Source: Deltaproteobacteria bacterium (GTDB lineage: Bacteria > UBA10199 > DSSB01 > JACPFA01). From it: a stretch of 64,000 nucleotides of DNA. The position numbers and the translations under genes were made by a program. Location: contig JACPFA010000025.1 in assembly GCA_016183235.1 (NCBI GenBank), positions 4,709 to 68,708 on the forward strand, in the 5' to 3' direction. Positions 1 through 64,000 of the stretch are shown here, piece by piece. The notes beneath the pieces were generated by a model. That model made no database searches. It worked only from the letters and a program-made list of their open reading frames with translations, and was not told where the DNA came from. Numbering within the stretch: position 1 is the first letter of the stretch; each line of letters opens with the position of its first letter.

Positions 1-85
1 TTTCTGCTGCTTTAAGTAAAGTATCAATACGCTGAATTAAATCAGGAGACGAAGCTTCTGGTTTTTCTAGCTTTTTCCTACCCAT
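1..85 (-). CDS. partial CDS (N-terminus only, runs off the window); possibly sigma factor RpoD by operon context
   Basis: ATG at 85-83 opens the frame MGRKKLEKPEASSPDLIQRIDTLLKAAE..., which reaches position 1 and overlaps the dnaG stop by 19 nt. Identity is inferred only from the conserved rpsU-dnaG-rpoD order. Confidence 0.3.
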   Translation of the reverse strand, partial: MGRKKLEKPEASSPDLIQRIDTLLKAAE

Positions 86-1806
86 ACTTTGCTTTTTGTT
101 TCCTTTTGTAGCGATGACAGCTCCTTAATTTTTGTTTGAAGTAATACCAATTCTTCTTGAGCTTGATGATTTTGGCTCAAGTGTTTAAAGTTTTTAAGTT
201 CCCGTTGTAAGGATTTTAATTTTAATTTTTGTAGTGCCTCTTTAAAATATTCTTTTGCGGTTTCGTGATCGAGAGAATCATCGGCTAACATCAAACTTGA
301 GATTTTGGTTACCAGTTCAGGTGAAAGACGATTTCCTTCTGTATTTAACAAACTTTGATAAATCTCTAACGCTTCAACAGTTATAAAATCTCCACTCGAG
401 ATTTTTTCCATCATTTCTTGGTGAAGTTCAGGAAAGCCGAGCCATAACTTTAAAATGGCTCTTTCCTCAACTGAAAAATTCATAAGCGGATGATTTTTTT
501 GAGGCATTTTTACTTCTTGCCAAGGTGTCGATTTTTGATTTTGCAATAACCAGCCTTGCGGCACCTCAAGTGCCTCGGCAATTTTTCTTAAGTAAAGATT
601 TTTTACAAAAGGGTCAGCAATCGATCGCACCAACGATTGTAAAAATTGCGCTGCCTTTCCCTTTTTTTGAAAATCTTCACCGCACTGAGCAGCGTTTCTA
701 TCGATTAGGTCATCCAAAAGGTTGCGCCTTTCCTCTAACTTTTTTTCCAAAGCTATTTTGCCAAATCGCTTGAGAAAAGAATCAGGGTCTTCCCCAGGCG
801 GGAATTCAATAAAAGCTGGGTAAATTCCAACACTTAACAATATAGGCAAAGCCTTTAGCCTGGCCTGGGTTCCGGCATTGTCCCCATCAAAGGCTAGCAC
901 CACGTCGGAGCATTGTTTTTTAAGCAACCCCGCATGGTTTTTGGTAAAGGCCGTACCCAAAGGTGCCATAGCATTTTTGAACCCGGCTTGGTGCAAACTG
1001 ATCACATCAAAATAACCTTCCACCATCATAGCAACGCCGCGGATTTTGATTTCGGGTTTAGCTAAATCTAGTCCGTAAAAGAGGCTGCCTTTATGAAAAA
1101 TGTCCGATTCTGGGCTATTGAGATATTTAGGCCCCGAGTCTTTGGCACCCAGTAAACGGCCACCTAAGCCCACCACTTTGTGATCCCAACGAAAAATGGG
1201 GAAGATTAAACGCCCGCGAAAAAATTCAACGTAACTACCACTTCTTTCTAAAAACAAAGATCCCAAGTGGATTTGTTCTTGAGAAAAGCCTTTGGTTTGT
1301 AAGTAATGAAATAAGCCCGATTGAGTGGGTGGGGCATAACCTAAGGCAAATTCTTTGATCGTAACAGGTGAAATTTTACGCTCTTGCAAGTAAACCTTGG
1401 CTGGATTCTGTTCGTCGGCCTTCATTAGCAAACAATGGTAATACCAAGCTGCGTATTTAAAGAGTTTCAAGAGCAGGTCTTTTTGCTCTTTTTGTTTGGG
1501 GTCGGTTTTGAGATCTTGGTGATTAAATGGTAACCCCGCACGTTCAGCCAGGTGGGCCACGGCTTCGGGGAACGACAAATTTTCTAGTTTCATTAGAAAA
1601 TTAAATAGATCGCCGCCGGCATGACAACCAAAACAATGAAAAATGCCTTTGTCGGGGCTTACGGTAAACGAAGGGGTTTTTTCGGGGTGAAAAGGGCAGA
1701 GGCCTTTTAAATATTTGCCGGCTTTTTTTAAAGCGACCGTTTCACCCACAAATTCTTCGATGGGGATCTGATTTTGAATTTGAGTTAAAAGTTGGTCGTT
1801 AAACAT
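67..1806 (-). CDS. dnaG: DNA primase
   Basis: 579-aa ORF with CHC2 zinc finger (CPFHPEKTPSF..FHCFGCHAGGD) and Toprim-type motifs (EGYFDVISL, AFDGDNAG). Lies downstream of rpsU-yqeY. Confidence 0.95.
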   Translation of the reverse strand: MFNDQLLTQIQNQIPIEEFVGETVALKKAGKYLKGLCPFHPEKTPSFTVSPDKGIFHCFGCHAGGDLFNFLMKLENLSFPEAVAHLAERAGLPFNHQDLKTDPKQKEQKDLLLKLFKYAAWYYHCLLMKADEQNPAKVYLQERKISPVTIKEFALGYAPPTQSGLFHYLQTKGFSQEQIHLGSLFLERSGSYVEFFRGRLIFPIFRWDHKVVGLGGRLLGAKDSGPKYLNSPESDIFHKGSLFYGLDLAKPEIKIRGVAMMVEGYFDVISLHQAGFKNAMAPLGTAFTKNHAGLLKKQCSDVVLAFDGDNAGTQARLKALPILLSVGIYPAFIEFPPGEDPDSFLKRFGKIALEKKLEERRNLLDDLIDRNAAQCGEDFQKKGKAAQFLQSLVRSIADPFVKNLYLRKIAEALEVPQGWLLQNQKSTPWQEVKMPQKNHPLMNFSVEERAILKLWLGFPELHQEMMEKISSGDFITVEALEIYQSLLNTEGNRLSPELVTKISSLMLADDSLDHETAKEYFKEALQKLKLKSLQRELKNFKHLSQNHQAQEELVLLQTKIKELSSLQKETKSKVWVGKS

Positions 1807-1817
1807 AATTTATAGTA

Positions 1818-1880
1818 TGGATTCCGGCTCGAGGGCCGGAATGACGGTGGTCCGTCATCCCGGGCTTGACCCGGGATCCA
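1818..1880. repeat. SPE type B inverted doublet (heads facing inward)
   Basis: GGATTCCGGCTCGAGGGCCGGAATGACGG tggt CCGTCATCCCGGGCTTGACCCGGGATCC. Related copies at 17413, 32568, 51751, 53847 and 60683. Confidence 0.85.
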
Positions 1881-1924
1881 GAAAAGATAGGTTAAATTGA
1901 AATGGATTGTCAATAAGCCTTAAC

Positions 1925-2371
1925 TTACGAGCCAAGAATCTTCTTCACTAAATCACTCACCAGCTTACCTTCAGCACGGCCGGCAATCTTACCCATAGCG
2001 GTTTTGATGGCTTTGCCCATGTCACTTAAACTTTTGGCTTGAACTTCTGCAATGGCCTGGCGAACCAGGTTTTCTACTTCGGTAGGGTCTAAAGCTTTGG
2101 GGAGGAACTGACTAATAATTTTAATTTCGGCACCTTCTTTATCGGCTAATTCTTTTCGCCCCCCTTGTATAAATTGCTCAATAGATTCTTTGCGTTGTTT
2201 AATGAGGGTATTTAAGATCTTAAAACCTTCATCGTCGTTTAACTCGCGCATAAGTTCGATTTGTTTATTTTTGAGGGCCGACTTCATCATGCGAAAGGTT
2301 TGAAGCGATAAAGCATCTTTTGCCTTCATGGCGTTCTTCAGGGCTTCTTCTACACGGGTGAGTAGAGACAT
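1925..2371 (-). CDS. yqeY: GatB/YqeY domain protein
   Basis: 148 aa. N-terminus MSLLTRVEEALKNAMKAKD and overall pattern are typical of YqeY. Sits between rpsU and dnaG as in many bacteria. Confidence 0.85.
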   Translation of the reverse strand: MSLLTRVEEALKNAMKAKDALSLQTFRMMKSALKNKQIELMRELNDDEGFKILNTLIKQRKESIEQFIQGGRKELADKEGAEIKIISQFLPKALDPTEVENLVRQAIAEVQAKSLSDMGKAIKTAMGKIAGRAEGKLVSDLVKKILGS

Positions 2372-2377
2372 GGTTTT

Positions 2378-2581
2378 TTACCAATAAGTTTTACGGGGGA
2401 AATTCTTTTTTAAGGCGCGTTTACGGGCAGCCAGCGACTTTTTCTTTTTGGCTACACTGGGTTTTTCATAATGCTCTCGTTTGCGCAATTCAGAAAGAAT
2501 CCCAGCTTTTTCACATTGCTTTTTAAATTTGCGGACGGCGATCTCGAAAGAATCACCTTCTCTAATTCTAATACCAGGCAA
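2378..2581 (-). CDS. rpsU: 30S ribosomal protein S21
   Basis: 67 aa, [42 protein letters not shown] is a canonical S21 sequence. Confidence 0.95.
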
Positions 2582-2667
2582 AACAAAACCTCCTTATTAT
2601 AAAGGCGAAGGTTGACCTATTCCTTTCCCTAGGCACAAGTCAACCGAAAATTGCCAAGTTAGCAATC

Positions 2668-3678
2668 TTACTTTGGTTTATAGACAGATTCTACTAAGGC
2701 AAGATGCATTCTCCCGCCTTGAAAAAAGGCCTTGGGTCGGGTGGGATTGGCGCTTAAGCCCTGCTCGACGTGGCCTATATTAAGTTGATTGGAAGTATCA
2801 ATTAACTCTCGAGTGATGGCGGGTTCTTTGGCTTCAATTTTTCGAATTAGATCCGTCGTGCCAAGTCTGATCATAAAGGCTTGTTCAGATTCAGCGGGCG
2901 ACTTTTCTGTAAAAGTAAAAAAGGCCTCTCTTGCTTTGGATTCGTCTAACTCATAAATTTCACAAAATCTCTTAATAGTTTGATTTAATAAATCATGAAA
3001 AAACCTTAAAGGAACTCTTGATTGTTTTACATTCATAATAAAAGCCGCGAGCACAAGATAGCCAATATATTCTTTAATATTTCGGTGATAAGTCGTTGCT
3101 GCAGTATTGATAACCGAAAGCCCTGTGGCATTGTAGATTAATGGGTTGTAGAGTGGAATATGGAGTGCTTTGCCAATTTGTTTGAATAGCTCCGCTTCAG
3201 CTTCGGGGGCCATTTGATCTTTACCATAGCCTTCAATGAAAAAAACCCAACTATCGGGATTTGACGCAATGGCGAGTTCAAGACCATTTTGTAAATAGAG
3301 CTGAGAGAATTTAGGACCGCAACCATGGGCTCCACCTAGAAAATAAGCCTTGGCTTTTTTGATTTCCTGATAAATAAAATCTCGGGTGCATTGTTGGGCC
3401 CGATTATCATCTAGGCCCAGCCTAACAAAAAATTTTCGTTGGGCTTGAGTGAGATAATCTTGAATTACGGTCTCGGTTAATTTTTTTTTGTCTGCGGGGA
3501 GTTTGCCAAATTGGGTTTCAACATATTGACGTTCGGTTTGGGTTAATTTTTTATCATATTGGACTTTGCCATTTTCTCCGTAGGCTGCACCGACGTAGTC
3601 TTGGAGTGCGGCAATTCGGTCAGTTACTGAGCATTGGGCGCTATTGATACAATGATATTGATAAGACAAATCGTTCAT
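2668..3678 (-). CDS. hypothetical protein (336 aa, no signal peptide, no recognisable motif)
   Basis: Long clean ORF. The only overlapping ORF (3138..3335) is short and in another frame of the same strand. No family recognised by eye. Confidence 0.6.
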   Translation of the reverse strand: MNDLSYQYHCINSAQCSVTDRIAALQDYVGAAYGENGKVQYDKKLTQTERQYVETQFGKLPADKKKLTETVIQDYLTQAQRKFFVRLGLDDNRAQQCTRDFIYQEIKKAKAYFLGGAHGCGPKFSQLYLQNGLELAIASNPDSWVFFIEGYGKDQMAPEAEAELFKQIGKALHIPLYNPLIYNATGLSVINTAATTYHRNIKEYIGYLVLAAFIMNVKQSRVPLRFFHDLLNQTIKRFCEIYELDESKAREAFFTFTEKSPAESEQAFMIRLGTTDLIRKIEAKEPAITRELIDTSNQLNIGHVEQGLSANPTRPKAFFQGGRMHLALVESVYKPK

Positions 3679-3738
3679 TATTCAGCCTGTTGACAGTTTA
3701 TCGCCTGAATGGGGCTTTGGTTGTGGAAAATTTGGTGG

Positions 3739-4086
3739 TTAGCCCACCAACGACGGGCCTAATTGGCGGCCACCTAAGAGATGAAGGTGAAGGTGATAAA
3801 CACTTTGCCCACCTTCTTGTTCGGTGTTGAGGGCTAAGCGATAGCCCTTTTCTTTTAAGCCCTGCTCCCAGGCAAGTTTTCGGGCTACTTCGGCCATAAT
3901 TCCCAGCAAATGGATTTCATCGGCAGGGACTTCATTAAGAGAGCGGTAATGTTTTTTGGGGATGATGAGGATATGAACCGGGGCCATGGGGGAAATATCT
4001 TTGAAGGCGAAGAGCGAGTCATCTTCGTAAACTTTCTGCGAAGGAATTTCGCCTTTAGCGATTTTACAGAATAGACAATCTTGCAT
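3739..4086 (-). CDS. HIT family (histidine triad) nucleotide hydrolase
   Basis: 115 aa with CLFCKI N-terminus and histidine triad HLHLHLLGG. Confidence 0.9.
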   Translation of the reverse strand: MQDCLFCKIAKGEIPSQKVYEDDSLFAFKDISPMAPVHILIIPKKHYRSLNEVPADEIHLLGIMAEVARKLAWEQGLKEKGYRLALNTEQEGGQSVYHLHLHLLGGRQLGPSLVG

Positions 4087-4096
4087 GTTATTAAGA

Positions 4097-4173
4097 TGTC
4101 ATTGCGAGCGCAAGCGAAGCAATCTTCTTTTTTATAATATTAAAGATTGCTTCGGCTTTGCCTCGCAATGACA
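4097..4173. repeat. SPE type A inverted doublet (REPIN-like)
   Basis: TGTCATTGCGAGCGCAAGCGAAGCAATCTTC..loop..AAGATTGCTTCGGCTTTGCCTCGCAATGACA. Fills the HIT-hisI gap. Confidence 0.9.
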
Positions 4174-4174
4174 A

Positions 4175-4564
4175 CTATTTATAGACTTTTTCTGCATCAA
4201 AAATCTTTTGCCCTACAATCTTGGTTTCGCCATCTTCGATCTTACGAAAAAAACAACTGCGATAGCCTTCGTGACAGGCCGCTACTTTTTGATCGACTTT
4301 AATCAATAAACAATCGGCATCACAATCATAATACATGGCTTTGACCACCTGTTGATGACCCGAGGATTCACCTTTGATCCACAATTTATTGCGCGAACGC
4401 GACCAATAAGTGGCGTGCCCCGTTTCAAGGGTTTTTTGTAGTGAAGTAGGGTTCATATAGGCAAACATCAAGACATCGTTGTTTTGATAATCTTGCACAA
4501 TGCAACCTAGTAACCCTTTGTCATCAAATTTAATTTGCGAAATAATTTTATCGAATTTGTTCAT
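4175..4564 (-). CDS. hisI: phosphoribosyl-AMP cyclohydrolase
   Basis: 129 aa with motifs YWSRSRNKLWIKGESSGH and DCDADCLLIKV..AACHEGYRSCF. Monofunctional length. Confidence 0.9.
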   Translation of the reverse strand: MNKFDKIISQIKFDDKGLLGCIVQDYQNNDVLMFAYMNPTSLQKTLETGHATYWSRSRNKLWIKGESSGHQQVVKAMYYDCDADCLLIKVDQKVAACHEGYRSCFFRKIEDGETKIVGQKIFDAEKVYK

Positions 4565-4587
4565 AAAAAATTTCCATAAGCTATCTG

Positions 4588-4718
4588 AGACGAACGGGTG
4601 ACTCAGGGTTTTGGGGGCCCAGTACCGATGGGTCCTTCGCTTCGCTCAGGATAAACTCCGTCCTGCCTTGCAGACGAGCACTGCTGGGGGAAGACCCGGG
4701 GCTCACGCCCGTTCGTCT
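4588..4718. repeat. 131-bp long imperfect palindrome with an embedded type C-like segment
   Basis: Left arm AGACGAACGGGTGACTCAGGG.. pairs with right arm ..CCCGGGGCTCACGCCCGTTCGTCT. The centre carries CCTTCGCTTCGCTCAGGATAAACTCCG. The right end overlaps the hisF stop codon by 2 nt. Confidence 0.8.
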
Positions 4719-5472
4719 ATGTTCTAATTGGGACATCATGTTCCTTTAAGTATTTTTTTACGTCGGCAATGGAATATTGTCCATAATGGAAAATAGATGC
4801 AGCTAGTGCTGCTTGCGCATTGCCCGTGGTTAAACCTTCGTAAATGTGTTCGCAAGTGCCAACGCCACCCGAGGCCACCACCGGGATGCTTAGCAGGCCA
4901 GTGATTTTTTGCAAGAGTGGAATGTCATAGCCTTGCAAAGTTCCATCTTGGTCCATGCTAGTCAGCAAAATTTCTCCAGCGCCTAGCCGTTCCATTTTTT
5001 GTGCCCATTCTAGGGCATCTAGCCCAGTGGCTTTGCGCCCACCATGGGTAAAAACTTCCCAATGATCATCTGAGCGTTTGGCATCAATGGCCACCACAAT
5101 GGTTGACGAACCAAATTGATTAGCCGCATCAGCTACAAAGTTGGGATTAAGCACCGCTGTGGTATTGATCGATACTTTATCAGCGCCGGCATGCAATAAT
5201 TTGCGGATATCTTCTAAAGTTTGAATGCCACCGCCAACGGTGAGGGGCATGAACACTTGCGCGGCGGTTTTTTCAACCACATCTAAAATAATCGCCCTTT
5301 TTTCATGGCTAGCCGTGATGTCGAGAAAAACTAATTCATCGGCCCCTTGGCGATCGTATTCTTTCGCAATTTCAACCGGGTCACCTGCATCGCGCAAGTT
5401 GACAAACTTAGTGCCCTTGACCACACGACCTTCTTTAACATCAAGACAGGGAATAATACGTTTAGCGAGCAT
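4717..5472 (-). CDS. hisF: imidazole glycerol phosphate synthase, cyclase subunit
   Basis: 251 aa, [20 protein letters not shown].. and [11 protein letters not shown] are canonical HisF. In the his cluster. Confidence 0.95.
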
Positions 5473-6190
5473 AGTGGAGTGCTTCCTTTAAATCGATCTT
5501 CCCTTCATACAGCGCCTTGCCTACAATCACTCCATCTAAGTTAGAATACTCTTCTACTAGTTCAGCTAAGATCTTAATGTCATCGAGTGAACTAACCCCG
5601 CCCGAAACCACCACCGCGGTAGGCGCAATCTCGAGAAAATGTTTAATCCCTTCGGTTTGTAAACCACTTAACATGCCATCCCGCTCAATTTCGGTATGGA
5701 TCAGCCAGGCTAACCCAACTTCTGGGATATTTTTCAAAAATGCTTCGATTTTGATCGATGAAGTTTTTGTCCAACCATCCGTAGCGAGGTAACCTTTTTT
5801 GGTATCAAGGCCCAAACTAATGTGATCAGGAAAATTTTCGACAGCTTCTTTTAAGAACGCAGGGTTTTTAACGGCTGCGGTGCCTAAGACTACCGATTTA
5901 ATTCCTAAATTAATATAAGTTTCTACTGTTTTTAAATCACGAACGCCACCCCCCACTTGCACATTGACTTTGTTTTGCTTGGCAATCTTTTCGATCAAAG
6001 CAAGATTGGTTGGGGTACCGGTCAGCGCGGCATCGAGATCCACCACATGCAACCAAGTCGCCCCCGCCGCCACCCATTTTTGGGCCATGGCCATAGGGTC
6101 AAACCCATATTGTTTTTCTTGGGCATAATCGCCTTGACGTAAACGCACCACTCGCCCTTGGCGAATATCAATGGCGGGAAATAAAATCAT
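5462..6190 (-). CDS. hisA: ProFAR isomerase
   Basis: 242 aa, [22 protein letters not shown].. is canonical HisA. Overlaps the hisF start by 11 nt. Confidence 0.95.
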
Positions 6191-6194
6191 AAAG

Positions 6195-6803
6195 TTAGGT
6201 CAATTCACAAAAATTTTGTAAAATTTTCAACCCAATACTTTGGGATTTTTCGGGGTGAAATTGGGTAGCGAAAATATTTTCCCATTCTAAGGCCGCTGCA
6301 AAATTAACCCCATAATCGGTGGTGGCTGCTAAAATATTTGGATTTTTGGGTTCTACATAAAAACTATGCACGAAATAAACATAGGCTTCATTGGGAATGC
6401 CTTGAAATAAACGGGTATCTTCTGCGATTTTAAGTTGGTTCCAACCCATGTGGGGAACTTTTAATTGTGGGCTTTTATCAAAAGGGATCGCTTCGCCTTC
6501 AAAAATTCCTAAACCTTCATATTTGCCAAATTCTAAACTGTAACTCATGAGAATTTGCATGCCTAAGCAAATACCCAAATAGGGTTTGCCCGAACGAATA
6601 AATTCACGAATGGGTTCAAGCAGGCCATAATTTTGCAAATTTTTCATGCAGTCGCCAAAGGCCCCCACCCCTGGCACCACGAGTTTGTCGGCTTGGCGAA
6701 TTTTTTCAGGGCTTCGGCAAACCTCAACCTTGGCGCCCACTTTAGTAAGCGCCTTAGAAACGCTATTCAAATTTCCCATATCGTAATCAACGACAATAAT
6801 CAT
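6195..6803 (-). CDS. hisH: imidazole glycerol phosphate synthase, glutaminase subunit
   Basis: 202 aa with class I amidotransferase motifs (GICLGMQ, FHPEKS). Confidence 0.95.
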   Translation of the reverse strand: MIIVVDYDMGNLNSVSKALTKVGAKVEVCRSPEKIRQADKLVVPGVGAFGDCMKNLQNYGLLEPIREFIRSGKPYLGICLGMQILMSYSLEFGKYEGLGIFEGEAIPFDKSPQLKVPHMGWNQLKIAEDTRLFQGIPNEAYVYFVHSFYVEPKNPNILAATTDYGVNFAAALEWENIFATQFHPEKSQSIGLKILQNFCELT

Positions 6804-6811
6804 ATAGAGTC

Positions 6812-6842
6812 TGTCATTCCGAGCGAGAGCGAGGAATCTTCC
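6812..6842. repeat. SPE type A variant, single half-unit
   Basis: TGTCATTCCGAGCGAGAGCGAGGAATCTTCC in the 42-bp hisH-hisB gap. Confidence 0.75.
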
Positions 6843-6845
6843 GTT

Positions 6846-7454
6846 TTATAATTTCCCCTTTACTGAGGGTAGACTCGTTGGTGCCCGCGGATCAATGCTG
6901 GTTGCATAATCGCAAGCCTTAGCAAAGGCTTTGAAAATTGATTCTACAATGTGGTGCTTGTTGCGACCGTAATTCACATTGATGTGCAAATTGATTTTGG
7001 CGGCATTGGTGAAGCCTTGAAAAAATTCCGAGGTTAATTCTACATCGAACAACCCATTACCAATCCGGCCTTTTTTCACAGGGTTTTTGTAAACCATACA
7101 AGGTCTTCCGCAAAAATCTAATGCAACGGTGGTGAGCACTTCATCCATGGGTAAGATACAAAACCCATAACGGCGAATGCCAAGTTTTTTCCCCAAGGCG
7201 GCTTCGAAGGCTTCGCCTAAGGTAATGCCCACATCTTCAACCAAATGATGAGGGTCTACTTGCACATCGCCTCGGGCTTTTAGGGTAAGATCAAACAGCC
7301 CATGGCGAGCAAAGGTCTCCAACATGTGGTTAAAAAAAGGCAAGGGCGTATTAATGGAATATCGCCCAGTACCGTCGATTTTTAGCTCGAGGGTGATTTG
7401 GGTCTCTTTCGTATTGCGTACTCTTTTAGCAGTGCGTGTTTTAATTTTGGCCAT
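6846..7454 (-). CDS. hisB: imidazoleglycerol-phosphate dehydratase
   Basis: 202 aa with IGPD motifs (HHLVEDVGI, HHIVESIFKAF). First gene of the his cluster. Confidence 0.95.
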   Translation of the reverse strand: MAKIKTRTAKRVRNTKETQITLELKIDGTGRYSINTPLPFFNHMLETFARHGLFDLTLKARGDVQVDPHHLVEDVGITLGEAFEAALGKKLGIRRYGFCILPMDEVLTTVALDFCGRPCMVYKNPVKKGRIGNGLFDVELTSEFFQGFTNAAKINLHINVNYGRNKHHIVESIFKAFAKACDYATSIDPRAPTSLPSVKGKL

Positions 7455-7603
7455 AAGATTAATAACTATAGGAAATATTTAGACTTTTGTCAACTAACCA
7501 AGGTGTCGCCAGAAATTCCATTTTCTTCTAGGGTGGGCTTTTGTTATAATTTTGAGAAGGCAAGTGAACTCAAAGCTTTAGGGTAGGTGGGGGCAATTTC
7601 AAC

Positions 7604-8716
7604 GTGGCGGTTAAAAAACTTAAATCCATCAATTTAGAGCTCGAATCGTTGCAGGCCAGGCAGCGGGCCTTGGATCGGTTTGCTTGTTTGTTGCAACTGG
7701 ATGCGAATGGTAAAATTTTAGAAGTCAATCACCGCATAGTTGAATTGTTAGGTTTTTCAGAATCCGAACTCATTCACCAAGATTTATCTTGTTTGGTTTT
7801 TAATTATTCTTCTTCAGGGTCACTGACTAAAATGTGGGCGACTTTACGCAGTGGCAAAATTTGGGCAGGGGAATTCAACGCCAAAAAGCGCGATGGTAAA
7901 AACTATTGGCTGCAAGTGACCGTAGCACCTGTGCTCGACACCGAAGGCAAAATTAAGAGTTATGTCTTAATTGGCAACGACATCATGGACCAAAAGAAAA
8001 TGGAAGAGCTGAAAGATGGTTTTATCAGTGCTGTGTCCCACGAAATTCGTACTCCACTCACCTTAATTCGGGCGGCGGTGAGTAACCTTTTAGATGGAGT
8101 CGTAGGCAGCCTGACCCCGCAACAACTCAAGGTGTTAGATATCGCGAGCCGAAGTTGTGATCGCTTAACCCGCATTATTAATGACTTGTTAGATCTTTCT
8201 AGGCTTGAGTCGGATCGGATTCGACCCAAGCTACAACGGGTTGATGTTGCTTATTTGTTGCACGAAGCCATCCAAGAATTTTACGAAGATGCCCAAAAGC
8301 AGAATATCAAATTAAAAATAAAAATTCCTGCAAGTATTTCGGATGTAGAAGCCGATTTTAATTGGATCACCCGAGTTTTAGATCACTTGGTTCACAACGC
8401 CTTACGTTTTGCTAAATCCGAGGTGGTGGTAGAGGCAAAAGATTTAGGCGAAATGATTCAAATTGGGGTGTTAGACGATGGCGTTGGAGTAGCCCCGGAG
8501 AACAAAGCAAAATTATTTGAAAAGTTTATTCAATTGGATCGCCCTGCCGGTGGGGCTGGTTATAAAGGCACGGGGCTTGGTTTGGCGATTTGTAGAGAAA
8601 TTTTAAACATGCATGAAAGTAAAATTTGGGTGGAAAGTGAACCAGGCGTTGGGGCGCGGTTTTATTTTTTATTGTCAAAGTCAAGGGAGTTGCCGGTGGT
8701 AATACCCTTTAACTAA
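7604..8716 (+). CDS. cytoplasmic PAS-domain sensor histidine kinase
   Basis: GTG start. PAS-like region (..KRDGKNYWLQVTVAPV..), H-box SHEIRTPLT, and HATPase N/G boxes (HNALRF, DDGVGV, GTGLGLAI). No TM segment. Confidence 0.9.
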   Translation: MAVKKLKSINLELESLQARQRALDRFACLLQLDANGKILEVNHRIVELLGFSESELIHQDLSCLVFNYSSSGSLTKMWATLRSGKIWAGEFNAKKRDGKNYWLQVTVAPVLDTEGKIKSYVLIGNDIMDQKKMEELKDGFISAVSHEIRTPLTLIRAAVSNLLDGVVGSLTPQQLKVLDIASRSCDRLTRIINDLLDLSRLESDRIRPKLQRVDVAYLLHEAIQEFYEDAQKQNIKLKIKIPASISDVEADFNWITRVLDHLVHNALRFAKSEVVVEAKDLGEMIQIGVLDDGVGVAPENKAKLFEKFIQLDRPAGGAGYKGTGLGLAICREILNMHESKIWVESEPGVGARFYFLLSKSRELPVVIPFN

Positions 8717-8731
8717 AATTTTACCAAGGGG

Positions 8732-9124
8732 ATGTTTATGAAAAAAGAAAGTGTATTGATTGTAGATGATGATGAAGGGATTGTTGATCTCATCAGCGAT
8801 CGGTTAGAGTTTGAGGGTTTTGAAGCCATCAAGGCCTACGATGCCAAACAAGCCTTAGCCATGATTTCTTCTAAGCAGCCCGGGGTTATGATCTTAGACC
8901 TCATTATGCCCGGCGATTCTGGCATTAAAGTGCTGCGGCAAATTAATCAAAAAGAAGAAACCGACAAACCTTCGGTGATTGCCCTTTCAGGGATTGAAGA
9001 TACCGAAGTAAAAGGTGAGGCAGTGAAATGGGGTGCCAAGGTTTTCTTTTCTAAACCCTGCGACATTAATATTTTAGTGGATCGAGTTAAAAGTTTAATG
9101 AAGGAGCGAGAACTACACCACTAA
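8732..9124 (+). CDS. single-domain response regulator (CheY-like receiver)
   Basis: 130 aa with VLIVDDDEG, phospho-acceptor region MILDLIMPG and FSKP motif. Starts 16 nt after the kinase stop. Confidence 0.9.
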   Translation: MFMKKESVLIVDDDEGIVDLISDRLEFEGFEAIKAYDAKQALAMISSKQPGVMILDLIMPGDSGIKVLRQINQKEETDKPSVIALSGIEDTEVKGEAVKWGAKVFFSKPCDINILVDRVKSLMKERELHH

Positions 9125-9127
9125 TGC

Positions 9128-9158
9128 TGTCATTGCGAGCGTTAGCGAAGCAATCTCT
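9128..9158. repeat. SPE type A single half-unit
   Basis: TGTCATTGCGAGCGTTAGCGAAGCAATCTCT between convergent stop codons. Confidence 0.8.
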
Positions 9159-9163
9159 CATTA

Positions 9164-9571
9164 TTAATGTTCATTGGGTTCTTGATGTTTAGGTTTTGGA
9201 ATATATTTTAGCCGCTGATAAGGCCCTTCGCCGTCGATCGTGAGGGTACCATCTTTATTGCGTTTAATGGCAATTTGACTTTTCCAATTTCCCAAATCAC
9301 CTTTGTGTTGGCTTAACTCCAATTTTAATTCGTTGCCATCGGGGCTGGCTTGAACAATTTTATATTGCCCTTCATGACGCGATGAAGGCAAAGGCATACC
9401 AAAGACCTCAAACTTGCCATTGGGATGAAAAACGAAATCTTTTATCACGCAAGTGACTTGTTTATCGCAACTAGTTTGATACTCCCACGCCGTGCCCTTT
9501 AGCCAATCAGCTTGGGCAAAGGCCTTCACCGAGATCAGCAGACACACCAAAGTAAAAATTACTTTTTTCAT
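9164..9571 (-). CDS. secreted hypothetical protein
   Basis: Start moved to the internal ATG (MKKVIFTLVCLLISVKAFA signal peptide, AAGGAA upstream). The ORF track extends to 9613. Confidence 0.6.
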   Translation of the reverse strand: MKKVIFTLVCLLISVKAFAQADWLKGTAWEYQTSCDKQVTCVIKDFVFHPNGKFEVFGMPLPSSRHEGQYKIVQASPDGNELKLELSQHKGDLGNWKSQIAIKRNKDGTLTIDGEGPYQRLKYIPKPKHQEPNEH

Positions 9572-9602
9572 CGTTATTCCTTTGAGGGGTTGATTTTTTG
9601 GC

Positions 9603-9914
9603 TTAACTATCAATTGCTTGATGGATCCAATCTCTAAGCGTTTCTACTTCTTGCTTGGTAATATGGCGGTGCGAGAGTTGTTTAGAAGATTTTTTTGTTT
9701 TAGAGCTTACCACGTGTTTTTTCACTACACGCATTGCAATTGGGAATTCTTTTTTCATTTTCTTTAAAAGCTTTAAGCTTTTCTTTTGCATTTTCGTTTT
9801 TCTCCAATAAAGCAGTATCGAAATAAGACTAAAGATCGTGCAATATTCCTCTTCGGGTAGTTGATGGACAGCGTAAGTCTTTTTAAGGCCAAAATCAATT
9901 TTTTCCTTAGTCAT
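9603..9914 (-). CDS. hypothetical Lys-rich small protein (doubtful)
   Basis: 103-aa ORF in an AT-rich segment with no motif. Kept only because nothing else explains the region. Confidence 0.3.
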   Translation of the reverse strand: MTKEKIDFGLKKTYAVHQLPEEEYCTIFSLISILLYWRKTKMQKKSLKLLKKMKKEFPIAMRVVKKHVVSSKTKKSSKQLSHRHITKQEVETLRDWIHQAIDS

Positions 9915-10188
9915 TTCTTACAAATTCCCTCAAACAACAATTACTACTGGCGGTGGTAACGTTTCAGGCACATATTCTGGATCAAATCGACATGGAACGT
10001 TTAATGGAAAAGAAACACGTTTTGAGTCATCAATGACTACAGGGGGTGGTAATATTAATGTGTTCTGTGAATTACAAATTCATACGACTGCAGATGGACA
10101 AATTCTCAACATAAAGACCAAGCAGGATACTCTTGGAAAATGGACGACTTCCCGTTGTACAGAAATCTTTAAGTCATTAAAAGAGTGA
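9877..10188 (+). pseudogene. start-less ORF fragment (possible gene remnant)
   Basis: Frame is open from 9877 to TGA 10186-10188 (..TTGGGNVSGTYSGSNRHGTFNGKE..ELQIHTTADGQILNIKTK..). No ATG/GTG/TTG before codon ~53. Ends just before the 52-bp direct repeat. Confidence 0.3.
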
Positions 10189-10243
10189 TGCAAGTTTTGT
10201 TGCTTGTGACAAAGGACGCTTTGGTTTGAAACTGACCAGAGAA

Positions 10244-10295
10244 TTGCCCCTAACAAATGCTAATGGGGACTTACAATAGGAATTTTTATTTCAAA
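10244..10295. repeat. 52-bp direct repeat, copy 1 (partner at 11717..11768)
   Basis: TTGCCCCTAACAAATGCTAATGGGGACTTACAATAGGAATTTTTATTTCAAA. Differs at 1 of 52 positions from copy 2. Confidence 0.9.
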
Positions 10296-10297
10296 AT

Positions 10298-10681
10298 TTA
10301 ATTTTGAGTTTTTAAGTAATTGCAAATCGCCTCAACAAATTTTTTGGCTTCTTTTAAAAGATTTTGTGCTTCTTCTTTTGGAAATGGATCTAAAAAAGCA
10401 TAGTCTGCGTCTTGTCGGTCATCAAAGGCGTGATGAAAGGCTTCATGAAGCCGCTGGGGGAAGATTTTTGTAGCAATGAAATGGTGATAAAAACCACTCA
10501 AAACACCCGAATGTTTCGAATAAGTTTTACCTTTTTCTAAGAGGATTCCTTCTGCTGCATAAAACATGGCATAATAACTACGTGAGGCACAAAAGTCATA
10601 ATCACCTTTTTCAAAATGCATTTCAGCTGCTATTAAAGAACGATTTGCTTTATCGATTAATAGATTAACTTCTGGCTTCAT
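10298..10681 (-). CDS. HEPN domain protein (toxin of a HEPN/MNT pair)
   Basis: 127 aa with typical HEPN pattern (RSYYAMFYAAEGILL..KHSGV..DDRQDADY). ATGA 4-nt overlap with the upstream nucleotidyltransferase gene. Confidence 0.85.
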   Translation of the reverse strand: MKPEVNLLIDKANRSLIAAEMHFEKGDYDFCASRSYYAMFYAAEGILLEKGKTYSKHSGVLSGFYHHFIATKIFPQRLHEAFHHAFDDRQDADYAFLDPFPKEEAQNLLKEAKKFVEAICNYLKTQN

Positions 10682-11220
10682 GCGGCTTGTTTGCCTTCTT
10701 CTCGAATGCGAATAAATAAAGGATCCTTGCGATGAAGAAAGTCTGATTCGCTTGCTAAGCCTACAGAAATTACCACAGGAATATTAGCCCCGAAGGAAAC
10801 AGCATAAGCTATTTTTTCAATTACACGTTTTTCTTTCCATTTATCTTTGAGTTTTTTTAGAACCACAAAGGTGTCAAGGTCGGATTCTTTGTGGGCCTCT
10901 CCTCTTGCCCAAGAACCATAAATATACAGTGCGACGAATTGATCTTTATAATGAAATTTTAATTTTTTCTGAAAAGATTGCACCAATGCCAAATAGGATT
11001 GGGGCAAATTCATTTTTTTAGCAGAGATCTTTTGGTTTTGAATCCAAGTATTAAATTCTTCACGTGGTATTCGTACACTACTGCCAATACGAATAGCAGG
11101 AAGGTTTTCTTGTTGGATGACTTTGTAAATCATTTCAGGACTTAATCGAAGATACTTGGCAACCTCTTGAACTGTTAACCAGTCATTGCGTATTTTATTT
11201 GTCATATAAGACATATACAC
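10678..11220 (-). CDS. minimal nucleotidyltransferase (MNT antitoxin) fused to an N-terminal excisionase-type HTH
   Basis: NTase motif YIYGSWARGEAHKESDLDTFVV. The N-terminus LTVQEVAKYLRLSPEMIYKVIQQENLPAIRIGSSVRIPREEFNTWI resembles HTH_17/excisionase DNA-binding domains. Confidence 0.85.
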   Translation of the reverse strand: MYMSYMTNKIRNDWLTVQEVAKYLRLSPEMIYKVIQQENLPAIRIGSSVRIPREEFNTWIQNQKISAKKMNLPQSYLALVQSFQKKLKFHYKDQFVALYIYGSWARGEAHKESDLDTFVVLKKLKDKWKEKRVIEKIAYAVSFGANIPVVISVGLASESDFLHRKDPLFIRIREEGKQAA

Positions 11221-11620
11221 TTTATTTATTATTAAATCAATATTAATACTTATATATTTATCATTTTCTTGAATCCTTCATGAGGTAGTTTTTAAAATTT
11301 GGCTGGTGCCAAATTTTTACGTTCCTGGCTGGAAGATTTTTGAACTAGGTGTACTGGATTACATTGACGCGTAATGAACTAGCCTTAGGGGATGGATTGG
11401 TTTCCATATTACTCTAATAGAGCAATCAGCATGCCATTTCCCCATACAGAAGAAATTCAACTAGTTATCGAATAATCTAACTCCCAATGATGTCCGATTT
11501 GTAGATCCTGTGACCTGTTTTGATTCCTTCGTCATGGGTTATTTTCGAACCCACTTTTAAACACTAAGCCCCCGTAATTCGTTGACGTTTTTCGTTCTTC
11601 GGGTCCGCCTAAGGCGGATG

Positions 11621-11694
11621 TGCGCCTGGCAAGATTCGAACTTGCGACCCCTTGCTTCGTAGGCAAGTGCTCTAATCCACTGAGCTACAGGCGC
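11621..11694 (-). tRNA. tRNA-Arg (anticodon ACG)
   Basis: 74-nt cloverleaf read by hand: acceptor GCGCCTG/CAGGCGC, anticodon arm CTTGC-CTACGAA-GCAAG, T arm GCAAG-TTCGAAT-CTTGC. CCA is not encoded. Confidence 0.9.
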
Positions 11695-11716
11695 TTATGG
11701 TCAAAGAACCAAAGTG

Positions 11717-11768
11717 TTGCCTCTAACAAATGCTAATGGGGACTTACAATAGGAATTTTTATTTCAAA
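11717..11768. repeat. 52-bp direct repeat, copy 2
   Basis: TTGCCTCTAACAAATGCTAATGGGGACTTACAATAGGAATTTTTATTTCAAA. Lies 22 nt beyond the 5' end of tRNA-Arg and 13 nt before the stop of the next gene. Confidence 0.9.
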
Positions 11769-11781
11769 TAATAATGAATGT

Positions 11782-12324
11782 TTATAAATTTGGGCAGCCC
11801 TGTTTGGGCAAGATATAAATCGCATTGTATCGACAATGGCCACCTGAAGCAACGGAGTCGCCGAGGTTACATTCATTGCTGACAATGACCCATTGCTGAA
11901 ATTTTGGGTTAAAATACACCCTATGGACGGTCTTAACACCGGTAAGATAAGGATCTTTCGGCAATGCCACGGCCTTTGAAAAATCGCACTGCTTGGCAAA
12001 CCCTTTTGCAGTAGTGTTTTTGGGAAGTTGAGTTTTGTTTCGAAGGTTATGAAGTAGAGTTTGATATTCTTTCTTCTTGCCTGGAGCATCAACCCAATCG
12101 AAAGCTTGAATCAAGCTCCACTGACGTTCTTCAAAATTAAAAACTTGGACAGCATTTCCAGGGGAACATTCTCCAGACTTTTCTTCGTCCCAATACATTT
12201 GTTTCCAATCAGGGGTGAACCCAAGGATGGTTTGGGCTCCAGCACAACTGGTGGTTGCTTCCACTTGTTGGATAGGCAAAAGAAAGAAACTTGGAATTAA
12301 AAAAAAGACGAATATTTTCATCAT
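11782..12324 (-). CDS. secreted Cys-containing hypothetical protein
   Basis: 180 aa with signal peptide MMKIFVFFLIPSFFLLPIQQVEA. The overlapping ORF 11733..12092 is judged spurious. Confidence 0.6.
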   Translation of the reverse strand: MMKIFVFFLIPSFFLLPIQQVEATTSCAGAQTILGFTPDWKQMYWDEEKSGECSPGNAVQVFNFEERQWSLIQAFDWVDAPGKKKEYQTLLHNLRNKTQLPKNTTAKGFAKQCDFSKAVALPKDPYLTGVKTVHRVYFNPKFQQWVIVSNECNLGDSVASGGHCRYNAIYILPKQGCPNL

Positions 12325-12347
12325 TTGATAAAACCAATAAATAACTG

Positions 12348-12438
12348 CGGAGAGGGAGGGATTTGAACCCTCGGTAGGGATTTAAGCCCCTACGACGGTT
12401 TAGCAAACCGTTGCCTTAAGCCACTCGGCCACCTCTCC
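12348..12438 (-). tRNA. tRNA-Ser (anticodon GCU)
   Basis: 91 nt: acceptor GGAGAGG/CCTCTCC, anticodon arm ACGGT-TTGCTAA-ACCGT, long variable arm GTAGGGGCTTAAATCCCTAC, T loop GGTTCAAATCC. Confidence 0.9.
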
Positions 12439-12586
12439 AAAAATTTTCGCCAGAAAATTTTTCCTCTATTTTCTCATGCTATTTTCCAATGCGAAAATTT
12501 TAGAAAATGGCATTAGAAAATTGAAAATAGAGAAACAGGGGTCTAGCAAAATGCTACTTGCACCACAATGCAAAATTTTTAGGCAT

Positions 12587-13144
12587 TTAATCGGCGCCTT
12601 GACTGCAAACATACACAAAGGCCGGAGGGGTGTTGAGGGGGGTGAATTTTATTTTTACTTGGGGAAAGAAGGATTTTAATAAACGATGGGAAGTTCTGGA
12701 GTATTGAAATTGAATAAATTTGCCCGATTCTTTTAAGCAGGCCAATACAGCGTGTAAAATTTGTTCGTTGAGTTCTTTCTTAAAAACCGCCAGCGGCAAG
12801 CCTGATAAAATATAGTCAGCCTTTTTACCATTGAGGTATTTTTTAATTTGATCAGCGGAATCATGAATAATGCGTAAACGTTGATCTTGGATTTTTTCGA
12901 GGGCCTTGCAAAATTTGGGGTTCATTTCAACGACCCATAGTTTGGCTTGCGGCCCTAGCCTTTTTAAAAGAGCCTTGGTGAAGGGCCCGGTGCCAGGGCC
13001 AAATTCGATAATCAGTTGGGTTGAATCAAAATCAACGGCCTCCAGCATTTTGCGGGTCAAAAAGCGAGAACTAGGAATAATCGAACCGGTGCCCCGCCAA
13101 TTCTTTAAGAATTCAATAAAAAATTTCCGTTTGCTCATAAGCAA
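12587..13144 (-). CDS. class I SAM-dependent methyltransferase (phospholipid N-methyltransferase-like)
   Basis: 185 aa with SAM motif I IIEFGPGTGPFTKALL and N-terminal SIIPSSRFL pattern. Confidence 0.75.
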   Translation of the reverse strand: MLMSKRKFFIEFLKNWRGTGSIIPSSRFLTRKMLEAVDFDSTQLIIEFGPGTGPFTKALLKRLGPQAKLWVVEMNPKFCKALEKIQDQRLRIIHDSADQIKKYLNGKKADYILSGLPLAVFKKELNEQILHAVLACLKESGKFIQFQYSRTSHRLLKSFFPQVKIKFTPLNTPPAFVYVCSQGAD

Positions 13145-13173
13145 TTAAGAGCTAAACGATTCTTGTTCAATGG

Positions 13174-13542
13174 TCAAACGGGGAGTTGCTTTGATTTTTG
13201 GAAGAGCGGTTGAGTGTCTTTTACTAAGAGTCCCACCAGGCTTAAAATCCCCAGGGGCATACAAATGCTAAAGACATTTAAACCTGAAATGATAATGCCA
13301 CAAACCCAAGCCCAAAACTTATATTTTTTTAAACCCCAAATAGTGAGTTCATTAAATGCAGCCCAGATCAGAGACAGCACGACGAATCCAACGCATACAA
13401 TCGTGCCAGCAATGAGGTCGGTTTGATTTTTTTCCTGGGTTACTACGTAGATCAATGTAAATCCAAAAAATACGGAAAATAATGCATAACATGCTGCATT
13501 AATGTGAAAAACAATAACAGCGATTTTAAGTCCCTTGGGCAT
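13174..13542 (-). CDS. small integral membrane protein
   Basis: 122 aa with four hydrophobic spans. Overlaps the PAP2 gene end by 17 nt. Confidence 0.6.
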   Translation of the reverse strand: MPKGLKIAVIVFHINAACYALFSVFFGFTLIYVVTQEKNQTDLIAGTIVCVGFVVLSLIWAAFNELTIWGLKKYKFWAWVCGIIISGLNVFSICMPLGILSLVGLLVKDTQPLFQKSKQLPV

Positions 13543-14176
13543 ACCCCGTCCTCCTTACTTGAGGGTTGGACAACCGTTTTGCAAAAAAGTTAAACGCTAA
13601 AGCCAACATTAAGGTAGTCCACAACATGCCCATTAATACATCGCTTAAATAATGAACACCTAAATACATGCGGGATAAACTAATGGCGAAAATAATCGTG
13701 ATTCCAAATATAAAACCGACGCAGCGTATCCCAACGTTTTTGGTTTTTAGGTAGAGAAAAATCCACAGAGTGCCATAAATTAAGATGGCATTGGCGGCAT
13801 GGCCACTGGGCATGCTGTACGTCTGCAGTTCAAGCATGCCATCAGGTGGGCGCGGGCGCGCTACTAATAATTTGATCCAATAATTCCCAAATTTCATAAG
13901 ATTAAAAAAAACTAAACTCCATATTAAAGCCCTCCAGTTGCGTTTCATAAGGCAAAATAAAATCACTAGAGCTAAAAAAACTAAATAGGTGGCAGTCCCT
14001 CCAAGCTCACTTATGAAACTCATCCATGAAATTCCACCAACGGTGCGAACCGATGTTAAAAATTCATAAAAGATTTGGTCGATTTTTTGAACAACAGCAA
14101 GTTGTGGCAACAACAAACAATTATAGATTGCTACGATGAGTAAGGCGAAGTATTGCTTTTCGCGCACGGTTTTCAT
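13526..14176 (-). CDS. PAP2 family membrane phosphatase
   Basis: PAP2 signature KLLVARPRPP .. PSGHAANA .. SRMYLGVHYLSDV. Confidence 0.85.
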   Translation of the reverse strand: MKTVREKQYFALLIVAIYNCLLLPQLAVVQKIDQIFYEFLTSVRTVGGISWMSFISELGGTATYLVFLALVILFCLMKRNWRALIWSLVFFNLMKFGNYWIKLLVARPRPPDGMLELQTYSMPSGHAANAILIYGTLWIFLYLKTKNVGIRCVGFIFGITIIFAISLSRMYLGVHYLSDVLMGMLWTTLMLALAFNFFAKRLSNPQVRRTGYAQGT

Positions 14177-14997
14177 GAGGCGAATTTTTTTAAAAGTTCA
14201 AGACAAACGGCTTCGGGGGCATTCATCTTGCCAGGCTCTACACTATTATGAAATCCCGTTCCATGATAATCACACCCTAAGGTCACGCCGATGCCATGTT
14301 GGTTGGCCATTCGCGCTAGTTGGCGACGGGTCTTACTTGGGTGGTCGGGATGGTAAACTTCGAGAGCATCTACGCCAAGGGTGATGATTTTTTGCAAGGT
14401 GCTACTTTGTTTGATAAGCCCGGGATGGGCTACCGAGGTGGTGCCGCCTAAGGCATGAATCCATTGGATTATTTTTTCAGCAGAAACCGATTGTCTTTTG
14501 GCATAGCCCGGTTTGCCTTTTTTTAAAAGTTGGTCAAAGGCAGTCTGCACATTCTTGATCACTCCCTTGGCCACCAGGGCTCGGGCTACATGGGGCCGGC
14601 CGGGCGAGGTGTCGTCGGTCATTTGTTGTTGAATGTCTTCTTCAGTAAGGGAGATGCCGATGGCTTGGAGATTTAATAACATTTGTTGCATGCGACGGCG
14701 GCGGTCGTTTTTTAATTCGATTAAAAATTTTTGAAACTCAATATTTTGCCAATCAAAGCTATAACCTAAAACGTGCACTTCTTCATCATCGACGTGTACG
14801 CTCAATTCAATGCCCGGGATGACTTGAATGCCAGCGTGTTGCGCAGCCGCGAAGGTTTCGGCGATTCCAGCCACGGTGTCATGATCGGTAAGACTCATAA
14901 CCTTAACCCCATTTTTTTTGGCTATTTTGACGATGGCTTCGGGTGGGAGCGTGCCATCGGAGTAGGTGCTGTGCATGTGCAGGTCAATAGGGGTCAC
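14173..14997 (-). CDS. PHP domain phosphoesterase (TrpH/YciV-like)
   Basis: IDLHMHSTYSDG..SLTDHDTVAG..VAHP motifs. 4-nt overlap with the downstream gene. Confidence 0.85.
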   Translation of the reverse strand: MTPIDLHMHSTYSDGTLPPEAIVKIAKKNGVKVMSLTDHDTVAGIAETFAAAQHAGIQVIPGIELSVHVDDEEVHVLGYSFDWQNIEFQKFLIELKNDRRRRMQQMLLNLQAIGISLTEEDIQQQMTDDTSPGRPHVARALVAKGVIKNVQTAFDQLLKKGKPGYAKRQSVSAEKIIQWIHALGGTTSVAHPGLIKQSSTLQKIITLGVDALEVYHPDHPSKTRRQLARMANQHGIGVTLGCDYHGTGFHNSVEPGKMNAPEAVCLELLKKFAS

Positions 14998-15005
14998 GTA
15001 TTCTA

Positions 15006-15075
15006 TGTCATTGCGAGCGATAGCGAAGCAATCTTGAATGGAGAGATTGCTTCGGCCTATGGCCTCGCAATGACA
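15006..15075. repeat. SPE type A inverted doublet
   Basis: TGTCATTGCGAGCGATAGCGAAGCAATCTTG aatgg AGAGATTGCTTCGGCCTATGGCCTCGCAATGACA. Confidence 0.9.
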
Positions 15076-15081
15076 AATAAG

Positions 15082-16566
15082 CTACAAATTTAAGATAAAA
15101 CGCACCATCGTGCGAACTAAAAACCCCGTAGCACCTTTACTGCAATAAGCCAGCTCTTTAGAAGTAAAAGAAGGGCCTGCGATATCTAAGTGGGCCCATT
15201 TGGATTTGCCAACAAAATGTTTCAAAAAGAGGGCTCCATTAATTGTGCCGGCATAGGTTCCACCAATATTTTTAATATCAGCCACCGTACTTTTTAATTC
15301 ATCTTCGTATTCGGTTGCGAGCGGTAGTTCCCAGATTTTTTCTCCACAATAATTTCCGGCTTGGATAATTTTTTTAATCAGCTCAGTATCGTTGCCAAGA
15401 ATGCCGGCATATTCTTCGCCTAACGCTACAACACAAGCGCCCGTGAGGGTCGCCATGTCGATTAAGTAATCGGGTTTGCGATCACTGGCATAACTTAAAG
15501 CATCACCCAATACCAATCGCCCTTCGGCATCGGTATTCAGCACTTCAACCGTGGTTCCATTGTGGGCGCGATACACATCGCCTGGGCGTTGAGCAGTACC
15601 ACTGGGCATGTTTTCAGCGGCCGCAAAATAACCCCGCACTTCGATGTTCGGTTTTAATTGGGCGAGTACTTGCATGATGGCAATAACATTGCCTGCCCCC
15701 GACATGTCGTCTTTCATGCCTTCCATGCCTTTGGGTGGTTTGAGCGAAAGCCCACCGCTATCAAAGGTAATTCCCTTGCCCACCAAGGCCACCACTTTTT
15801 TAGAGCGGCCTTGGGGGCGATAAATCATTTCTACAAATACCGGTGGTTGCACCGAACCTTTGCCAACGACCAAAATGCCATTCATTTTCATTTTTTTAAG
15901 TTGAGCTTGGCGAAACACACGCACCCGAACACCTTTTAGGCCGGAGGCAATTTGCGCAAGCTTCAACGGTGGTTTGTCGGCAGCCGGGATATTTCCTAAA
16001 TCACGGGATAAGTAAACGCCTTGGGCCAAAGTTTCACCTATGCGAATCCCTTGGGTAAATTTTTGCACGGAGGTTTTGCCACTTAAAATAAAATGCATAG
16101 CTTCAGGATTGGGCAAGGGATTTTTTTTGGTTTTATAGGTTTTAAATTGATAACTTCCTAACAAGGTTCCTTCGGTTAAAGCCGAGGCCACTTCAGTGTC
16201 AGGAAAAGAAGTCGGGATGAGGCTTAAAGCCGAAGCTATCGTGTGAACATGTAATTTGCGTGCAACTTTTAAAGTGCGGCTGGCTGCCTTGCGAAAACTT
16301 TCTAAAGTTAAACTTTTGGTATCACCCATGCCTAAAATTAAAACATAATCGAAAGGCAAGCGGCCGTGGGAGGTAATCAATTTGCGGCTGCCAAAGCTAC
16401 CTTCAAATTTGGTTTTTTTACAAAGCGCGGTAATGGTGCCGCTTAATTTTGCTTCGACTTGTTTGATTAAGGGATGGGATAACAATTTGCCATCAAGGTA
16501 GGGAAGAACTAAAATGTCTCCCTTCATTTGTTGAAGGGGCTTTGTGGTCGTAAAAATTTTCATCAA
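15082..16566 (-). CDS. pepA: leucyl aminopeptidase (M17)
   Basis: 494 aa with M17 signature NTDAEGRLVLGDAL and VGKGITFDSGG. Confidence 0.9.
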   Translation of the reverse strand: MMKIFTTTKPLQQMKGDILVLPYLDGKLLSHPLIKQVEAKLSGTITALCKKTKFEGSFGSRKLITSHGRLPFDYVLILGMGDTKSLTLESFRKAASRTLKVARKLHVHTIASALSLIPTSFPDTEVASALTEGTLLGSYQFKTYKTKKNPLPNPEAMHFILSGKTSVQKFTQGIRIGETLAQGVYLSRDLGNIPAADKPPLKLAQIASGLKGVRVRVFRQAQLKKMKMNGILVVGKGSVQPPVFVEMIYRPQGRSKKVVALVGKGITFDSGGLSLKPPKGMEGMKDDMSGAGNVIAIMQVLAQLKPNIEVRGYFAAAENMPSGTAQRPGDVYRAHNGTTVEVLNTDAEGRLVLGDALSYASDRKPDYLIDMATLTGACVVALGEEYAGILGNDTELIKKIIQAGNYCGEKIWELPLATEYEDELKSTVADIKNIGGTYAGTINGALFLKHFVGKSKWAHLDIAGPSFTSKELAYCSKGATGFLVRTMVRFILNL

Positions 16567-16627
16567 AAAAGAGCTCCTTTTTATTGTCCTTTTTATTATT
16601 CTAAAATTGTACTAAAGGATCGATCAA

Positions 16628-17401
16628 ATGGCAAAGAATCAATTTGTCACCCTATCCCAAGAAAATTCTATTTTAACCCTTACGCTCAATCGCCCTGAAT
16701 TATTGAACGCTTTGAGTTTAGATTTAGTAAAAGAGTTGGCGGCTTCGTTGAAGCGAGTGGCCAAGCAAAAAGATATTCAAGTTGTGATTCTGAGAGGGGC
16801 TGGGGCAAGCTTTTCAGCCGGCGGCGATCTTAAACACTTTCATCGCCATTTAAAAAAGGCCCGCCAAGATTTTGCAACGGTGAGTGAATATTTAAACCAA
16901 AGTATTTTAACGATGCGGCAAATGCCCCAACCGGTGATTGCTGCCGTCACTGGCCCCGCTTATGCAGCTGGCTTTGGATTGGTGCTAGCTGCTGATTTGG
17001 CGGTTGCCACGGTAAAGGCCACTTTTTCGCCTTCTTTTATTAAAGTGGGTTTAGCTGCCAATGCCTCCACAAGTTTTTATTTGCCCCGTTTGTTGGGGAG
17101 AAAATTAGCTTCTGAAATATTATTTTTAGGAACCAAGTTTAGCGCTTACGAGGCTTTGAAACTTGGTTTCATTAATCGCGTTTGGTTTAAAGAAAAGTTT
17201 GAAGAAGAATTAAAACATTTTGCAGAACAACTGCTAGGCAAACCCAAAACAACTTTAGCCCGGATGAAGACACTATTAGCGCGTAGCTTAGATGCCTCTT
17301 TAGCAGCACAATTAAAATTAGAAAAAAGTCAGATCAGCGCTAGTGCAGGTGAGAAGGCCTTTGCAGAAGGGGTGGCGGCATTTGTCGAAAAACGGAGATA
17401 G
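16628..17401 (+). CDS. enoyl-CoA hydratase/isomerase family protein
   Basis: 257 aa with crotonase motifs GAGASFSAGGDLK and AAVTGPAYAAGFGL. Confidence 0.85.
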   Translation: MAKNQFVTLSQENSILTLTLNRPELLNALSLDLVKELAASLKRVAKQKDIQVVILRGAGASFSAGGDLKHFHRHLKKARQDFATVSEYLNQSILTMRQMPQPVIAAVTGPAYAAGFGLVLAADLAVATVKATFSPSFIKVGLAANASTSFYLPRLLGRKLASEILFLGTKFSAYEALKLGFINRVWFKEKFEEELKHFAEQLLGKPKTTLARMKTLLARSLDASLAAQLKLEKSQISASAGEKAFAEGVAAFVEKRR

Positions 17402-17412
17402 TGCTCGATATT

Positions 17413-17503
17413 ATGGATCCCGGGTCCCCGGCTCGTGGGCCGGGGCAGGCTTACCCGGGATGACGTAATACCGTCATCCCGGACCCTGATCCGGGATCCA
17501 TAT
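17413..17503. repeat. SPE type B inverted doublet (heads inward)
   Basis: ATGGATCCCGGGTCCCCGGCTCGTGGGCCGGGGCAGGCTTACCCGGGATGACG taata CCGTCATCCCGGACCCTGATCCGGGATCCAT. Confidence 0.9.
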
Positions 17504-17520
17504 ATGGTAGAGACAAATTA

Positions 17521-18105
17521 ATGAAAAGATCCTATAAAAAATATTTACATTTCTCGTTGATCGTAGTTGCTTTTTTGTCGGGCTATTTTAGCAACGATCT
17601 TCGTTCTACTCCTCATTCTATTTCGCAAGAACAAATTCATCCGGTGAGTTTGGAGGCAGTTGTCACTCGAGTGGTGGATGGTGATACCGTCGTTTTAGAA
17701 GGTGGGCAAAGGGTGCGGCTGATTGGGGTTGATGCGCCTGAGCTTTTTGATGGTGAAAAACTCGATCGACAAAGTAGAAAATTAAAAATTGCTAAAGGTA
17801 CTCTGATGGGGTTGGGTGAGCGGTCTAAGGGTTTTTTGGTTCAGTTCATACAAGGCAAGCCCGTGCGTTTAGAATTTGACCACGAACTTTGCGATGCCTT
17901 TGGTAGAACTTTGGCCTATCTTTATCTCAAAGTGGGTAGCCAAGAAGTTTTGGTGAACCAACAAATCATTGCCGATGGCTTTGCAACAACTTTGAAAAAG
18001 TATTCTTTTAAGAAACAAGATCAATTTTTAAAGACCGAGCAGCAAGCCCAGCAAGCAAATAAGGGCCTTTGGCAAGAACAAGCGTTTAGAGCGATCAATT
18101 TTTGA
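17521..18105 (+). CDS. membrane-anchored thermonuclease (SNase-like)
   Basis: N-terminal TM helix, then SNase pattern VVDGDTVVLEGGQRVRLIGVDAPE..GRTLAYLY. Confidence 0.85.
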   Translation: MKRSYKKYLHFSLIVVAFLSGYFSNDLRSTPHSISQEQIHPVSLEAVVTRVVDGDTVVLEGGQRVRLIGVDAPELFDGEKLDRQSRKLKIAKGTLMGLGERSKGFLVQFIQGKPVRLEFDHELCDAFGRTLAYLYLKVGSQEVLVNQQIIADGFATTLKKYSFKKQDQFLKTEQQAQQANKGLWQEQAFRAINF

Positions 18106-18323
18106 AGGGTGCAAATCAACCCCTTTAGGGCCAATTTTTTGACGGAGCGTGGTCTTTATTTAATTGGTTATTCATACCTTCCCGTAGCAGTATTAGCCAA
18201 TATTGTATTTAAAAACAAAGAGTTATTGGAATCACCCAACGATTATCTCACCCCTGGCATAGGATTTGCTTATCTCAAGAGTCAACGGACCTTTGGGTCA
18301 TTTCATTTGCATAAGGGGGACAC

Positions 18324-20267
18324 ATGAAAAGCGGGAAGACATCTTCTTTACTCATCATAGGTGTTATTTTTGTCGTCACATTCGTCACATTTTCAATAGG
18401 GGAAGGGCTTGTTTGGGCGCAACGGACGCTCTGTGGGGGCAGACCTTTGATAGATGATAAAAATGCCTGCACGATTGAAAAGTGTATCAATGGCAAGACA
18501 AAATCCCTCGCAATATTGGTGCCCGATGATCATAACCCTTGCACCATCGACAAATGTGACCCTAAGACAGGCAAATTTTATCATCCGGTTTTAGTTGACG
18601 ATGGGAATGCCTGTACCGTGGATAGCTGTCATAAAGTCAAGGGGATTAGCCACGTGTTGGTACCCGTGGATGATGGAATTTCAGCGACTGAAGATAGTTG
18701 TGATGCTAAAACAGGAAAGATTACGCATCAATTTGCTCCTTGCACCTTCCTTCCTAATGGCAATCCACAACGTTTTGATCCAATCTCCAATAGTTGTAAA
18801 CCGGTTAGTCGTAAAATAGTGAGTTTTGGTTCAAACGGGGTTTGTCTATTAGAAACTAATGGTGAAGTTAAATGTGGCTCTACTGTTACGAAATATAGTG
18901 TTCCGCAATATCCGGCGATTATCACAAGTATAGACAAAAAATCTTTCAAAAAAGTTGAGGCATTGCCACCTATGGTATCCTTGGATGGTAACACCGGAAA
19001 ATATGGCAAAGGTCACGTATGTGGTACAAGTTGGGATGGTTATGTCTACTGTTGGGGAGAGAATAAGAATGGGCAACTTGGTAAAACAGGCCTCACGAAC
19101 GATCTACCATATACCGAAAAAAACGCTTTTGGTATAGAGTATACTGTTACACCCACCACGCGTAGTTTGCCGGCGAAGATTATTGATTTAGATTTACCTA
19201 TGGGAGCCGTTGATGTTTCTCTGGGGAGCACGGCTAGCTTAGCTCTCATGGCCAATGGTGAGCTAGTTGTGTGGGGCGGGTGGGACGATTATAATGGTGC
19301 CGATGCTTTTGGAGTCCATGTTGGGAAAAATCCATCCGGTGTGGGAATGATGCAAGGTTTTGCACAGGCTGTAAATAGCCCCACTTTAAAAGGAGTCATT
19401 GCAGCTTCTTTCGCCAATGTCCATGTAACCAACGAATTAACAAAAGCAATCAACCCAAAACCTGATCATGTATTGTGTGTGATATTGAAGGATCATTCTC
19501 TAAAATGTTTTGGTACAGCCACTTTCTTTTTAGGTGTAGGCCCTGATAGTAATATGTATGATCCCGTATGGTATAATGTTCTTATCCCCTTTGCTGAGAA
19601 CGAGGAAGTGAAGTTGGAGGGACCGATTGAATTTGTAAATGTGTCTTATGGGCCCTTGTCTTATTTTGCTACTGTAAAAGTGCCTCTTCGAACTCATGTC
19701 AGTGTTCTTTCTGGAAATAAAATATATTTCTGGACTCGAGAAGAGGATGGTCAATTCTTAAAGCAGGCTGATCTTAGCCCCTTTGTTGATAGTTCAACAA
19801 AATTTTTACAAGTAGAATGTTATAATGATTGTGATCAGCAGGGCTCTTATAATGAGGCCTATTTTCTTGATGGTTTTGGAAATATAGGGACTATTGATAT
19901 TGCAAAGACATGGGGATTAGAACCCGCTAAGAAAATACGATTTACATTACCAGGTGCCACATGGCTACTAAGTGGGAATTCACTTCTTTGTGCTGTTTCA
20001 CCCACGGAGCTAAAATGTGAATATGATAAAGAACTAGGGCAAGATCAACCCCAACCCGAAAGCATCCCCGAAAGTAATCTAAGCCCTGCTGGTGATGGTA
20101 CGGATGATGCTGACGCGACCCCTGGCGAATCGATGGGGGCCTCGGCTGGCATGCCGCCTGGGAGCGAACAGGGGTCACCAGCTGCGTCCGGTAATCCAGG
20201 CACACCGCCGGACGGTCCGCCCGATGAACCCGATGAAGAGGGGCAGCCCGATATTCCAGCAAATTAG
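18324..20267 (+). CDS. secreted protein with N-terminal Cys-rich repeats, RCC1-like repeats and an acidic Pro/Gly tail
   Basis: Signal or anchor MKSGKTSSLLIIGVIFVVTFV. Four repeats of D-D-x-N-x-C-T-x-D-x-C type. RCC1-like YVYCWGENKNGQLG. The last ~75 aa are low-complexity P/G/D/E. Confidence 0.75.
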   Translation: MKSGKTSSLLIIGVIFVVTFVTFSIGEGLVWAQRTLCGGRPLIDDKNACTIEKCINGKTKSLAILVPDDHNPCTIDKCDPKTGKFYHPVLVDDGNACTVDSCHKVKGISHVLVPVDDGISATEDSCDAKTGKITHQFAPCTFLPNGNPQRFDPISNSCKPVSRKIVSFGSNGVCLLETNGEVKCGSTVTKYSVPQYPAIITSIDKKSFKKVEALPPMVSLDGNTGKYGKGHVCGTSWDGYVYCWGENKNGQLGKTGLTNDLPYTEKNAFGIEYTVTPTTRSLPAKIIDLDLPMGAVDVSLGSTASLALMANGELVVWGGWDDYNGADAFGVHVGKNPSGVGMMQGFAQAVNSPTLKGVIAASFANVHVTNELTKAINPKPDHVLCVILKDHSLKCFGTATFFLGVGPDSNMYDPVWYNVLIPFAENEEVKLEGPIEFVNVSYGPLSYFATVKVPLRTHVSVLSGNKIYFWTREEDGQFLKQADLSPFVDSSTKFLQVECYNDCDQQGSYNEAYFLDGFGNIGTIDIAKTWGLEPAKKIRFTLPGATWLLSGNSLLCAVSPTELKCEYDKELGQDQPQPESIPESNLSPAGDGTDDADATPGESMGASAGMPPGSEQGSPAASGNPGTPPDGPPDEPDEEGQPDIPAN

Positions 20268-20297
20268 CCTCGCTGACGACAATCATCCGGATATTTA

Positions 20298-20326
20298 TTG
20301 ACATCCTGCGTTGGACTTTCATAGTA
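20298..20326 (+). promoter_or_regulatory. candidate sigma70-type promoter for icd
   Basis: TTGACA (20298-20303), 17 nt, ATAGTA (20321-20326), about 35 nt upstream of the icd ATG. Pattern match only. Confidence 0.25.
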
Positions 20327-20360
20327 GGTCCCTTGAAAACATTCATTTCTAGGGAATATT

Positions 20361-21626
20361 ATGGCCGCCTATCAAAAATTAACCCCACCCCAAACCGGAA
20401 CTAAGATTACCATGGGGGCCTCTGGCAAGCTCCAAGTACCGGATGATCCTATCATTCCCTTTATTGAGGGCGATGGCACCGGTCCCGATATTTGGCGGGC
20501 TTCTAAGCGGGTCTTTGATGCGGCCGTTGCCAGGGTTTTTGGGGGGAAAAAGCAAATCGTTTGGTTTGAAATTTATGCGGGTGAAAAGGCCAAGCAATTT
20601 TATGGCGACGCTTGCCCGCCCAACTACCTACCTGAAGATACCTTAGTGGCTATTAAAGAATATAATGTTGCAATCAAAGGCCCCCTTACCACGCCCGTGG
20701 GCAAAGGCATGCGCAGTATTAATGTGGCCCTGCGGCAAGAGCTTGACCTTTATGTTTGTTTGCGGCCCGTGCGGTATTTTAAGGGAGTGCCCTCGCCGGT
20801 TAAACATCCTGATGCCATCGACATGGTGATTTTTAGGGAAAACAGCGAAGACATTTATGCCGGGATTGAGTGGGAAAGGGGTTCCCCCGAAGCTAAGAAA
20901 CTCATCGATTTTTTACAAAAAGAATTGGGAGTTAAAAAAATTCGTTTTCCCGAAAGCTCAGGTATTGGCATTAAACCTGTGTCCGAGGATGGTACCAAGC
21001 GGTTAGTCAGGTCAGCGATTCAATATGCCATCAGTCATCATCGCAAGAGTGTGAGCTTTGTTCACAAAGGTAATATTATGAAATTTACCGAGGGGGCATT
21101 CCGCAATTGGGGCTATGAAGTTGCCAAACAAGAGTTTGGCGATCAAACCGTGGCGTGGGAAGATTGTAAAGGGGTGGTGCCTCAAGGCAAAATCCTCATT
21201 CAAGATGTGATTGCCGATAATTTTTTACAACAAATTCTCACGCGGCCAAAAGAATATGATGTTATTGCAACGCTTAATCTTAATGGCGATTATATTTCTG
21301 ATGCCCTAGCGGCTCAGGTAGGTGGCATCGGTATTGCACCGGGTGGCAATATTAATTACCTCACCGGCAGGGCCGTGTTTGAGGCCACTCATGGCACAGC
21401 CCCTAAATATACCAATCAAGACAAAGTCAACCCAGGCTCGGTGATTTTATCAGGGGCTATGATGTTTGAATATTTGGGTTGGGAAAAAGTGAGCGAGGCC
21501 ATTTATCAAGCCTTGGGCAAGACCATCCAAGATAAAACCGTCACCTATGATTTTGCTCGTTTGATGCAAGATGCAAAAGAAGTCAAATGTTCGGAATTTG
21601 CTAGCGCGATTATTGAGAATCTTTAA
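20361..21626 (+). CDS. icd: NADP-dependent isocitrate dehydrogenase
   Basis: 421 aa, [32 protein letters not shown] and NLNGDYISD are canonical prokaryotic IDH. Confidence 0.95.
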
Positions 21627-21637
21627 AAACATTTAAA

Positions 21638-22711
<1,074 letters not shown>

Positions 22712-22716
22712 ATTTT

Positions 22717-22961
22717 GTAATGCTTCAGTTTTGGGTGGAGAGTGCCTAGATTGTTTCGTCAGCCGTGCTTTTCACGGCGACCCTCTGTCATTGCGAGGCC
22801 AGCCAGCCGAAGCAATCTCTTCTGTTTAACCGGTGAGATTGCTTCGCCCGTTGGGCTCGCAATGACAGAAAGTCCATACCAGCTAGCCCCATGAGGGTCG
22901 CCGCGAGAAACGCGTCTGACGAAATAACCCGAGCGCTCTCCCTACAAGACTGAAGCATTAC
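22717..22961. mobile_element. long hairpin element LHE-F1 (MITE-like, 245 bp) with 8-bp target-site duplication
   Basis: Terminal inverted repeats GTAATGCTTCAGT / ACTGAAGCATTAC. Flanked by direct TAGATTTT (22709-22716 and 22962-22969). Carries a type A doublet at its centre. Confidence 0.8.
22786..22867. repeat. SPE type A doublet nested in the centre of LHE-F1
   Basis: 82 nt, TGTCATTGCGAGGCCAGCCAGCCGAAGCAATCTC..GAGATTGCTTCGCCCGTTGGGCTCGCAATGACA. About 85% identical to the copy at 43318..43399. Confidence 0.9.
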
Positions 22962-23004
22962 TAGATTTTCCCTTTAATCCTTGAAATATGACAGTTAATA
23001 TGTC

Positions 23005-23283
23005 ATGCTTGGTGTCATGGAAAGAACTAATGCGCTTAAAATGCGGCAAAATTTAGGTAAAGTCTTAAAAAGATTACGCTTAATTGGGAAACCCATTTTG
23101 GTAGAACAAAATCGTAAACCCGTGGCTGCGCTGATTAGCCTCGAGGACTATCAAAAAAGATTTGTGGATATAGAAGCTGACCAAAAACGAGAGGCCCTTG
23201 TCCAAGAAATTAAAAGGGCTAAACTTCAATTACCTTCGGGGAAATCTTCCCTTGATTTAATCCGGGAGTTAAGAGGGTCATGA
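23005..23283 (+). CDS. Phd/YefM-type antitoxin
   Basis: 92 aa (may start at M5). KPILVEQNRKPVAALISLEDYQ is the typical Phd/YefM core. ATGA overlap with the PIN gene. Confidence 0.8.
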   Translation: MLGVMERTNALKMRQNLGKVLKRLRLIGKPILVEQNRKPVAALISLEDYQKRFVDIEADQKREALVQEIKRAKLQLPSGKSSLDLIRELRGS

Positions 23284-23687
23284 TTTCCATTATTGATGCT
23301 TCTGTGGCTATCAAATGGTTTGTTGAAGACGAAATTAATAAAAATAAATCTTTAAAGATTTTAGATGAAATAAAATCTTCACCCACTGATTTTGCCGTAC
23401 CAGAACTTTTTTTCAATGAAATGCTAGCTGTTTTTTGTCGCCTCGTTGATGAGGCGAAGAAAATCCAAACCTATCTTGAGGTGCTAGAAAATTTAGGTTG
23501 GGCAAGACTCGACAATGGCCATGAGACCTTAAAAAAAGCCGCTGAGTTAGCCAAAAAATATAAAATTACCGGTTACGATGCTATCTATGTGGCTAATGCT
23601 TATTTAGTCAAAGGCCGCTGGATTACCGCCGATCAAGAAGCGCACAAAAAGATTGCTTCTTTGAGCATATCAAAGATATTAGGTTAA
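23280..23687 (+). CDS. vapC: PIN domain toxin
   Basis: 135 aa. N-terminal IIDASVAIKW, later E and D (GYDAIYVANA) in a PIN-like arrangement. Confidence 0.85.
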   Translation: MISIIDASVAIKWFVEDEINKNKSLKILDEIKSSPTDFAVPELFFNEMLAVFCRLVDEAKKIQTYLEVLENLGWARLDNGHETLKKAAELAKKYKITGYDAIYVANAYLVKGRWITADQEAHKKIASLSISKILG

Positions 23688-23690
23688 GTT

Positions 23691-24104
23691 ATGTCGGTCA
23701 ATATCAAACAACTAGAAGCTTTGTGTAAAAATACTTTAGGCACGACCTTAGGGATGGAAATCCTCGAGGCCGAGATGGGCAAGGTCGTTGTGACCATGCC
23801 GGTGGGGCCTAAGGTGCATCAGCCCTTTGGGATTTTACATGGGGGTGCCTCGGTGGCCTTGGCCGAAAGTGCAGCAAGCTTGGGTGCATGCTTGAGTTTA
23901 GATTTAGAAAAGCAGCGAGCCGTAGGGATTGAAATCAATGCCAATCACATCAAATCCAAGCAAGACGGTACTTTGAAAGCAACAGCCGTGCCCGTGCATT
24001 TGGGTAAATCCACTCAAGTGTGGGAAATTAAAATCGTTGATGAAAAAGGCACGCTGATTTGCATTTCTCGCTGCACCTTGGCGGTTATTTCCACCGAAAA
24101 ATAA
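23691..24104 (+). CDS. PaaI/YbdB-type hotdog-fold thioesterase
   Basis: 137 aa with the characteristic GILHGGASVALAESAAS segment. Confidence 0.85.
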   Translation: MSVNIKQLEALCKNTLGTTLGMEILEAEMGKVVVTMPVGPKVHQPFGILHGGASVALAESAASLGACLSLDLEKQRAVGIEINANHIKSKQDGTLKATAVPVHLGKSTQVWEIKIVDEKGTLICISRCTLAVISTEK

Positions 24105-24124
24105 ATTTTGCCCTGAACGAAAGC

Positions 24125-25327
24125 TTACATAAAAAGGCTTAAAAATTTTTCAACATTGATGATGCGAATTCCTGAAGGAAGATCAACTTTGTCGATGTTT
24201 TTTAAGGTTAATTGAATAGCCTTAGCTTTAGGAAAGAGACGATGCATTTTGATGAGAGCGGGTGAAAGCGCTAGATCATTGGATTTGCATTCTACCAGCA
24301 TCCAAGGTTCTCCTTTTTTCGTGATGCAGAAATCAATTTCTAATTTATCTAGGGTGCGGATGTAATACAAATCGTAGGTCCCTACAGCACAGTCGGTCCA
24401 AAAATGGCATGCTTTTAAGAGGTGGAGCGCAACAACATTTTCTAGTTTTGCCCCATCCGATTTGATGTCTATCCAATCATAGAGATAATACTTTGATTCT
24501 TTGACAAGGCTACGGGCAATTTTTTTATGATAGGGGGGTATTTGAAAACAGATATACAAGTTTTTTAAGATTTCGATCCAATCCCTTAAGACTGAATATG
24601 AAATTTGCAAGTCTTCCCGCAAACTATTGATAGACAACGGGCTGCCAATTTTTTCTGGTAAAATTTCAATCAGGATACGCATTAATTGTAGTTCGCGAAT
24701 GTTTTTAAAATCGCGAATATCTTCTCGGAGGAGCCGTTCTTTGCGTAAGCGAGACCAACGTTCGGCTTGCCCTGCATTGCTCTGTAACAGAGGGTCAGGA
24801 AAACCTGTAAGTTGTAACAGATCTTTTAAAGGGTAATTGATTTTATTAGGCTCTAAGTTTTCTGGATTCATAGTAGGGGTGGCTGTTTCGCTAACGGTAA
24901 AAGGATATAAGCGATAGGGATAATAACGACCCAATAGACTATCACCACCTTTTTGATACAGATCAAGCCTTGCCGAACCGGTAATAATAAAATTAAATTT
25001 ATCTTTGTGCTTGTCATACATCCCTTTAAGGGTTTTCTTCCAAAAACGATATTTGTGGATTTCATCGATGACCACAGGCCCGGGGTGGGCAGGGTTGAGG
25101 GCTGATTCGGGGTTTTTGACCCATGCCTTGGCAAAGGCAGCATCATCCCAGTTAAAATAATTTTCTGAATTCGTCAGTAATTCTTGCGCCAGGCTTGTTT
25201 TGCCTACCTGTCTGGGCCCCGAGATAAAGGCCATTTTTTGGCTGGTTAAGGCATCTTGTTGAATAGGGCTGGTTAAATAGCGATGAAGCACATTTGATAA
25301 TTTATCGGAATAACGATAAATTATCAA
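24125..25327 (-). CDS. AAA ATPase with C-terminal DUF4143-like domain
   Basis: Walker A GPRQVGKTSLA, Walker B VVIDEIH, C-terminal ..LEIDFCI..LVECKS. Apparent TTG start lies inside a tandem palindromic repeat. Confidence 0.85.
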   Translation of the reverse strand: MIIYRYSDKLSNVLHRYLTSPIQQDALTSQKMAFISGPRQVGKTSLAQELLTNSENYFNWDDAAFAKAWVKNPESALNPAHPGPVVIDEIHKYRFWKKTLKGMYDKHKDKFNFIITGSARLDLYQKGGDSLLGRYYPYRLYPFTVSETATPTMNPENLEPNKINYPLKDLLQLTGFPDPLLQSNAGQAERWSRLRKERLLREDIRDFKNIRELQLMRILIEILPEKIGSPLSINSLREDLQISYSVLRDWIEILKNLYICFQIPPYHKKIARSLVKESKYYLYDWIDIKSDGAKLENVVALHLLKACHFWTDCAVGTYDLYYIRTLDKLEIDFCITKKGEPWMLVECKSNDLALSPALIKMHRLFPKAKAIQLTLKNIDKVDLPSGIRIINVEKFLSLFM

Positions 25328-25357
25328 GATAATTTATCGGAATAACGATAAATTATC
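25296..25357. repeat. tandem duplication (period 32) of a 30-bp palindromic unit
   Basis: GATAATTTATCGgaataaCGATAAATTATC at 25296-25325 and again at 25328-25357. Copy 1 encodes the first codons of the ATPase. Confidence 0.9.
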
Positions 25358-25423
25358 GAATACTTCAATGTAAATATATCGAAAGGGTTGACCAACAAAA
25401 ATCAGCATGCTACGGCAGGTCAG

Positions 25424-26583
<1,160 letters not shown>

Positions 26584-26591
26584 TATGAAAA

Positions 26592-26651
26592 GGAAGATTG
26601 CCACCCCGGCTCGGGGGCCGGGGCAGGCTTGGGGCTCGGCTCGCAATGACA
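26592..26651. repeat. hybrid SPE half-unit (A termini, B-like interior)
   Basis: GGAAGATTGCCACCCCGGCTCGGGGGCCGGGGCAGGCTTGGGGCTCGGCTCGCAATGACA in the sucC-sucD gap. Confidence 0.75.
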
Positions 26652-26661
26652 GATTTATATT

Positions 26662-27537
26662 ATGAGCGTACTGGTTAATAAAAATACTCGTGTTGTAACC
26701 CAAGGCATTACCGGGAGTACGGGCCAATTTCATACTCGGGCGTGCAAAGAATATGGCACTCAAATGGTGGCAGGCGTTACCCCTGGTAAAGGCGGCCAAA
26801 ATTTTGAAGGCATTCCCATTTTTAATTCGGTCATTGAGGCCAAAGAAAAAACTGGGGCCAATGTCTCGGTGATTTATGTGCCGCCGCCTTTTTCAGCCGA
26901 TGCCATTATGGAAGCTGTTGATGCCGATTTAGATTTAGTGATTTGTATTACTGAAGGCATTCCGGTTTTAGACATGGTGAAGGTTAAGCGCTTTATGCAA
27001 GACAAGCGCACTCGGTTAGTGGGGCCTAATTGCCCAGGGGTGATTACGCCTGGGGAATGCAAGATTGGCATTATGCCAGGGGCCATTCATAAACCAGGTA
27101 ACATTGGAGTGGTGTCGCGCAGTGGGACTTTGACTTATGAAGCAGTTTATCAGCTCACCCAATTGGGCCTAGGGCAATCGACTTGCATTGGTATTGGGGG
27201 CGACCCGGTGAATGGCACCAACTTTATTGACTGCTTAAAATTATTTAACGAAGATCCAAAAACTGAGGCCATCGTGATGATTGGGGAAATTGGTGGCAGT
27301 GCTGAAGAAGAAGCCGCCCTTTACATTAGGCAGAATGTTAAGAAACCGGTGGTGAGTTTTATTGCGGGGATGACTGCGCCTCCCGGCAAACGCATGGGCC
27401 ATGCGGGTGCTATCATTTCGGGTGGGAAGGGCACTGCGAAAGAAAAGATTGCCGCGTTAGAAGCCGCAGGGATTAAAGTAGCCAAGTCGCCGGCAGAAAT
27501 TGGGAAAACTTTATCAATGTCATTGCGAGGCCAGTAG
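26662..27537 (+). CDS. sucD: succinyl-CoA synthetase alpha subunit
   Basis: 291 aa, [27 protein letters not shown]. The last codons (..SMSLRGQ*) are encoded by a type A repeat. Confidence 0.95.
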
Positions 27538-27630
27538 GCCGAAGCAATCTTCTGTTTTATCTGCAGAATAAAATGGAAGATTCGGAGTTTATCCAGAGCG
27601 AAGCGAAGGACCTCTGGGCTCTGAATGACA
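27518..27630. repeat. chimeric SPE doublet (type A half + type C half)
   Basis: TGTCATTGCGAGGCCAGTAGGCCGAAGCAATCTTC ..loop.. GGAAGATTCGGAGTTTATCCAGAGCGAAGCGAAGGACCTCTGGGCTCTGAATGACA. Spans the sucD 3' end to just upstream of the ndk RBS. Confidence 0.85.
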
Positions 27631-27641
27631 AAAGGAGCTTT

Positions 27642-28061
27642 ATGTCACTCGAACAAACTCTTTCAATTATCAAACCCGACGGGATTGAAAAAAATATCAT
27701 TGGTCAAGTCATTACTCGGTTTGAAAAAGCCGGCCTTCGCATTGCAGCTGCTAAAATGATCAAAATGGACAAGGTGCAAGCCGAAGGTTTTTACGACGTG
27801 CACCGAGGCAAACCTTTTTTTGATAGTTTGGTTAAATTCATGACCCGTGGGCATATTGTGGTGATGGTATTAGAAGGTGAAAATGCCGTGGCCAAAAATC
27901 GTGAAGTGATGGGGGCTACGAATCCCGCCCAGGCTGCACCTGGTACAATTCGCAAAGACTTTGCGACCAACATTGAAGAGAACACCGTGCATGGTTCCGA
28001 CTCACCCGAAAACGCAGTTAAAGAAATCGCCTATTTTTTTGATAAAAAAGAAATTTTCTAA
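27642..28061 (+). CDS. ndk: nucleoside diphosphate kinase
   Basis: Start set at ATG 27642 (AGGAG 5 nt upstream), [14 protein letters not shown].., NTVHGSDS active-site region. The upstream ORF extension is repeat-derived. Confidence 0.95.
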
Positions 28062-28069
28062 ATAAAAAA

Positions 28070-28100
28070 GCCGCTAAGGTTTGCCCTTAACGGCTTTTCA
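28070..28100. terminator. candidate bidirectional rho-independent terminator
   Basis: GCCGCTAAGG tttgc CCTTAACGGC followed by TTTT, preceded by AAAAAA. Lies between the convergent ndk and lipoprotein genes. Confidence 0.5.
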
Positions 28101-28123
28101 AATTTCACTGTATGAACTGATTG

Positions 28124-29506
28124 TTAAGGGGGGCCGCCTTGGCTAGCAAAAATGGCTTGTTTGGCAGCATTTATTTCGCTGTCACCCCAGCACAAATCAA
28201 AGTTGGGATCATCAAAATCATTACAAGATTGTTGCAAGGCTTGCATAGCAAGCATGGCCTCTTGAGTTTGAGTCATGGTTACCTCAATGTCCGCTGTTAC
28301 ACTGCAGGACACATCCGTAAGGTCAACCGCGGGAGCTTCAGGCGAGGTGCTTAGGAATGAGTCGGTTGAAAAGTCTAGGGCACTGACTGTATTCACGATA
28401 TCCATGATAACGTTGCTGGCATACATAGGCCCATTCGTATCGGTATCATTCCACTCCATACCACCTTCTGCACTCCATGTTTCAGTACCACCACCACCGC
28501 TGGTCTTGAAGGCAGCCGTTAAAAATCGGACGTTGCTGAGTTCGGTACCCGTATAAGTAGAGATAATATAAACTTTGTTGGTATTGGTTTGACTTTGTTG
28601 AACGTGGGAGTCTTTGGCTTTCAAGCTTAGAGTACCATCGGAAACGGTCATTTGAACGTTGAAGAGGTTCGTGTTGCCATCCCAACTTCCCGAGTTAAGT
28701 AAGGTCAGGGTTTTGTCTGCTGTAGGGTCATAGACAAAGGTACCGCCCGAGTTGGCGATTTTCCCACTAAAGCTAATGGTGGCGTTGAATTGATCTTCGT
28801 TGTGTTCAGATGTTTGAGTGATCGCCCCGGTTGTTTTGTCTACGGTGACACTTTCTAAGCCACGGGGGTTAGTTTCGCCTTGACTACAGAACCAAACATC
28901 AAATTTATATTGATTAGCAACAGAGTTAGTCCCATAGACTTTGAAATAGATATCTTGGGAACCTCCTTGTCCACCCTCTGTTACCCCGGCTACTTTAATG
29001 TGGCGGTCATCTGCTTGTTGGTCAAAAATTGTGAGGGGGTCATCCAAGGTTCCGCTGGATAAGGTGAAAATCCCGGTGGAGGGTGCTCCCTGCATCATAC
29101 ATAAGGTCATGCCCATGTTGCTGATTAAAGCAAAGGTCTGGCCGGCCCCTTGTATGGTTTGGCATTTACCTTCGCCTACCCAAAACTCATTCTGATCGGC
29201 TTCACTCACTGAGCCAGATTGGGCAGCCACACTGGCTAAAAACCCATCTTCGAAGAAGTGAGGCTCAGGGGTTAAAGCTGTAAAGAGGGCAGGTGTGCCA
29301 CTGACCGCGGTGGCGATATCAGCCGAGACTGAAGAAGACCCCGAACTGGTGGCAACCATGGTCGAGTTATCCGGCAAGTCACTCAAACTGTTGAGGCTTG
29401 ATAAATCGCTGTCAGAGCTGCTGCTACTTCCGCCGCCACAGGCGACCATCAGTGTTGAAATAAAAAATAGAAATAATGATAAACCGCTGTGAATGAACCG
29501 TTTCAT
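28124..29506 (-). CDS. lipoprotein, function unknown
   Basis: 460 aa with lipobox LMVAC followed by a GGGSSSSSDS linker. No recognisable domain. Confidence 0.7.
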   Translation of the reverse strand: MKRFIHSGLSLFLFFISTLMVACGGGSSSSSDSDLSSLNSLSDLPDNSTMVATSSGSSSVSADIATAVSGTPALFTALTPEPHFFEDGFLASVAAQSGSVSEADQNEFWVGEGKCQTIQGAGQTFALISNMGMTLCMMQGAPSTGIFTLSSGTLDDPLTIFDQQADDRHIKVAGVTEGGQGGSQDIYFKVYGTNSVANQYKFDVWFCSQGETNPRGLESVTVDKTTGAITQTSEHNEDQFNATISFSGKIANSGGTFVYDPTADKTLTLLNSGSWDGNTNLFNVQMTVSDGTLSLKAKDSHVQQSQTNTNKVYIISTYTGTELSNVRFLTAAFKTSGGGGTETWSAEGGMEWNDTDTNGPMYASNVIMDIVNTVSALDFSTDSFLSTSPEAPAVDLTDVSCSVTADIEVTMTQTQEAMLAMQALQQSCNDFDDPNFDLCWGDSEINAAKQAIFASQGGPP

Positions 29507-29730
29507 TGCAGACCCCCCATTAAAGATAGGATTATTTTGACCTGTCTCTAGGTAGGTGCAATTTCGGGGCCAAAAATGAAATGATTGAAATCATTAAGGA
29601 ATTAGGGAATACGTTCTGAGTCAAGGGGTGGTTTTTTACTCAGGTTCTAATCTAACTTACTAAAATAATTCATTTTTTCAATTTTAACCCCCTGTGTAAA
29701 AAAGAACCCATTCCACCATGGGGCGAGATA

Positions 29731-29747
29731 AGTGGGAATTTCCCACT
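29731..29747. promoter_or_regulatory. 17-bp perfect palindrome, candidate TA operator
   Basis: AGTGGGAA-T-TTCCCACT, 44 nt upstream of the antitoxin ATG. A half-site-like AATTTCCC recurs at 29753-29760. Confidence 0.35.
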
Positions 29748-29790
29748 TGATAAATTTCCCTATTAGGGTAATATCCAACTAAGGTGAAGT

Positions 29791-30090
29791 ATGAATTTAC
29801 TGGGACAGAGTGATTTTAGGGAAGTTGCCGAAGTAAAAGCGGATTCTAAAAATAGGATTTCTTTAGGCCGCAAGGTGCGATCTACTTCAAAGCACTATCG
29901 AGTTTATCAAGATTTTTCGACGGGGAAAATTCTTTTAGAACCATTGATTGTTGTTCCTCTTTCAGAGCCTTGGCTTGAAACCCATCCCAAGGCAAAGGCA
30001 TCCGTTGAGCGCGGCCTTGCTCAGGCTAAAGCAGGGCGATTGGTCAAGGCTAAAGAAGATTTTTCAAAATATCTTAGTGATTCCGAATGA
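29791..30090 (+). CDS. AbrB/SpoVT-like antitoxin (tentative)
   Basis: 99 aa. ..VKADSKNRISLGRK..YRVYQDFSTGKILLEP resembles looped-hinge-helix antitoxins. ATGA overlap with the downstream toxin-like gene. Confidence 0.55.
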   Translation: MNLLGQSDFREVAEVKADSKNRISLGRKVRSTSKHYRVYQDFSTGKILLEPLIVVPLSEPWLETHPKAKASVERGLAQAKAGRLVKAKEDFSKYLSDSE

Positions 30091-30374
30091 CCTTTAACAT
30101 TCATTTTACCCGTGAGGCCGCTGGTCAATATCAGCATCTCCCTAAAATCAAGATTAAAAAAGTGAAAAGAGTTTTGGGGTATCTCCAAACCAATCCACGC
30201 CACCCTTCGTTAAACACCCATGTCTACCATGGGTATGAGAATCCATTCGATTCAAGGGGTTCTGTGTTTGAGGCCTACGTTGAAAATGAAACGCCGGGTG
30301 CTCACCGTATGTTTTGGTGTTATGGTCCAAAACGAGGTGACATAACTATCATCGCTATTATCCCTCATCCATAA
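30087..30374 (+). CDS. RelE/ParE-superfamily toxin (tentative)
   Basis: 95 aa. Size, position and the C-terminal ..RMFWCYGPKRGDITIIAIIPHP are typical of RelE/ParE-like toxins. Confidence 0.6.
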   Translation: MTFNIHFTREAAGQYQHLPKIKIKKVKRVLGYLQTNPRHPSLNTHVYHGYENPFDSRGSVFEAYVENETPGAHRMFWCYGPKRGDITIIAIIPHP

Positions 30375-30423
30375 CATCTTTAATATTTTAATATTTTGAT
30401 TGAATAAAATAGAGTAATAGGAA

Positions 30424-30476
30424 TAGCTTCCGCCGGAGGCAGACCAGCCTCCGGCTGGCAGTTGGTACAGAACATT
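30424..30476. repeat. SPE type E half-unit (degenerate terminus)
   Basis: TAGCTTCCGCCGGAGGCAGACCAGCCTCCGGCTGGCAGTTGGTACAGAACATTC. Compare 21716-21768. Ends 3 nt before tRNA-Gly. Confidence 0.75.
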
Positions 30477-30479
30477 CAA

Positions 30480-30552
30480 GCGGGAATAGCTCAGTTGGTA
30501 GAGCATCAGCTTCCCAAGCTGAGGGTCGCGGGTTCGAACCCCGTTTCCCGCT
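30480..30552 (+). tRNA. tRNA-Gly (anticodon CCC)
   Basis: 73 nt: acceptor GCGGGAA/TTCCCGC, anticodon arm TCAGC-TTCCCAA-GCTGA, T loop GGTTCGAACCC. Confidence 0.9.
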
Positions 30553-30594
30553 CATCACCTCTCATAATTGATCCAATACTGTGGTTGAACCAAT

Positions 30595-31596
30595 ATGACT
30601 TCGAACCCCGTTTTTTGTTCCATGAGACCACAGGGCAGTCGCCTTAGTATTTTAAGCCCTTATCTTAAAGCTATTGCCGCGATCGGCATTCTTTATTACC
30701 ACTATTTTCGGGCAAGTTTTGTGGCCGAACATGGGCAATATCCCGTGGCCATTCAGTGGCAGTGGGTGCATTCTTTTTCGGAGTTGCAGATCAATAGCCC
30801 GAGCTGGTTTGAAGGCATCTTGCGCAATTTTGGTTTTTTAGGGGTCACGATATTTTTTGTTTTGAGTGGATGGGGCTTGGGCCATTCTTACTCACAAAAA
30901 GGTTATACCCAAATTCCTTACCGAGAATTTTTAAAAAAGCGCCTGTTGCGCATTGCGCCGCTTTATTATTCGGCCATCTTGGTTTCGGTTTTATTTTATT
31001 TAATAAAATTTGCCGGGGATTGGTCAAAACAACAAGACGTGCTGGTTTCTTTTTTGATGAAAGCGACTTTTTTGCACACCTTTCACCCCAGGATGATGGC
31101 CAATTACAACTCAACCTTGTGGTTTATTGGCACGCTGTTTTTTCTCTACCTCATGTTCCCTTGGCTCTACCAAATGATGAGAAAATGGCCAGGTCTGACT
31201 TTGCTGGCCAGCCTGTTGTTAGCAGGAGGGAGTAGTTTAATCATTCTCAAATCACCGCTTAATACTTGGCATCCTTATCTTGCTATGGGTGGCTTTCCTA
31301 TTACGAAGTTAGGTGAGTTTGCCTTCGGGGTTTTTTTAGCCTTAAGGTTGGCTAAGCAAAGCCCAGCGGTTCAACTGTGGAAAGAACCTAATTTATTGAA
31401 GCCTTTAAAATGGATGGGGACTTACAGTTATGGGGTTTTACTCTTTCATCGCCCTTGGATTGAAGATTCAATGGTGTGGTTGAATGCCACAAAGATCCAT
31501 TCACCTATTCTTCAGGCGACCTTATTTATTGTTGTGGCAGCCTTGCTATTTGGATTTTTAGAAAAAGGCTTTAATGCCCTATGGAATAGGGTTTAA
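30595..31596 (+). CDS. acyltransferase family 3 membrane protein
   Basis: About 10 TM spans. GVTIFFVLSGWGL is typical of acyltransferase_3. The true start may be the downstream Met (MRPQGS..). Confidence 0.75.
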   Translation: MTSNPVFCSMRPQGSRLSILSPYLKAIAAIGILYYHYFRASFVAEHGQYPVAIQWQWVHSFSELQINSPSWFEGILRNFGFLGVTIFFVLSGWGLGHSYSQKGYTQIPYREFLKKRLLRIAPLYYSAILVSVLFYLIKFAGDWSKQQDVLVSFLMKATFLHTFHPRMMANYNSTLWFIGTLFFLYLMFPWLYQMMRKWPGLTLLASLLLAGGSSLIILKSPLNTWHPYLAMGGFPITKLGEFAFGVFLALRLAKQSPAVQLWKEPNLLKPLKWMGTYSYGVLLFHRPWIEDSMVWLNATKIHSPILQATLFIVVAALLFGFLEKGFNALWNRV

Positions 31597-31631
31597 TTTA
31601 CTTATGAAAACGTTTACAATGGGAGTCGTGT

Positions 31632-32114
31632 ATGAAAATGGGAGCATTTATGAAGTTTAAATCGTGTTTATGGGTTCTTTTGTTGATGATGGGGTTGGCC
31701 CATTGTTCGCCAAGTGGGGAAACTAATTTATCTGAAACGAAACTCAATAATCAAAATTACAAAATTGCTAATAGTGATGAGCTGGCTCAAGATTTACAGC
31801 AGATCAGTTCAAAAGTTTTATCCAACAAACAAATTCAAAATTCATCGGTGAGCGTTTTCCCGGTGACTCAAGGGGCTAAGCCCATATCGGTTGCCTTTCA
31901 GGCCGATAAAAAGTTTAAACTCACCTATTCGGATGGATCTTTTTTAGTGGGGCTTTGGGAAATGGAGGGTAATCAATTAAAACTCACTTTTATGGGGATA
32001 TCGGCCCTGTTTGGGCTTGAATTTCCGACCGAAGAAAGCATTCAACTTTGGATCGAAAAAATTTTGGACGTTGAAGTTGAACCCGTTACGCCTACTAATG
32101 GAATAATCCTTTAA
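31632..32114 (+). CDS. lipoprotein, function unknown
   Basis: Lipobox MGLAHC. Alternative start at 31650 (MKFKSCLWVLLL..). Confidence 0.6.
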   Translation: MKMGAFMKFKSCLWVLLLMMGLAHCSPSGETNLSETKLNNQNYKIANSDELAQDLQQISSKVLSNKQIQNSSVSVFPVTQGAKPISVAFQADKKFKLTYSDGSFLVGLWEMEGNQLKLTFMGISALFGLEFPTEESIQLWIEKILDVEVEPVTPTNGIIL

Positions 32115-32116
32115 AT

Positions 32117-32241
32117 GGGGACCTCTAAAAAGGGCCCAGATGCAAGGCGCCCGCAAAGACGCGACCGGAGCGTATATGGAAATACGTGAGGATCGTGGCT
32201 TTGCGGGCAACGCGGCAGATGGGTCGTTTTTAGAGGTCCCC
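32117..32241. repeat. 125-bp long imperfect palindrome filling a convergent gene gap
   Basis: GGGGACCTCTAAAAAGGGCCCAGATGC..CGCCCGCAAAG pairs with CTTTGCGGGCAACGCGGCAGATGGGTCGTTTTTAGAGGTCCCC. Abuts both stop codons. Confidence 0.8.
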
Positions 32242-32558
32242 TAATCAAAAATGTTGAGCTGTAGCTTGGCGGCCTCACTCATCCTGTCCTTACTCCAGGG
32301 TGGGTCCCACACCGTTTCAACCCGGCAAGCGGTCACTTCAGGAATCGTTTTTACTTTACTTTCTACTTCAGGGGGCAGGCTTTCAGCCACCGGGCACATG
32401 GGTGAGGTGAGGGTCATTTGAATTTCAACGGCGCCATTTTCTTGTACCTCGAGGTTGTAAATGAGCCCTAGCTCGTAGATGTCGACGGGGATTTCAGGGT
32501 CATAACAAGTTTTTAATACAGTGATTATTTTATTTTTGAGAGCAGTATTGTTGTCCAT
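32241..32558 (-). CDS. sufT: Fe-S assembly protein, DUF59/SufT-like
   Basis: Start set at the internal Met (MDNNTALKNKIITVLKTCYDPEIPVDIYELG..TSPMCP). The 44 upstream codons of the ORF are read through a type B repeat. Confidence 0.8.
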   Translation of the reverse strand: MDNNTALKNKIITVLKTCYDPEIPVDIYELGLIYNLEVQENGAVEIQMTLTSPMCPVAESLPPEVESKVKTIPEVTACRVETVWDPPWSKDRMSEAAKLQLNIFD

Positions 32559-32567
32559 ATCTTCTTC

Positions 32568-32651
32568 GTCATGCCGGACCTCGATCCGGCATCCACAATT
32601 ATAGATCCCGGATCCCCGGATCAAGTCCGGGGCAGGCTTGTCCGGGATGAC
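32568..32651. repeat. SPE type B doublet (heads outward)
   Basis: CGTCATGCCGGACCTCGATCCGGCATCC acaattata GATCCCGGATCCCCGGATCAAGTCCGGGGCAGGCTTGTCCGGGATGACG in the sufU-sufT gap. Confidence 0.85.
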
Positions 32652-32664
32652 GATACCTCCATTT

Positions 32665-33123
32665 TTATTCACCTGTTTCTGTTGATACAATTGCGTCCGA
32701 TCCTTCTAATGCCGATTTCATCGTGTGCCAGGCCAGGCTCGCGCATTTGACCCGAGCGGGGTATTCAGCCACTCCGGAAAATACGGCAAGCTTGCCCATC
32801 TTCGATGGATCCGCTAATTCAGTATGGCCCGTTACCATTTTGTGAAAGACCTCAAATAATTGCAAGGCCTCATGCTTGGTTTTGCCCTGCAAGGCATCCG
32901 TCATCATAGAGGCGCTCGCTTTTGAAATGGCACACCCTGAACCTAAAAAACTGATCGCATTAATTTTATCTTGGTTGAGTTTCAAATAAACGGTGAGTTG
33001 GTCACCACACAAAGGGTTGTTTCCCCGTGCCGTACGATTAGCATCGGCTAATTCATGAAAATGATGTGGGCTTCGATTGTGATCTAAGATCATTTCTTGA
33101 TAGAGTTCACGTAAATCCGACAT
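32665..33123 (-). CDS. sufU: SufU/NifU-like Fe-S scaffold or sulfur acceptor
   Basis: 152 aa with NPLCGD, GSGCAISKASASMM and C-terminal Cys (VKCASL) motifs. Confidence 0.9.
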   Translation of the reverse strand: MSDLRELYQEMILDHNRSPHHFHELADANRTARGNNPLCGDQLTVYLKLNQDKINAISFLGSGCAISKASASMMTDALQGKTKHEALQLFEVFHKMVTGHTELADPSKMGKLAVFSGVAEYPARVKCASLAWHTMKSALEGSDAIVSTETGE

Positions 33124-33153
33124 AGTTTAGTTCTCATTCCAGTCTATAAAATG

Positions 33154-33286
33154 TGTCATCCCGAGCTAAGCCTGCCCCGGACTCGATCCGGGGAGGGATC
33201 TTCCATTTCATTCAGATAAACAATCCAAAATAGAAGATTCGGAGTTTACCCTGAGCATTAGCGAAGGGGCACGCCTCAGAATGACA
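33154..33286. repeat. chimeric SPE doublet (type B half + type C half)
   Basis: TGTCATCCCGAGCTAAGCCTGCCCCGGACTCGATCCGGGGAGGGATCTTCC ..loop.. AAGATTCGGAGTTTACCCTGAGCATTAGCGAAGGGGCACGCCTCAGAATGACA. Confidence 0.85.
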
Positions 33287-33289
33287 TTT

Positions 33290-34510
33290 TTATTCAAACA
33301 ATTTCTTTACTCTGTATATTCCCTTCACGAGTTGGTCTACCTCTTCTCTCGTATTATAAAAAGCAAACGAAGCCCGTGCCGTCGCGGGTAGCCCCAGGCG
33401 CAACATGAGGGGCATGGTACAATGGTGGCCGGTGCGAATGGCAATGCCCGATTGGTCGAGAATGGTGCCAATATCGTGGGGGTGGATGTCTTTTAAAATG
33501 AACGAAATCACCCCGACTTTTTCTTTTGCTTGCCCAATGATTTTAAGACCTGGCACCTCTTGTAAAGCATGGGTGGCATAAGCTAAAAGTTCTTTTTCGT
33601 AAATCTGAACGGCATTCCAATCTAATGAGTTGAGATAATCAAGGGCAGCGCCAAGCCCGATGGTGCCTGCAATATTGGGAGTGCCGGCTTCAAACTTATA
33701 GGGCAAGGTATTGTAAGTAGTTTTTTCAAACGTAACTTCGCGAATCATATCGCCACCGCCTTGATAAGGGGGCATCGTTTCCAAAAATGATTTTTTCCCA
33801 TACAAAACCCCAATGCCGGTGGGGCCAAAGAGTTTATGCCCTGAAAAGGCAAAAAAATCACAATCCAAGGTTTGCACATTAATTTTCAAATGAGGGATCG
33901 ATTGTGCACCATCAATGAGTACGGGCACGCCGTGGGCATGGGCCGTTTTAATTATTTCATGAACGGGATTTACGGTGCCAAGGGCATTGGAGACATGGCC
34001 AATAGTCAAGAGGCGAGTTTTTGAGTTGATGAGCTTAGGCAATTGCTCAAGCGCCAATTCGCCATCATCTGTGATAGGAAGAACCCGCAAATGGGCGCCC
34101 AAGCTTTGAGCTAAAATTTGCCAAGGCACAATGTTGGAGTGATGTTCTAATGTAGAAAGGATGATCTCATCGCCAGATTTGATATTTTTTCGCCCGAAGG
34201 TTTGAGCCACTAAATTGATGGCCTCGGTGGTGCCACGCACAAAGATAATTTCTTGCGCCTCTTGCGCGCCAATGAATTGTTGCACTTTTTTGCGAGCTTG
34301 TTCATATTTTTCAGTAGCGCGTTCGCTTAAATAATGAACGCCGCGGTGAATGTTGGCATTATCTTCGGCATAATATTGTTGCAGGGTATCAATAACAATC
34401 TTGGGTTTTTGGGTGGTGGCGGCGTTATCAAGATACACGAGCCGATTGCCTTTGAATTGTTGTTGTAAAATAGGGAAATCTTGGCGAAGGATTTTTGGCT
34501 CAAGTCTCAT
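33290..34510 (-). CDS. sufS: cysteine desulfurase
   Basis: Start set at MRLEPKILRQDFPIL (ATGA overlap with the sufD stop). PLP Lys in SGHKLFGPTGIGVLY, active-site RTGHHCTMPL. Confidence 0.95.
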   Translation of the reverse strand: MRLEPKILRQDFPILQQQFKGNRLVYLDNAATTQKPKIVIDTLQQYYAEDNANIHRGVHYLSERATEKYEQARKKVQQFIGAQEAQEIIFVRGTTEAINLVAQTFGRKNIKSGDEIILSTLEHHSNIVPWQILAQSLGAHLRVLPITDDGELALEQLPKLINSKTRLLTIGHVSNALGTVNPVHEIIKTAHAHGVPVLIDGAQSIPHLKINVQTLDCDFFAFSGHKLFGPTGIGVLYGKKSFLETMPPYQGGGDMIREVTFEKTTYNTLPYKFEAGTPNIAGTIGLGAALDYLNSLDWNAVQIYEKELLAYATHALQEVPGLKIIGQAKEKVGVISFILKDIHPHDIGTILDQSGIAIRTGHHCTMPLMLRLGLPATARASFAFYNTREEVDQLVKGIYRVKKLFE

Positions 34511-35598
34511 GCGGCCTCCGCACAAAGGCTCCACTTCGTTAAATGTTCGCTAATGATGGTTTGAATATGATGGCGAACACTGTTCAAGGGGATGGTGGCT
34601 AATAAATCACTCGCAAAGGCGTGGATTAACATCTGCTGGGCCAATTTGCGGTGAATGCCACGCGAAGTTAGATAGAATAATTGGGATTCATCCAGCCGCC
34701 CAATGGTGGCGCCATGATTGCACTTTACATCGTTGGCAAAGATTTCTAAAATGGGTTCGGTATTAATGAGGGCCTCTTCGGATAAAAGTAAATTTTTGTT
34801 AGTTTGACGGGCGCTGGTTTTTTGCGCATGGGGCCTAACGACAATCCGCCCTTTGAAAGTGCCTTGGGCCTGCCCTCCCAAAATCCCTTTATATAATTCC
34901 TCGCTGGTGCAGTGAGGTTGAGCGTGATCGATGGTGGTGTGAAAATCCATCCGTTGTTTTTGTTCACCTAAAAAGAGGCCGTTAAGCATGCAACTAGCCC
35001 CGGGGGCGGCCAGCGTTGTTTGAAGGTTATTGCAGACCAAGCCACTACCCAAAGCAAAGGCATGCGACCTATATTGGCTGTCTTGGTTTTGTTGAATGCT
35101 TACATCGTTGCTATGCTTGGCTAGCCCGCCTTCTTGCTGGATTTGATAGTGGTCGAGGTTGGCCCCCTCTGCTAAAACAATTTTTGTGACCGCATGAGTG
35201 GAATAAGCGCCCGGGGTAAGGCTTGAATAATTTTCAATAATAGAGCTTTGTGCATAAGGGCTCATAAAAATAAGATTTTGAGAATGAACATCGATAGGTT
35301 GTGAATTGGGAATAGAAACAAAATCTAAAAAGATAGGTTTTTCAATTTGAGTATCTTCGGGAATTAAAACAAAAACCCCATCGCTAGGCTGAGGTGGCAG
35401 ATTGGGTAGTAACTCAGGGTGTTGTTTCAGCACTGAGCTTATGTGGCTTAAGATGGCCCCTTTGGGTAGGCTTAATGGGGAATGGCCAGCAAAGTGGCCA
35501 TTAATAAACACAACATGAAAACCTTCTTGCGAATGCAGCAGGTTTTTTAAAACCGCATATTGCTCAACCAAATTTTGTATCCAAGTTTGATCTGACAT
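34507..35598 (-). CDS. sufD: Fe-S cluster assembly protein SufD
   Basis: 363 aa. C-terminal SufBD-fold motifs (NDVKCNHGATIGRLDESQLFYLTSRG). Position between sufC and sufS. Confidence 0.9.
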   Translation of the reverse strand: MSDQTWIQNLVEQYAVLKNLLHSQEGFHVVFINGHFAGHSPLSLPKGAILSHISSVLKQHPELLPNLPPQPSDGVFVLIPEDTQIEKPIFLDFVSIPNSQPIDVHSQNLIFMSPYAQSSIIENYSSLTPGAYSTHAVTKIVLAEGANLDHYQIQQEGGLAKHSNDVSIQQNQDSQYRSHAFALGSGLVCNNLQTTLAAPGASCMLNGLFLGEQKQRMDFHTTIDHAQPHCTSEELYKGILGGQAQGTFKGRIVVRPHAQKTSARQTNKNLLLSEEALINTEPILEIFANDVKCNHGATIGRLDESQLFYLTSRGIHRKLAQQMLIHAFASDLLATIPLNSVRHHIQTIISEHLTKWSLCAEAA

Positions 35599-35608
35599 AT
35601 TTTAAACC

Positions 35609-36358
35609 TTAGACGGTTGTTTCTTTGACCCAGCCATAACCTTGCTCTTCAAGTCGTAGCGCCAGTTCTTTGCCCCCCGATTTGACGATGCGGCCTTCTG
35701 ATAACACGTGCACATAATCGGGTTCGATGTAGTTGAGTAAGCGTTGATAATGGGTGACGAGCAGTATAGCTCGTTCCGAGGTTCGCAAGGTATTGACCCC
35801 GCGGGCCACAATTTTTAGCGAATCGATATCTAAGCCAGAATCGGTTTCATCCAGCAGTGCAAGTTTTGGTTCTAAGATGGCCATTTGTAAAATTTCGTTG
35901 CGTTTTTTTTCGCCGCCCGAAAAACCCTCGTTGACACTGCGATTTAAAAAACTAGGATCCATGTGCAAGAGGCTCATTTTTTCTTTAACTAGCGTGAGAA
36001 AATCCATGGCATCAACTTCGGGGAGGCCTAAAAATTTTCGTTTGGCATTCAGGGCAGTGCGTAAAAAATAAGCGTTGGCAACGCCAGGGATTTCGATGGG
36101 ATATTGAAAAGCCAGAAAAATGCCACGTTGAGCTCGGGCTTCAGGGGCTAGAGGGGTCAGGTCTTTGCCTTCGAATAAAATTTGCCCTTGAGTGATTTGG
36201 TAGAGATCGCGGCCCGCTATAATTTGGGTTAAGGTGCTCTTGCCAGAACCATTAGGGCCCATGATGGCATGCACTTCGCCTGCATTAATTTCGAGGTTAA
36301 TGCCCTTTAAAATGGCGCGGTCTTCAATTTGTACGTGCAGGTTTTTTAACTGTAGCAT
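35609..36358 (-). CDS. sufC: Fe-S cluster assembly ATPase SufC
   Basis: 249 aa with Walker [10 protein letters not shown], signature FSGGEKKR, Walker [13 protein letters not shown]. Confidence 0.95.
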
Positions 36359-36372
36359 AAGTTATCCCTCTA

Positions 36373-36400
36373 ATGGATCCCCGCTTTCGCGAGGATGACA
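36373..36400. repeat. degenerate SPE type B half-unit
   Basis: ATGGATCCCCGCTTTCGCGAGGATGACA in the sufB-sufC gap. Confidence 0.55.
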
Positions 36401-36408
36401 CTTTGACT

Positions 36409-37851
36409 TTATCCAACACTCCCTTCCAAACTAACCCCTAAAAGTTTTTGTGCCTCGACGGCAAATTCCATGGGTAATTCTTTAAACACTTGTTTGCAAA
36501 ATCCATTAACGATCATATTAACGGCATCTTCTTCGGAGAGGCCGCGTTGTTTGCAGTAAAAGAGTTGATCTTCACCAATTTTAGAGGTGGAGGCTTCGTG
36601 CTCCATTTGGGCGGTGCTATTTTTAATTTCAATCGAAGGGAAGGTGTGGGCCCCGCATAGGTCACCCATCAATAAAGAATCACATTGTGAATAATTTCTA
36701 GCCCCATGGGCATTTTTCATGATCTTAACCAAACCACGGTAAGTATTTTGCCCATGGCCGGCAGATATACCTTTGGAAACGATAGTGGAGCGGGTATTTT
36801 TGCCAATATGAATCATTTTGGTGCCGGTATCGGCTTGTTGGTAATTGTTGGTGACGGCCACCGAATAAAATTCGCCAATAGAATTGTCGCCTAACAAAAC
36901 GCAACCGGGATATTTCCAAGTGATAGCAGAACCGGTTTCAACTTGAGTCCAAGAAATTTTTGAATTTACCCCCGCACATTTTCCACGCTTGGTGACAAAG
37001 TTGTAGATGCCGCCCTTTCCCTGTTTATCGCCTGGGTACCAATTTTGCACGGTTGAATATTTTATTTGAGCATTATCGAGGGCGACCAATTCTACCACTG
37101 CGGCATGCAATTGGTTTTCATCGCGTTTGGGCGCCGTGCAGCCCTCTAAATAACTGACATAGCTGTCTGCATCGGCGATGATGAGCGTGCGTTCAAATTG
37201 GCCGGTTTGGGCAGCGTTGATACGAAAATAAGTCGAGAGTTCCATGGGGCAACGCACCCCTTTGGGGATGTAACAAAAAGAACCATCGGTAAAAACCGCT
37301 GAGTTAAGGGTAGCAAAAAAGTTATCGGTGTAAGGCACCACGGTGCCTAAATATTTTTTGACGAGTTCTGGGTGGTCTTGCACGGCCTCGGAAAACGAGC
37401 AGAAAACAATCCCCATCTTTCCTAATTTTTCTTTAAAGCTTGTGCCCACTGATACGCTATCGAACACCGCATCAACCGCAACACCCGTAAGCACCTCTTG
37501 TTCAGCCAGAGAAATCCCTAGCTTATTAAAAGTTTCACGGAGCTGCGGGTCGACTTCGTTTAAGCTTTTAGGTTTGGTTTTTTGCGTAGGGGCGGCATAA
37601 TAATAGATGTCTTGATAATCGATCGGAGGATATTTTACATTTTGCCATGTGGGTTCTTTCATGGTCAGCCAGTGGCGATAGGCTTTCAATCGCCATTCCA
37701 ACATGAAAGCCGGTTCGTTTTTCTTGGCCGAAATTAAGCGAATAATATCTTCATTTAGACCTTTTGGTGCACGGTCCATTTCAAGTTCGGTGATGAAACC
37801 ATATTTATAATCTTGGGACGTTAATTCTTTTAATTTAGTTGCCGAAGTCAT
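36409..37851 (-). CDS. sufB: Fe-S cluster assembly protein SufB
   Basis: 480 aa with highly conserved SufB blocks ([36 protein letters not shown]). Confidence 0.95.
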
Positions 37852-38255
37852 TTGGTTAAATCCTCCACCGTCATTTGAGAAAGCATGGTTTGAATCTTGT
37901 GATTCAGTTTATACAGCGGGCTTTTGATGGTGCAGCCGTCCCATTGCCGACAAGTGATTTTTTCTTCACGAAAACATTCAGCCACTCCCAAGTGTCCTTC
38001 AAAGACCCCCAGCATATCGGCTAGCGTAATGTCTTGGGGGCGTTTGGCCAGGATATAGCCGCCTTTTGTCCCATGGACTGCTTTGATGACACCGAGCCCC
38101 GCCAATTGCTGCAACACCTTAGCCAAGAGATAATAAGGGACCTCGTAAGCCTCGGCGATTTCTCGGGCGCTGGTGATGTTTGAATCAGCCGATTTTTTGG
38201 CCATGTGCAAAATGGCAATCAGGGCATATTCCGTTTTTTTGTTGAAATAGAGCAT
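37848..38255 (-). CDS. Rrf2 family transcriptional regulator (IscR/SufR-like role by position)
   Basis: 135 aa with Rrf2 wHTH ([38 protein letters not shown]). 4-nt overlap with sufB. Confidence 0.85.
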
Positions 38256-38353
38256 AGTTATCTGACAAACACGGTCTTATTAATAAAAGGCCACTGTAGG
38301 CCCGGCGCTAACTAATTCAAATCAAATGGTTTTTCAAGACTCTTTTTACAATC

Positions 38354-38380
38354 TATATAAGACTATATTAGTCTTATATA
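38354..38380. promoter_or_regulatory. 27-bp perfect palindrome upstream of the Rrf2-suf operon (candidate operator)
   Basis: TATATAAGACTA-tat-TAGTCTTATATA, about 100 nt upstream of the regulator start codon. Confidence 0.4.
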
Positions 38381-38437
38381 AGTTAGCATTGAGAGGTGAG
38401 TGAGTCAACGGTAGTTCCGTAGCCGAAGAATTCGGCC

Positions 38438-38622
38438 TAAGGGTCTGACCGGAAATAAATGTTCATTTTGGCATCTCATCTTGGGGCCATCTTTGACCGA
38501 TCTTCAATCGCAAAATCCTCAAAATAGCCCTGCTATTCCTCCGGTTTTGCTCATTCAGATCGGTCAAATCTGACCCCAATCTGAGCGCCAAAAAAGAACA
38601 TTTATTTCCGGTCAGACCCTAA
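38438..38622. repeat. 185-bp long hairpin element
   Basis: Left arm TAAGGGTCTGACCGGAAATAAATGTTCATTTTGGC..TTTGACCGATCTTCAATCGCAAAATCC is about 85% complementary to the right arm ending ..GAACATTTATTTCCGGTCAGACCCTAA. The right arm encodes the last codons and stop of the rhomboid gene. Confidence 0.85.
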
Positions 38623-39243
38623 ATGCCCGCTGGTGAGATAGCCCCAAGCCATGCCGGTGGCAAGGCCCAGCCCGTGGGCCATGTTGGCAACGTTACCCAT
38701 GAGGCCCGTGAGGCAAAGAAAAAACCAGGCGATCATCATGATGACCACTTGGCGATTCAAGACGATATTAAAGTAGGGGTCAAGCTGTCCGCGAATCCAC
38801 AGAAACCCGAGCAGACCATAAACCACGCCCGACATGCCGCCAAACAAGGGGCCGCTCCATAAAAACTGTGCTATATTTGAAAGAGCGCTGGTTACCAATA
38901 CCAAGGCAAGCAAGTAAAAAGAACCCATGCGAAATTCAATGATCCCCCCCAAGTCTTTTAGCCAAAGCATATTAAAGATGAGGTGAATAATCCCAAAATG
39001 TAAAAACATGGGGGTGAACAACCGCCATACTTGCCCCTGAAAAATTTCGAGTGATTGGGTTTGCATAAAGATGGAAGGCAGATCGGGTTGAATGAAGCTA
39101 CTGAAAAAGAGCTGATGCACCGGGCCGATCTTACTGCCTAATTGAGAAAAAAGACTAACCGCAATGGATAGGGTGATGAGTGCAATAGTGATGGGTGATT
39201 GGCGCATCATGGAATGGGTAAGCTTAATCAAGTTTTCGGGCAA
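38602..39243 (-). CDS. rhomboid family intramembrane serine protease
   Basis: 213 aa with 6 TM spans. HFGIIHLIFNM (H/N) and GGMSGVVYGLLG (GxSG) motifs, later His in ANMAHGLG. Confidence 0.85.
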   Translation of the reverse strand: MPENLIKLTHSMMRQSPITIALITLSIAVSLFSQLGSKIGPVHQLFFSSFIQPDLPSIFMQTQSLEIFQGQVWRLFTPMFLHFGIIHLIFNMLWLKDLGGIIEFRMGSFYLLALVLVTSALSNIAQFLWSGPLFGGMSGVVYGLLGFLWIRGQLDPYFNIVLNRQVVIMMIAWFFLCLTGLMGNVANMAHGLGLATGMAWGYLTSGHLGSDRK

Positions 39244-39709
39244 AACTCAAGTCACAAGCGCCATCGGCTGAACTATCGAAGCAGGTGAGCAATAAATCAC
39301 CGGTTTGAAATTTAACCAGGACAGAATCGGTAGCCAGATCAACTTTGCTTTGAGTGTCGAGGATAAAACCATTACAACCAAGAGTTTCGGACTCAAAGGC
39401 GTAATAAGAATCGCCTTTGGAATTTTGTTTGATGGTGCGTTGGCCCGTGAAGCGGTCACCCTTTTTTAAATTAGAATCTTTGGCAGGGTCTTGAATAAGC
39501 ACCGTGAGATTAAAACCTTCTTGTAGAATGGTAAAGTCGCCCAGCGCAAAACCAGTGCAATTGCTATCGCGGGCCTGATAATCGCCGCTTAAATCGCCCT
39601 GAATCATAGATAAATCAGACGAGATATCGGTAAACTCCCCACCACCACAGGCTGGCATGATTAACCAACCCATTAATATTATTAAGTATTTATTCATAAA
39701 CTTATACAT
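39224..39709 (-). CDS. lipoprotein, function unknown
   Basis: 161 aa with lipobox IMPAC followed by GGG. 20-nt overlap with the rhomboid start. Confidence 0.6.
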   Translation of the reverse strand: MYKFMNKYLIILMGWLIMPACGGGEFTDISSDLSMIQGDLSGDYQARDSNCTGFALGDFTILQEGFNLTVLIQDPAKDSNLKKGDRFTGQRTIKQNSKGDSYYAFESETLGCNGFILDTQSKVDLATDSVLVKFQTGDLLLTCFDSSADGACDLSFARKLD

Positions 39710-39790
39710 GGATTCCCCTGCTTGACGCCATCTATCTTTTCGGCAAAGTGAGCCTTAAAGTTTCTTCTAGGAACTTCGATTGGCGGCTCC

Positions 39791-39826
39791 TTGACATTTT
39801 TGCTAAGATGTGTAGACTCTACACAT
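39791..39826 (+). promoter_or_regulatory. candidate promoter plus 19-bp palindromic operator of vapBC
   Basis: TTGACA (39791-39796). Perfect palindrome ATGTGTAGA-C-TCTACACAT (39808-39826) covers a TAGACT -10-like hexamer. AGGAG and the ATG follow directly. Confidence 0.4.
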
Positions 39827-39836
39827 AGGAGCCATT

Positions 39837-40049
39837 ATGCCTACCAATCTTGCCATTGATGATTCGTTGCTTAATCGTGCTTTAAAAGTAAGTTCTTTTC
39901 GTACAAAACGAGAGACCGTCAATGTCGCCTTGCAAGAATTTATTGAAAGGCGAGAACAAAAAAAAATTCTTCGTTCTCTAGGAACCATCGAATTTCGCAA
40001 AAATTGGAATTATAAAAAAGAGCGAAAAGGCCGTGAATATCATCGTTGA
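39837..40049 (+). CDS. vapB: VapB-type antitoxin (Arc/MetJ-like, DUF2191-like)
   Basis: 70 aa, MPTNLAIDDSLLNRALKVSSFRTKRETVNVALQEFI is the common type of VapB N-terminus. Overlaps the PIN gene by 17 nt. Confidence 0.75.
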   Translation: MPTNLAIDDSLLNRALKVSSFRTKRETVNVALQEFIERREQKKILRSLGTIEFRKNWNYKKERKGREYHR

Positions 40050-40455
40050 CACCTCTGTTTGGTCCTTAGTACTAAGAAGAAATCACGTTGATGAACATAA
40101 TCCTTACGTTATTGCGTTTCGTTCCCATCTTGAAAAAGGGGATTGTTTCTTCTTGCTGGGTAGTATCTTACAAGAACTTTTAGATGGAATAAAGAGCGAA
40201 CATAGTTTTGAATATCTTGTTAAACTTTTAAAGCCATTTCCGTTGGTTCCTATCAGTCGAGAAACTTATATTTTAGCCGCCCGTTTAAGAAATCAGCTTC
40301 GCAAAAAAGGGGTTCAAGCCAGCCCCGTTGACTTTTTAATCTCAGCGGCCTCCATCGAGCATGAATACCCTTTGCTTACAGCCGATCATGATTTTCTACT
40401 CATAGCAAAATATTGTTCTTTATCTCTGATTAGCTTTCCACTGGTGAATAAATAG
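40033..40455 (+). CDS. vapC: PIN domain toxin
   Basis: GTG start. IIVDTSVWSLVL.., QELLDG, later LLTADHDF. Canonical PIN acidic residues. Confidence 0.85.
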   Translation: MNIIVDTSVWSLVLRRNHVDEHNPYVIAFRSHLEKGDCFFLLGSILQELLDGIKSEHSFEYLVKLLKPFPLVPISRETYILAARLRNQLRKKGVQASPVDFLISAASIEHEYPLLTADHDFLLIAKYCSLSLISFPLVNK

Positions 40456-41673
40456 CCCCGAGCGTAATTTAGGTTCAAACCAGGTAGATTTTGGGGGCAT
40501 GATGAGGCCTTGGTCGGCGATAGCCATCACTTCTTGCATTTGCGAAGGGTAGAGAGAAAAGGCCACTTGAAATTTCTTTGAGTCGACAAGATGCACCAGT
40601 TCTTCGGTGCCACGAATCCCACCGACAAAATCAATGCGTTTGGAAGTGCGGGGGTCGTCAATCCCCAAGATGGGCCCTAAAAGATAGTTTTGCAAAACTG
40701 CGACATCGAGTAATTCCAATAAATTTTTTTGGGCAGAGACATGCAAGCGAGGTGTCATTACATACCATTTTGTATTTAAATACATGCCATAAGTCTTGGG
40801 GGTGGCGGGGCTGGATAGACTCGTGGGTTGAATTTCAAAATGTTCTTTAACTTTATTCAAAAAAACTTCTTCGGTTAGGCCGTTTAGATCTTTCACCACA
40901 CGGTTATAGGGTAAGATCTTTAATTGGTTATCAGGGAAAATAACCGCTAAGACATAGTGATAGCTTTCAGTTCCTAAAGCATGAGGGTTTTGTTGTAATA
41001 ATTTTTGGCGTGCGCGTGAACTGGAGGCGGAACGGTGGTGACCATCCGCAATGTAGAGGTTATCGATTTTTGAAAACTGTTGCGTCAAGTTTGCGATGGC
41101 TTGCGCGTCATCGATAGCCCAGCCGGTATGGGCAATGCCGTCTTCGGCAGTAAAGTCAAAAATCGGCGAGTGGGCTTGGGCCCAACGTGCAGCTAGCTCA
41201 TGAATCCCCTGCTCGTCACGGTAAGCTAAAAAAACCGGTTCTGCTTGCGCCGATAGGGTGAGAATATGTTGGGTGCGGTCGTCTTCTTTGTCGGGCCGGG
41301 TTTTTTCGTGTTTTTTAATTTTGTTTTGGTCGTAGTCGTCAATCGAGCAAACAGCGACTAAGCCCAATTGCTGATGCTCACCCATTTTTTGTTGATACAA
41401 ATAAAAGTTGGGGGTGGGATCTTTTTGTAGCCACTTTGCTTTTTCAAATTTTGCTAAATTCTCACGAGCCTTTTGATAAACTTCGTTGGAATAGAGTTCA
41501 GTTTGAGGCGGCAAATCAATTTCAGATTTGACGATGTGCAAAAAGCTGTAAGGATTATCGTGCGCAAGCTTGCGCGCTTCGTCGGAGTTGATGACATCAT
41601 AGGGGAACGACGCTATTTGTTTAGCTAAAAATGATGTGGCTCGTAGAGCCGAGAAAGGTTTGATGGTGACCAT
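40420..41673 (-). CDS. DUF1015 family protein
   Basis: 417 aa. N-terminal IKPFSALR..PYDVINSDEAR, ADGHHRSAS and C-terminal STWFEPKLRSGL are typical of DUF1015. Convergent 36-nt overlap with vapC. Confidence 0.85.
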   Translation of the reverse strand: MVTIKPFSALRATSFLAKQIASFPYDVINSDEARKLAHDNPYSFLHIVKSEIDLPPQTELYSNEVYQKARENLAKFEKAKWLQKDPTPNFYLYQQKMGEHQQLGLVAVCSIDDYDQNKIKKHEKTRPDKEDDRTQHILTLSAQAEPVFLAYRDEQGIHELAARWAQAHSPIFDFTAEDGIAHTGWAIDDAQAIANLTQQFSKIDNLYIADGHHRSASSSRARQKLLQQNPHALGTESYHYVLAVIFPDNQLKILPYNRVVKDLNGLTEEVFLNKVKEHFEIQPTSLSSPATPKTYGMYLNTKWYVMTPRLHVSAQKNLLELLDVAVLQNYLLGPILGIDDPRTSKRIDFVGGIRGTEELVHLVDSKKFQVAFSLYPSQMQEVMAIADQGLIMPPKSTWFEPKLRSGLFIHQWKANQR

Positions 41674-41680
41674 GGTACAC

Positions 41681-41764
41681 TGTCATCGCGAGCGAAGCGT
41701 GGCGATCTTCTGTTTTAATACTGAAGATTGCTTCCCCCGGATCAAGTCCGGGGTCGCAATGACA
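41681..41764. repeat. SPE doublet, A-like termini with a B-like right interior
   Basis: TGTCATCGCGAGCGAAGCGTGGCGATCTTC tgttttaatact GAAGATTGCTTCCCCCGGATCAAGTCCGGGGTCGCAATGACA. Abuts the mtaB stop. Confidence 0.85.
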
Positions 41765-43063
41765 TTATATTAAACTCCCTCTAAAAATCCCCCCTAATTC
41801 TTCGGTTAATTTCACAAGGTGAATTTCTTTTCGCAACTCGCGCTCCGATTGCACCTGCACTCGCAAATAATTCTTGGTGTAACCCGAATAGCGGGGGTGA
41901 TCATTTTGGTCAAATAGCACAGGCATGCTACACCCCACAAACTTTTTTGCATAATTAGCTTTTTGTTTTTGCATGAGGCTTGCCAAAACTTTGCTGCGAT
42001 GTTTGATGACCTCGGGGTCAACATGCTGAGGTAATTTAGCAGCAGCTGTGCCAGTTCGATCGCTGTAGCGAAAAACATGCATATAGGTGAAGGGTTGTCG
42101 CTCAATAAATTCTAAAGTATTTTGAAAATGTTTTTCGGTTTCGCCCGGAAAGCCAACAATCACATCCGTGCCTAAAGCGGCATTGGGAAGATAATGCTGA
42201 AAACGTTCCATGAGCCGTGCGTAATCGGCCAGGCGATATTTGCGGTTCATGGCTTGCAAGAGATCGTCATTGCCGCTTTGCAAAGGGATATGCAAATGCG
42301 GGCAGATCGTTTGTGAATCAGCAATGGTTTGGAGCAATTCATCGGTAACGGTGTTGGGTTCAATCGAGCTGATGCGAATTCTTTTAAGGTCAGAAATTTT
42401 TTCTAAGCCCTTTAATAAATCTACCAAATAATAAGTTTGATCTTGGGTAATTTGATAAGTGCCAATGTTAATGCCGGTGAGCACAATTTCTTGATAGCCT
42501 TGTGCAGCCAGCAACTGGGCTTCGCTTAAAGTATTTTCAAAAGGGCGGGAGCGTGCCTTGCCCCTTGCAAAGGGAATGATGCAGTAAGAGCAGTAATAAT
42601 CACAACCCTCCTGCACTTTTAAAAACGCCCGGGTGCGATTTGTCGCAGAGATAAAACCGTCCACACTCACTTCATCAAACTCACCGCGATCGTTCACGAT
42701 GGTAAGCACTTCTTGCGATTCATGATTGGCAAGGGTTTTAAGATGATCGAGGATTCGATATTTTTCATCGGTTCCCAAAATGAGATTCACCCCTTCAATG
42801 GCCTTAATTTCCTCAGGTTTAATTTGGGCGTAACAGCCGGTAACCACCACGCGGGCTTGTGGTGAAGTGCGGATGGCTTGGCGAATGGCGGCGCGGCTTT
42901 TGCTGTCAGCGTCGTTAGTGACGGTGCAGGTATTAATAATGGTAAGGTCAACCGGTTCGGCAAAATCACGCACCGCGAAGCCGGCTTTTTTAAATTGGTC
43001 AGCTAGGGCGTCGGTTTCGGATTGGTTGAGTTTGCAACCCAAGGTTTTAAAACTCACCGTCAT
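41765..43063 (-). CDS. mtaB: MiaB-like tRNA methylthiotransferase (MtaB type)
   Basis: Start set at MTVSFKTLGCKLNQSETD. Radical SAM CDYYCSYC. The longer ORF start at 43147 is the CAT of a TGTCAT repeat terminus. Confidence 0.85.
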   Translation of the reverse strand: MTVSFKTLGCKLNQSETDALADQFKKAGFAVRDFAEPVDLTIINTCTVTNDADSKSRAAIRQAIRTSPQARVVVTGCYAQIKPEEIKAIEGVNLILGTDEKYRILDHLKTLANHESQEVLTIVNDRGEFDEVSVDGFISATNRTRAFLKVQEGCDYYCSYCIIPFARGKARSRPFENTLSEAQLLAAQGYQEIVLTGINIGTYQITQDQTYYLVDLLKGLEKISDLKRIRISSIEPNTVTDELLQTIADSQTICPHLHIPLQSGNDDLLQAMNRKYRLADYARLMERFQHYLPNAALGTDVIVGFPGETEKHFQNTLEFIERQPFTYMHVFRYSDRTGTAAAKLPQHVDPEVIKHRSKVLASLMQKQKANYAKKFVGCSMPVLFDQNDHPRYSGYTKNYLRVQVQSERELRKEIHLVKLTEELGGIFRGSLI

Positions 43064-43141
43064 GGGTTGGTTGGCACTTCTTAACATAAAGTTTGGGTAG
43101 CCAAGGATTTTGCGAAAAACAAGTGGAAATTTGGAATATAA

Positions 43142-43211
43142 TGTCATTCAGAGCACAGCAGGGTTCCATGTCATTGCGAGCGAGCCCCATTGGCGAGCGT
43201 GGCAATCTTCC
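43142..43211. repeat. two tandem SPE half-units (truncated C-like unit + type A)
   Basis: TGTCATTCAGAGCACAGCAGGGTTCC then TGTCATTGCGAGCGAGCCCCATTGGCGAGCGTGGCAATCTTCC. Confidence 0.8.
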
Positions 43212-43246
43212 ATTTTATTCTTCAATTCATCTGCAAATAGAGCCAC

Positions 43247-43480
43247 GTCTTTTTGAAAAGTAGAGAGGGCCTATCCTTGTTTGCAAACGCGCACCGTTCG
43301 CCCTACTGTTCGCCATCTGTCATTGCGAGCCCAGCAGGGCGAAGCAATCTCTTCTGTTTAAGCGATGGGATTGCCGCGCCCGTTGGGCTCGCAATGACAG
43401 CATTTGCATTGCCTTCGTGCGGGCTCTCTCCTGGTAATGTTTTCAAACAAGGATAGGCCCTCTCTACTTTTCAAAAAGAC
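43247..43480. repeat. long hairpin element LHE-D1 (234 bp) with a nested type A doublet
   Basis: Outer arms GTCTTTTTGAAAAGTAGAGAGGGCCTATCCTTGTTTG / CAAACAAGGATAGGCCCTCTCTACTTTTCAAAAAGAC. Confidence 0.85.
43318..43399. repeat. SPE type A doublet nested in LHE-D1
   Basis: 82 nt, TGTCATTGCGAGCCCAGCAGGGCGAAGCAATCTC..CCCGTTGGGCTCGCAATGACA. Same length and right half as the copy inside LHE-F1. Confidence 0.9.
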
Positions 43481-43505
43481 TTCTCCGCAAATATTTGAAG
43501 AGATA

Positions 43506-43725
43506 TAAAAAGTTTTACTGAGAGGGGCTAGGGGGTAACTTGAGAGCCTTTTAGCGCAGGAGGTCGGCTGTAGGAGGGCTTAAAAATTTTATTGTTTTTT
43601 TGAATTAGAGGATGACAGAGGAATACTCTAATTCAATTAAAAACAAAAAATTTTTAAGCCCTCCTTAAGCCGACCGGGCGCGGGCTCTCAAGTTACCCCC
43701 TAGCCCCTCTCAGTAAAACTTTTTA
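43506..43725. repeat. long hairpin element LHE-D2 (220 bp)
   Basis: Layers: TAAAAAGTTTTACTGAGAGGGGCTAGGGGGTAACT.. / ..AGTTACCCCCTAGCCCCTCTCAGTAAAACTTTTTA, then GAGAGCCTTTTAGCGCAGGAGGTCGG / CCGACCGGGCGCGGGCTCTC, then an A/T stem. Core GAATTAGAG-GATGACAGAGGAATA-CTCTAATTC. Confidence 0.9.
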
Positions 43726-43823
43726 GGTGAGCGATGTTTAAATGATGTGGGGAATTTATGTTAGCAACCCTTTGAAAGGGTTGTCGATTTGAGTAGATAG
43801 GTCAAAATCGTGCGGTTTTTATT

Positions 43824-46800
43824 ATGACAAATGATCCCATTCGCAATGAGGGGTCCACTAGTTGGTGGGATCCTTTTTATTTTCGTGTTGAGTCAGGGCC
43901 AACTAAATTAGCTGATAAACCTGATCCGAGCCTTGTTCAAGCTTTGCACTTGCGAGGTAGTGAACTGTTGCGTTTTGGCGATGAGCAGCAAAAAACCGTC
44001 GGGGCATCCTTATTACAATGGGTTGAAGCGCAAGGGGGATATGAAGGTGAATTGGCCGCGAGTGAATTATGTAAAGGCGGGGCTGAGAGCAAGCGAGGGT
44101 GTAGCGGGGTTGAGCGAGTGGTGGGGGGAGCTACACAAGTGATGCAGAATTTGGATGTAGGCGATGTGGCATTATTAGCCGGGGTAGGGTTGTTGGGGCA
44201 AGCGACGCGTAATGGGGTCATGTCATGGATGGGGAGACGAGTCGAGAGTTGGTGGAACCGCGGAACGGTGGGAACGGTGCTAGCCCGAGGGGTTGGAGTT
44301 ACGACCGAGGTAGCTGGAATTACGGGAATTGGGGTGGCTGAAAAATTAAAGCATGGAGAATCAGTAAACCTAGGGGACGAAGCTTTACGAACGGGGGTTG
44401 GATGGTTGGGCTTGCGTTTAGGGATGTTGGGGGTGGGTGGTACGGCACAGGCTTTCCATTATGTGGGCAGATATGAGGTGCCGAGGTTAGTTGGAGGGAT
44501 GACATTCACAAGGGTGACGAGTGCTTTCGTCGGAGGTACTGCGGGAATGGTAGGGGCAGAAACGTTATTTGAAAGTTCAGACGGTTTATCGAAACGAGCT
44601 TTGAGTCAAAAAGTTTATCAAGCAGCCACGACACAAGCCAAATTTATGGTGGGGATGCGAGGGATCCACGCCTTATTTCCTAGCGTGGCACATGCCAGCC
44701 AGCGCTTATCTGTTGCGCATGTTTATTTACAACGCGGGATTCAGCCAAAAACAATCACGCCTCCCAATGGGTTTGACCGATTTTTAGGAACCCTTTCTTC
44801 TTATGGTGCCTGGCAGCCCGCTATGGCTTTCCCCGGGCGTGTAGAAGGGCCACTCAAAGGAATGCAATTTGGTGCTTTAGTTGAGCCGGCTTTGGGTGCC
44901 GGTCGTGGTGGTGCTAATCGCCGGGTTAAGGTTGATGAAAGTAGACCGCCGATGGGTGTGGTGCCGTTTTTTGGAACAAGATTTGAAAAAACTCCGACTC
45001 AATTTCAAGTTCCCAATCCTGAAGCAATTGCCAGCTGTTTAGCAGCAGATCCTACTTATGCTGCACAGTTACTCGGTCATTTTGGCCTAACGACCCATGC
45101 CTTAGATATACGTGCCTTTGCCCGTGGTTTTAATCTCGCCCGCCAAAATCCCGAAACCGTGCGCACTACCGCGTGGGATCTTGATGAAGTGCAATTGCAT
45201 TGGGCCCTGACACCGGCGGGCCTACTACGTGGCAACGGTAGAGGACAGGACGCCCGGTATCATCATACAGACCCCAAAGTTTTTGACCCTCAAACTTATC
45301 AGCCCTATCAGCCCCGTCATAAACCCAACCCCCTGCTACGTGCGGTGTATTGGGCTATGGATGGTTTTCGTTTGCGCCAAGAAATGCAGTTGCATCCGGG
45401 GGTGCCGGCCTATGAGTTAGGTTTGCGCCTGGGTCAAGCCGACAATCTTATTTTGTGCACCACCGGGCCCTCAGGTCGTTTTATGATCTTGGCCAATGAA
45501 GTGCCGGCGTTGAAATATATTTATTTTGGTAAAGGCCCTGATGAATTGGTCACCGACCGCGACGTGCGTCATGCACCTAACATTTACACCCGTGAACATT
45601 TGGCTATGGCCATGCAACAGGCAGCTAGCTTGCGTTATCTGGCCGATGAACATCCTCTGGTGGTTGATTATGTTCACCGGGTGCAAAATAATCCTAAAGG
45701 TGGGGCCAAGCTCAAACATCCAGCCTTGCCTTTGTTGCTAGCCAAGGCGGGCATTGCCAAGCGGCCCTTCAATCGTTTGGTCGATGATTCGTCTTCTACT
45801 TATAAAATGTTGGCCGCCTTGCCTGGCTTTACCATCTATCAACCTCCGTCCAACCGTAAAAAGTTTTCCCTTTGGCCCTTGTCGTTCTTAAATCTTACTT
45901 TAGGCACTTCTAGTGGTTATTTAAATCGGATGAGTGGTTATTATGTTGATGATTTGGCCAATGCCATGGGCAATGGTTATCAATCCGTTCGGTTGCCTCG
46001 CACTGCACCGATTCCTGCCGATTATCCTCATCAACGTCTTGCGATCGAACTCCCTTGGTGGCGCCACGACCGCGAATACTTTGGCCCCATGCGCGACATT
46101 AAGGCAGACGCGCGGGCCGTTCGTGCAGCCCATTTGCCGCCGACGTTTAAAAATCGTTATGTAGCCATGCGCCATGGTCTAGCGCGTAGTAACTCGTACG
46201 ATCAGGTGGTGAGTGATCCAGCTCGGGCAAGCCTGCCGAAATGGGGGCTTGAGCCTGAAAGCCGCACTCATATGCGTGAGTCGTTTAACAAATGGTTTGA
46301 TAGCAATCAGCCACAAATTGAAGCGGCCCTGCAAGCCGGCAAGTTGCACATCTTCAGTTCTGATTTTAGCCGTGCCCGTGAAACCGCTGAAATTGCGGCC
46401 GCGGTTATCTATGAAAAAACCGGCAAACATATTGCAATTCAAATCGCTCCCGCTTTACGTGATCGAGGCTTTGGTGGGGCGGAAGGGCAAAGCCCTGCCG
46501 CTACTTACTATAACCAAGTATGGGCAGAAGATCCCAAAAATCCCCATCATAAAATGTTCGGGGCCGAATCGGCTCACGAGGTGCAAGGCCGCTTTGTCAC
46601 ATTCATGAAAGGTTTGGAAAAACGTTTTAGCGATGGTGACCACTTGGTATTACTTTTCTCCCACGGCGATCTGATGCGCATTGGCATGACGGCTGTAAAC
46701 GACATGAACCCTGGTTTACATGTGGAGCGCTTTGGTTATATCTTTAATGGGGACCCCATCGATATGCGACGCCAACCCAATATCGTTCAGGCGCCCACAA

Positions 46801-48098
46801 AATTAAACAATCAATTTGTGGCCGTTCGGCATGGGCAGGCGGTTCCTAATGTTGAGAAGCACTTAGTGTCTTCTCCCAAAATAGGCATGGAACCTGGCCA
46901 GGGGTTAACAGCCACAGGCCGCATACAAACCCGTGAACGCACGCTTGCCTGGTATGATGCCAACCAAGCCCGAATCGATGAAGCCTTAGCCGCCGGCAAA
47001 TTGCATATTTATGCCTCGCCTTTTACCCGTACCACCGAGACTGCCCAATTAGCCGCTGATGTTCTTTATGAAAAAACAGGCAAGCGAGTTCACGTTGTCC
47101 GTGCCGATGAATTGCGCGAACGCTATTTTGGTGAGCGGGATGGTTCAAACGATCCATGGTCAGTTTATCGAGCGGTGTGGGCGGAAGATAAAACCAATCC
47201 TCACCACCATTACCAACAGGCTGAAAACCCTTACCAAGTTCAAGCCCGCTTTTTGGGATTCATGAATGAACTCGACCGTCGTTATGCCGACGGCGATCAC
47301 TTGGTTTTGCTATATTCCCACGGTGATGTCATTCGTTTGAGCGTAGCGGGATTAACGCGTTCTCCAAGCTACGATCCGGCGGTTCATAAAGAGTCTTTTG
47401 GAGATGTTCACCATGTCGAATATCGGGAACTTACTGCTATGGAAAGTCCGCCGGTAGGGAGTCGTTTCCAATATCGATTGATGAATTCTACGGATTATCA
47501 AGAAATGCCTTGGGCGAGTGGAAAGGGTGTAACCCATCAAGTAGCCATCAATCCCCCCAACGCCGATATGAAGGCCAAAGACTTTGCCTGGCGGGTGAGC
47601 ATGGCACCGGTGAAAGACGAAGGGGCGTGGAGCCATTTCACGGGTTATCAGCGAGTGGTGGTTATTACAGAAGGTCCAGGTATTGTTTTAACTCATCATA
47701 TGGATGATGCTTTGCCGGTAACAAATAGGGTGTTGCCATGGCAGGTTTATCGTTTCGATGGTACAGCAACCACTAAGCCTGAATTAATCGGTGGAATCCC
47801 GATCAAAGATTTTAGCGTTATTTACGATCCCACCCGTGCCCGTGTGAACGTGAGCGTATTAGATGGCACGAATGGTAGTGTCGATAAGGGGGCCCTGCGT
47901 GCCTTGACCCAAGGCGACCATTATTATCATTGTGCCCAAGGCCCTTGTACTATTGCTATCAAAGGTGAAGCCGAACATCACTTGAACCAAGGCGACACCT
48001 TTCATTTACAAGTTCAACCGAATAACGCCGTGCAAATTACCGTGAGACCTGGTTCTTCCACTGCTAAGGTAATTAGCACTTCCATATACCCTCGTTAA
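43824..48098 (+). CDS. orphan 1424-aa multidomain protein: Gly-rich N-terminus, unknown core, 2x histidine phosphatase (PGAM-type), HutD-like C-terminus
   Basis: Uninterrupted ORF. RHG..N / R..ETA / SHGD motif sets occur twice (near aa 775-985 and 996-1180). C-terminal MPWASGKGVTHQV..FAWRVSMAPV..WSHFTGYQRVVVI resembles HutD/Ves. Locally GC-rich. Confidence 0.8.
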   Translation: MTNDPIRNEGSTSWWDPFYFRVESGPTKLADKPDPSLVQALHLRGSELLRFGDEQQKTVGASLLQWVEAQGGYEGELAASELCKGGAESKRGCSGVERVVGGATQVMQNLDVGDVALLAGVGLLGQATRNGVMSWMGRRVESWWNRGTVGTVLARGVGVTTEVAGITGIGVAEKLKHGESVNLGDEALRTGVGWLGLRLGMLGVGGTAQAFHYVGRYEVPRLVGGMTFTRVTSAFVGGTAGMVGAETLFESSDGLSKRALSQKVYQAATTQAKFMVGMRGIHALFPSVAHASQRLSVAHVYLQRGIQPKTITPPNGFDRFLGTLSSYGAWQPAMAFPGRVEGPLKGMQFGALVEPALGAGRGGANRRVKVDESRPPMGVVPFFGTRFEKTPTQFQVPNPEAIASCLAADPTYAAQLLGHFGLTTHALDIRAFARGFNLARQNPETVRTTAWDLDEVQLHWALTPAGLLRGNGRGQDARYHHTDPKVFDPQTYQPYQPRHKPNPLLRAVYWAMDGFRLRQEMQLHPGVPAYELGLRLGQADNLILCTTGPSGRFMILANEVPALKYIYFGKGPDELVTDRDVRHAPNIYTREHLAMAMQQAASLRYLADEHPLVVDYVHRVQNNPKGGAKLKHPALPLLLAKAGIAKRPFNRLVDDSSSTYKMLAALPGFTIYQPPSNRKKFSLWPLSFLNLTLGTSSGYLNRMSGYYVDDLANAMGNGYQSVRLPRTAPIPADYPHQRLAIELPWWRHDREYFGPMRDIKADARAVRAAHLPPTFKNRYVAMRHGLARSNSYDQVVSDPARASLPKWGLEPESRTHMRESFNKWFDSNQPQIEAALQAGKLHIFSSDFSRARETAEIAAAVIYEKTGKHIAIQIAPALRDRGFGGAEGQSPAATYYNQVWAEDPKNPHHKMFGAESAHEVQGRFVTFMKGLEKRFSDGDHLVLLFSHGDLMRIGMTAVNDMNPGLHVERFGYIFNGDPIDMRRQPNIVQAPTKLNNQFVAVRHGQAVPNVEKHLVSSPKIGMEPGQGLTATGRIQTRERTLAWYDANQARIDEALAAGKLHIYASPFTRTTETAQLAADVLYEKTGKRVHVVRADELRERYFGERDGSNDPWSVYRAVWAEDKTNPHHHYQQAENPYQVQARFLGFMNELDRRYADGDHLVLLYSHGDVIRLSVAGLTRSPSYDPAVHKESFGDVHHVEYRELTAMESPPVGSRFQYRLMNSTDYQEMPWASGKGVTHQVAINPPNADMKAKDFAWRVSMAPVKDEGAWSHFTGYQRVVVITEGPGIVLTHHMDDALPVTNRVLPWQVYRFDGTATTKPELIGGIPIKDFSVIYDPTRARVNVSVLDGTNGSVDKGALRALTQGDHYYHCAQGPCTIAIKGEAEHHLNQGDTFHLQVQPNNAVQITVRPGSSTAKVISTSIYPR

Positions 48099-48151
48099 AC
48101 TCAACATTACGATAAATCACTTTTCAAAGATTTCACATTATTATAAAGACG

Positions 48152-48640
48152 ATGATTATGAAGAAAGAAAAAATTTTTGAAATTGGTTCGCCAGCCCCTG
48201 CCTTTGAGTTGCCCGATCAAGATGGTAAGCCCATCAAACTTAGCGATCATCGTGGTAAGTGGGTGGTGCTCTATTTTTATCCAAAAGATAATACCCCTGG
48301 TTGCACCATCGAGGCCATTAATTTTACTAAATCGTTAGCTCGATTAACGGACTTAAATGCCGTTGTGTTAGGGGTGAGCGCTGATACTCCCGAATGCCAT
48401 CAAAAATTTATCAAAAAACAAAAGCTTAAAATCAATCTCTTGAGTGATCCTGAACATAAAATGATTGAAAACTATGGCTGCTGGGCCCCCAAAAAATTTC
48501 TGGGCCGAGAATTTTTAGGCATTTTACGCAAAACCTTTCTGATTAACCCCAAAGGCGAGATCGTTTACATTTGGCCTAAGGTCAAGGTGCTAGGTCACGC
48601 CGCCGAAGTCGAAGCCAAATTAAAAGAACTACAAGCTTAA
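48152..48640 (+). CDS. bcp: peroxiredoxin (Bcp type)
   Basis: 162 aa. YFYPKDNTPGCTIEA contains the peroxidatic Cys motif. Confidence 0.9.
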   Translation: MIMKKEKIFEIGSPAPAFELPDQDGKPIKLSDHRGKWVVLYFYPKDNTPGCTIEAINFTKSLARLTDLNAVVLGVSADTPECHQKFIKKQKLKINLLSDPEHKMIENYGCWAPKKFLGREFLGILRKTFLINPKGEIVYIWPKVKVLGHAAEVEAKLKELQA

Positions 48641-48678
48641 ACCCATACTAATTAGTACAGGCCATTTTCACAAATTTC

Positions 48679-49041
48679 TTAGAGAATGTCCCTTAGTGCT
48701 TTACGGAGTGATTTCGTCACCGATTTTCTGTCTTGTGTGGACAAAACGCCTGTTTTGCGAATGATGAAACGATGATCAAGTGTGAACAACTTCATTCGAA
48801 TGACCGAGTCTGCGGAAAGCCCTGCGGAAGCGAGAGCGTTCAATTTTACATCCAGTGGCCATGCTGAATTTTTAGCACTGGTAATCATTGCCATGATACT
48901 GTGTTTTGCTTCGCTATTAAAATGAGATTTGGAAGATAAAACAAGAGCCGGTCTTTTCTTTGTTTGCGAAGAATCTGTGAAGGGGAAGGGGACCACTACC
49001 ACATCAAAGGCTTTATAAGTCACCGTAAGCCTCATCGTCAT
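48679..49041 (-). CDS. mazF: PemK/MazF family toxin
   Basis: 120 aa. DVVVVPFPFTDSSQTKKRPALVLS is the typical MazF/PemK N-terminal core. Overlaps the upstream AbrB-like gene. Confidence 0.8.
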   Translation of the reverse strand: MTMRLTVTYKAFDVVVVPFPFTDSSQTKKRPALVLSSKSHFNSEAKHSIMAMITSAKNSAWPLDVKLNALASAGLSADSVIRMKLFTLDHRFIIRKTGVLSTQDRKSVTKSLRKALRDIL

Positions 49042-49237
49042 TTTTGGAATTCCATTCTTCTAGGGTTCCTTGGAGAGATTTTGCGAATTGGAGATCGAGG
49101 GGGGATGCTTTTTTAAGAGTGACCTTGTCTTTTTGAATTTCAAAAGCAATCACATCTCCCTTTTGTAAACCTAATTTTTCTCTTACAGGGTTAGGGATCG
49201 TAGCCTGGTATTTTGAGGTTAATTTTGCAGCCAACAT
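49013..49237 (-). CDS. mazE: AbrB/MazE family antitoxin
   Basis: 74 aa. KLTSKYQATIPNPVREKLGLQKGDVIAFEIQ is a SpoVT/AbrB looped-hinge pattern. AGGAGG 7 nt upstream of the ATG. Confidence 0.75.
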   Translation of the reverse strand: MLAAKLTSKYQATIPNPVREKLGLQKGDVIAFEIQKDKVTLKKASPLDLQFAKSLQGTLEEWNSKNDDEAYGDL

Positions 49238-49252
49238 CGAAAAGCCTCCTAT

Positions 49253-49288
49253 GGTAATACTGTATTACAGAATTACCTTTTTTGTCAA
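49253..49288 (-). promoter_or_regulatory. candidate mazEF promoter with 25-bp palindromic operator
   Basis: On the minus strand: TTGACA, 16 nt, TAATAC. Palindrome GGTAATTCTGTA-A-TACAGTATTACC (49253-49277 on the plus strand) spans the -10. Confidence 0.35.
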
Positions 49289-49344
49289 TGGGGTACTTTT
49301 AATATGACGTTGGGTTTAGTTGGGCAGGGATGGTGAGTTGCTAA

Positions 49345-49713
49345 TTATTTAGCAATCAGACTCCCCGGAGGAAAAGCATCAATGGCCGTAATATTTTTAA
49401 TATTACCTTTGAACATTCTTTTTTTAAGTTTCCCAACGACCTGAACGGCTAGTGCAGGTTTAAGTTTCTCCGCATAATAAATAAGTGATTTTGAAATTTC
49501 TTGCTCACTATATTTGGCCTCAATAAGTTCTATCACACAGCCCTCTTTTAGAATGGCAAAATCTACTTCCCTGCCTTGAGCTCGAGAGTGAGATTCTCTC
49601 CAGTGAACTGATTTAAAGCGGTCATTTTTGGTTCTTTTCTCATCTATATTGCCAGCAATAGCCAATTCCATAATAAAACGGATGTATACTATCTGTATAC
49701 TTTTTTCCCATAG
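49345..49713 (-). pseudogene. C-terminal remnant of a DUF4143-type AAA ATPase gene
   Basis: ..VHWRESHSRAQGREVDFAILKEGCVIELIEAKYS.. matches the YWR..EVDF..E.K.S tail of DUF4143 proteins (compare 24125..25327). No ATPase half is present upstream. Confidence 0.5.
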
Positions 49714-49946
49714 TTAGAGAATTTAAGCCCCCTCTTTCTCCGAAAAGATAAGCAGCGAAGTACCTAACTGCTATAGAGGGAGCATAAAAATGAATATGTT
49801 GATAAACGTTCATAAGTTGACCTTCAAGGAGCATGGTGATGGGGACCTCAATAGCCCTGTCACTTATGAGTATGTCTATACAGCCTATCTTCCCATCGAA
49901 CAGCCAGCAGAAATTTTTGACTTTTACATTAGTTGAAAGGAATTTC

Positions 49947-51395
49947 ATGATTTCTAAAGTAATTATTCCGTTTACCTTATCATGGGTATTGGTTTTGGTT
50001 GGTTTTTTATTGCCTAATTTAGTTAAGGCCGGTGGTTGCTTTGGTACCGATATTAATGGCACTTGTTTCAAATGGGACACCAGTCAGCCCATTGTCTGGA
50101 ATCCAGACCCGGGTTGTCTTAAATGCGGGTTGGGAAATTTTGATCAAGAATTAGGTGATGCCCAATTGTCCGGAGAAAAAGGTTCGGGTGGTTCTTGTCA
50201 GTTGATAGAAAAAGAAGAAGCAGCAAACACCGATATCGATAACGCCACCGCTCGAGCCATGATTACAGCTGCTTTTCAAAAGTGGATGAGTGTGCCGGGT
50301 GCCAAGCTTATCGTTCAGGAAGGGCCTGCCTTACCCGAAGACGCCAATTTGGCCACCTACACCAATTATTATATTCCCGACAGTAAATATAATCCTAATG
50401 ACCCCGAACACCCTTTGATTCTCTATAATCCCAAACATCCTCTGATCAAGGGTTGTTATGACAGTGATCCGAATACCCCTTGTTATAATCCGGTAATTTT
50501 TGATCCCAATGGCCTTATCATGCAAGATTTGATAGGACCTTGTAATCAATACACCGTTTACGGTCTTGGTGGAATTATGCCTCGGGATGGATTTAAAGAT
50601 CCAATTTTAAAGAAGGGCCAGTTTATCATCAATGCAGCTTGTATGGCCTCATCTACGGTCTTTCCTGGTTGTGAAGACGGTGGGGGTTGCTCTCGTATTT
50701 TAAGCAAGACGGATATCGAAGCGGTGATGGTCCACGAGTTAGGGCATTTTTTAGGAATGGATCATACTCAAGTGGCCCCTGAGAGTGCGTGGCTTTGTAG
50801 TGGGCTACCCAATGGTTGCACGGGTGATCTAAAAGACGACATCCCTACGATGTATGATAGACTTATTCAAAATGGTGGGCAAGAGACCTTACATATCGAC
50901 GATAAGGTGGCCTTTGCAAAATTGTATCCCGACCCTGACCCCGCCAATCAAACCTTTAAGAAGCAGGATTGTACGATCAAGGGGAGTGCATGGCACAATG
51001 GGTCTTATTTAAGGTGTGCGGAGATTTTAGCAGTACCGGTCAGCGGTGCGCTAGACGGTGAAAGCTTTGATTATGCCAATGCAGTCTCGGTTATTTCAGG
51101 GGCTGAAGCACCTAAGATCGACGTTAGTCATCGGGACCAGTGGAATTGCAGTAAGGCAGGGGGCCAATGCAGTAAGTTTGAAATCAGTGGCATTAAAGTG
51201 GGGCAAACGTATCGTCTGCAAATCCATCCCATCTACGATTGGAAGACGTCCATTGAGCCCTGTTACCCAGCCCTGGATAGTCAAGGCCAAGTGATGCACG
51301 AAGTGCCGAACATTCAGCCTAATTTGGACGCCTATGAGTTTACCTGTAATGAAGCTGGAAAGGTTTTGACAGTGGGTTACATTAATGCAAAATAA
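49947..51395 (+). CDS. secreted zinc metalloprotease (metzincin)
   Basis: Start set at ATG 49947 (GAAAGGA upstream) with signal peptide MISKVIIPFTLSWVLVLVGFLLPNLVKA. HELGHFLGMDH zinc motif. Many Cys. Confidence 0.8.
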   Translation: MISKVIIPFTLSWVLVLVGFLLPNLVKAGGCFGTDINGTCFKWDTSQPIVWNPDPGCLKCGLGNFDQELGDAQLSGEKGSGGSCQLIEKEEAANTDIDNATARAMITAAFQKWMSVPGAKLIVQEGPALPEDANLATYTNYYIPDSKYNPNDPEHPLILYNPKHPLIKGCYDSDPNTPCYNPVIFDPNGLIMQDLIGPCNQYTVYGLGGIMPRDGFKDPILKKGQFIINAACMASSTVFPGCEDGGGCSRILSKTDIEAVMVHELGHFLGMDHTQVAPESAWLCSGLPNGCTGDLKDDIPTMYDRLIQNGGQETLHIDDKVAFAKLYPDPDPANQTFKKQDCTIKGSAWHNGSYLRCAEILAVPVSGALDGESFDYANAVSVISGAEAPKIDVSHRDQWNCSKAGGQCSKFEISGIKVGQTYRLQIHPIYDWKTSIEPCYPALDSQGQVMHEVPNIQPNLDAYEFTCNEAGKVLTVGYINAK

Positions 51396-51402
51396 CCAGG
51401 TC

Positions 51403-52365
51403 CTATCTTGGGTGTATTTCGAACAATACTCCGTAACGTAAGCCATGGTTACTCACTGTAATTTTTTTAAATTTTAAGTAACGCATCAATCGGCTTAAAA
51501 TTAATCCGCCAGTTGGCAAAACATCGGCTCGTTTAGGATGCATGCCTGGAAAGCATTTGCGGTCGGCTAACGATAATTTTCGTAGAGCTTCGGTTAATTT
51601 TTCAATCTGTTGTAGCGTTAAAGTTTTGCCATGGATTTTTTTGGGGTCATAAGTTTTCATTTTTTTCAGAACCGCTAACAAGCTAGTTACCGTAGCTGCA
51701 ACCCCGACCCACTTTCTCTTTGCGCGTGTCTGTCTCTGGCGAAAGACCAACGTCATCCCGGGCTTAGCCCCGGGATCCATAATTGATTCGTCAATAAAAT
51801 TTTTTAACTGATTCCATTCTAAATCAGAAATGGGATGACGATGGATGAACTTTTCCGTCAAACTAACGGACCCTATAGGCAGGCTTATTTTTTTTAATTG
51901 CCCATGCCGTTCGCTTACAATCTCAGTTGACCCCCCGCCAATATCGATCATGCCTATCTTTACACCGTGCTTAGCAAAATCTTGCTTGGCACTTAAATAA
52001 GAAAGCCTGGCTTCTTCTTCCCCTGAAATAATTTCAACTGGAATTTTAAGTTCATCAAAAATCTGTTTTGCAAATAGATAGCCATCTTTTGCTTTACGAA
52101 AAGCCGCCGTGCCAACCGCTAAAACCTTATTTACCTGGTATTGATCACAAATTTTTTTATATTTTTTTAAAACCAAAAAAGCCCTAGCTTTGGCTTTGGG
52201 GTCAAAATTTTTTCTTGGTTTTAAATTCTTAGCCAGCCGAGGGATTTCTGCCTGATCGAGCAATACTTTGCATAAACCATTGTTTAAGCGCTGCACGATG
52301 GTTAACAGAACTGTATTCGACCCAATGTCGATAGCAGCAATTTTATTTCTGTTTTTCGGCGGCAT
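51403..52365 (-). CDS. ppx: Ppx/GppA family phosphatase (N-terminal two-domain form)
   Basis: 320 aa with IAAIDIGSNTVLL, MIDIGGGSTE. Contains a 10-codon in-frame SPE type B insert. The start overlaps the tolB 3' end by 23 nt. Confidence 0.85.
   Translation of the reverse strand: MPPKNRNKIAAIDIGSNTVLLTIVQRLNNGLCKVLLDQAEIPRLAKNLKPRKNFDPKAKARAFLVLKKYKKICDQYQVNKVLAVGTAAFRKAKDGYLFAKQIFDELKIPVEIISGEEEARLSYLSAKQDFAKHGVKIGMIDIGGGSTEIVSERHGQLKKISLPIGSVSLTEKFIHRHPISDLEWNQLKNFIDESIMDPGAKPGMTLVFRQRQTRAKRKWVGVAATVTSLLAVLKKMKTYDPKKIHGKTLTLQQIEKLTEALRKLSLADRKCFPGMHPKRADVLPTGGLILSRLMRYLKFKKITVSNHGLRYGVLFEIHPR
51751..51780. repeat. SPE type B half-unit inside the ppx coding sequence (in frame)
   Basis: CGTCATCCCGGGCTTAGCCCCGGGATCCAT, read on the minus strand as MDPGAKPGMT. 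Confidence 0.85.
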
Positions 52366-53614
52366 CGAGCCAATTCGACCAATCTGAATTGATGCAATTA
52401 TTTTTATTTTCGATCACGGTTTGATTATACCCATCCCACATCATCAGCTTCAATTCACTCTTCGCATCACGGTGCACCGTGCTATACACAATGAATCGAC
52501 CATCGGGTGAAAAGGTAGGTGATTCATTACTACCGCCACCTTGAGTTAATTGCTGAAAACCACTGCCGTCGGCATTCATCAGCGCAACATTAAATTGTCC
52601 GCCCACGCGCGTTGAAAAAACCACTTTGTCACTACGTGGTGACCAATCGGGCGAATCATTTTGATAACCAAAATAAGTCAAACGCGTCGTTTCGCCACCT
52701 TGCTTATTGACAGCAAAGAGATGCAAATTGCCGGCCCGCTCCGAGGCAAAGATAAGCCGCTCACCATCGGGCGAAAAAGTGGGAGCAATGTCAACCCCCG
52801 TGGTTTGGGTAATTTGTCTCACTTGATTGCCTTCGGTATCAAACAAATAAAGATCAGGGTCACCCCCCATGCTAGAAGAAACCGCTAGATAATTGCCGTC
52901 GGGAGTAAAAGCTGGGGTGATGTTTAAGGCTTTATTAAAGGTAATGCGTTTGCCTTTACCGCCCTTGATCCCACTAATATAAATTTCAGGAAAATAGCTG
53001 GCATAAGAAGTGTAAGCAATGCGATCTGCAAAGGGTGACCAAGAGGGGGAAATATTATTAACTTTATTTTTGGTGATGGGGGTGATGCCAGTGCCATCAA
53101 CATTCATAATCATGATCTGCCTTTTATTGAGGGGGCCACAGGCCGCAACGATTTTAGTATTGTAAAACCCCCGTTCGCCAGTGAGGGCCAAAAGAATTTC
53201 ATCCATGAAGCGATGAATGGCGACATAAAGGGCCTTCTTTTTCACTTTGTAACGTTTGCCCACTAACATTTTGCCAAGTTGGGGATCGAACAAACGCAAT
53301 TCAACCGTAGATCCACCTTTAACCACGCCGGTAATCAGTCCCCGCGCCCCAATTCCGGTCCATTTTGAAAAATTAATATCTTCAGGTAAATAATGCCCGC
53401 TGTGATCGGTAAAACGTGATCGGTCGATCACTTCAAAATAACCCGCCAGGTTGAGATTTTTTTTCAGCATCTCGGTCAGTTCATGGGCGGTGTCACTCGA
53501 GCCACTTAAGTCAGCCACTGCAATAGGAAAGCGCTGCTCAGGAGTGAATTGATCGATCAAAATATAAATCTCAGCCTTTGCAGGGGTGGCGATTAATAGT
53601 AGTAATAGTGTCAT
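52343..53614 (-). CDS. tolB: Tol-Pal system beta-propeller protein TolB
   Basis: Repeated SPDG../WSP.. propeller blades. Conservative start MTLLLLLIATPAKA at 53614. The alternative in-frame ATG at 53713 (MKNLFRR..) would translate a type A repeat. The ORF track start at 53824 is rejected. Confidence 0.9.
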   Translation of the reverse strand: MTLLLLLIATPAKAEIYILIDQFTPEQRFPIAVADLSGSSDTAHELTEMLKKNLNLAGYFEVIDRSRFTDHSGHYLPEDINFSKWTGIGARGLITGVVKGGSTVELRLFDPQLGKMLVGKRYKVKKKALYVAIHRFMDEILLALTGERGFYNTKIVAACGPLNKRQIMIMNVDGTGITPITKNKVNNISPSWSPFADRIAYTSYASYFPEIYISGIKGGKGKRITFNKALNITPAFTPDGNYLAVSSSMGGDPDLYLFDTEGNQVRQITQTTGVDIAPTFSPDGERLIFASERAGNLHLFAVNKQGGETTRLTYFGYQNDSPDWSPRSDKVVFSTRVGGQFNVALMNADGSGFQQLTQGGGSNESPTFSPDGRFIVYSTVHRDAKSELKLMMWDGYNQTVIENKNNCINSDWSNWLDAAEKQK

Positions 53615-53697
53615 TGCAAAGAAAACGAGATTGCTTCGCAGACGCTCGCAATGACAAGTTGATGTCATTGCGAGACCAGCAGGGCGAGGCAATCTTC
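53610..53697. repeat. SPE type A units (truncated doublet plus half-unit) at the tolB 5' end
   Basis: TGTCATTGCaaagaaaacGAGATTGCTTCGCAGACGCTCGCAATGACA aagttga TGTCATTGCGAGACCAGCAGGGCGAGGCAATCTTC. Confidence 0.85.
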
Positions 53698-53756
53698 TAA
53701 ATAAATTCTTCATAAAAGCTAAAATAGTGATTTTTACATTTAAATCAATCCAAAAT

Positions 53757-53907
53757 GGAAGATTCTTTGTCATCATGGGTCCCCCGGTCAATCCCCCGAT
53801 CAAGTCGGGGGAGGGGGATGACATTCCTCAGAATGAATGAATGAATGGATGCCGGATCAGGTCCGGCATGACGGTATTGCGTCATCCCGGGCCTGACCCG
53901 GGATCCA
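53757..53907. repeat. cluster: B-like half-unit, (GAAT)4 microsatellite, SPE type B doublet
   Basis: GGAAGATTCTTTGTCATCATGGGTCCCCCGG..GGGGGATGACA; GAATGAATGAATGAAT (53831-53846); GGATGCCGGATCAGGTCCGGCATGACGG tattg CGTCATCCCGGGCCTGACCCGGGATCC. Confidence 0.85.
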
Positions 53908-53926
53908 TATAATATGACAGCTATTT

Positions 53927-54685
53927 TTATAATCTCTTTTTAAACGTCACCACAAATGTTTCCGACACTGCCCCAGCCGGTGGTGGCGAAAAAGGATTCG
54001 AGGCTTGAATCGCGCGCATGCAAGCCGCATCAAACGCACCGTTGCCCGAGGTCTTACGAAAGCTAGCCGAGATCAGCGACCCACTTGGGCTTAAGCGAAA
54101 CGTAATCGTTGTACTTAAAACCGTATCGCTTACTTGCGATTGCCAATAAAGATTGCGTTGCACCTTGGCCTTTACCATGGCTCGATATTGCGCAATGGCG
54201 GGGTCATCCGCCAAGATAGGCCCGCCTTCACTTCCACTCGGTAAGCCGGGCCCGGTGTTTTCAACCTTCTCTCTATTTTGTAATTCTTGATTTACTTTAG
54301 ATAAGGCCTCCTGAATATTTTGATTATCAGGTTTTGGTTTTTTTTGAGTAGTTGTTGGGGCGTTGATAGATTTTTTATTCGTGGTGGGTTGGGGCTTATT
54401 ATTAACCACAGGTTTGCTGATAGGTTCTGGTTTTTTTACTTCTTGAATTGGTTTGGGTGTAGGTGCAATCATCGGATGTTCAACCGGGGCGCTGGTGGCC
54501 ACCGGCGAAGGATTTTTTGAAAATCGAATAAAAGTAATTTTGCTGGCGGGGACTTCTTCCTGGCGAAACAGCTCCCCTGCAATGATTGCAAAAATGAACA
54601 TTAGCAGGTGAAAGACCACCGAGATGAGTAAAGACCCTGGCAGCGTAGGTGAGTCTTTAAATTCCTGAACCGCTTTGTAGGACAT
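53927..54685 (-). CDS. tolA: TolA/TonB-family energy transducer
   Basis: N-terminal TM anchor, Pro/Lys-rich spacer (PKPIQEVKKPEPISKP..), C-terminal TonB-like domain. Position between tolR and tolB. Confidence 0.7.
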   Translation of the reverse strand: MSYKAVQEFKDSPTLPGSLLISVVFHLLMFIFAIIAGELFRQEEVPASKITFIRFSKNPSPVATSAPVEHPMIAPTPKPIQEVKKPEPISKPVVNNKPQPTTNKKSINAPTTTQKKPKPDNQNIQEALSKVNQELQNREKVENTGPGLPSGSEGGPILADDPAIAQYRAMVKAKVQRNLYWQSQVSDTVLSTTITFRLSPSGSLISASFRKTSGNGAFDAACMRAIQASNPFSPPPAGAVSETFVVTFKKRL

Positions 54686-54712
54686 GGCTTACAACCCCTT
54701 AAGAATCTTTTT

Positions 54713-55147
54713 TTAAGAGCCTCCTTGGTTTTCAAACTCGGTGTCGAGGCCTACTTTTTCGATCCCTAAATTTTTGCATACCCCCATGACTTTAACAACG
54801 TGCCCATAAGGGACTTGTTTGTCGGCGCGGATAAAGATTTCTTTGCGGGCCGTATCTTTGTAAATAGAGCTCAGTTTGTCGGAAATGTTGACCGTATTAT
54901 AGCTCACCGATTTGTCGTCGTTAATATAAATTTGACCGGCTTGGGTGATGGTTAAAACCGTGTCTTCGGGTTTTTTCTGAGTGGCACTACTACTAGACAC
55001 CTCCGGAATGTCCACTTCAATGCCTTGCTGCAATAGCGGTGCAGCAATCATAAAAATAATTAAAAGCACCAACATAACATCCACCATGGGGGTGACGTTA
55101 ATTTCGGCCAACACCGAACGACCTTGTTTGTGGGAACTAAGCGCCAT
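54713..55147 (-). CDS. tolR: biopolymer transport protein TolR/ExbD
   Basis: 144 aa. EINVTPMVDVMLVLLIIFM is the ExbD/TolR signature. Confidence 0.9.
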   Translation of the reverse strand: MALSSHKQGRSVLAEINVTPMVDVMLVLLIIFMIAAPLLQQGIEVDIPEVSSSSATQKKPEDTVLTITQAGQIYINDDKSVSYNTVNISDKLSSIYKDTARKEIFIRADKQVPYGHVVKVMGVCKNLGIEKVGLDTEFENQGGS

Positions 55148-55155
55148 AAATTTCC

Positions 55156-55878
55156 TTAAAAATATTCGTGTTGAATGCGTCGTGTGAGATCCAACGAAAA
55201 ATCTTCATAATCGCGAGCCAAGGCTTTTATTTTGGTTACGAAATAGTTGTAAAACACAACAGCCGGGATAGCCGCAGCCAGACCCACTGCGGTGGCGATC
55301 AATGCCTCAGCAATATAAGGCCCTACCACTTGAATCGAGCTTGAGCCTGAGCCTTCTTTTAAAACCCAAAAGGCCGTAAGGATACCCCACACCGTGCCAA
55401 ACAAACCAATAAACGGGCAGGCGGATGCCGTGGTGGCTAAAAAGGGAGTGAATTGTTCCAGCCTTCCGGTTTCGTTATCGCTACTTTGTTGGATGCGTTT
55501 TCGCACATGGTCTAAATCTAATTTAGCAGGATAAGTGGGGTCTTTGGCCTTGGCCTGTTTGATTAAAAGAATATCGCGCAGCCCAGAAAGAAAAATTTCG
55601 TAAAGCGGGCTTTCTTCACTACCTTTCCGTTTGGTTAAAATTTCTTCTAGTCGAGGCGCGTTTTCAAAGGTTGCTAAAAATTTCCCCGAGCTGCGGCGAG
55701 CCTTTTTGATTTGAAAAAATTTGTAGAGGATAATCGTCCAAGAAAAAATGGAAAAGAAAAGCAGTATCGCCAAAGTTAGCTGCACAATGGGGTCGCTGCC
55801 CAAGGCTAATTCTAAAATATTGATTTTTTGACCGCGATGGGCCACTTCAGCCTGTAAAAATAATACGCTCCAAAGCAT
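55156..55878 (-). CDS. tolQ: proton channel protein TolQ/ExbB (MotA family)
   Basis: 240 aa with three TM spans. FIGLFGTVWGI and ALIATAVGLAAAIPAVVFYN are canonical. Confidence 0.9.
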   Translation of the reverse strand: MLWSVLFLQAEVAHRGQKINILELALGSDPIVQLTLAILLFFSIFSWTIILYKFFQIKKARRSSGKFLATFENAPRLEEILTKRKGSEESPLYEIFLSGLRDILLIKQAKAKDPTYPAKLDLDHVRKRIQQSSDNETGRLEQFTPFLATTASACPFIGLFGTVWGILTAFWVLKEGSGSSSIQVVGPYIAEALIATAVGLAAAIPAVVFYNYFVTKIKALARDYEDFSLDLTRRIQHEYF

Positions 55879-56130
55879 GGCTAGTTCACTCCTTTTGATA
55901 GATAAACGTTGGGATTGACATGAACGGGCTCAACTCTACTTGCGAATTTTAAAAAAGTCAACCCGGCCCCTTCTGTACAAAATAGACGAACTCCTTGAAA
56001 TTAAATAACTTAACTCTCCATGACCAAGATCAGTAGGGCTTAAAAAAAAGGTTGTTGACAGAACCCCTATAATTACTTAAAAATTTCAGTCGACCGTTTA
56101 CGCGTAACCTATAAAAATCGAGGGTGTCTT

Positions 56131-56535
56131 ATGTGGATTCAAAATGTCATGAATGAAGCTTTGCAACGGGGTGAAAAAATAAAAAACCAAATTGTGCAAG
56201 GTGTTTTGAGTTCAAAGACACTTGAAGAATTGTTATCTAACGAAAAAGTATTGCGTTCGGTGACCAAGGCTTTTTCGACCAAGCAACAATTAGAAAAAAC
56301 GCTGCGCACTAATTTACGCAAGGCGCTTAAGTTTATTGAAATCCCTTCTCGTGAAGATCTTCGTCACATGCAAACCAAAATCTCACAACTAGAAACTGAG
56401 ATGGATGGTATTCATCGCAAAATCATGACCAGCAAACTTCGTCATGAGTCTCCTGTCAAAGCCGCAAAAAAAAAAGTGAGTAGAGTTCTTAAAAGAACCA
56501 CGAAAAAAACTTCTCTGATCAAGCGATCAAAATAA
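56131..56535 (+). CDS. coiled-coil protein, phasin/PHA-granule-associated-like (tentative), Lys-rich tail
   Basis: 134 aa. IPSREDLRHMQTKISQLETEMD resembles the PHA granule protein family motif. Basic C-terminus KAAKKKVSRVLKRTTKK. Confidence 0.45.
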   Translation: MWIQNVMNEALQRGEKIKNQIVQGVLSSKTLEELLSNEKVLRSVTKAFSTKQQLEKTLRTNLRKALKFIEIPSREDLRHMQTKISQLETEMDGIHRKIMTSKLRHESPVKAAKKKVSRVLKRTTKKTSLIKRSK

Positions 56536-56539
56536 CCCG

Positions 56540-57358
56540 TTGAGTTATAGGTTTTGTGTGGCTGTTAAAAAACCGGCGATTGGTATCTTTGATTCAGGTC
56601 TAGGTGGGTTAACGGTTTTAAGCGCCATTCAAAAACAAATTCCGCAAGAAAATTTGATTTATGTGGGTGATACGGCTCGCGTGCCTTATGGTACCAAGTC
56701 AAAAGAAACTGTTACCCGCTATGCCTTGCAAATCACGGAGTTTCTGGTGGGGCAAGGGGTGAAGGCTCTCGTGGTTGCTTGTAATACCGCATCAGCCTTT
56801 GCGTTAACTCAATTAAAATCAAAGTTTGATATTCCCATTATCGGGGTGTTGCAGCCCGGGGCCAGGGCGGCGGTGGCAACCACTAAGCGTAAGCGGGTGG
56901 GTGTGATTGGCACCGAGGGCACCATTCGTTCGGGGGCTTATCGCCAAGCGATTTTAGAATTAGAGCCACAAGTACATCTTTGTATGAAGGCCTGCCCTTT
57001 GTTTGTGCCGCTAGTTGAAGAAGGTTGGGTGCAACATCCGGTCACCGAGTTGGTGGCCAAAACTTATTTGGAAGATTTTATTAAGGAAGATATTGATGCA
57101 CTGATCTTAGGTTGTACTCACTATCCCTTGCTTAAACCCATTCTCAAAGATGTGCTGGGCCCTGCTGTTTATTTGGTTGATTCTGCCCAAGAGACAGCCA
57201 ATGAATTGGTTAGCTTATTAAAAGCCAAAAATTTACAAAACGAATCGGGTAAGGGAAAACTAGAATTTTATTCAACCGATGCCCCGGATAAATTTCAAGC
57301 CCTCGCTGGCCGATTCTTGGCGCAGGCTGTCGAGTCAGTACATCTTCTAGAAATTTAA
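56540..57358 (+). CDS. murI: glutamate racemase
   Basis: IGIFDSGLGGLTV, VVACNTAS, LGCTHYP motifs. The start is uncertain (TTG 56540 or GTG 56558). Confidence 0.9.
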   Translation: MSYRFCVAVKKPAIGIFDSGLGGLTVLSAIQKQIPQENLIYVGDTARVPYGTKSKETVTRYALQITEFLVGQGVKALVVACNTASAFALTQLKSKFDIPIIGVLQPGARAAVATTKRKRVGVIGTEGTIRSGAYRQAILELEPQVHLCMKACPLFVPLVEEGWVQHPVTELVAKTYLEDFIKEDIDALILGCTHYPLLKPILKDVLGPAVYLVDSAQETANELVSLLKAKNLQNESGKGKLEFYSTDAPDKFQALAGRFLAQAVESVHLLEI

Positions 57359-57360
57359 TA

Positions 57361-57579
57361 TTCCGTAATGCCTCAGTTTTAGGGGTTTAGCTTTCCGAAA
57401 CCCTTTGCGCGAGAACGACGAGTCATGAGCATTTAAAAAACATATAGTTTGTAGAAGTTAGGGTATGACCAGAGGGAATACACTAACTTCTAAACAAACT
57501 AATGTTTTTTAAGTGCGAATACGAGGAGTGAAGCGCGGGTTGAGGAAAGCTAAACCCCTAAAACTGAGGCATTACGGAA
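57361..57579. repeat. long hairpin element LHE-F2 (219 bp)
   Basis: Arms TTCCGTAATGCCTCAGTTTTAGGGGTTTAGCTTTCC / GGAAAGCTAAACCCCTAAAACTGAGGCATTACGGAA. Core GAAGTTAG-GGTATGACCAGAGGGAATACA-CTAACTTC (loop 57462-57482). Confidence 0.9.
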
Positions 57580-57634
57580 TTCCTCATGCCACACTTGATC
57601 CGGTACCCATGATGGCGTATGGGTCAAACCTATT

Positions 57635-60600
57635 ATGGAAATTAAGCAGCGTGTTGACAAACTAATCAGTGCATTAGCACAGCGCATTCTTGTTTTAGAT
57701 GGGGCCATGGGCACGGCCATTCAAGGCTTTAACCTGGGGCCGTCTGATTTTAGTGGGGAACAATACGAAGGTTGCAATGAATATCTGATACTCACTCGCC
57801 CGGATGTCATTGAGAAAATTCATGCTAGTTATTTGGCAGCGGGGGCTGATATTTTAGAGACCAATACCTTTGGTGGCACGCCGCTGGTCTTGGCCGAGTA
57901 TGGCTTACAAGATCAAACCTATGAAATTAATTTTCAAGCAGCCAAGCTTGCCCGAAAAGTGGTGGAAAAGTTTAGCACGAAAGATTGGCCGCGCTTTGTG
58001 GCTGGATCCATAGGGCCTACAACTAAGGCTATCAGTGTTACCGGTGGGGTTACTTTTTCACAACTGATCGATCATTTTTATCACCAAGCCAAGGCCCTTT
58101 ATGAAGGTGGGGTCGATTATTTTTTGATCGAAACCTGTCAAGACACGCGTAATATTAAGGCCTGCCTGTTGGGGATTGATCGAGTTTTTGTTGAGAAGAA
58201 TGAAAAAATTCCGGTGGCCGTTTCGATTACCATTGAACCTACGGGTACTATGCTAGCCGGTCAATCCGCCGAAAGCCTGGCGGCAAGCCTGGCCCATCGT
58301 GAGCTATTATACGTCGGCCTTAATTGTGCCACGGGCCCAGCCTTCATGACCGATTCGATTCGTTCTTTAGCCGCGTTCACAGAAAGTCGCGTGGCTTGCG
58401 TGCCCAATGCAGGGTTGCCTGATGAAGAGGGGCGTTATTTAGAAACACCCGAAATGGTAGCGAAGGTGATTCGGGGTTTTGCTGAAAAAGGTTGGCTTAA
58501 TTTGGTGGGGGGCTGTTGTGGCACGGGGCCAGCGCATATCAAGGCCTTGCGGGCGGCTGTGCTTGACCAAAAACCTCGCGAGGTTAAGGCAAATCATCGG
58601 CATTTTCTTTCAGGCATCGACTATTTAGAAATCACCGATGAAATGCGGCCGGTATTGGTGGGGGAGCGCACCAATGTGATTGGCAGTCGTAAATTTAAAA
58701 ATCTTATCAGCGAAGGCAAATTTGAAGAGGCCAGTGAGATTGCCCGTCTGCAAGTAAAAAATGGGGCTCAAATTATTGATGTGTGTATGGCCAATCCCGA
58801 TCGCGACGAACCCGAAGACATGCAGCATTTTTTAGAACAGGTGATTAAAAAAGTAAAACCGCCACTGATGATTGATTCCACAGATGACAAGGTCATTGCA
58901 TTGGCGCTCACCTATTGCCAAGGCAAAGCTATCATCAATTCCATTAATCTAGAAGATGGTGAAGAGCGCTATCAAAAAGTATTGCCGCTGGCCAAACAAA
59001 TGGGGGCGGCTTTAGTTGTTGGTACGATCGATGAAGACAAGGTGCAAGGCATGGGGGTGACGCGCGAGCGCAAACTTTCCATTGCAGAACGATCCTATGA
59101 TTTATTGACGAAAAAATACGGGGTGAGGCCCGAAGATATTTATTGGGACTGTTTGGTGTTTCCGGTGGGTACCGGTGACGCCCAATATCGCACCAGTGCG
59201 ATTGAAACGGTCGAGGGGATTGGCTTGGTTAAAAAAGCCTTTCCCCGCACTCGCACAATTTTGGGTATTTCTAATGTCAGTTTTGGGTTGCCGCCGGCGG
59301 GCCGTGAAGTGCTGAATTCAGTTTTTTTGTATCACTGCGTGCAGGCGGGCCTTGATCTTGCCATCGTCAATACCGAACAATTGCAACGTTACTCTTCGAT
59401 TTTAGATACCGAGAAAAAACTTTGTGAAGATCTGTTGTGGCAACGAGGAAATGACGCACTAACCGTTTTTACCGAATATTTCCGAAAGGTTCAGAAAAAA
59501 GAAAAAAAGTTAAGCAGCAATTTAACTCTAGAAGAACGGCTGGCTAATTATATTTTAGAGGGTACCAAAGAAGGTTTAACTGCAGACATCGATCAGGCTT
59601 TGCAAAAATATAAACCCCTTGAAATCATCAATGGCCCACTGATGAAGGGCATGGATGAAGTGGGGCGCTTGTTTGCAAAAAACGAGTTGATTGTGGCCGA
59701 GGTGTTGCAAAGTGCTGAGGCCATGAAGGCAGCAGTGGCCAGGCTTGAACCCCACATGGACAAGGCCGATGGGGCACAAAAAGGTACAGTGATTTTAGCA
59801 ACCGTGAAGGGTGATGTGCACGATATTGGCAAAAATTTAGTAGATATTATTTTAAGTAATAATGGTTACAAGGTTATTAATTTGGGGATCAAGGTTCCTT
59901 CTGAACAACTCATTGCTGCGGTTAAACAACACCAGCCTAGGATTATTGGCCTTTCAGGGTTGTTGGTAAAATCAGCCCAACAAATGGTATTAACCGCTGA
60001 AGATTTATCTAAAGCCGGGATTAATTTGCCCGTATTGGTAGGGGGTGCGGCCCTTTCGGAAAAATTCACCCACAAAAAGATTGCCCCAGCTTATTCGGGG
60101 GTAGTGGCCTATGCTAATGATGCCATGAAAGGTTTAGAACTAGCCGATCATATTATCGATAAGGCCAAATTTGAGGTGTTGAAAAAAACCTTGGCCGAAA
60201 AAAGCAAATCTATTTTGCAAGAGCAAGAAAAATCAGAAGTTGCTCCCGTTTCAACTCCGGTTAAGAAAATAACTTTACTCAAAGAAGTCCCACCAGCCCC
60301 TGACTTTGAGCGCCATATTCTTGCTAACACACCACTCGATGAAATTTGGCGTTATATTAACCCGCTGATGCTTTATGGGCGGCACTTAGGCATCAAAGGC
60401 AAATGGGTAAAACTACTTGCCAAGGGTGAGTATCGCGAGCTGCGCGAATCCGATGAAGGCAAAAAGGCTATCGAAATTTGGGAGATCGTGCAGCAAATCA
60501 AACAAGATTATAAAAAGAAAGTTATTCGACCCAAAGCGGTGTATCAATTTTTCAAAGCTGCAAGTTTAGACAATCAACTCATGATTTATTCAAGTGATGG

Positions 60601-61171
60601 CAAAACAAAATTAGCCACGTTTGATTTTCCTCGGCAGAAATCAGGTGAAGGCTTGTGTTTGGCAGATTATGTATGGCCTCAACGTCATCCCGGGCTTGCC
60701 TGCCCCGGACCCCGATCCGGGGACCCGGGATCCATGATAACAAAGAATCTTCCATTTGATTCAGTTTGCTTATTTGCCGTTACCGCCGCCAGTGGTGATA
60801 GTGTTCGTCAAGAAGCCGAAAAATTAAAAGCAGCCGGCGAATATTTAAAATCACATGCCCTGCAGGCATTGTGTTTAGAAACCGCTGAGGGCTATGCCGA
60901 ATGGCTCCACGGGAAAATCCGCGGCTTTTGGGGGTTTCCGGATGGGCCTGATGTAACCATGATGGATCGTTTTCAAACTAAGTATCATGGCAAACGTTAT
61001 TCTTTCGGGTACCCAGCCTGCCCCAATTTAGAAGACCAAAAAATTCTATTTGAATTGCTCAAGCCTGAAGACATTGGCATTCAACTCACCGACGGATTCA
61101 TGATGGACCCTGAAGCCAGCGTTTCAGCCATCGTCTTCCACCACCCCGAAGCCACTTATTTCAATATATAA
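57635..61171 (+). CDS. metH: cobalamin-dependent methionine synthase
   Basis: 1178 aa with Hcy-binding, pterin-binding, B12 cap and B12-binding (GDVHDIGKN) regions and an AdoMet activation domain. Carries a 25-codon repeat-derived insert at 60683-60757. Confidence 0.95.
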   Translation: MEIKQRVDKLISALAQRILVLDGAMGTAIQGFNLGPSDFSGEQYEGCNEYLILTRPDVIEKIHASYLAAGADILETNTFGGTPLVLAEYGLQDQTYEINFQAAKLARKVVEKFSTKDWPRFVAGSIGPTTKAISVTGGVTFSQLIDHFYHQAKALYEGGVDYFLIETCQDTRNIKACLLGIDRVFVEKNEKIPVAVSITIEPTGTMLAGQSAESLAASLAHRELLYVGLNCATGPAFMTDSIRSLAAFTESRVACVPNAGLPDEEGRYLETPEMVAKVIRGFAEKGWLNLVGGCCGTGPAHIKALRAAVLDQKPREVKANHRHFLSGIDYLEITDEMRPVLVGERTNVIGSRKFKNLISEGKFEEASEIARLQVKNGAQIIDVCMANPDRDEPEDMQHFLEQVIKKVKPPLMIDSTDDKVIALALTYCQGKAIINSINLEDGEERYQKVLPLAKQMGAALVVGTIDEDKVQGMGVTRERKLSIAERSYDLLTKKYGVRPEDIYWDCLVFPVGTGDAQYRTSAIETVEGIGLVKKAFPRTRTILGISNVSFGLPPAGREVLNSVFLYHCVQAGLDLAIVNTEQLQRYSSILDTEKKLCEDLLWQRGNDALTVFTEYFRKVQKKEKKLSSNLTLEERLANYILEGTKEGLTADIDQALQKYKPLEIINGPLMKGMDEVGRLFAKNELIVAEVLQSAEAMKAAVARLEPHMDKADGAQKGTVILATVKGDVHDIGKNLVDIILSNNGYKVINLGIKVPSEQLIAAVKQHQPRIIGLSGLLVKSAQQMVLTAEDLSKAGINLPVLVGGAALSEKFTHKKIAPAYSGVVAYANDAMKGLELADHIIDKAKFEVLKKTLAEKSKSILQEQEKSEVAPVSTPVKKITLLKEVPPAPDFERHILANTPLDEIWRYINPLMLYGRHLGIKGKWVKLLAKGEYRELRESDEGKKAIEIWEIVQQIKQDYKKKVIRPKAVYQFFKAASLDNQLMIYSSDGKTKLATFDFPRQKSGEGLCLADYVWPQRHPGLACPGPRSGDPGSMITKNLPFDSVCLFAVTAASGDSVRQEAEKLKAAGEYLKSHALQALCLETAEGYAEWLHGKIRGFWGFPDGPDVTMMDRFQTKYHGKRYSFGYPACPNLEDQKILFELLKPEDIGIQLTDGFMMDPEASVSAIVFHHPEATYFNI
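60683..60757. repeat. SPE type B unit plus ATCTTCC tail inside the metH coding sequence (in frame)
   Basis: CGTCATCCCGGGCTTGCCTGCCCCGGACCCCGATCCGGGGACCCGGGATCCATGATAACAAAGAATCTTCCATTT, translated RHPGLACPGPRSGDPGSMITKNLPF. Compare the intergenic copy at 33154. Confidence 0.85.
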
Positions 61172-61205
61172 TAATGTCATTCAGAAATTTGTAAATTGCC
61201 GCACC

Positions 61206-61423
61206 TAAAAAGTTTTAGTGAAGCGGGCTAAGGGTGTTGTCAAGAACCCGCACCCGTAAAGCCTACTCGGCTCAAAAAATTATTTATTTTTATTGAATTA
61301 GAGTATTCCTCTGTCATCCTCTAATTCAAAAAAATAATATAATTTTTTGAACCTCCTACGGCTTTACTCCTGTGCTAAAAGGTTCTCGACAACACCCTTA
61401 GCCCGCTTCACTAAAACTTTTTA
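61206..61423. repeat. long hairpin element LHE-D3 (218 bp; D2 family, opposite orientation)
   Basis: Arms TAAAAAGTTTTAGTGAAGCGGGCTAAGGGTGTTGTC / GACAACACCCTTAGCCCGCTTCACTAAAACTTTTTA. Core loop TATTCCTCTGTCATC (61304-61318) is the reverse complement of the D2 loop. Confidence 0.9.
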
Positions 61424-61448
61424 TATCTCTGCAAATATTTCAGAAGAA

Positions 61449-61675
61449 GTCTTTTCGAAGCGGGGATAGGCAAATAGAGAGCCTTTTAGCGCAGGAGGTC
61501 GGATCCTTCGCCAAGCCTCAGGACAGGCTCCGGAGGGCTCAAAAATTTTATTGTTTTTTTGAATTAGAGGATGACGAAGGAATACTCTAATTCAACCAAA
61601 AACAAAAAATTTTTTAGCCCGAGTAGGCCGACCGGGCGCGGGCTCTCAATTTGCCTATCCCCGCTTCGAAAAGAC
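61449..61675. repeat. long hairpin element LHE-D4 (227 bp; D1-type outer arms, D2-type interior)
   Basis: Arms GTCTTTTCGAAGCGGGGATAGGCAAAT / ATTTGCCTATCCCCGCTTCGAAAAGAC. Interior GAGAGCCTTTTAGCGCAGGAGGTCGG .. CCGACCGGGCGCGGGCTCTC. Core loop GATGACGAAGGAATA (61570-61584). Confidence 0.9.
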
Positions 61676-61741
61676 GTGGAGATAATTGCAGATTTTTTAG
61701 CCTCAAGTTGTCTTGCCCATATTTTCATGCCATAATTATTT

Positions 61742-62749
61742 ATGGCTGTTTATCGGCAAGAGCGTGACAATATGAATCAGTGGGATGGGAAGGCCCATCC
61801 TTTTTTTGAAAGTTATTATTTGTATTGTCATGTGCAGCCTGAACAAAAGGCGTTTTGGATTCAATATAGTTTGTTGTCACCGCTGGCCCGCATGGGTCGC
61901 CCGAGTGCGTCGCTAAAATTTTTTTATTTTGATTTAGTTCAACCTAATAACCAATTTGCTTTAAAAAGTACTTTCAATGAAGAAGCGATTTTATGCGATC
62001 AAGATATTTTTTATTTTCAGCTCAAAGAATCCGCTATTTATAATAGTGGGATGAGGGGTGAAATATTGGGGAGTCACCAGGCAAAGTGGAACCTACAATA
62101 CGAACATGCTCTCAATAGTTTTGCCCTGTACCCCAGGGCTTTTTATTATTTTAGTTGGCCATCGGCTAAAATTATTTCTCCCAATTGGCAAATTAGTCTT
62201 TCAGGCGAAATACAGCTTGATGGAAAACAATTGCCGATACAAGCCATCCCTGGCACTCAAACTCATCAATATGGCACCAAACATTGGAATCATTGGGCCT
62301 GGTGTCATTTTAATCGCTTCTCCCAAGAAGGGGTGATTTTTGAAGCATTGGTAGGAGAATTACGATGGGAGAAAAAATGGAACCACTCACTCAGTTGGAT
62401 GGTTTTACGAGTGGGTGGTGAAATCTTTTACTTTAATCAATTGCTCCGTACTTTTTTTAATTATGCTAGTTATGATGTTGATGGTATGAATTTAGAAGCG
62501 ATTCGAGGGGCTTATAAGTTAGTTGTTGAAGTAACCAGCCTGTCAAATCGTATGATGGGGATGCAAGAGACCGATACCGATGGCACTAAGATTTATGTGC
62601 ATCGTGAGGGTTTTGCGACCTGTGATTTAAAATTGTTTGAACGAAAAGGCTCCCAGTGGAATCTAAAATATGAATTTCAAGCTAAAGAGAACGGGGCCTA
62701 TGAATGTGCCCATCGTAGCCTCGATCCCGATGTGCGTTTGGTAATTTAG
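61742..62749 (+). CDS. hypothetical protein, tocopherol-cyclase-like (tentative)
   Basis: 335 aa. HPFFESYYLYC and GTQTHQYGTKHWNHWAWCHFNRF are reminiscent of the FFEGWYF / EKNWG..W.W.Q.N.F motifs of tocopherol cyclase family proteins. Memory-based resemblance only. Confidence 0.4.
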   Translation: MAVYRQERDNMNQWDGKAHPFFESYYLYCHVQPEQKAFWIQYSLLSPLARMGRPSASLKFFYFDLVQPNNQFALKSTFNEEAILCDQDIFYFQLKESAIYNSGMRGEILGSHQAKWNLQYEHALNSFALYPRAFYYFSWPSAKIISPNWQISLSGEIQLDGKQLPIQAIPGTQTHQYGTKHWNHWAWCHFNRFSQEGVIFEALVGELRWEKKWNHSLSWMVLRVGGEIFYFNQLLRTFFNYASYDVDGMNLEAIRGAYKLVVEVTSLSNRMMGMQETDTDGTKIYVHREGFATCDLKLFERKGSQWNLKYEFQAKENGAYECAHRSLDPDVRLVI

Positions 62750-62751
62750 AT

Positions 62752-63384
62752 ATGAAAAGAAAAATCGTCGGTTTAGTTTTGATTTTTTCCAGCATGCTCT
62801 TTTTAATGACGGGCTTGCGCACTTGCGACCCAAAAATCACGGCGGGTTTTCCTACGGTGATGTTGGAAGTGCAATCTTCCTCTGTTGCCCAAAGTGGGCA
62901 ACCTATTCCCTTTACCGTGGGTAAGCTTAATAAGCTTGCCTTGTTGATCAATGCTGTGTTTGCAGGCCTTATGGCTGCTTTGCTCATTCGAGGATTGTGG
63001 CATTCATGGGGTCAAAGCCGATTAGCTTTTAGACTGGGCTGCTATTTTGTTTTCTACGCGGTTTTATGGAACACCTTGGTTAGAGGCAGCACCCTATTAT
63101 TTTCCGAGATCGAACCTAGCGTCGGTCAATGGATTGGTAACAATCTTACGGGTGTGGATCCAATATTTTTTCTCATCATGTGTCTTTTTTATGTATATAA
63201 CGATTGGTTAGGTTTGCAAGTGCCCACCTGGGACGCAACCGTTCCAGGATTTTTCCCCAGGTTTTATCCAGATGGCGAAGATCTTATTTACCGTCTCTTA
63301 TTCCTTTTCTCCCTTTTCGTTTTATTTGGAGTGGGTTGGTTATTAGGCTCAATCTTCTCAAAACGGGTTGATGAACATGATTAA
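62752..63384 (+). CDS. integral membrane protein, function unknown
   Basis: 210 aa with about 5 hydrophobic spans. Starts 3 nt after the preceding stop. Overlaps the next gene by 8 nt. Confidence 0.6.
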   Translation: MKRKIVGLVLIFSSMLFLMTGLRTCDPKITAGFPTVMLEVQSSSVAQSGQPIPFTVGKLNKLALLINAVFAGLMAALLIRGLWHSWGQSRLAFRLGCYFVFYAVLWNTLVRGSTLLFSEIEPSVGQWIGNNLTGVDPIFFLIMCLFYVYNDWLGLQVPTWDATVPGFFPRFYPDGEDLIYRLLFLFSLFVLFGVGWLLGSIFSKRVDEHD

Positions 63385-64000
63385 CGATATTCAATTCCGC
63401 CAATTGATGGCTAAGGTCAGTAAACCGGGGCGTTACTTGGGGGGGGAAGTCAATGAAGTTAAAAAAGACCCTGCCAACGTAAAACTCAAGGTGGCTCTGT
63501 GTTTCCCCGATGTCTATGATATTGGTGAAAGTCATTTGGGTTTAAAAATCCTTTATAAAATTTTAAACGACCAACCCGATATTCTGGCCGAACGGGTTTA
63601 TGCCCCCTGGCCCGACATGGAAGCCGCCTTACGTCGCGAGGGCTTACCACTTTTTTCTCTGGAAAGTCGGATCCCTTTGCATGAGTTTGACATCGTGGGC
63701 ATCACCTTACCTTACGAATTGGTTTATACCAATGTATTGCAGGTTTTGGCTCTAGGCCGCATACCTATTTGGCAAAAAGACCGAAAAAAGGGCGACCCCA
63801 TTGTGATTGGCGGCGGTAACAATGCCTTTAATCCCGAACCGATGGCCGATTTTTTTGATTGTTTGGTAGTGGGAGATGGCGAAGATTTGGTTTTAAAAAT
63901 TGCTCACGAAGTTTTGAACTATCGGCAAAGCGATCAATCCCGAGAAGATTTATTACTACGCTTAAAAAATTATGAAGGCCTTTATGTACCCAGTTTTTTT
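63377..64000 (+). CDS. radical SAM family protein with N-terminal B12-binding-like domain (partial, continues beyond window)
   Basis: Not in the ORF track because no stop lies in the window. ATG 63377, MINDIQFRQLMAKVSKPGRYLGGEVNEV..ALCFPDVYDIGESHLGLKILY..IVIGGGNNAFNPEP. This N-terminus is typical of the uncharacterised rSAM family TIGR03960-like. Confidence 0.75.
   Translation, partial: MINDIQFRQLMAKVSKPGRYLGGEVNEVKKDPANVKLKVALCFPDVYDIGESHLGLKILYKILNDQPDILAERVYAPWPDMEAALRREGLPLFSLESRIPLHEFDIVGITLPYELVYTNVLQVLALGRIPIWQKDRKKGDPIVIGGGNNAFNPEPMADFFDCLVVGDGEDLVLKIAHEVLNYRQSDQSREDLLLRLKNYEGLYVPSFF

Follow-up and report, generated by a model that had tools for sequence, protein, structure and literature searches.

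Nested palindromic repeats sharing an oriented hairpin core, probably non-autonomous mobile DNA, in an uncultured bacterial lineage

What are the long, nearly perfect palindromes scattered through contig JACPFA010000025.1 of a Deltaproteobacteria bacterium, and why are unpaired segments kept inside them? The original prediction described six such hairpins (D1 to D4, F1 and F2) in the window, by which we mean the whole 64,000-nucleotide stretch that was analysed, and treated them as a single family. All six arm pairs were recovered where they had been placed, and the claim that they fold over nearly their full length was borne out by z-scores of -14 to -21 across copies, computed against dinucleotide shuffles (Table 1; z = -21.4 for the 526-nt stretch with D3 and D4). 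The elements measure 78-245 nt, are almost wholly self-paired and have no ORF, thus showing the small, non-coding character of MITEs. A seventh long palindrome, at 38440-38620, belongs to a family unrelated to the six.

The idea of a single family survived in part. D2, D3, D4 and F2 carry a common oriented core of about 135 nt, which we call X and of which a covariance model recovered four copies in the 64 kb, at 140-163 bits. D1 and F1 differ: D1 scored 26.5 bits, on the minus strand only, and retains just the middle layer of X, while F1 was not found by the model when the window was scanned and has only its termini in common with F2. The apex of both is occupied by a REP doublet, which in D1 lies at 43317-43399.

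The 5′ side of X reads TTT(T)AGCGC-AGGAGG-..GTAG-GA-GGGCT and is followed by an A/T stem, a G.A mismatch and the loop GAC(C)AGAGG(G)A, and the 3′ side reads AGCCC-GA-CTAGGCCGACC-GG-GCGC-GG; the GTAG varies across X subfamilies and is not conserved. A common apical loop had been proposed, and the pattern TTAGRGKATGAC..AGG.AATACNCTAA indeed matches exactly four times in the window (D2, F2 and D4 on the plus strand, D3 on the minus strand), where chance would give 0 matches. The segment described as loop is conserved but partly paired, the true loop being GAC(C)AGAGG(G)A above 2-4 closing base pairs and the conserved G.A mismatch; in locus L088 (loci outside the window carry L numbers) a T>C change accompanied by A>G is a compensatory change within that segment.

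The asymmetry between the arms was equally confirmed, with CC-TTTTAGCGC-AGGAGG.. lying opposite ..CCGACC-GG-GCGC-GG-GC in D2, D3, D4, F2 and 14 further copies; the metagenome copies were collected with the loop pattern itself, so that loop conservation among them is partly ascertained. Stem covariation, too, held in this larger set: pairing extends to 96.5% of cells in the 18 copies, and both sides have changed in 28 of the 43 pairs, a level reached by none of 500 shuffles, with slid controls giving 5-11 pairs. In L095, which comes from another metagenome, the unpaired motifs of X are kept though nearly all stem pairs have changed. X is oriented (140-163 bits on one strand against 40-62 on the other) and occurs within at least six different arm families, and in L095 without long arms. 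Conservation along the elements peaks at the centre and at the extreme termini, the arms between them being hypervariable.

Table 1. Positions in the window of the long hairpins, their cores, linkers and neighbouring repeats (fold z-scores against dinucleotide shuffles; bits from the X covariance model).
Feature	Position	Strand	Details
F1 with flanking direct repeats	22709..22969	.	hairpin 22717-22961, C-type termini, no X core; -146 kcal/mol, z = -14.5
F1 8-bp direct repeats TAGATTTT	22709-22716 (including the mdh stop codon) and 22962-22969	.	perfect, 8/8
F1 Y-REP doublet	22785-22867		
Y-type REP unit (TGTCATTGCGAG...GGCAATCTTCC) upstream of composite	43168..43211	+	17 Y copies in the window against 0.12 expected
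flankA linker CAATTCATCTGCAAATAGAGCCAC, containing the 9-mer TCTGCAAAT	43223..43246	+	kept beside A-type hairpins at 10 loci
D1, A-type hairpin, termini GTCTTTTTGAAAAG	43247..43480	.	arms 42 nt, 98% complementary; -140 kcal/mol, z = -15.9
Composite central spacer TTCTCCGCAAATATTTGAAGAGATA, degenerate copy of palindrome TCTGCAAATATTTGCAGA	43481..43505	.	
D2, B-type hairpin, termini TAAAAAGTTTTACTGA	43506..43725	+	arms 43/43 complementary; -157 kcal/mol, z = -20.9
D2 X core	43549-43682	+	163 bits on plus strand, 62 on minus
flankB linker GGTGAGCGATGTTTAAATGA, degenerate relative of GGTGCGGCAATTT	43726..43745	+	
F2, C-type hairpin, termini GTAATGCCTCAGTTTTAGGGG	57365..57575	+	143 bits; -131 kcal/mol, z = -18.4
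F2 core, X2 variant of X	57404-57536	+	
flankB linker (reverse complement GGTGCGGCAATTTACAAATTTC), adjoining a truncated REP	61184..61205	-	
D3, B-type hairpin	61206..61423	-	159 bits on minus strand
D3 X core	61249-61380	-	
D3-D4 central spacer TATCTCTGCAAATATTTCAGAAGAA	61424..61448	.	
D4, A-type hairpin	61449..61675	+	140 bits
D4 X core	61484-61640	+	
flankA linker GTGGAGATAATTGCAGAT	61676..61693	-	

Around and within the hairpins, the organization is modular. We recognized at least three families of terminal inverted repeats, A (GTCTTTTCGAAGCGGG), B (TAAAAAGTTTTACTGAAG) and C (GTAATGCCTCAGTTTT), and interchangeable inner modules, namely X, which is the commonest long one, a 7-nt loop that makes up 78-nt 'short' hairpins, and the Y-REP doublet of D1 and F1. 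Each type of terminus is common to elements with different interiors (short loop, X, Y doublet and others), as in MITEs, and short A-type hairpins occur in at least seven further places. An A unit and a B unit, both accompanied by a linker of their own, stand head to head around the 18-bp palindrome TCTGCAAATATTTGCAGA to form a composite of about 500 bp, where every X faces outwards. No fewer than eight loci show the order REP, flankA, A hairpin, central palindrome, B hairpin, flankB, which recalls the mosaics of BIMEs; the REP and linker likewise precede A-type hairpins in L082, L083, L086, L091, L100 and L104, and the D1-D2 central spacer recurs between hairpins in L083, L086, L087, L088, L090, L092, L097, L100 and L104.

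The 5′ middle layer of D4 has an extra insertion of about 25 nt, the arms of F2 retain the asymmetry CGAAAC/GTTGAG, L083 has chimeric arms and L097 an inverted apex; these last two are the evidence that copies recombine with one another. We considered whether an X-bearing A hairpin is a short A hairpin with X in its loop, but only the outer 16 nt or so of the arms are common to both and the simple form of this idea was discarded. The 5′ end of the insert, TTT(A)GC, resembles the short-hairpin loop TTTGCTC. A 16-nt match to the D2 arm at 16782-16805 falls in a conserved enoyl-CoA hydratase motif (VVILRGAGASF) and was put down to coincidence.

The outer arms combine divergence with symmetry: 25-40% of positions differ between copies, yet the arms are 97-100% complementary within each copy. 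Differences in family B arms were compensated in 10-17 cases and uncompensated in 0-2, those in family A in 7 and 1-2, respectively, and the two arms of one copy show 0-1 mismatches in both families. The same mirrored-arm behaviour is shown by REPINs (PMC3116915). Such mirroring suggests that the arms are made symmetrical at the DNA level. Covariation does not require an RNA, because the outer arms that lie outside X are equally well compensated. The argument for selection in the original prediction is thereby divided: its covariation part is weaker, as the mirrored outer arms fit DNA-level copying from arm to arm, while the part that concerns selection on the non-mirrored loop and bulges is still valid.

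Beyond the window, the loop pattern matched 17 metagenome contigs, 16 of them from one metagenome. The neighbours of the elements are 20 unrelated housekeeping genes, including fur, era, gltA, icd, mgtE and ABC and MFS transporters, and solitary copies lie in either sense relative to the gene that ends beside them (F2 sense, L084 and L089 antisense). A scan of species-representative genomes with the DNA pattern gave 0 matches, in a collection from which the source species is absent, and viral contigs gave 0 matches for both the loop and the 3′ motif. The covariance model did not find X at the metH loci of L101 and of 35 more distant MAGs, mostly Bdellovibrionota, of which about 15 kb per genome were searched.

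Comparison of orthologous intergenic regions, which had been put forward as a check, showed that their content differs between relatives that are 89-94% identical. In L100, whose MetH is 94% identical, the racemase-metH spacer lacks F2 and contains only CGT..TTA in place of the 211 nt of the window. The 'empty' site has the appearance of a near-precise deletion, not of a site never occupied; it proves loss and not insertion. The spacer between metH and ORF61742 measures 226 nt in L104, against 536 nt in the window, where it contains two X hairpins; the L104 spacer holds a REP, one short A hairpin and half of a B arm, oriented oppositely to the window. Beside the MiaB-like gene, L088 carries X within an A hairpin where the window has D1, with its Y doublet and different arms, and the synteny between the two stops at the composite; L102 has an A hairpin from which X is almost wholly deleted. 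Between relatives, hairpins are thus gained, lost and replaced as whole units, and the copies lie beside unrelated core genes.

Palindromic MITEs do move in this lineage, since the 177-bp palindrome at 38440-38620 is a clean insertion relative to L088, with CTAA/TAA duplicated. Among the elements described here, flanking duplications were perfect at F1 (8/8), partial at F2 and L085 (about 5/8) and absent at L084. The constant 9-mer TCTGCAAAT at the flanks of A and B units may be part of the repeat instead of a duplication, because it is identical everywhere beside these units.

We conclude that the elements, which consist of nested modules, are probably palindromic DNA repeats of the MITE/REPIN/BIME kind, non-autonomous and present in many copies, and that X is more likely the part recognised by a mobilising enzyme than an RNA gene. 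Among the functions that had been proposed, that of a recognition hairpin for a transposase or nuclease is thus retained in the form of mobile DNA, as indicated by dispersed high copy number, unrelated neighbours, turnover at orthologous sites, the 8-bp duplication of F1 and the deletion derivative, and that of a structured RNA is disfavoured. An enzyme encoded elsewhere in the genome would move the elements in trans, presumably with the folded single strand as its substrate. Those parts of X that are not mirrored (the loop, the G.A mismatch, the AGGA/GG internal loop, the TTT bulge and GGCCGACCGGGC) would be the cis features selected for mobilisation, and arm complementarity would be upheld by copying one arm from the other, either as an asymmetric single-stranded intermediate gives rise to a new copy or in place, through a template switch inside the palindrome. 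Effects on the host, for instance on the termination or stability of transcripts, would be secondary.

The statement that no transposase is encoded in the window holds for the roughly 58 ORFs scanned with Pfam; neither these nor 20 ORFs on metagenome contigs contain a transposase, integrase or HUH domain. An HUH-Y1 motif scan of six-frame translations, a crude test, gave 0 matches, no RAYT (HUH-Y1) gene, which usually lies between its own REPs, was seen in the 64-kb window or on the metagenome contigs, and no autonomous element with the same termini in the window and about 100 kb of contigs of relatives. Known transposase-recognition hairpins are short, about 35 nt in REPs and about 20 nt in IS608. 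X is far larger and more elaborate than either, which counts against mobile DNA.

Several known systems share part of these characters. REPINs are non-autonomous and are mobilised by a single-copy RAYT/TnpA-REP gene located elsewhere (PMC3116915, PMC8266576). Like the elements described here, they are intergenic and high-copy, form long single-strand hairpins with conserved ends and a variable but compensated stem, and occur in higher-order clusters; classical-looking REP doublets (family Y) are also present in this genome, two of them nested in D1 and F1 as fits the doublet structure of REPINs. However, X is not a doublet of short REPs but a single oriented 135-nt hairpin with a unique conserved loop and several conserved asymmetric internal loops. 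In the mosaic BIMEs of E. coli, palindromic units are joined by fixed linker motifs; binding of IHF, gyrase or Pol I is among their characters, BIME-1 having an IHF site. Our composites resemble them in that palindromic units alternate in orientation with specific short linkers, with two of them arranged head to head about a central motif in the manner of BIME-1, yet the units are 78-245 nt long rather than about 35 nt and are nested, not only juxtaposed.

ERIC/IRU and Correia elements (CREE/NEMIS) have terminal inverted repeats and form imperfect palindromes 100-250 bp long, often co-transcribed with their neighbours and present or absent depending on the strain. The palindromes studied here share this size range, the terminal repeats, size variants caused by indels at fixed internal positions and the variation in presence, but lack the TA duplication of Correia elements, and differ from both groups in having an inner module common to several unrelated terminal families and near-perfect, mirrored outer arms. 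For IS66, the inverted repeats are 20-30 bp long, begin with GTAAGCG and are accompanied by 8-bp duplications (PMC11946415). A likeness to IS66 concerns C-type elements only, whose termini begin 5′-GTAA, and the 8-bp direct repeat of F1; the agreement, GTAATGC against GTAAGCG, is limited to 4-6 terminal bases, a clean duplication occurs only once, an IS66 transposase was not seen and the element is palindromic over its full length. Among substrates folded from a single strand, the attC sites of integrons and IS200/IS605 ends have unpaired bases that are functionally important. X likewise combines conserved unpaired or bulged bases and strand polarity with a stem that varies in sequence; it is much longer, however, its copies are dispersed singly or in pairs, and no integrase, cassette array or TnpA was seen.

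Could X instead be a structured non-coding RNA, encoded by an sRNA gene family or carried as a module by the repeats, which would then be its vehicle? Such an RNA might bind proteins or act as a sponge, exposing GGA/AGGAGG in its apical and internal loops, or be an RNase III substrate. The strong orientation in the covariance model agrees with this, as do the 28 of 43 covarying pairs, the loops kept in L095 despite changed stems, the retention of tandem and single G.A mismatches and the conservation of unpaired, purine-rich AGGAGG, GUAGGAGG and AGAGGAA; moreover, as RNA, the plus strand is 8-18 kcal/mol more stable than the minus strand, with the better fold in all 17 copies, and G.U pairs fall mostly on the plus strand (28 against 5, events that are not independent). 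Yet only 9 cells show a one-sided G.U intermediate, compared with 123 double changes, and the outer arms outside X are as perfectly compensated. Rfam 15 yielded no family at gathering score, only three tRNAs being found in the window and nothing on the 17 contigs, and its matches by E-value were generic miRNA-type hairpins far under threshold; nor did Rfam reveal a larger known RNA such as RNase P in the intergenic region of L095. Scans for promoters and terminators near the elements stayed at chance level with none conserved, X occurs in both orientations relative to adjacent genes, with the two copies of a composite always facing opposite ways, and loci are not conserved between relatives 89-94% identical. 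We therefore hold an RNA to be distinctly unlikely. It is quite unlikely that the composites are structural or regulatory DNA maintained by the host, like E. coli BIMEs or Neisseria Correia elements, with a mobility that is historical, although all copies are intergenic, F1, F2, L082, L084 and L089 begin 0-7 nt from a stop codon, and REP units with fixed linkers and a central palindrome parallel BIME architecture. Proposed roles would include bidirectional transcription stops, for which the B-type TAAAAAG...CTTTTTA has the A-tract/stem/T-tract layout of bidirectional intrinsic terminators, stabilisers of mRNA 3′ ends, RNase III sites and putative nucleoid-protein sites at the 18-bp central palindrome. 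However, A-type termini are without a T-tract, D1-D2, L085 and L088 lie between divergent gene starts where no terminator is needed, and the variable content of orthologous sites in close relatives argues against a site-specific role.

A further possibility is that the hairpins are substrates of site-specific recombination, folded like integron attC or the attP of CTX phage, or inversion sites, with D1-D2 and D3-D4 bounding an invertible or mobile 17.5-kb segment. These two composites are inverted copies (80% over 202 nt) flanking 43726-61205, the synteny of L088 breaks exactly at a composite, the composite adjoining metH is oppositely oriented in L100 and L104, and a long imperfect hairpin that conserves unpaired bases is reminiscent of attC. 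Resemblances of flankB GGTGCG.(C)AAT, weakly, to what we take to be the XerC arm of dif, of the minus-strand loop GAGTATTCC to TAGTATTAC, presumably the CRESS-virus nonamer, and of the central palindrome to the assumed IHF consensus extend over only 7-10 bases each. Against such a role, no integrase, invertase or Xer-type gene was found nearby among the Pfam-scanned ORFs, the core genes of the 17.5-kb segment (tol-pal, metH) keep the same order in L100 and the more distant L101, and dozens of dispersed copies with no cassette array are unlike a dedicated site; we regard it as highly improbable. A more specific form of mobility, unlikely in our estimation, is that the X hairpin is a new type of hairpin-templated mobile element, in which an asymmetric single-stranded piece, made of one arm and the oriented X, would be excised and would insert preferentially at apices or flanks of other palindromes, fold-back copying then rebuilding the arm that it lacks. 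This would explain the nesting, the presence of the same core in unrelated terminal families and the perfect yet hypervariable arms, found only in X-bearing copies, and the strictly conserved non-mirrored motifs would be the recognition and priming site of an undescribed enzyme; in a variant, X would also be expressed as an RNA cofactor of that enzyme.

If the elements are indeed mobile palindromic repeats, this uncultured groundwater lineage related to Bdellovibrionota has an unusually elaborate, nested population of them, in which one oriented 135-nt module is common to several terminal families and stems diverge fast while staying perfectly mirrored, and the loop, G.A mismatch and bulges would offer concrete cis features with which to seek the moving enzyme. 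DNA palindromes can mimic RNA-style covariation, which calls for caution in searches for non-coding RNA. The repeats also mark synteny breaks and intergenic remodelling between relatives about 90% identical, and matter for this reason to assembly, binning and the evolution of genome structure. Numerous metagenome contigs end within the element, and the Mdh sequence matched only two 1-kb contigs, from the same organism in other sequencing runs, both of which break inside F1.

The six long palindromes of the window were recovered mechanically, as arm pairs in an inverted-repeat listing, at the positions originally given. D2 folds at -157 kcal/mol (z = -20.9 against shuffled sequence), and the corresponding z values were -15.9 for D1, -18.4 for F2, -14.5 for F1 and -21.4 for the stretch holding D3 and D4. 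The original prediction placed all six in one family, with the apical loop shared by four of them. The loop pattern gave exactly four matches in 64 kb, where none is expected (D2, F2 and D4 on the plus strand, D3 on the minus strand), and the asymmetric region, CC-TTTTAGCGC-AGGAGG opposite CCGACC-GG-GCGC-GG-GC, was seen with its stems as described. However, family membership stands for four copies only: D2, D3, D4 and F2 hold a single oriented core of about 135 nt, here called X, while D1 keeps its middle layer only and F1 has no more than terminal bases in common with F2.

The architecture of the elements is one of nested layers, with three types of outer terminal repeat (A, B and C). The middle layer of X is GC-rich and contains a TTT(T) bulge, a GCGC helix, an AGGA/GG internal loop and a tandem G.A; above it, the apex runs from an A/T stem through a G.A mismatch and two to four closing pairs to the loop GAC(C)AGAGG(G)A. 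A covariance model of X, with 18 copies as input, gave scores of 140-163 bits for D2, D3, D4 and F2 on one strand against 40-62 on the other. For D1 the score was 26.5 bits (minus strand), and F1 was not found by the model in a scan of the window. D1 keeps the middle layer in reversed orientation under an apex made of a doublet of the abundant REP-like unit TGTCATTGCGAG; F1, which has only about 20 terminal bases in common with F2, likewise holds a REP-like doublet. From these doublets and the model scores, we therefore conclude that the "family of six" consists of modules in different combinations and not of six copies of one element. The small insert that splits the 5' middle layer of X in D4 is missing from an otherwise near-identical copy (L086).

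Palindromic elements and other repeats or features of the window
Feature	Position	Description
F1	22717-22961	type C, terminal inverted repeat GTAATGCYTCAGTTTT
F2	57361-57579	type C
D1	43247-43480	type A, terminal inverted repeat GTCTTTTCGAAGCGGG
D4	61449-61675	type A
D2	43506-43725	type B, terminal inverted repeat TAAAAAGTTTTACTGA
D3	61206-61423	type B
Insert in D4	61503-61527	about 25 nt (ATCCTTCGCCAAGCCTCAGGACAGGCTCC), own small hairpin
REP-like family Y	e.g. 4097-4173, 15006-15075, 53645-53674, 43168-43211	TGTCATTGCGAG...GAAGCAATC; 17 units in 64 kb (0.12 expected)
REP-like family Z	1832-1888, 17454-17502, 51751-51794, 53859-53915, 60682-60739, 33154-33194	CGTCATCCCGGG...CCCGGGATCC; about 11 units, inverted pairs too
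Other palindrome	38440-38620	177-181 bp, termini GGGTCTGACCGGAAATAAATGTTC
Direct repeat	25296-25357	30 nt, perfect, GATAATTTATCGGAATAACGATAAATTATC twice
Inverted repeat	21635-21713 / 33211-33289	79 nt, 89% complementary, arms 11.5 kb apart
Direct repeat	10235-10302 / 11708-11775	68 nt, 90%
Long ORF	43824-48098	1424 aa
Core genes between two composites	43726-61205	17.5 kb

D1-D2 and D3-D4 are inverted copies of one larger unit (202 nt, 80%). This composite reads REP unit, linker CAATTCATCTGCAAAT.GAGTCAC (flankA), A hairpin, central palindrome TCTGCAAATATTTGCAGA(GATA), B hairpin and linker GGTGCGGCAATTT, and the identical order was found at at least eight unrelated loci on metagenome contigs, the X cores pointing outward from the centre in all complete cases. 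Many of the A and B hairpins in composites have a "short" form of 78 nt, whose 7-nt loop is TTTGCTC and which shows a conserved asymmetry of its own (CGAAACCCC/GGGGTTGAG); some others carry unrelated inserts. Y units, often REPIN-like inverted doublets 58-70 nt apart, also adjoin flankA, and one doublet is nested within each of D1 and F1. The composite beside metH lies in opposite orientation in two relatives (L100 and L104).

A covariation analysis bore out the compensated pairing of X: in the 18-copy alignment 96.5% of cells are paired and both sides have changed at 28 of 43 pairs, a level approached by none of 500 shuffles and by no slid control. The outer arms, outside X, behave in the same way and more extremely. 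Between family B copies 10-17 of 43 arm positions are changed on both sides and only 0-2 on one side, with 0-1 mismatches within the arms of each copy; D2 differs from the orthologously placed B hairpin of L088, where flanking genes are 89% identical, by 11 mirrored changes and one unmirrored. One-sided changes of the G.U type are rare in X (9 cells against 123). Independent mutation followed by selection is disfavoured, because many intermediates would be expected. These alignments are most simply read as the product of DNA-level copying, with one arm serving as template for the other. Such copying could occur while a copy is made, or in place via template switching inside the palindrome, an established mechanism for quasipalindromes. 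Compensated hairpins were described earlier for REPINs (PMC3116915).

The structural argument of the original prediction holds in part. The loop, the G.A mismatch, the bulges and the 3' motif are not mirrored and do indicate selection, because they were kept despite a process symmetrising the remaining sequence. The covariation, however, is no evidence for RNA, since the outer arms are mirrored too and the arms may be copied as DNA. That X is a structured RNA would fit its orientation, its exposed GGA-rich motifs and a plus strand that folds 8-18 kcal/mol better than the minus strand in 17 of 17 copies, with 28 G.U pairs against 5 (about 5-6 independent events against about 3 A.C events). Yet Rfam gave no match for X in the window, the locus or 17 contigs, and scans found promoter and terminator signals near the elements at chance level. 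Solitary copies are sense (F2) or antisense (L084, L089, L082) to the gene ending alongside, paired X copies always run in opposite directions, and X loci are not conserved between relatives. Because more points stand against an RNA than for it, we rank it as a minority possibility.

Comparison with close relatives shows whole hairpins to be units of gain and loss, with modules common to several terminal-repeat families and symmetrised arms. In L100 (MetH 94% identical, DNA about 90-92%), the racemase-metH spacer is 68 nt and has only CGT..TTA, the outermost hairpin bases, in place of the 211-nt F2, which points to near-precise loss of the whole hairpin. The spacer between metH and ORF61742 is 536 nt in the window, with X in both D3 and D4, against 226 nt in L104 (89% identical), where it is in opposite orientation and contains a REP, flankA, a short A hairpin, the central palindrome and half a B arm; L100 and L103 match L104 here. 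In an A hairpin at L102:5808-5880, X is almost wholly deleted, cut down to CGCGCCCGGTCGGCC between the arms. At the site beside a MiaB-like gene, the window's D1, with its REP doublet, corresponds in L088 to an X-bearing A hairpin whose arms are different. Synteny with L088 ends exactly at the composite; composite repeats mark rearrangement points. A perfect direct repeat of 8 bp, TAGATTTT, lies on either side of F1 and takes in the mdh stop codon; the remaining C-type copies have partial flanking repeats or none. Arms from different subfamilies (L083:74-278) and an apex inverted relative to the middle layer (L097:1-110) suggest recombination between or within copies, both cases lying near contig ends where assembly chimeras are possible.

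The source species is absent from the species-representative genomes in a pattern scan of that collection; MetH of the window reaches at best 65-70% identity to MAGs of Bdellovibrionota or "Deltaproteobacteria", and Mdh 80-82%. The loop pattern matched 17 metagenome contigs, 16 of them from one sample, and many terminate within the element. The sole copy from a second metagenome (L095:760-1195) lacks long outer arms and has nearly all stem pairs altered, retaining the loop, the AGGAGG motif and GGCCGACCGGGC. Its surroundings are a GC-rich spacer of 430 nt that separates a DUF1343-type gene from a DUF971 gene; elsewhere in this spacer there are several small GC hairpins, and Rfam gave no match. 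A pattern search of viral contigs gave zero copies, and X was found neither at the metH locus in any of 35 more distant MAGs (mostly Bdellovibrionota) nor in a relative with 70% MetH identity. Housekeeping genes unrelated to one another adjoin 20 copies. The genes of the window are those of a core chromosome (dnaG, the his operon, icd, mdh, sucCD, ndk, suf, tol-pal, metH) with several toxin-antitoxin pairs and, as originally noted, no transposase: about 58 ORFs were scanned and none has a transposase, integrase or HUH domain.

We infer mobilisation of the elements in trans: an enzyme whose gene lies elsewhere would recognise X as a folded single strand together with family-specific termini, the non-mirrored features of X being its putative recognition determinants. 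C-type termini resemble the IS66 family in their 5'-GTAA start and in the 8-bp repeat of F1; IS66 inverted repeats begin GTAAGCG and duplications are 8 bp (PMC11946415). With F1 as its single clean case, this possible link is only a lead. The nearest known kinds are REPINs, BIMEs, ERIC/IRU and Correia elements, which are likewise intergenic, high-copy, hairpin-forming and non-autonomous. Unlike them, the present elements have a large, oriented, internally asymmetric core across several terminal-repeat families, nesting up to four levels, arms that are hypervariable and perfectly mirrored specifically where X is present, and a fixed head-to-head composite. Since copies often abut stop codons, they could plausibly act on the host in the manner of BIME, ERIC and Correia elements, for instance by terminating or stabilising transcripts.

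The palindrome at 38440-38620, missing from the original list, belongs to an unrelated family. Against syntenic L088 it is a clean insertion (empty site GGC-CTAA-ATG, with CTAA/TAA duplicated in the window), and palindromic miniature elements are thus mobile in this lineage; it resembles a classical MITE whose target is IS5-like. The gene of the 1424-aa ORF is also missing at the corresponding L088 position; only its C-terminal 425 residues are assigned, to histidine phosphatase and HutD, and the roughly 1000 N-terminal residues had no Pfam match. Both arms of the 79-nt inverted repeat are intergenic and adjoin REP units, making one more dispersed repeat family. The 30-nt repeat, every copy a hairpin, sits between an AAA_14/DUF4143 ATPase gene (minus) and sucC (plus) and may be an operator or else a terminator pair. 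The 68-nt direct repeat surrounds a HEPN/nucleotidyltransferase toxin-antitoxin pair and tRNA-Arg, and may form the borders of a small inserted module.

Follow-up and report, generated by a model that had tools for sequence, protein, structure and literature searches.

A native multi-domain protein of 1424 residues, probably a phosphohydrolase, with two histidine phosphatase modules, a HutD-like end and a remotely HAD-like mid-domain

The largest open reading frame of the window, by which we mean the whole 64,000-nt stretch of DNA that was analysed, encodes 1424 amino acids, and the runner-up encodes 1178. It is flanked by the MtaB gene (41765-43147, minus strand) and by bcp at 48152, and housekeeping genes (MtaB, DUF1015, Bcp, MazEF, Ppx, TolB, MetH) lie nearby. 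A preliminary description of this DNA, made from the sequence alone, gave the extent and rank of the ORF correctly, and its palindromes upstream (43142-43725) and bcp downstream were likewise found; the palindromes include two large inverted repeats. The features of the locus are as follows.

43142..43725, no strand: intergenic region upstream, outside the protein, with a dispersed 13-nt REP-like palindrome unit of the genome and two large inverted repeats
43247-43288/43439-43480: inverted repeat 1, arms of 42 nt
43506-43548/43683-43725: inverted repeat 2, arms of 43 nt
43824..48098, plus strand: whole ORF, 1424 aa, ATG start, stop codon included in the coordinates
43893..44768, plus strand: N-module, aa 24-315, all-alpha, shared with paralogs bearing other C-terminal parts
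44769..45008, plus strand: linker, aa 316-395, Gly/Pro/Arg-rich, predicted to be disordered
45021..46133, plus strand: conserved mid-domain, remotely HAD-like, aa ~400-770 (~370 aa)
Motif I in the mid-domain: AWDLDEV, proposed catalytic residues D452 and D454
Motif II: LCTTG, proposed catalytic residue T546
Motif III: KLKHPA, proposed catalytic residue K631
Motif IV: LVDDS, proposed catalytic residues D654 and D655
46155..46718, plus strand: histidine phosphatase module 1 (His_Phos_1, PGAM-like), aa ~778-965, with R783, H784, N790, R850 and H947
46815..47378, plus strand: histidine phosphatase module 2 (His_Phos_1), aa ~998-1185, with R1002, H1003, N1009, R1069, E1099 and H1166
47490..48029, plus strand: HutD/Ves-like bicupin domain, aa 1223-1402, covering profile positions 2-170 of 181

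The ATG at 43824 is the sole possible start: homology to one paralog (P0002) sets in at aa 24, and the residues before that point include no alternative in-frame start codon. As had been noted, no Shine-Dalgarno-like motif precedes this ATG. The motif is also missing in 22 of the 33 long ORFs of the window, so its absence here is ordinary. Hand counts in the preliminary description had put the G+C content at 60-65% over 44.2-46.1 kb, and foreign origin or strong compositional constraint was proposed. The 60-nt lines over that region average 51%; within the ORF just 5 of 72 such lines have at least 60% G+C, and the top 300-nt window reaches 56.7%. The ORF as a whole has 50.4% G+C versus 44.4 +/- 2.4% in other genes, an excess that sits in codon positions 1 and 2 (GC1/GC2 of 0.60/0.455, versus ~0.52/0.38 elsewhere in genes). 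GC3 is 0.455, compared with 0.434 +/- 0.037 in other genes, and the correlation of relative synonymous codon usage between this gene and the remainder of the window (r = 0.81) ranks sixth among 33 genes. Because GC3 and synonymous codon usage match those of the neighbouring genes, we regard the gene as native and reject a foreign origin; the excess at the first two positions favours the other half of the earlier proposal, compositional constraint.

Pfam finds His_Phos_1 twice and HutD in the protein, in agreement with the domain chain first read from the sequence (Gly-rich N-terminus, two histidine phosphatases, HutD-like end), and the phosphatase motifs quoted then are present (RHG at aa 783 and 1002, SHGD at 946 and 1165). 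For aa 1-780 there was no match in Pfam, NCBIfam, PADLOC or PDB sequences. Nevertheless, the protein is not the orphan it was taken to be: an exhaustive HMMER search of 1.84 billion proteins returned 24 related representatives at E < 1e-10, 40-49% identical over the mid-domain. All of them derive from MAGs or metagenomes, one of the MAGs being named UBA10199. Judged by this similarity, the protein is a member of a small uncharacterised family of uncultured bacteria. Paralogs that share the N-module differ in their C-terminal parts, which are HTH arrays or, in the commonest case, a Rossmann-like domain. The architecture is indeed unusual, as had been supposed: among the relatives found, none other has HutD and just one has His_Phos, and the combination of N-module, HAD-like domain, two His_Phos modules and HutD occurs just once.

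The closest full-length relative is P0004 (998 aa, MAG GCA_040960375.1). It aligns collinearly over aa 153-976 with 33% identity, through an N-module, a linker, a mid-domain and a His_Phos module that belongs to the same subtype; it also shares the 4-aa insertion after motif III and comes from a genome that is likewise low in G+C. It differs in having a single His_Phos module, no HutD and an unrelated N-terminal ~170 aa. Since P0004, on an independent contig, covers aa 153-976 in one alignment, the junctions between N-module, mid-domain and His_Phos are genuine. This bears on whether the ORF could be an assembly chimera or a set of fused pseudogenes, with no single protein bearing the whole domain chain. 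Although the source organism is uncultured and the junction between the second phosphatase module and HutD (aa ~1185-1222) is matched in none of the relatives, we consider an artefact very improbable. The frame is open over 4272 nt, far more than chance predicts, five segments of the ORF are uniform in composition (GC 0.485-0.513, GC3 0.44-0.49), and every catalytic motif is intact. The DNA of the two phosphatase modules is only ~68% identical, in patches, too diverged for a repeat-collapse misassembly. We conclude that the 1424-aa ORF is a real, native protein.

For the histidine phosphatase modules, His_Phos_1 scores 118.7 bits in Pfam against a cut-off of 21.7, and the catalytic residues were assigned by aligning the modules with GpmB of E. 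coli, TIGAR and PGM of S. pombe. Both modules share with the PGAM-like branch 1 of the histidine phosphatases (TIGAR, Shb17/YKR043C, CobC, GpmB) the RHG nucleophile motif, Asn at position +6, a second Arg and a C-terminal His. The catalytic set is complete in module 2, whereas in module 1 Asp880 occupies the position of the expected catalytic Glu. The modules depart from branch 1 also in standing as two tandem copies within a giant protein and in a ~25-aa insertion past RHG that is shared only with P0004. They are 46% identical to each other, which is consistent with an old tandem duplication. Both fall far under every NCBIfam equivalog cut-off (for CobC, 69 bits versus 163); their nearest solved relatives are sugar-bisphosphatases and alpha-ribazole phosphatase, the closest solved sequence for module 1 being TIGAR (3e9c, E 5e-5).

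The C-terminal domain matches PF05962 over nearly its full length (113.9 bits, cut-off 25, E 1.3e-32) and HutD of Pseudomonas fluorescens (5fcc, E 8e-18) and P. aeruginosa (1yll, E 1.4e-15), with an ungapped-like alignment of aa 1221-1349 to 5fcc. Known HutD proteins stand alone, with ~190 aa, in hut operons, whereas here the domain ends a phosphatase chain and no hut gene was found among the ten nearest large ORFs scanned. The biochemical function of HutD is not known (PMC8034625).

The stretch of ~450 aa (330-770) first described as unrecognisable is one on which the standard libraries are silent, and yet it resolves into the end of the disordered linker and a conserved domain with putative HAD motifs. 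The mid-domain gave no relevant match in Pfam, NCBIfam or PDB-sequence profile searches, and Foldseek returned nothing for it at E <= 0.001. Its AF2 model is confident (pLDDT 88.8, pTM 0.90) and places the motifs at strand ends or helix starts, as in HADs; D452, D454, T546, K631, D654 and D655 are invariant in 16 of 16 sequences. An Asp at +2 is a signature of HAD phosphatases and mutases. Nine HAD folds are within the top 50 PDB matches from Foldseek, and the PNKP phosphatase, PseT and 38K are among the top matches in the viral library; all of these matches are weak, but in both libraries the best of them are enriched in HAD folds. When the domain was compared with 147 E. coli ORFs, subfamily-I HADs ranked 1, 2, 4 and 9, at hhalign probabilities of at most 2.2% against single sequences. 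Against a profile of four E. coli HADs, hhalign gave E 4.3e-4, a score of 35.7 and a probability of 34%, with the four motifs collinear over 217 columns; controls scored 14.5 +/- 2.1 (shuffled), 14.0 (reversed), at most 19.2 (column-shuffled) and at most 32.2 (block-shuffled).

The E. coli HADs Gph, YjjG, YieH and YrfG belong to subfamily I, in which the cap is inserted after motif I. The mid-domain resembles them in motif order and chemistry (DxDx[TV], Thr, Lys with H/P-P-like residues, an acidic pair before Ser), in the modelled strand-end placement of the motifs and in a large cap-like insertion between motifs I and II. It differs in its size (~370 versus ~220 aa), with a bigger insertion and ~110 conserved extra residues past motif IV that include the elements PS.R and DYP.QR, in having DD rather than GDxxxD as motif IV, and in its place downstream of a helical N-module inside proteins of 800-1400 aa. 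Taken together, sequence and model strongly indicate, albeit remotely, that the domain is a highly diverged HAD fold, though it could be a HAD-like module that binds without catalysing.

The N-terminal 330 aa are rich in Gly (15%) and Val (10%) and, by hydropathy only, have no strongly hydrophobic N-terminal segment, in line with the Gly-rich N-terminus without classical signal peptide described initially. In the N-module eight helices are predicted, each 18-33 residues long and mostly 22-33, Gly/Ala/Val-rich and semi-hydrophobic. It is 64% identical to aa 2-290 of P0002, the remainder of which consists of HTH arrays, and it matches the first ~400 aa of the mid-domain relatives at 17-24% identity. 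Its AF2 model is all helix with a pLDDT of 54.5, confident only over aa ~110-200, and retrieved generic helical bundles only in Foldseek. The linker has a pLDDT below 50, lacks secondary structure in the model, and is of variable length and poorly alignable from one relative to the next.

These helices raise the possibility of a membrane-tethered signalling or regulatory protein, anchored or sensing through semi-hydrophobic, Gly-zipper-like helices that would lie on the membrane or insert into it, with the phosphatases acting on phosphoproteins or a signalling molecule, HutD sensing a ligand, and the HTH-array paralogs being membrane-tethered transcription regulators. Four of the helices (aa 112-248; 27-33 residues) are rich in G/A/S/T, the same module heads proteins otherwise made of XRE-type HTH domains, and a disordered linker lies between it and the enzymatic domains; protein phosphatases are known in both the PGAM and HAD families. 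Hydropathy peaks at 1.0-1.4 here and at 1.6-1.8 in P0006 and P0009, but no 19-residue window of the 1424-aa protein is at the usual transmembrane threshold of ~1.6, and charged residues such as E162 are conserved within the helices. The window has no kinase or two-component gene next to this one, and among solved proteins the PGAM modules are closest to metabolite phosphatases. We hold this reading to be unlikely, if still the foremost of the alternatives.

We favour, with a probability of roughly 55%, a native, lineage-specific multi-domain phosphohydrolase that joins a HAD-like domain, two PGAM-like modules and a HutD-like end, and that is probably intracellular and possibly membrane-associated. 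The HAD-like domain would hydrolyse a phosphomonoester through a Mg2+-dependent aspartyl-phosphate intermediate, with D452/D454 as the nucleophile/acid pair, and the PGAM-like modules would form phosphohistidine intermediates on H784 and H1003. Module 1 may be slower or specialised, as Asp880 replaces the Glu proton donor. The HutD domain may provide a small-molecule binding or regulatory pocket. The role of the N-module is a guess, since its model is of low confidence: it may position the enzyme, possibly at the membrane, or bring about its oligomerisation. Because the neighbours are housekeeping genes and the N-terminus does not resemble a signal peptide, the protein is most likely an intracellular enzyme, acting on a single phosphorylated small molecule or on several related ones.

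The layout had also been likened to that of large secreted effectors or toxins, in which the N-module would serve for delivery or translocation and the variable C-terminal parts would be interchangeable cargo, much as polymorphic toxins are built. What speaks for this is the exchange of modules at the C-terminus: the N-module is joined to HTH arrays in P0002 and P0003 and to an unrelated 400-aa part in an 837-aa gene of one relatives' locus (L002), His_Phos or Rossmann-like ends follow the mid-domain, and paralogs lie in tandem or close by in L002 and a second locus (L001). Contact-dependent-system effectors likewise lack a signal-peptide-like N-terminus. However, the large mid-domain is conserved rather than variable, HTH arrays would be odd toxin cargo, Pfam finds no known trafficking domain, and codon usage is native. 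No secretion-system or immunity gene was found in the window or in 12 further neighbourhoods of mid-domain relatives (17 loci fetched, some duplicates), nor is any chaperone-like gene alongside in these loci; the neighbours are instead MtaB, Bcp, RimO, ABC/TonB, UvrA and RecQ. We judge a translocated toxin improbable, more so than a membrane-tethered regulator, and the likeness is not borne out given these housekeeping neighbours. In seven distinct loci the relatives' gene immediately precedes rimO in the same orientation, a linkage that argues for stable vertical inheritance and not for a mobile toxin cassette.

The most economical reading of the largest ORF in the window is that it encodes a native, lineage-specific, intracellular multi-phosphatase. 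The ORF and the parts of its product are:

43824-48098 (+): ORF of 1424 aa
aa 24-315: helical N-terminal module (N-module)
aa 316-395: linker
aa ~400-770: mid-domain
aa ~778-965: first histidine phosphatase module (HP1)
aa ~998-1185: second histidine phosphatase module (HP2)
aa 1223-1402: HutD-like domain

The frame stays open for 4272 nt, far beyond chance expectation in DNA of 44% G+C. A preliminary description had put 60-65% G+C at 44.2-46.1 kb and suggested a foreign origin or strong compositional constraint, but the measured mean of the 60-nt lines in this stretch is 51%, the whole ORF stands at 50.4%, and only 5 of its 72 lines reach at least 60%. The G+C excess sits in codon positions 1 (0.60) and 2 (0.455). 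GC3 is 0.455 versus 0.434 +/- 0.037 in 32 other genes, and RSCU correlates with that of the other window genes (r = 0.81, rank 6 of 33 genes). On these two measures a foreign origin was rejected: the ORF is native, and its composition is that of a Gly/Ala/Pro/Arg-rich protein, not of imported DNA. The lack of an SD sequence before the ATG, rightly noted earlier, is nothing unusual in this genome: 22 of the 33 long ORFs have none either. Promoter and terminator scans of the flanks gave nothing better than shuffled sequence. It is very improbable that the ORF is an assembly chimera, given that composition is uniform along its length, its motifs are intact, and a 998-aa relative from another source (P0004) is collinear with it.

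Both histidine phosphatases of the preliminary description are borne out. Pfam His_Phos_1 (PF00300) matches two stretches with 118.7 bits (cut-off 21.7), and the quoted motifs are found at aa 783 and 1002 (RHG) and at aa 946 and 1165 (SHGD). HP1 and HP2 are 46% identical across 203 aa, which fits an old tandem duplication, and an insertion of ~25 aa after RHG is found in both and in P0004. Read from an alignment with E. coli GpmB, zebrafish TIGAR and S. pombe PGM, the catalytic set of HP2 is complete (R1002, H1003, N1009, R1069, E1099, H1166); HP1 has R783, H784, R850 and H947, with Asp880 replacing the Glu proton donor. The modules differ from the named PGAM-like enzymes (CobC, GpmB, MSMEG_4193, RNase H/acid phosphatase) in that they fall far below every NCBIfam equivalog cut-off, the best being TIGR03162 (CobC) with 69.3 bits against a cut-off of 162.9.

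The HutD-like end was likewise correctly recognised, with PF05962 matching aa 1223-1402 at 113.9 bits (cut-off 25; profile positions 2-170 of 181) and PDB sequences 5fcc (E 8e-18) and 1yll (E 1.4e-15) in support; the Ves equivalog reached 30.8 bits versus 292. Whereas HutD/Ves is a stand-alone protein in the hut gene cluster, it is here the C-terminal domain of a much larger protein, and no hut genes were found among the ten nearby large ORFs scanned. HutD has no known biochemical function, and it has been linked to keeping hut intermediates from building up (PMC8034625). That it is fused here to three phosphatase modules, one of them predicted, hints, in the manner of a Rosetta-stone protein, that the ligand or substrate of HutD-like bicupins may be a phosphorylated metabolite or the product of its dephosphorylation. 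The domain composition of the protein is established; its three recognisable domains are ordinary, and no relative found combines them in this way.

The third phosphatase would lie in the mid-domain, for which searches against Pfam, NCBIfam and PDB-sequence profiles returned no relevant match. In HAD proteins the first core strand ends with DxDx(T/V) (motif I) and the second with a conserved Ser/Thr (II); a conserved Lys or Arg precedes the fourth strand (III), which ends with the acidic residues DD or GDxxxD (IV). In an alignment of 16 mid-domain sequences, D452, D454, E455, V456, T546, K631, H632, D654, D655 and S656 are invariant (16/16), an order and chemistry that we take to be those of HAD motifs I-IV. 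The correspondence, with strands and helices from an AlphaFold2 model and partners from hhalign, is:

Motif I: AWDLDEV, D452/D454; model strand 65-67 (aa 449-451) directly before; partner Gph AFDLDGT
Motif II: LCTTG, T546; model strand aa 543-545, T546, then a helix; partner Gph LVTN
Motif III: KLKHPA, K631; just ahead of model helix aa 635-641; partner Gph KKPHPDP
Motif IV: LVDDS, D654/D655; model strand aa 651-653 before; partner Gph FVGDS

The AlphaFold2 model, built on the same alignment, is confident (pLDDT 88.8, pTM 0.90) and places every motif either after a beta-strand or before a helix, the arrangement of HAD proteins. Foldseek searches of the model against the PDB and BFVD (viral) gave no match at E <= 0.001. 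Among the weak matches, HAD folds dominate the top ranks: HAD hydrolases make up 9 of the 50 best in the PDB, including the top two (2ybd, also a HAD, at E 0.77 and TM 0.44, and 3m9l) and the T4 Pnkp phosphatase. In BFVD the best match is an unnamed protein (E 0.13) and the best named HAD-type one is a PNKP phosphatase (E 0.57); the best named matches in this independent library, PNKP phosphatase, PseT and baculovirus 38K, are HAD-type proteins as well.

Profile comparison points the same way. When the mid-domain alignment was ranked by hhalign against 147 ORFs of at least 150 aa from three E. coli K-12 regions with six annotated HAD phosphatases, four cap-type-I HADs came 1st, 2nd, 4th and 9th, at negligible absolute probabilities (<=2.2%), and YidA and SerB did not stand out. 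Against a profile of the four HADs, the alignment gave E 4.3e-4, probability 34% and score 35.7 in a single collinear alignment of 217 columns, which pairs D452/D454 with the DxD of Gph, T546 with the motif-II Thr, K631 with the motif-III Lys and D655 with the motif-IV Asp. Control scores were 14.0 for the reversed profile, 14.5 +/- 2.1 (max 19.2) for 40 column-shuffled profiles and 21.4 +/- 2.8 (max 32.2) for 40 block-shuffled profiles, in which the motifs are kept and their order is scrambled; the family's other domains scored 9.7 and 12.6 against the HAD profile.

Taken together, the invariant motifs, the model, the Foldseek ranks and the hhalign ranking, profile score and controls make it likely, at about 80%, that the mid-domain has a HAD fold. 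The ~450 aa once called unrecognisable do lack any library match, but they probably consist of a disordered linker, as modelled, and a remote HAD-like domain. The "dark" stretch becomes a testable hypothesis, that of a very divergent HAD branch missed by current domain libraries, and what defines the candidate branch is an alignment of 16 sequences, together with six invariant residues that are candidates for catalysis and a model of high confidence.

From these parts we infer the catalytic mechanism, the localisation and a small-molecule substrate. The mid-domain would supply one predicted aspartyl-phosphate (HAD-type) site, working by Mg2+-dependent phosphoryl transfer, and HP1 and HP2 two predicted phosphohistidine (PGAM-type) sites; HutD may add a bicupin ligand pocket, and the helical head may serve in localisation or assembly. 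The value of these findings lies mainly in annotation and in the choice of targets for structural or enzymological work; they touch no long-standing major question.

The protein had been called an orphan. A word-index search with the whole protein returned two partial relatives only. One of them, P0002, is a 1160-aa MAG protein annotated as a "transcriptional regulator", which has aa 24-333 in common with it at 64% identity and otherwise consists of XRE-type HTH domains. An exhaustive HMMER search of 1.84 billion representatives with aa 1-780 as query brought up 24 proteins with E < 1e-10, so the protein is no orphan. Most of these match aa ~400-770 at 40-49% identity and several match the N-terminal part too; a scan of genome contigs with the N-module alone gave no match. 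All 24 are unnamed or "hypothetical". Their sources are metagenomes, one labelled groundwater, and MAGs that bear the label "Deltaproteobacteria bacterium" or "bacterium" (one named UBA10199, a candidate phylum known from MAGs only). The organism of the window may belong to UBA10199 or to a lineage next to it.

The N-module and the ~370-aa mid-domain define a family described by no library. Its members commonly have a helical N-module of ~300-450 aa, joined by a variable linker to the mid-domain. A recurring C-terminal domain of ~190 aa ends 15 of the 26 proteins collected (P0005, P0006, P0008, P0009, P0013-P0019, P0021, P0022, P0024 and P0026) and is doubled in P0005/L015. Its pattern is VAVLGD.G..RT..LA..GH.V.ID.D ... 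AD.VEAYFP ... KL.PGG; it belongs to no Pfam family, is named by no library and has weak matches to Rossmann-type NAD/SAM-binding domains only. The idea that it is a hidden histidine phosphatase was rejected, as it has no RHG motif. Other relatives stop right after the mid-domain (P0007, P0011, P0012, P0020, L013, L014), and P0004 continues into a single His_Phos module; two such modules followed by HutD occur, among the relatives found, in the 1424-aa protein only. The N-module is found without the mid-domain in P0002 and P0003, which carry HTH arrays, and in an 837-aa gene in tandem with P0006. It can thus be joined to HTH arrays, to an unrelated part of 400 aa, or to the mid-domain, after which comes a Rossmann-like end, a His_Phos end or nothing more, and what emerges is a small family, so far in uncultured bacteria only, with a common helical head and interchangeable enzymatic tails.

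Genes that have the N-module alone in common lie in tandem or close together within one genome, in two loci. In L002 the 837-aa gene (3388-5901) is just upstream of that for P0006, with 63% identity across the N-module; in L001 a nucleotidyltransferase gene separates two P0002-like genes (44-3157 and 3711-4508), which are ~550 nt apart.

In an AlphaFold2 model from 16 sequences, the N-module is all-helical at low confidence (pLDDT 54.5), with eight helices of 18-33 residues, and aa 316-395 are disordered. Foldseek on this low-confidence model returned generic helical bundles only, which were set aside. The first 330 aa contain 15% Gly. Four helices (aa 112-248) are semi-hydrophobic and rich in small residues, with hydropathy peaks of 1.0-1.4 (up to 1.8 in relatives) and conserved charges, such as E162, inside them. 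A place at the membrane is possible for the N-module. As an alternative to the intracellular multi-phosphatase, we regard a membrane-tethered signalling protein as unlikely.

The interchangeable tails also bear on the suggestion, made earlier, of an effector- or toxin-like layout. A conserved N-terminal part joined to unrelated, interchangeable C-terminal parts is what a polymorphic toxin would show, and this swapping is the sole support for a modular secreted effector, a reading that we consider improbable and that gene context contradicts. The ORF is followed by bcp (peroxiredoxin) and its relatives by rimO, neither of them an immunity gene, and the gene tables of L002-L005 hold no secretion-system family. 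Pfam, PADLOC and hydropathy revealed no trafficking domain or signal-peptide-like segment: aa 1-780 match no Pfam or PADLOC family, PADLOC places the protein in no defence-system family, and the N-terminus is free of strongly hydrophobic segments, with its first hydropathy peak at aa 106, which agrees, by hydropathy only, with the absence of a signal peptide stated before. A further long shot is that the N-module, with its Gly-rich helices, is a novel device for membrane insertion or for targeting. It would then mark a family of modular proteins, in the UBA10199-type lineage, that carry exchangeable cargo, enzymatic or DNA-binding, to a membrane, to an organelle or to another cell; the 1424-aa protein would be the member whose cargo is three phosphatases, and no known secretion machinery would take part.

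The genes around the multi-phosphatase ORF are housekeeping ones (MtaB, DUF1015, Bcp, a MazEF pair, Ppx, TolB and MetH), and an M10-like protease and SufB complete what profiles found in the ten large ORFs scanned nearby. Among higher-G+C relatives, rimO, which encodes the ribosomal protein S12 methylthiotransferase, lies directly after the family gene on the same strand in seven distinct loci:

L002, 9901-11358
L003/L004, 14016-15380
L007
L008
L010
L011
L012

The gap is 13 nt in L002 and in L003, and the pairing in these loci is conserved and operon-like. The window has no rimO linkage; by NCBIfam, the radical-SAM neighbour of the ORF is MtaB, in divergent orientation. That neighbour was rejected as synteny shared with the relatives, which have RimO.

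Several observations concern other genes. On the metagenome contigs L003 and L004, a reverse-transcriptase gene (RVT_1, 476 aa; 6539-7969), possibly of a group II intron or a retron, lies ~2 kb upstream of the family gene, with one ABC-transporter gene between. The window itself holds:

48679-49237 (-): MazF/PemK toxin (120 aa) and MazE/AbrB-type antitoxin (74 aa), overlapping by 29 nt, directly after bcp
49833-51395 (+): Cys-rich protein of 520 aa with a hydrophobic N-terminal stretch and the metzincin motif HELGHFLGMDH

The sole Pfam match of the latter is 24 residues of Matrixin (E 8.5e-6), and the protein may be a secreted metalloprotease of a kind not yet described.

Two large inverted repeats, each unique in the window, lie between mtaB and the 1424-aa ORF:

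43247-43480: 42-nt arms, 98% complementarity, 150 nt between; encloses a pair of the 13-nt unit described below
43506-43725: 43-nt arms, 100% complementarity, 134 nt between

An Rfam scan of these palindromes gave no match, and we raise the question of whether they are nested MITE-like insertions. The 13-nt unit TGTCATTGCGAGC occurs in 17 copies in the window (<=1 mismatch) against 0.02 expected, for example at 4097/4161, 15006/15063, 22786/22855, 41681/41752, 43318/43387 and 53644/53663. The copies are mostly intergenic inverted pairs spaced ~20-70 nt apart, often directly ahead of start codons, which suggests that this genome has a hairpin element of the REP or MITE kind.

Follow-up and report, generated by a model that had tools for sequence, protein, structure and literature searches.

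A probable CGTC-tagged REP element in frame within the methionine synthase gene metH of an uncultured bacterium

The metH gene considered here is an open reading frame of 1178 amino acids at positions 57635–61171 on the forward strand of the window, i.e., the whole 64-kb stretch of DNA that was analysed. The reading frame and the Pfam domains found on relatives of its product (PF02574, PF00809, PF02607, PF02310, and PF02965) identify it as encoding a cobalamin-dependent methionine synthase with five domains. Full-length alignment with the Escherichia coli enzyme matched C231, C294, and C295 to the zinc ligands C247, C310, and C311, the cobalamin motif D727-x-H729-x-x-G732 and S780 to D757, H759, G762, and S810, and the AdoMet motif R1121-x3-G1125-Y1126 to R1134, G1138, and Y1139. 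The roles of these residues with respect to zinc, cobalamin, and AdoMet are well established for MetH. Two positions of the activation domain are unlike those of E. coli, with A897 in place of D946 and F1176 in place of Y1190. The gene looks functional as judged from its sequence, with the zinc, cobalamin, and AdoMet motifs that were checked all kept and these two activation-domain positions changed.

The closest relative of the window MetH is a protein from a groundwater metagenome (P0001), which is 95% identical over aligned columns and was found on four independent contigs (L001, L124, L125, and L129), hereafter the sister lineage. Synteny with the sister extends over ~11 kb, running from ppx via tolB, tolA, exbD, exbB, a phasin gene, and a racemase gene to metH. 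The two metH genes differ at 9% of nucleotides, and across the 1178 codons of the window gene the only indels between them are at the insert described below. Comparison over 1165 codons gave a dN/dS of 0.059 with a dS of 0.42, so that, with indels confined to the insert, metH is by these sequence measures strongly constrained and under strong purifying selection while bearing the repeat. NCBI nr contains the window protein with its insert, which shares a 90% cluster with the sister protein. The nearest relatives of both MetH and Ppx are on groundwater metagenome contigs and not in Coxiella, and the named distant relatives returned by the MetH and Ppx searches carry the labels Deltaproteobacteria, Bdellovibrionota, or just ‘bacterium.’

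Within metH lies a repeat element of 75 nt (60683–60757, forward strand), delimited by sequence, translation, and blastn-short, which occupies codons 1017–1041 (RHPGLACPGPRSGDPGSMITKNLPF) between CLADYVWPQ upstream and DSVCLFAVTA downstream. Codon 1017 of the reading frame 57635–61171 begins at base 60683, and the local G+C content at the insert is 0.72 vs. 0.44 across the window. The initial annotation of this DNA had placed an in-frame repeat inside MetH at exactly these coordinates, and its frame, translation, and flanks all proved to be as described, as did the absence of any stop codon or frameshift from the 75 nt; the intergenic copy at 33154 that it cited for comparison is also real.

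The element begins with an unpaired CGTC tag (60683–60686), the REP head as defined by Di Nocera et al. (PMC3733652), followed by the left arm of an outer 8-bp stem (ATCCCGGG, 60687–60694) that is 100% complementary to the right arm (CCCGGGAT, 60724–60731) identified by inverted-repeat search and folding. The same procedures located a nested inner hairpin between the two arms (60703–60722), which consists of CCCCGGA, a 6-nt loop, and TCCGGGG, and constitutes the ‘type B’ module; its 7-bp stem is perfectly complementary, with 60703–60709 pairing with 60716–60722. The right outer arm is followed by a CCA tail (60732–60734), typical of CGTC REPs as defined in the same paper (PMC3733652), and by a 3′ extension of 23 nt (TGATAACAAAGAATCTTCCATTT, 60735–60757) recognised by comparison with the sister and with other copies in the window. 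The last 15 nt of this extension (60743–60757) recur unchanged in the sister and are the tail usually found on the ‘type A’ units of the window. Folding of the nested hairpin as RNA gave −32.8 kcal/mol with a z-score of −2.05. The peptide read from the insert has 25 residues, among them five prolines and four glycines. As four of the six possible frames across the element are free of stops, the openness of a frame argues only weakly for selection on the peptide.

Searches directed at the element itself were negative in several respects. No intrinsic terminator was predicted at the metH hairpin, and no Rfam family matched the element. The flanks, ...GGCCTCAA and GATTCAGT..., have no direct repeat in common and thus no target-site duplication. 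No mobilising enzyme was seen, and no transposase was found among the 10 of ~45 ORFs of at least 150 aa in the window that were scanned against Pfam. When the doubled insert peptide was compared with the representatives of a set of 5.8 billion proteins, none shared three 5-residue words with it, indicating that no other cluster representative contains the reading of the insert.

Sub-patterns of the element, 20 and 22 nt in length, each occurred three times in the 64-kb window at three or fewer mismatches vs. 0.00 expected, and the element is therefore a repeat rather than a chance match. Searches with blastn-short revealed a full-length intergenic copy with 80% identity over 76 nt at 17390–17465 (reverse strand), which is one half of a head-to-head dimer, and a partial intergenic copy with 84% identity at 32598–32652. 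The intergenic type-B copy at 33154–33208 (forward strand; 84% identity at 33155–33200) contains the head, the inner hairpin, and an GGGATCTTCCATTT tail. Upstream of tolB, an intergenic copy at 53753–53822 (reverse strand; 78% identity at 53753–53811) has a head-to-tail architecture like that of the metH element and includes its 3′ module (CCATGATRACAAAGAATCTTCC / CCATGATRACAAAGAATCTTCCATTT); this copy is absent from the sister lineage. The inner-hairpin module was also found at 17426–17445, 26604–26623, 32614–32632, 33175–33193, and 41735–41753.

A structural scan of the 64 kb identified 27 candidate hairpins headed by GTCAT, ~20 of which resemble true units; nearly all of these are intergenic, and their heads are CGTC or TGTC. 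Head-to-head dimers are located at 1821–1877, 17417–17497, and 53849–53904, and simple copies have loops of ~5 nt (at 1854 and 53881) or ~6 nt (at 51752). Another REP of this family is intragenic as well (51751–51780, forward strand); it lies in a ppx/gppA-like reading frame at 51403–52365 on the reverse strand, where it is read as MDPGAKPGMT, and the C-terminus of sucD is supplied by a REP. REP finders that work from patterns should allow for copies within genes. Two further candidates, a 12-nt match to the head at 14812–14823 and a hairpin-like stretch at 51811–51839, were rejected as ordinary coding sequence.

CGTC-tagged REPs were defined by an unpaired CGTC or TGTC head and an 8–9 bp stem with A-T at its first and second positions (Di Nocera, De Gregorio and Rocco, 2013, BMC Genomics 14:522; PMC3733652), together with a loop of 4–5 nt and a short unpaired tail that is mostly CCA (PMC3733652). 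They are multi-copy, dispersed, mainly intergenic, and frequently arranged as head-to-head dimers, and their definition includes the lack of a dedicated RAYT-type transposase (PMC3733652). The metH unit resembles this class in its CGTC head at 60683–60686, its 8-bp stem ATCCCGGG/CCCGGGAT starting with AT, and its CCA tail at 60732–60734, and the units of the window resemble it in being dispersed (~20), mostly intergenic, and partly dimeric. In contrast, the loop of the metH unit is not 4–5 nt but 29 nt in length and contains the nested 7-bp hairpin, and the 23-nt 3′ extension, whose end is the tail of a different REP subtype, is outside the published definition. The host also differs from most of those described, being uncultured, with 44% G+C and with its nearest named protein relatives labelled Deltaproteobacteria or Bdellovibrionota, whereas the CGTC REPs of that study came mainly from Alphaproteobacteria (PMC3733652).

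The breadth of this repeat family was explored with an exact-pattern scan, GTCATCCCGGGC-N(2–32)-CCCGGGATCC, over one genome per species, which returned at least 120 loci and placed the stem ATCCCGGG in genomes of many phyla. The matches listed included Alpha-, Beta-, Gamma-, and Deltaproteobacteria, CPR groups, Dehalococcoidia, Actinobacteria, and others; TTGA was the commonest loop among them, and in 122 of 139 matches from other genomes the stem was followed by CCA. The matches listed also included loops of 13–15 nt on this stem, with partial self-complementarity in some. Because of these longer loops, and because atypical loops were noted in CGTC-1 of Bradyrhizobium (PMC3733652), the metH unit is treated, on the strength of its sequence features, as a loop variant of the CGTC-tagged REP family. 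A literature search with the literal head sequences returned only irrelevant primer matches.

CGTC REPs that are read in frame within genes, including the Rickettsia RPEs, have already been described, and the metH case is a further example. Published in-frame CGTC peptides include RHPGLDPGS... in dnaE2 of E. litoralis, RHPGGGRDD, VIPAKAGI, and ...PASAGMT (Additional file 3 of PMC3733652), and their reading frames are the ones found in metH (RHPGL...) and ppx (...KPGMT). Methionine synthase, or metH, is not among the REP-bearing genes listed in that paper (PMC3733652). The Rickettsia RPEs (Ogata et al., 2000, 2002; Claverie and Ogata, 2003, cited through PMC3733652) are likewise palindromic; they interrupt housekeeping genes without shifting the frame or abolishing function, and lengthen the products by short peptides. 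The metH element is in frame in a conserved coding gene that remains intact. The initial annotation drew this parallel as an analogy, and the relationship appears to be closer, since RPE-6 and RPE-4 were equated with CGTC-1 and CGTC-4, i.e., placed within the CGTC-tagged superfamily, while RPE-1 was described as a longer palindromic insertion (PMC3733652). The connection of the metH element to the RPEs is through this published equation, and the host clade is different.

Two other kinds of small repeat were compared with the metH element and rejected as its identity. The metH element resembles QMITE1 and QMITE2 of Coxiella burnetii, structured repeats of small size that lie across ORFs and in some cases contribute residues in frame (Wachter et al., 2018; PMC5896051). 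QMITE2 contains a GTAG REP, has direct repeats of 7–11 nt in its full-size form, and is found mostly at the 3′ ends of genes, and QMITE1 is 300–400 bp in length (PMC5896051); neither fits the metH element, which has no visible target duplication. The MITE class in general, with terminal inverted repeats of 15–30 bp and target-site duplication, does not fit either, as the stems in metH are internal and of 8 and 7 bp, and the flanks lack a direct repeat.

In the MetH protein, the insert lies at the position of a loop spanning residues ~1047–1056 of the E. coli enzyme. The E. coli loop reads CLADFVAPKLSGKADYIGAFAVT, essentially as given in the initial annotation, and is 8 residues long vs. 28 in the window protein. 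Alignment with MetH orthologues, which had been suggested as a means of delimiting the insertion, showed that 4–30 residues, most often 8–9, separate ADYV from the conserved Asp in 121 homologues. The description of the insert as 25 extra codons holds for the insert itself, which does comprise 25 codons; the excess is 13 codons relative to the nearest orthologue, which also bears a REP, and ~19–20 relative to the modal loop of 8–9 residues. The proposal would have been refuted by a homologous peptide in orthologues lacking the repeat, and none was found, their loops of 4–17 residues being unrelated to the insert. The nearest orthologue does have a partly similar peptide, YHSEPSGAKNLPF, which does not count against the proposal because it is encoded by a REP of the same superfamily. 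Annotators should note that the 25 additional residues are neither native MetH sequence nor the result of a frameshift.

Greater length at this position is compatible with the fold of the reactivation domain, since roughly 20 residues of the Thermus MetH of solved structure align across the loop stretch. This enzyme, from Thermus thermophilus (PDB 8SSC, 8SSD, and 8G3H), is active and has a naturally long version of this loop. An AlphaFold2 model of residues 871–1178 of the window MetH, built from 52 sequences, had a mean pLDDT of 88.6, and the modelled domain matched solved MetH reactivation domains with TM scores of 0.77–0.79 (8SSE, 6BM5, and 1MSK). The two 10-residue blocks within the insert (domain residues 151–170) had mean pLDDT values of 53 and 57, with 96 in the next block, and no secondary structure was assigned at domain residues 146–171, the insert being 147–171. 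The model thus depicts the insert as a floppy, low-confidence loop without secondary structure, presumably exposed on the surface of the protein.

The sister allele provides a view of the history of this site. At the position of the insert it reads TAT CAT TCT GAG CCC AGC GGG GCG AAG AAT CTT CCA TTT, i.e., YHSEPSGAKNLPF; L001, L124, and L125 carry ATCATTCTGAGCCCAGCGGGGCGAAGAATCTTCCATTT there, and L129 matches likewise as judged by its length. As determined by sequence comparison, this peptide is itself encoded by a REP of the same superfamily, of a different and shorter subtype. The sister unit is close to the intergenic unit GTCATTCTGAACCCAGCAGGGTGAAGAATCTTCCAATT, which is located three bases past the stop codon of the sister’s metH, and it also resembles the ‘type A’ units of the window at 6812, 43319, and 27520. 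Common to both alleles are an xTCAT head and the identical 15-nt tail AAGAATCTTCCATTT, placed without any offset relative to the FDS codons downstream. The interior between head and tail is 18 nt in the sister vs. 54 nt in the window, and the stems differ. The window allele contains one further codon upstream, which brings the net difference to 39 nt, or 13 codons, and the 5′ junction codons read WPQ in the window vs. TPY in the sister. The next relative, P0002, is 70% identical and has an ordinary loop of nine residues (LPTSNEEF plus one residue) without a repeat-like peptide. In a metagenome scan with MetH residues 960–1082, only the sister lineage was close, all others being at most 47% identical. 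REP content turns over quickly between the window and sister lineages; a cluster of ~250 nt with five units upstream of tolB (53606–53925) is present in the window and absent from the sister, and the stem of the sister’s REP in ppx has decayed.

The same loop has been filled with other material in more distant MetH proteins. P0020 and P0007, which are 64–65% identical to the window MetH, have 25–29 residues in the loop, e.g., TPHPNPLPQGERGKKLSPSPSTGEGRGEG, which are encoded by an unrelated palindromic repeat (CCCTCTCCC...GGGAGAGGG). Unrelated repeats at this position in different lineages indicate that the loop has been occupied repeatedly by repeat-derived sequence, for which a filter acting at permissive sites is the economical explanation.

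These observations are best accounted for by a CGTC-tagged REP that was absorbed into the coding sequence of metH and now encodes a loop that the AdoMet-binding (reactivation) domain tolerates, the element being likely a passenger rather than a working part. Being free of stops in the metH frame and divisible by three in length, the element would be transcribed and translated with the gene, and the maintained frame suggests that translation does occur in vivo. The enzyme would then tolerate the 25-residue peptide as a passenger, presumably a neutral one. The idea that a functional enzyme can accommodate a repeat-derived peptide was put forward in the initial annotation and is supported by an in-frame unit in an intact, constrained metH whose loop is short in most orthologues. 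The locus thus represents a clear and well-delimited case of selfish palindromic DNA in a large, conserved, multi-domain enzyme in which selective constraint has been retained.

Other explanations of the segment appear considerably less probable. The hairpin might be kept for a role of the nucleic acid within the gene, e.g., in mRNA processing or stability, as a translational pause, or as a site for gyrase or a nucleoid protein, in which case the peptide would be a by-product. The stability of the nested hairpin is in keeping with such a role, as are the RNA-level and gyrase-binding roles that have been proposed for REPs (PMC3733652) and the persistence of a REP at the site in both lineages. 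Yet the hairpins themselves differ between the two lineages, the stem of the sister’s ppx REP has decayed, neither a terminator signal nor an Rfam match is present at the site, the two alleles available offer no evidence of compensatory change, and the majority of MetH genes lack any element here; a nucleic acid role is considered improbable. An assembly artefact or rare variant, in which a repeat was misplaced in a metagenome-assembled contig, is more improbable still. The type-B allele was found only in the window’s own record, a single assembly, and was absent from the contig index and the metagenome scan, and assemblies are known to go wrong at repeats. Nevertheless, both junctions are in frame with the MetH sequence unbroken on either flank, and the stretches shared with other REP copies are only 5–22 nt, shorter than the k-mers commonly used by assemblers. 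In independent assemblies of the sister lineage a REP is likewise located at precisely this site, and the insert-bearing protein is represented in NCBI nr. Removal of the segment before the enzyme functions, in the manner of an intein or intron, has nothing in its favour beyond the interruption of a conserved gene; 25 residues or 75 nt is far too short for an intein, splice-junction residues are absent, and no Rfam intron matches. Moreover, the segment is stop-free and a multiple of three in two lineages despite its different lengths, neither of which splicing would require; an intein or self-splicing intron was rejected on these grounds, and removal of the segment is extremely improbable.

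How the passenger REP came to differ between the two lineages is a separate question. A REP was probably present at this site before the window organism and its closest known relative diverged, and the interior of the unit would since have been exchanged; the simplest route is recombination or gene conversion with a different REP of the genome. The donor would share the GTCAT head and the AAGAATCTTCCATTT tail, and the exchange could have proceeded in either direction; the intergenic copy at 53753–53822 has exactly such ends. Alternatively, different REPs might have been inserted independently at the same nucleotide, as a preferred REP target, with no ancestral REP to remodel. This would fit the interiors, which differ throughout in length and stem, the dissimilar 5′ junction codons, the fast turnover of REPs exemplified by the cluster upstream of tolB, and the unrelated repeats found in the same loop of other MetH lineages. 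It must also account for an identical 15-nt tail in the same register despite 9% divergence of the genes, and two events would need nucleotide precision, while a selective filter on a permissive loop explains the recurrence in this loop without targeting. Independent insertion is therefore judged rather unlikely, and descent from one ancestral REP is preferred.

The exchange of REP subtypes at a fixed site between close relatives is modestly new, as is the convergent use of one MetH loop by unrelated repeats. It is tempting to generalise that REPs in coding loops are exchangeable cassettes, that REP-to-REP gene conversion or hairpin-guided insertion regularly varies loop length in conserved enzymes, and that the MetH loop is a genuine hotspot rather than just a permissive site, although this must be regarded as a speculative and doubtful proposition. 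Denser sampling of turnover at the site could reveal both the movement of REPs and the growth of a protein loop. In-frame repeats in these genes extend beyond the loop: P0020 has a second copy of its repeat in frame at residues ~606–640, and P0007 contains more in-frame segments elsewhere in the gene with related peptide motifs.

Besides the repetitive palindromic (REP) element in metH, the window has a second in-frame element of the CGTC-tagged type. It lies at 51751-51780, with the REP on the plus strand, inside an ORF encoding a Ppx/GppA-family phosphatase (51403-52365, minus strand), which reads the element on the minus strand as the peptide MDPGAKPGMT. The corresponding site in the Ppx orthologue of the sister lineage (P0125, 77% identical) is occupied by a decayed copy that reads MDQGLKPGMT, which places the insertion before the split between the two lineages. 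A 30-nt indel, extra in the window, directly adjoins the head of the ppx REP. At a distance of 31 nt from this element, a REP look-alike hairpin, CGTCATCCC...GGAATC (51811-51839, minus strand), was rejected as a REP: it consists of native ppx codons (RHPISDLEWN), of which H, P, I, D, and W are invariant in all nine orthologues aligned, which makes it a spurious hit for REP searches based on patterns. REP sequence also contributes to coding at the 3' end of sucD (ORF 26662-27537, plus strand), where a TGTCATTGCGAG-type REP provides, through its head (27518-27537), the final ~6 codons and the stop (...SMSLRGQ*).

Outside of coding sequence, a cluster of approximately five REP units is located upstream of tolB (53606-53925) and includes a head-to-head dimer and the composite copy most similar to the metH insert. 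The sister lineage has only ~70 nt at this site, which makes REP gain or loss fast relative to the metH dS of 0.42 between these lineages. Directly past the metH stop codon, a GTCATTC[A/T]GAA head is present in both the window (61176-61200) and the sister contig L001 (6276-6313); of the two lineages, only the sister retains a complete REP there, the window copy having diverged beyond the head.

The activation-domain loop that carries the metH REP also holds an in-frame repeat in MetH proteins of other uncultured bacteria, P0020 (contig L122, 10001-13675) and P0007 (contig L123, 10001-13669). There the repeat is an unrelated palindromic one, CCCTCTCCC..GGGAGAGGG, which gives peptides such as LSPSPSTGEGRGEG. 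In P0020 another copy, again in frame, lies in the linker that follows the pterin-binding domain; in P0007 additional repeat-like segments occur close to residue 118 and in other parts of the activation domain.

A scan of genome contigs found the exact stem GTCATCCCGGGC...CCCGGGATCC at no fewer than 120 loci (L002-L121) in many phyla, which, among the matches listed, include CPR bacteria, Dehalococcoidia, and Actinobacteria. A 2013 survey reported CGTC REPs in five phyla (PMC3733652). Judged by stem matches, the distribution appears wider than this, with phylum labels taken as they stand on metagenome-assembled genomes.

Two other ORFs in the window have unusual architectures. The first (43824-48098, plus strand; 1424 aa) has Pfam matches (His_Phos_1, HutD) confined to its last ~420 residues, and the second (18324-20267, plus strand; 647 aa) combines Dictyostelium CTDC-type and RCC1 repeats.
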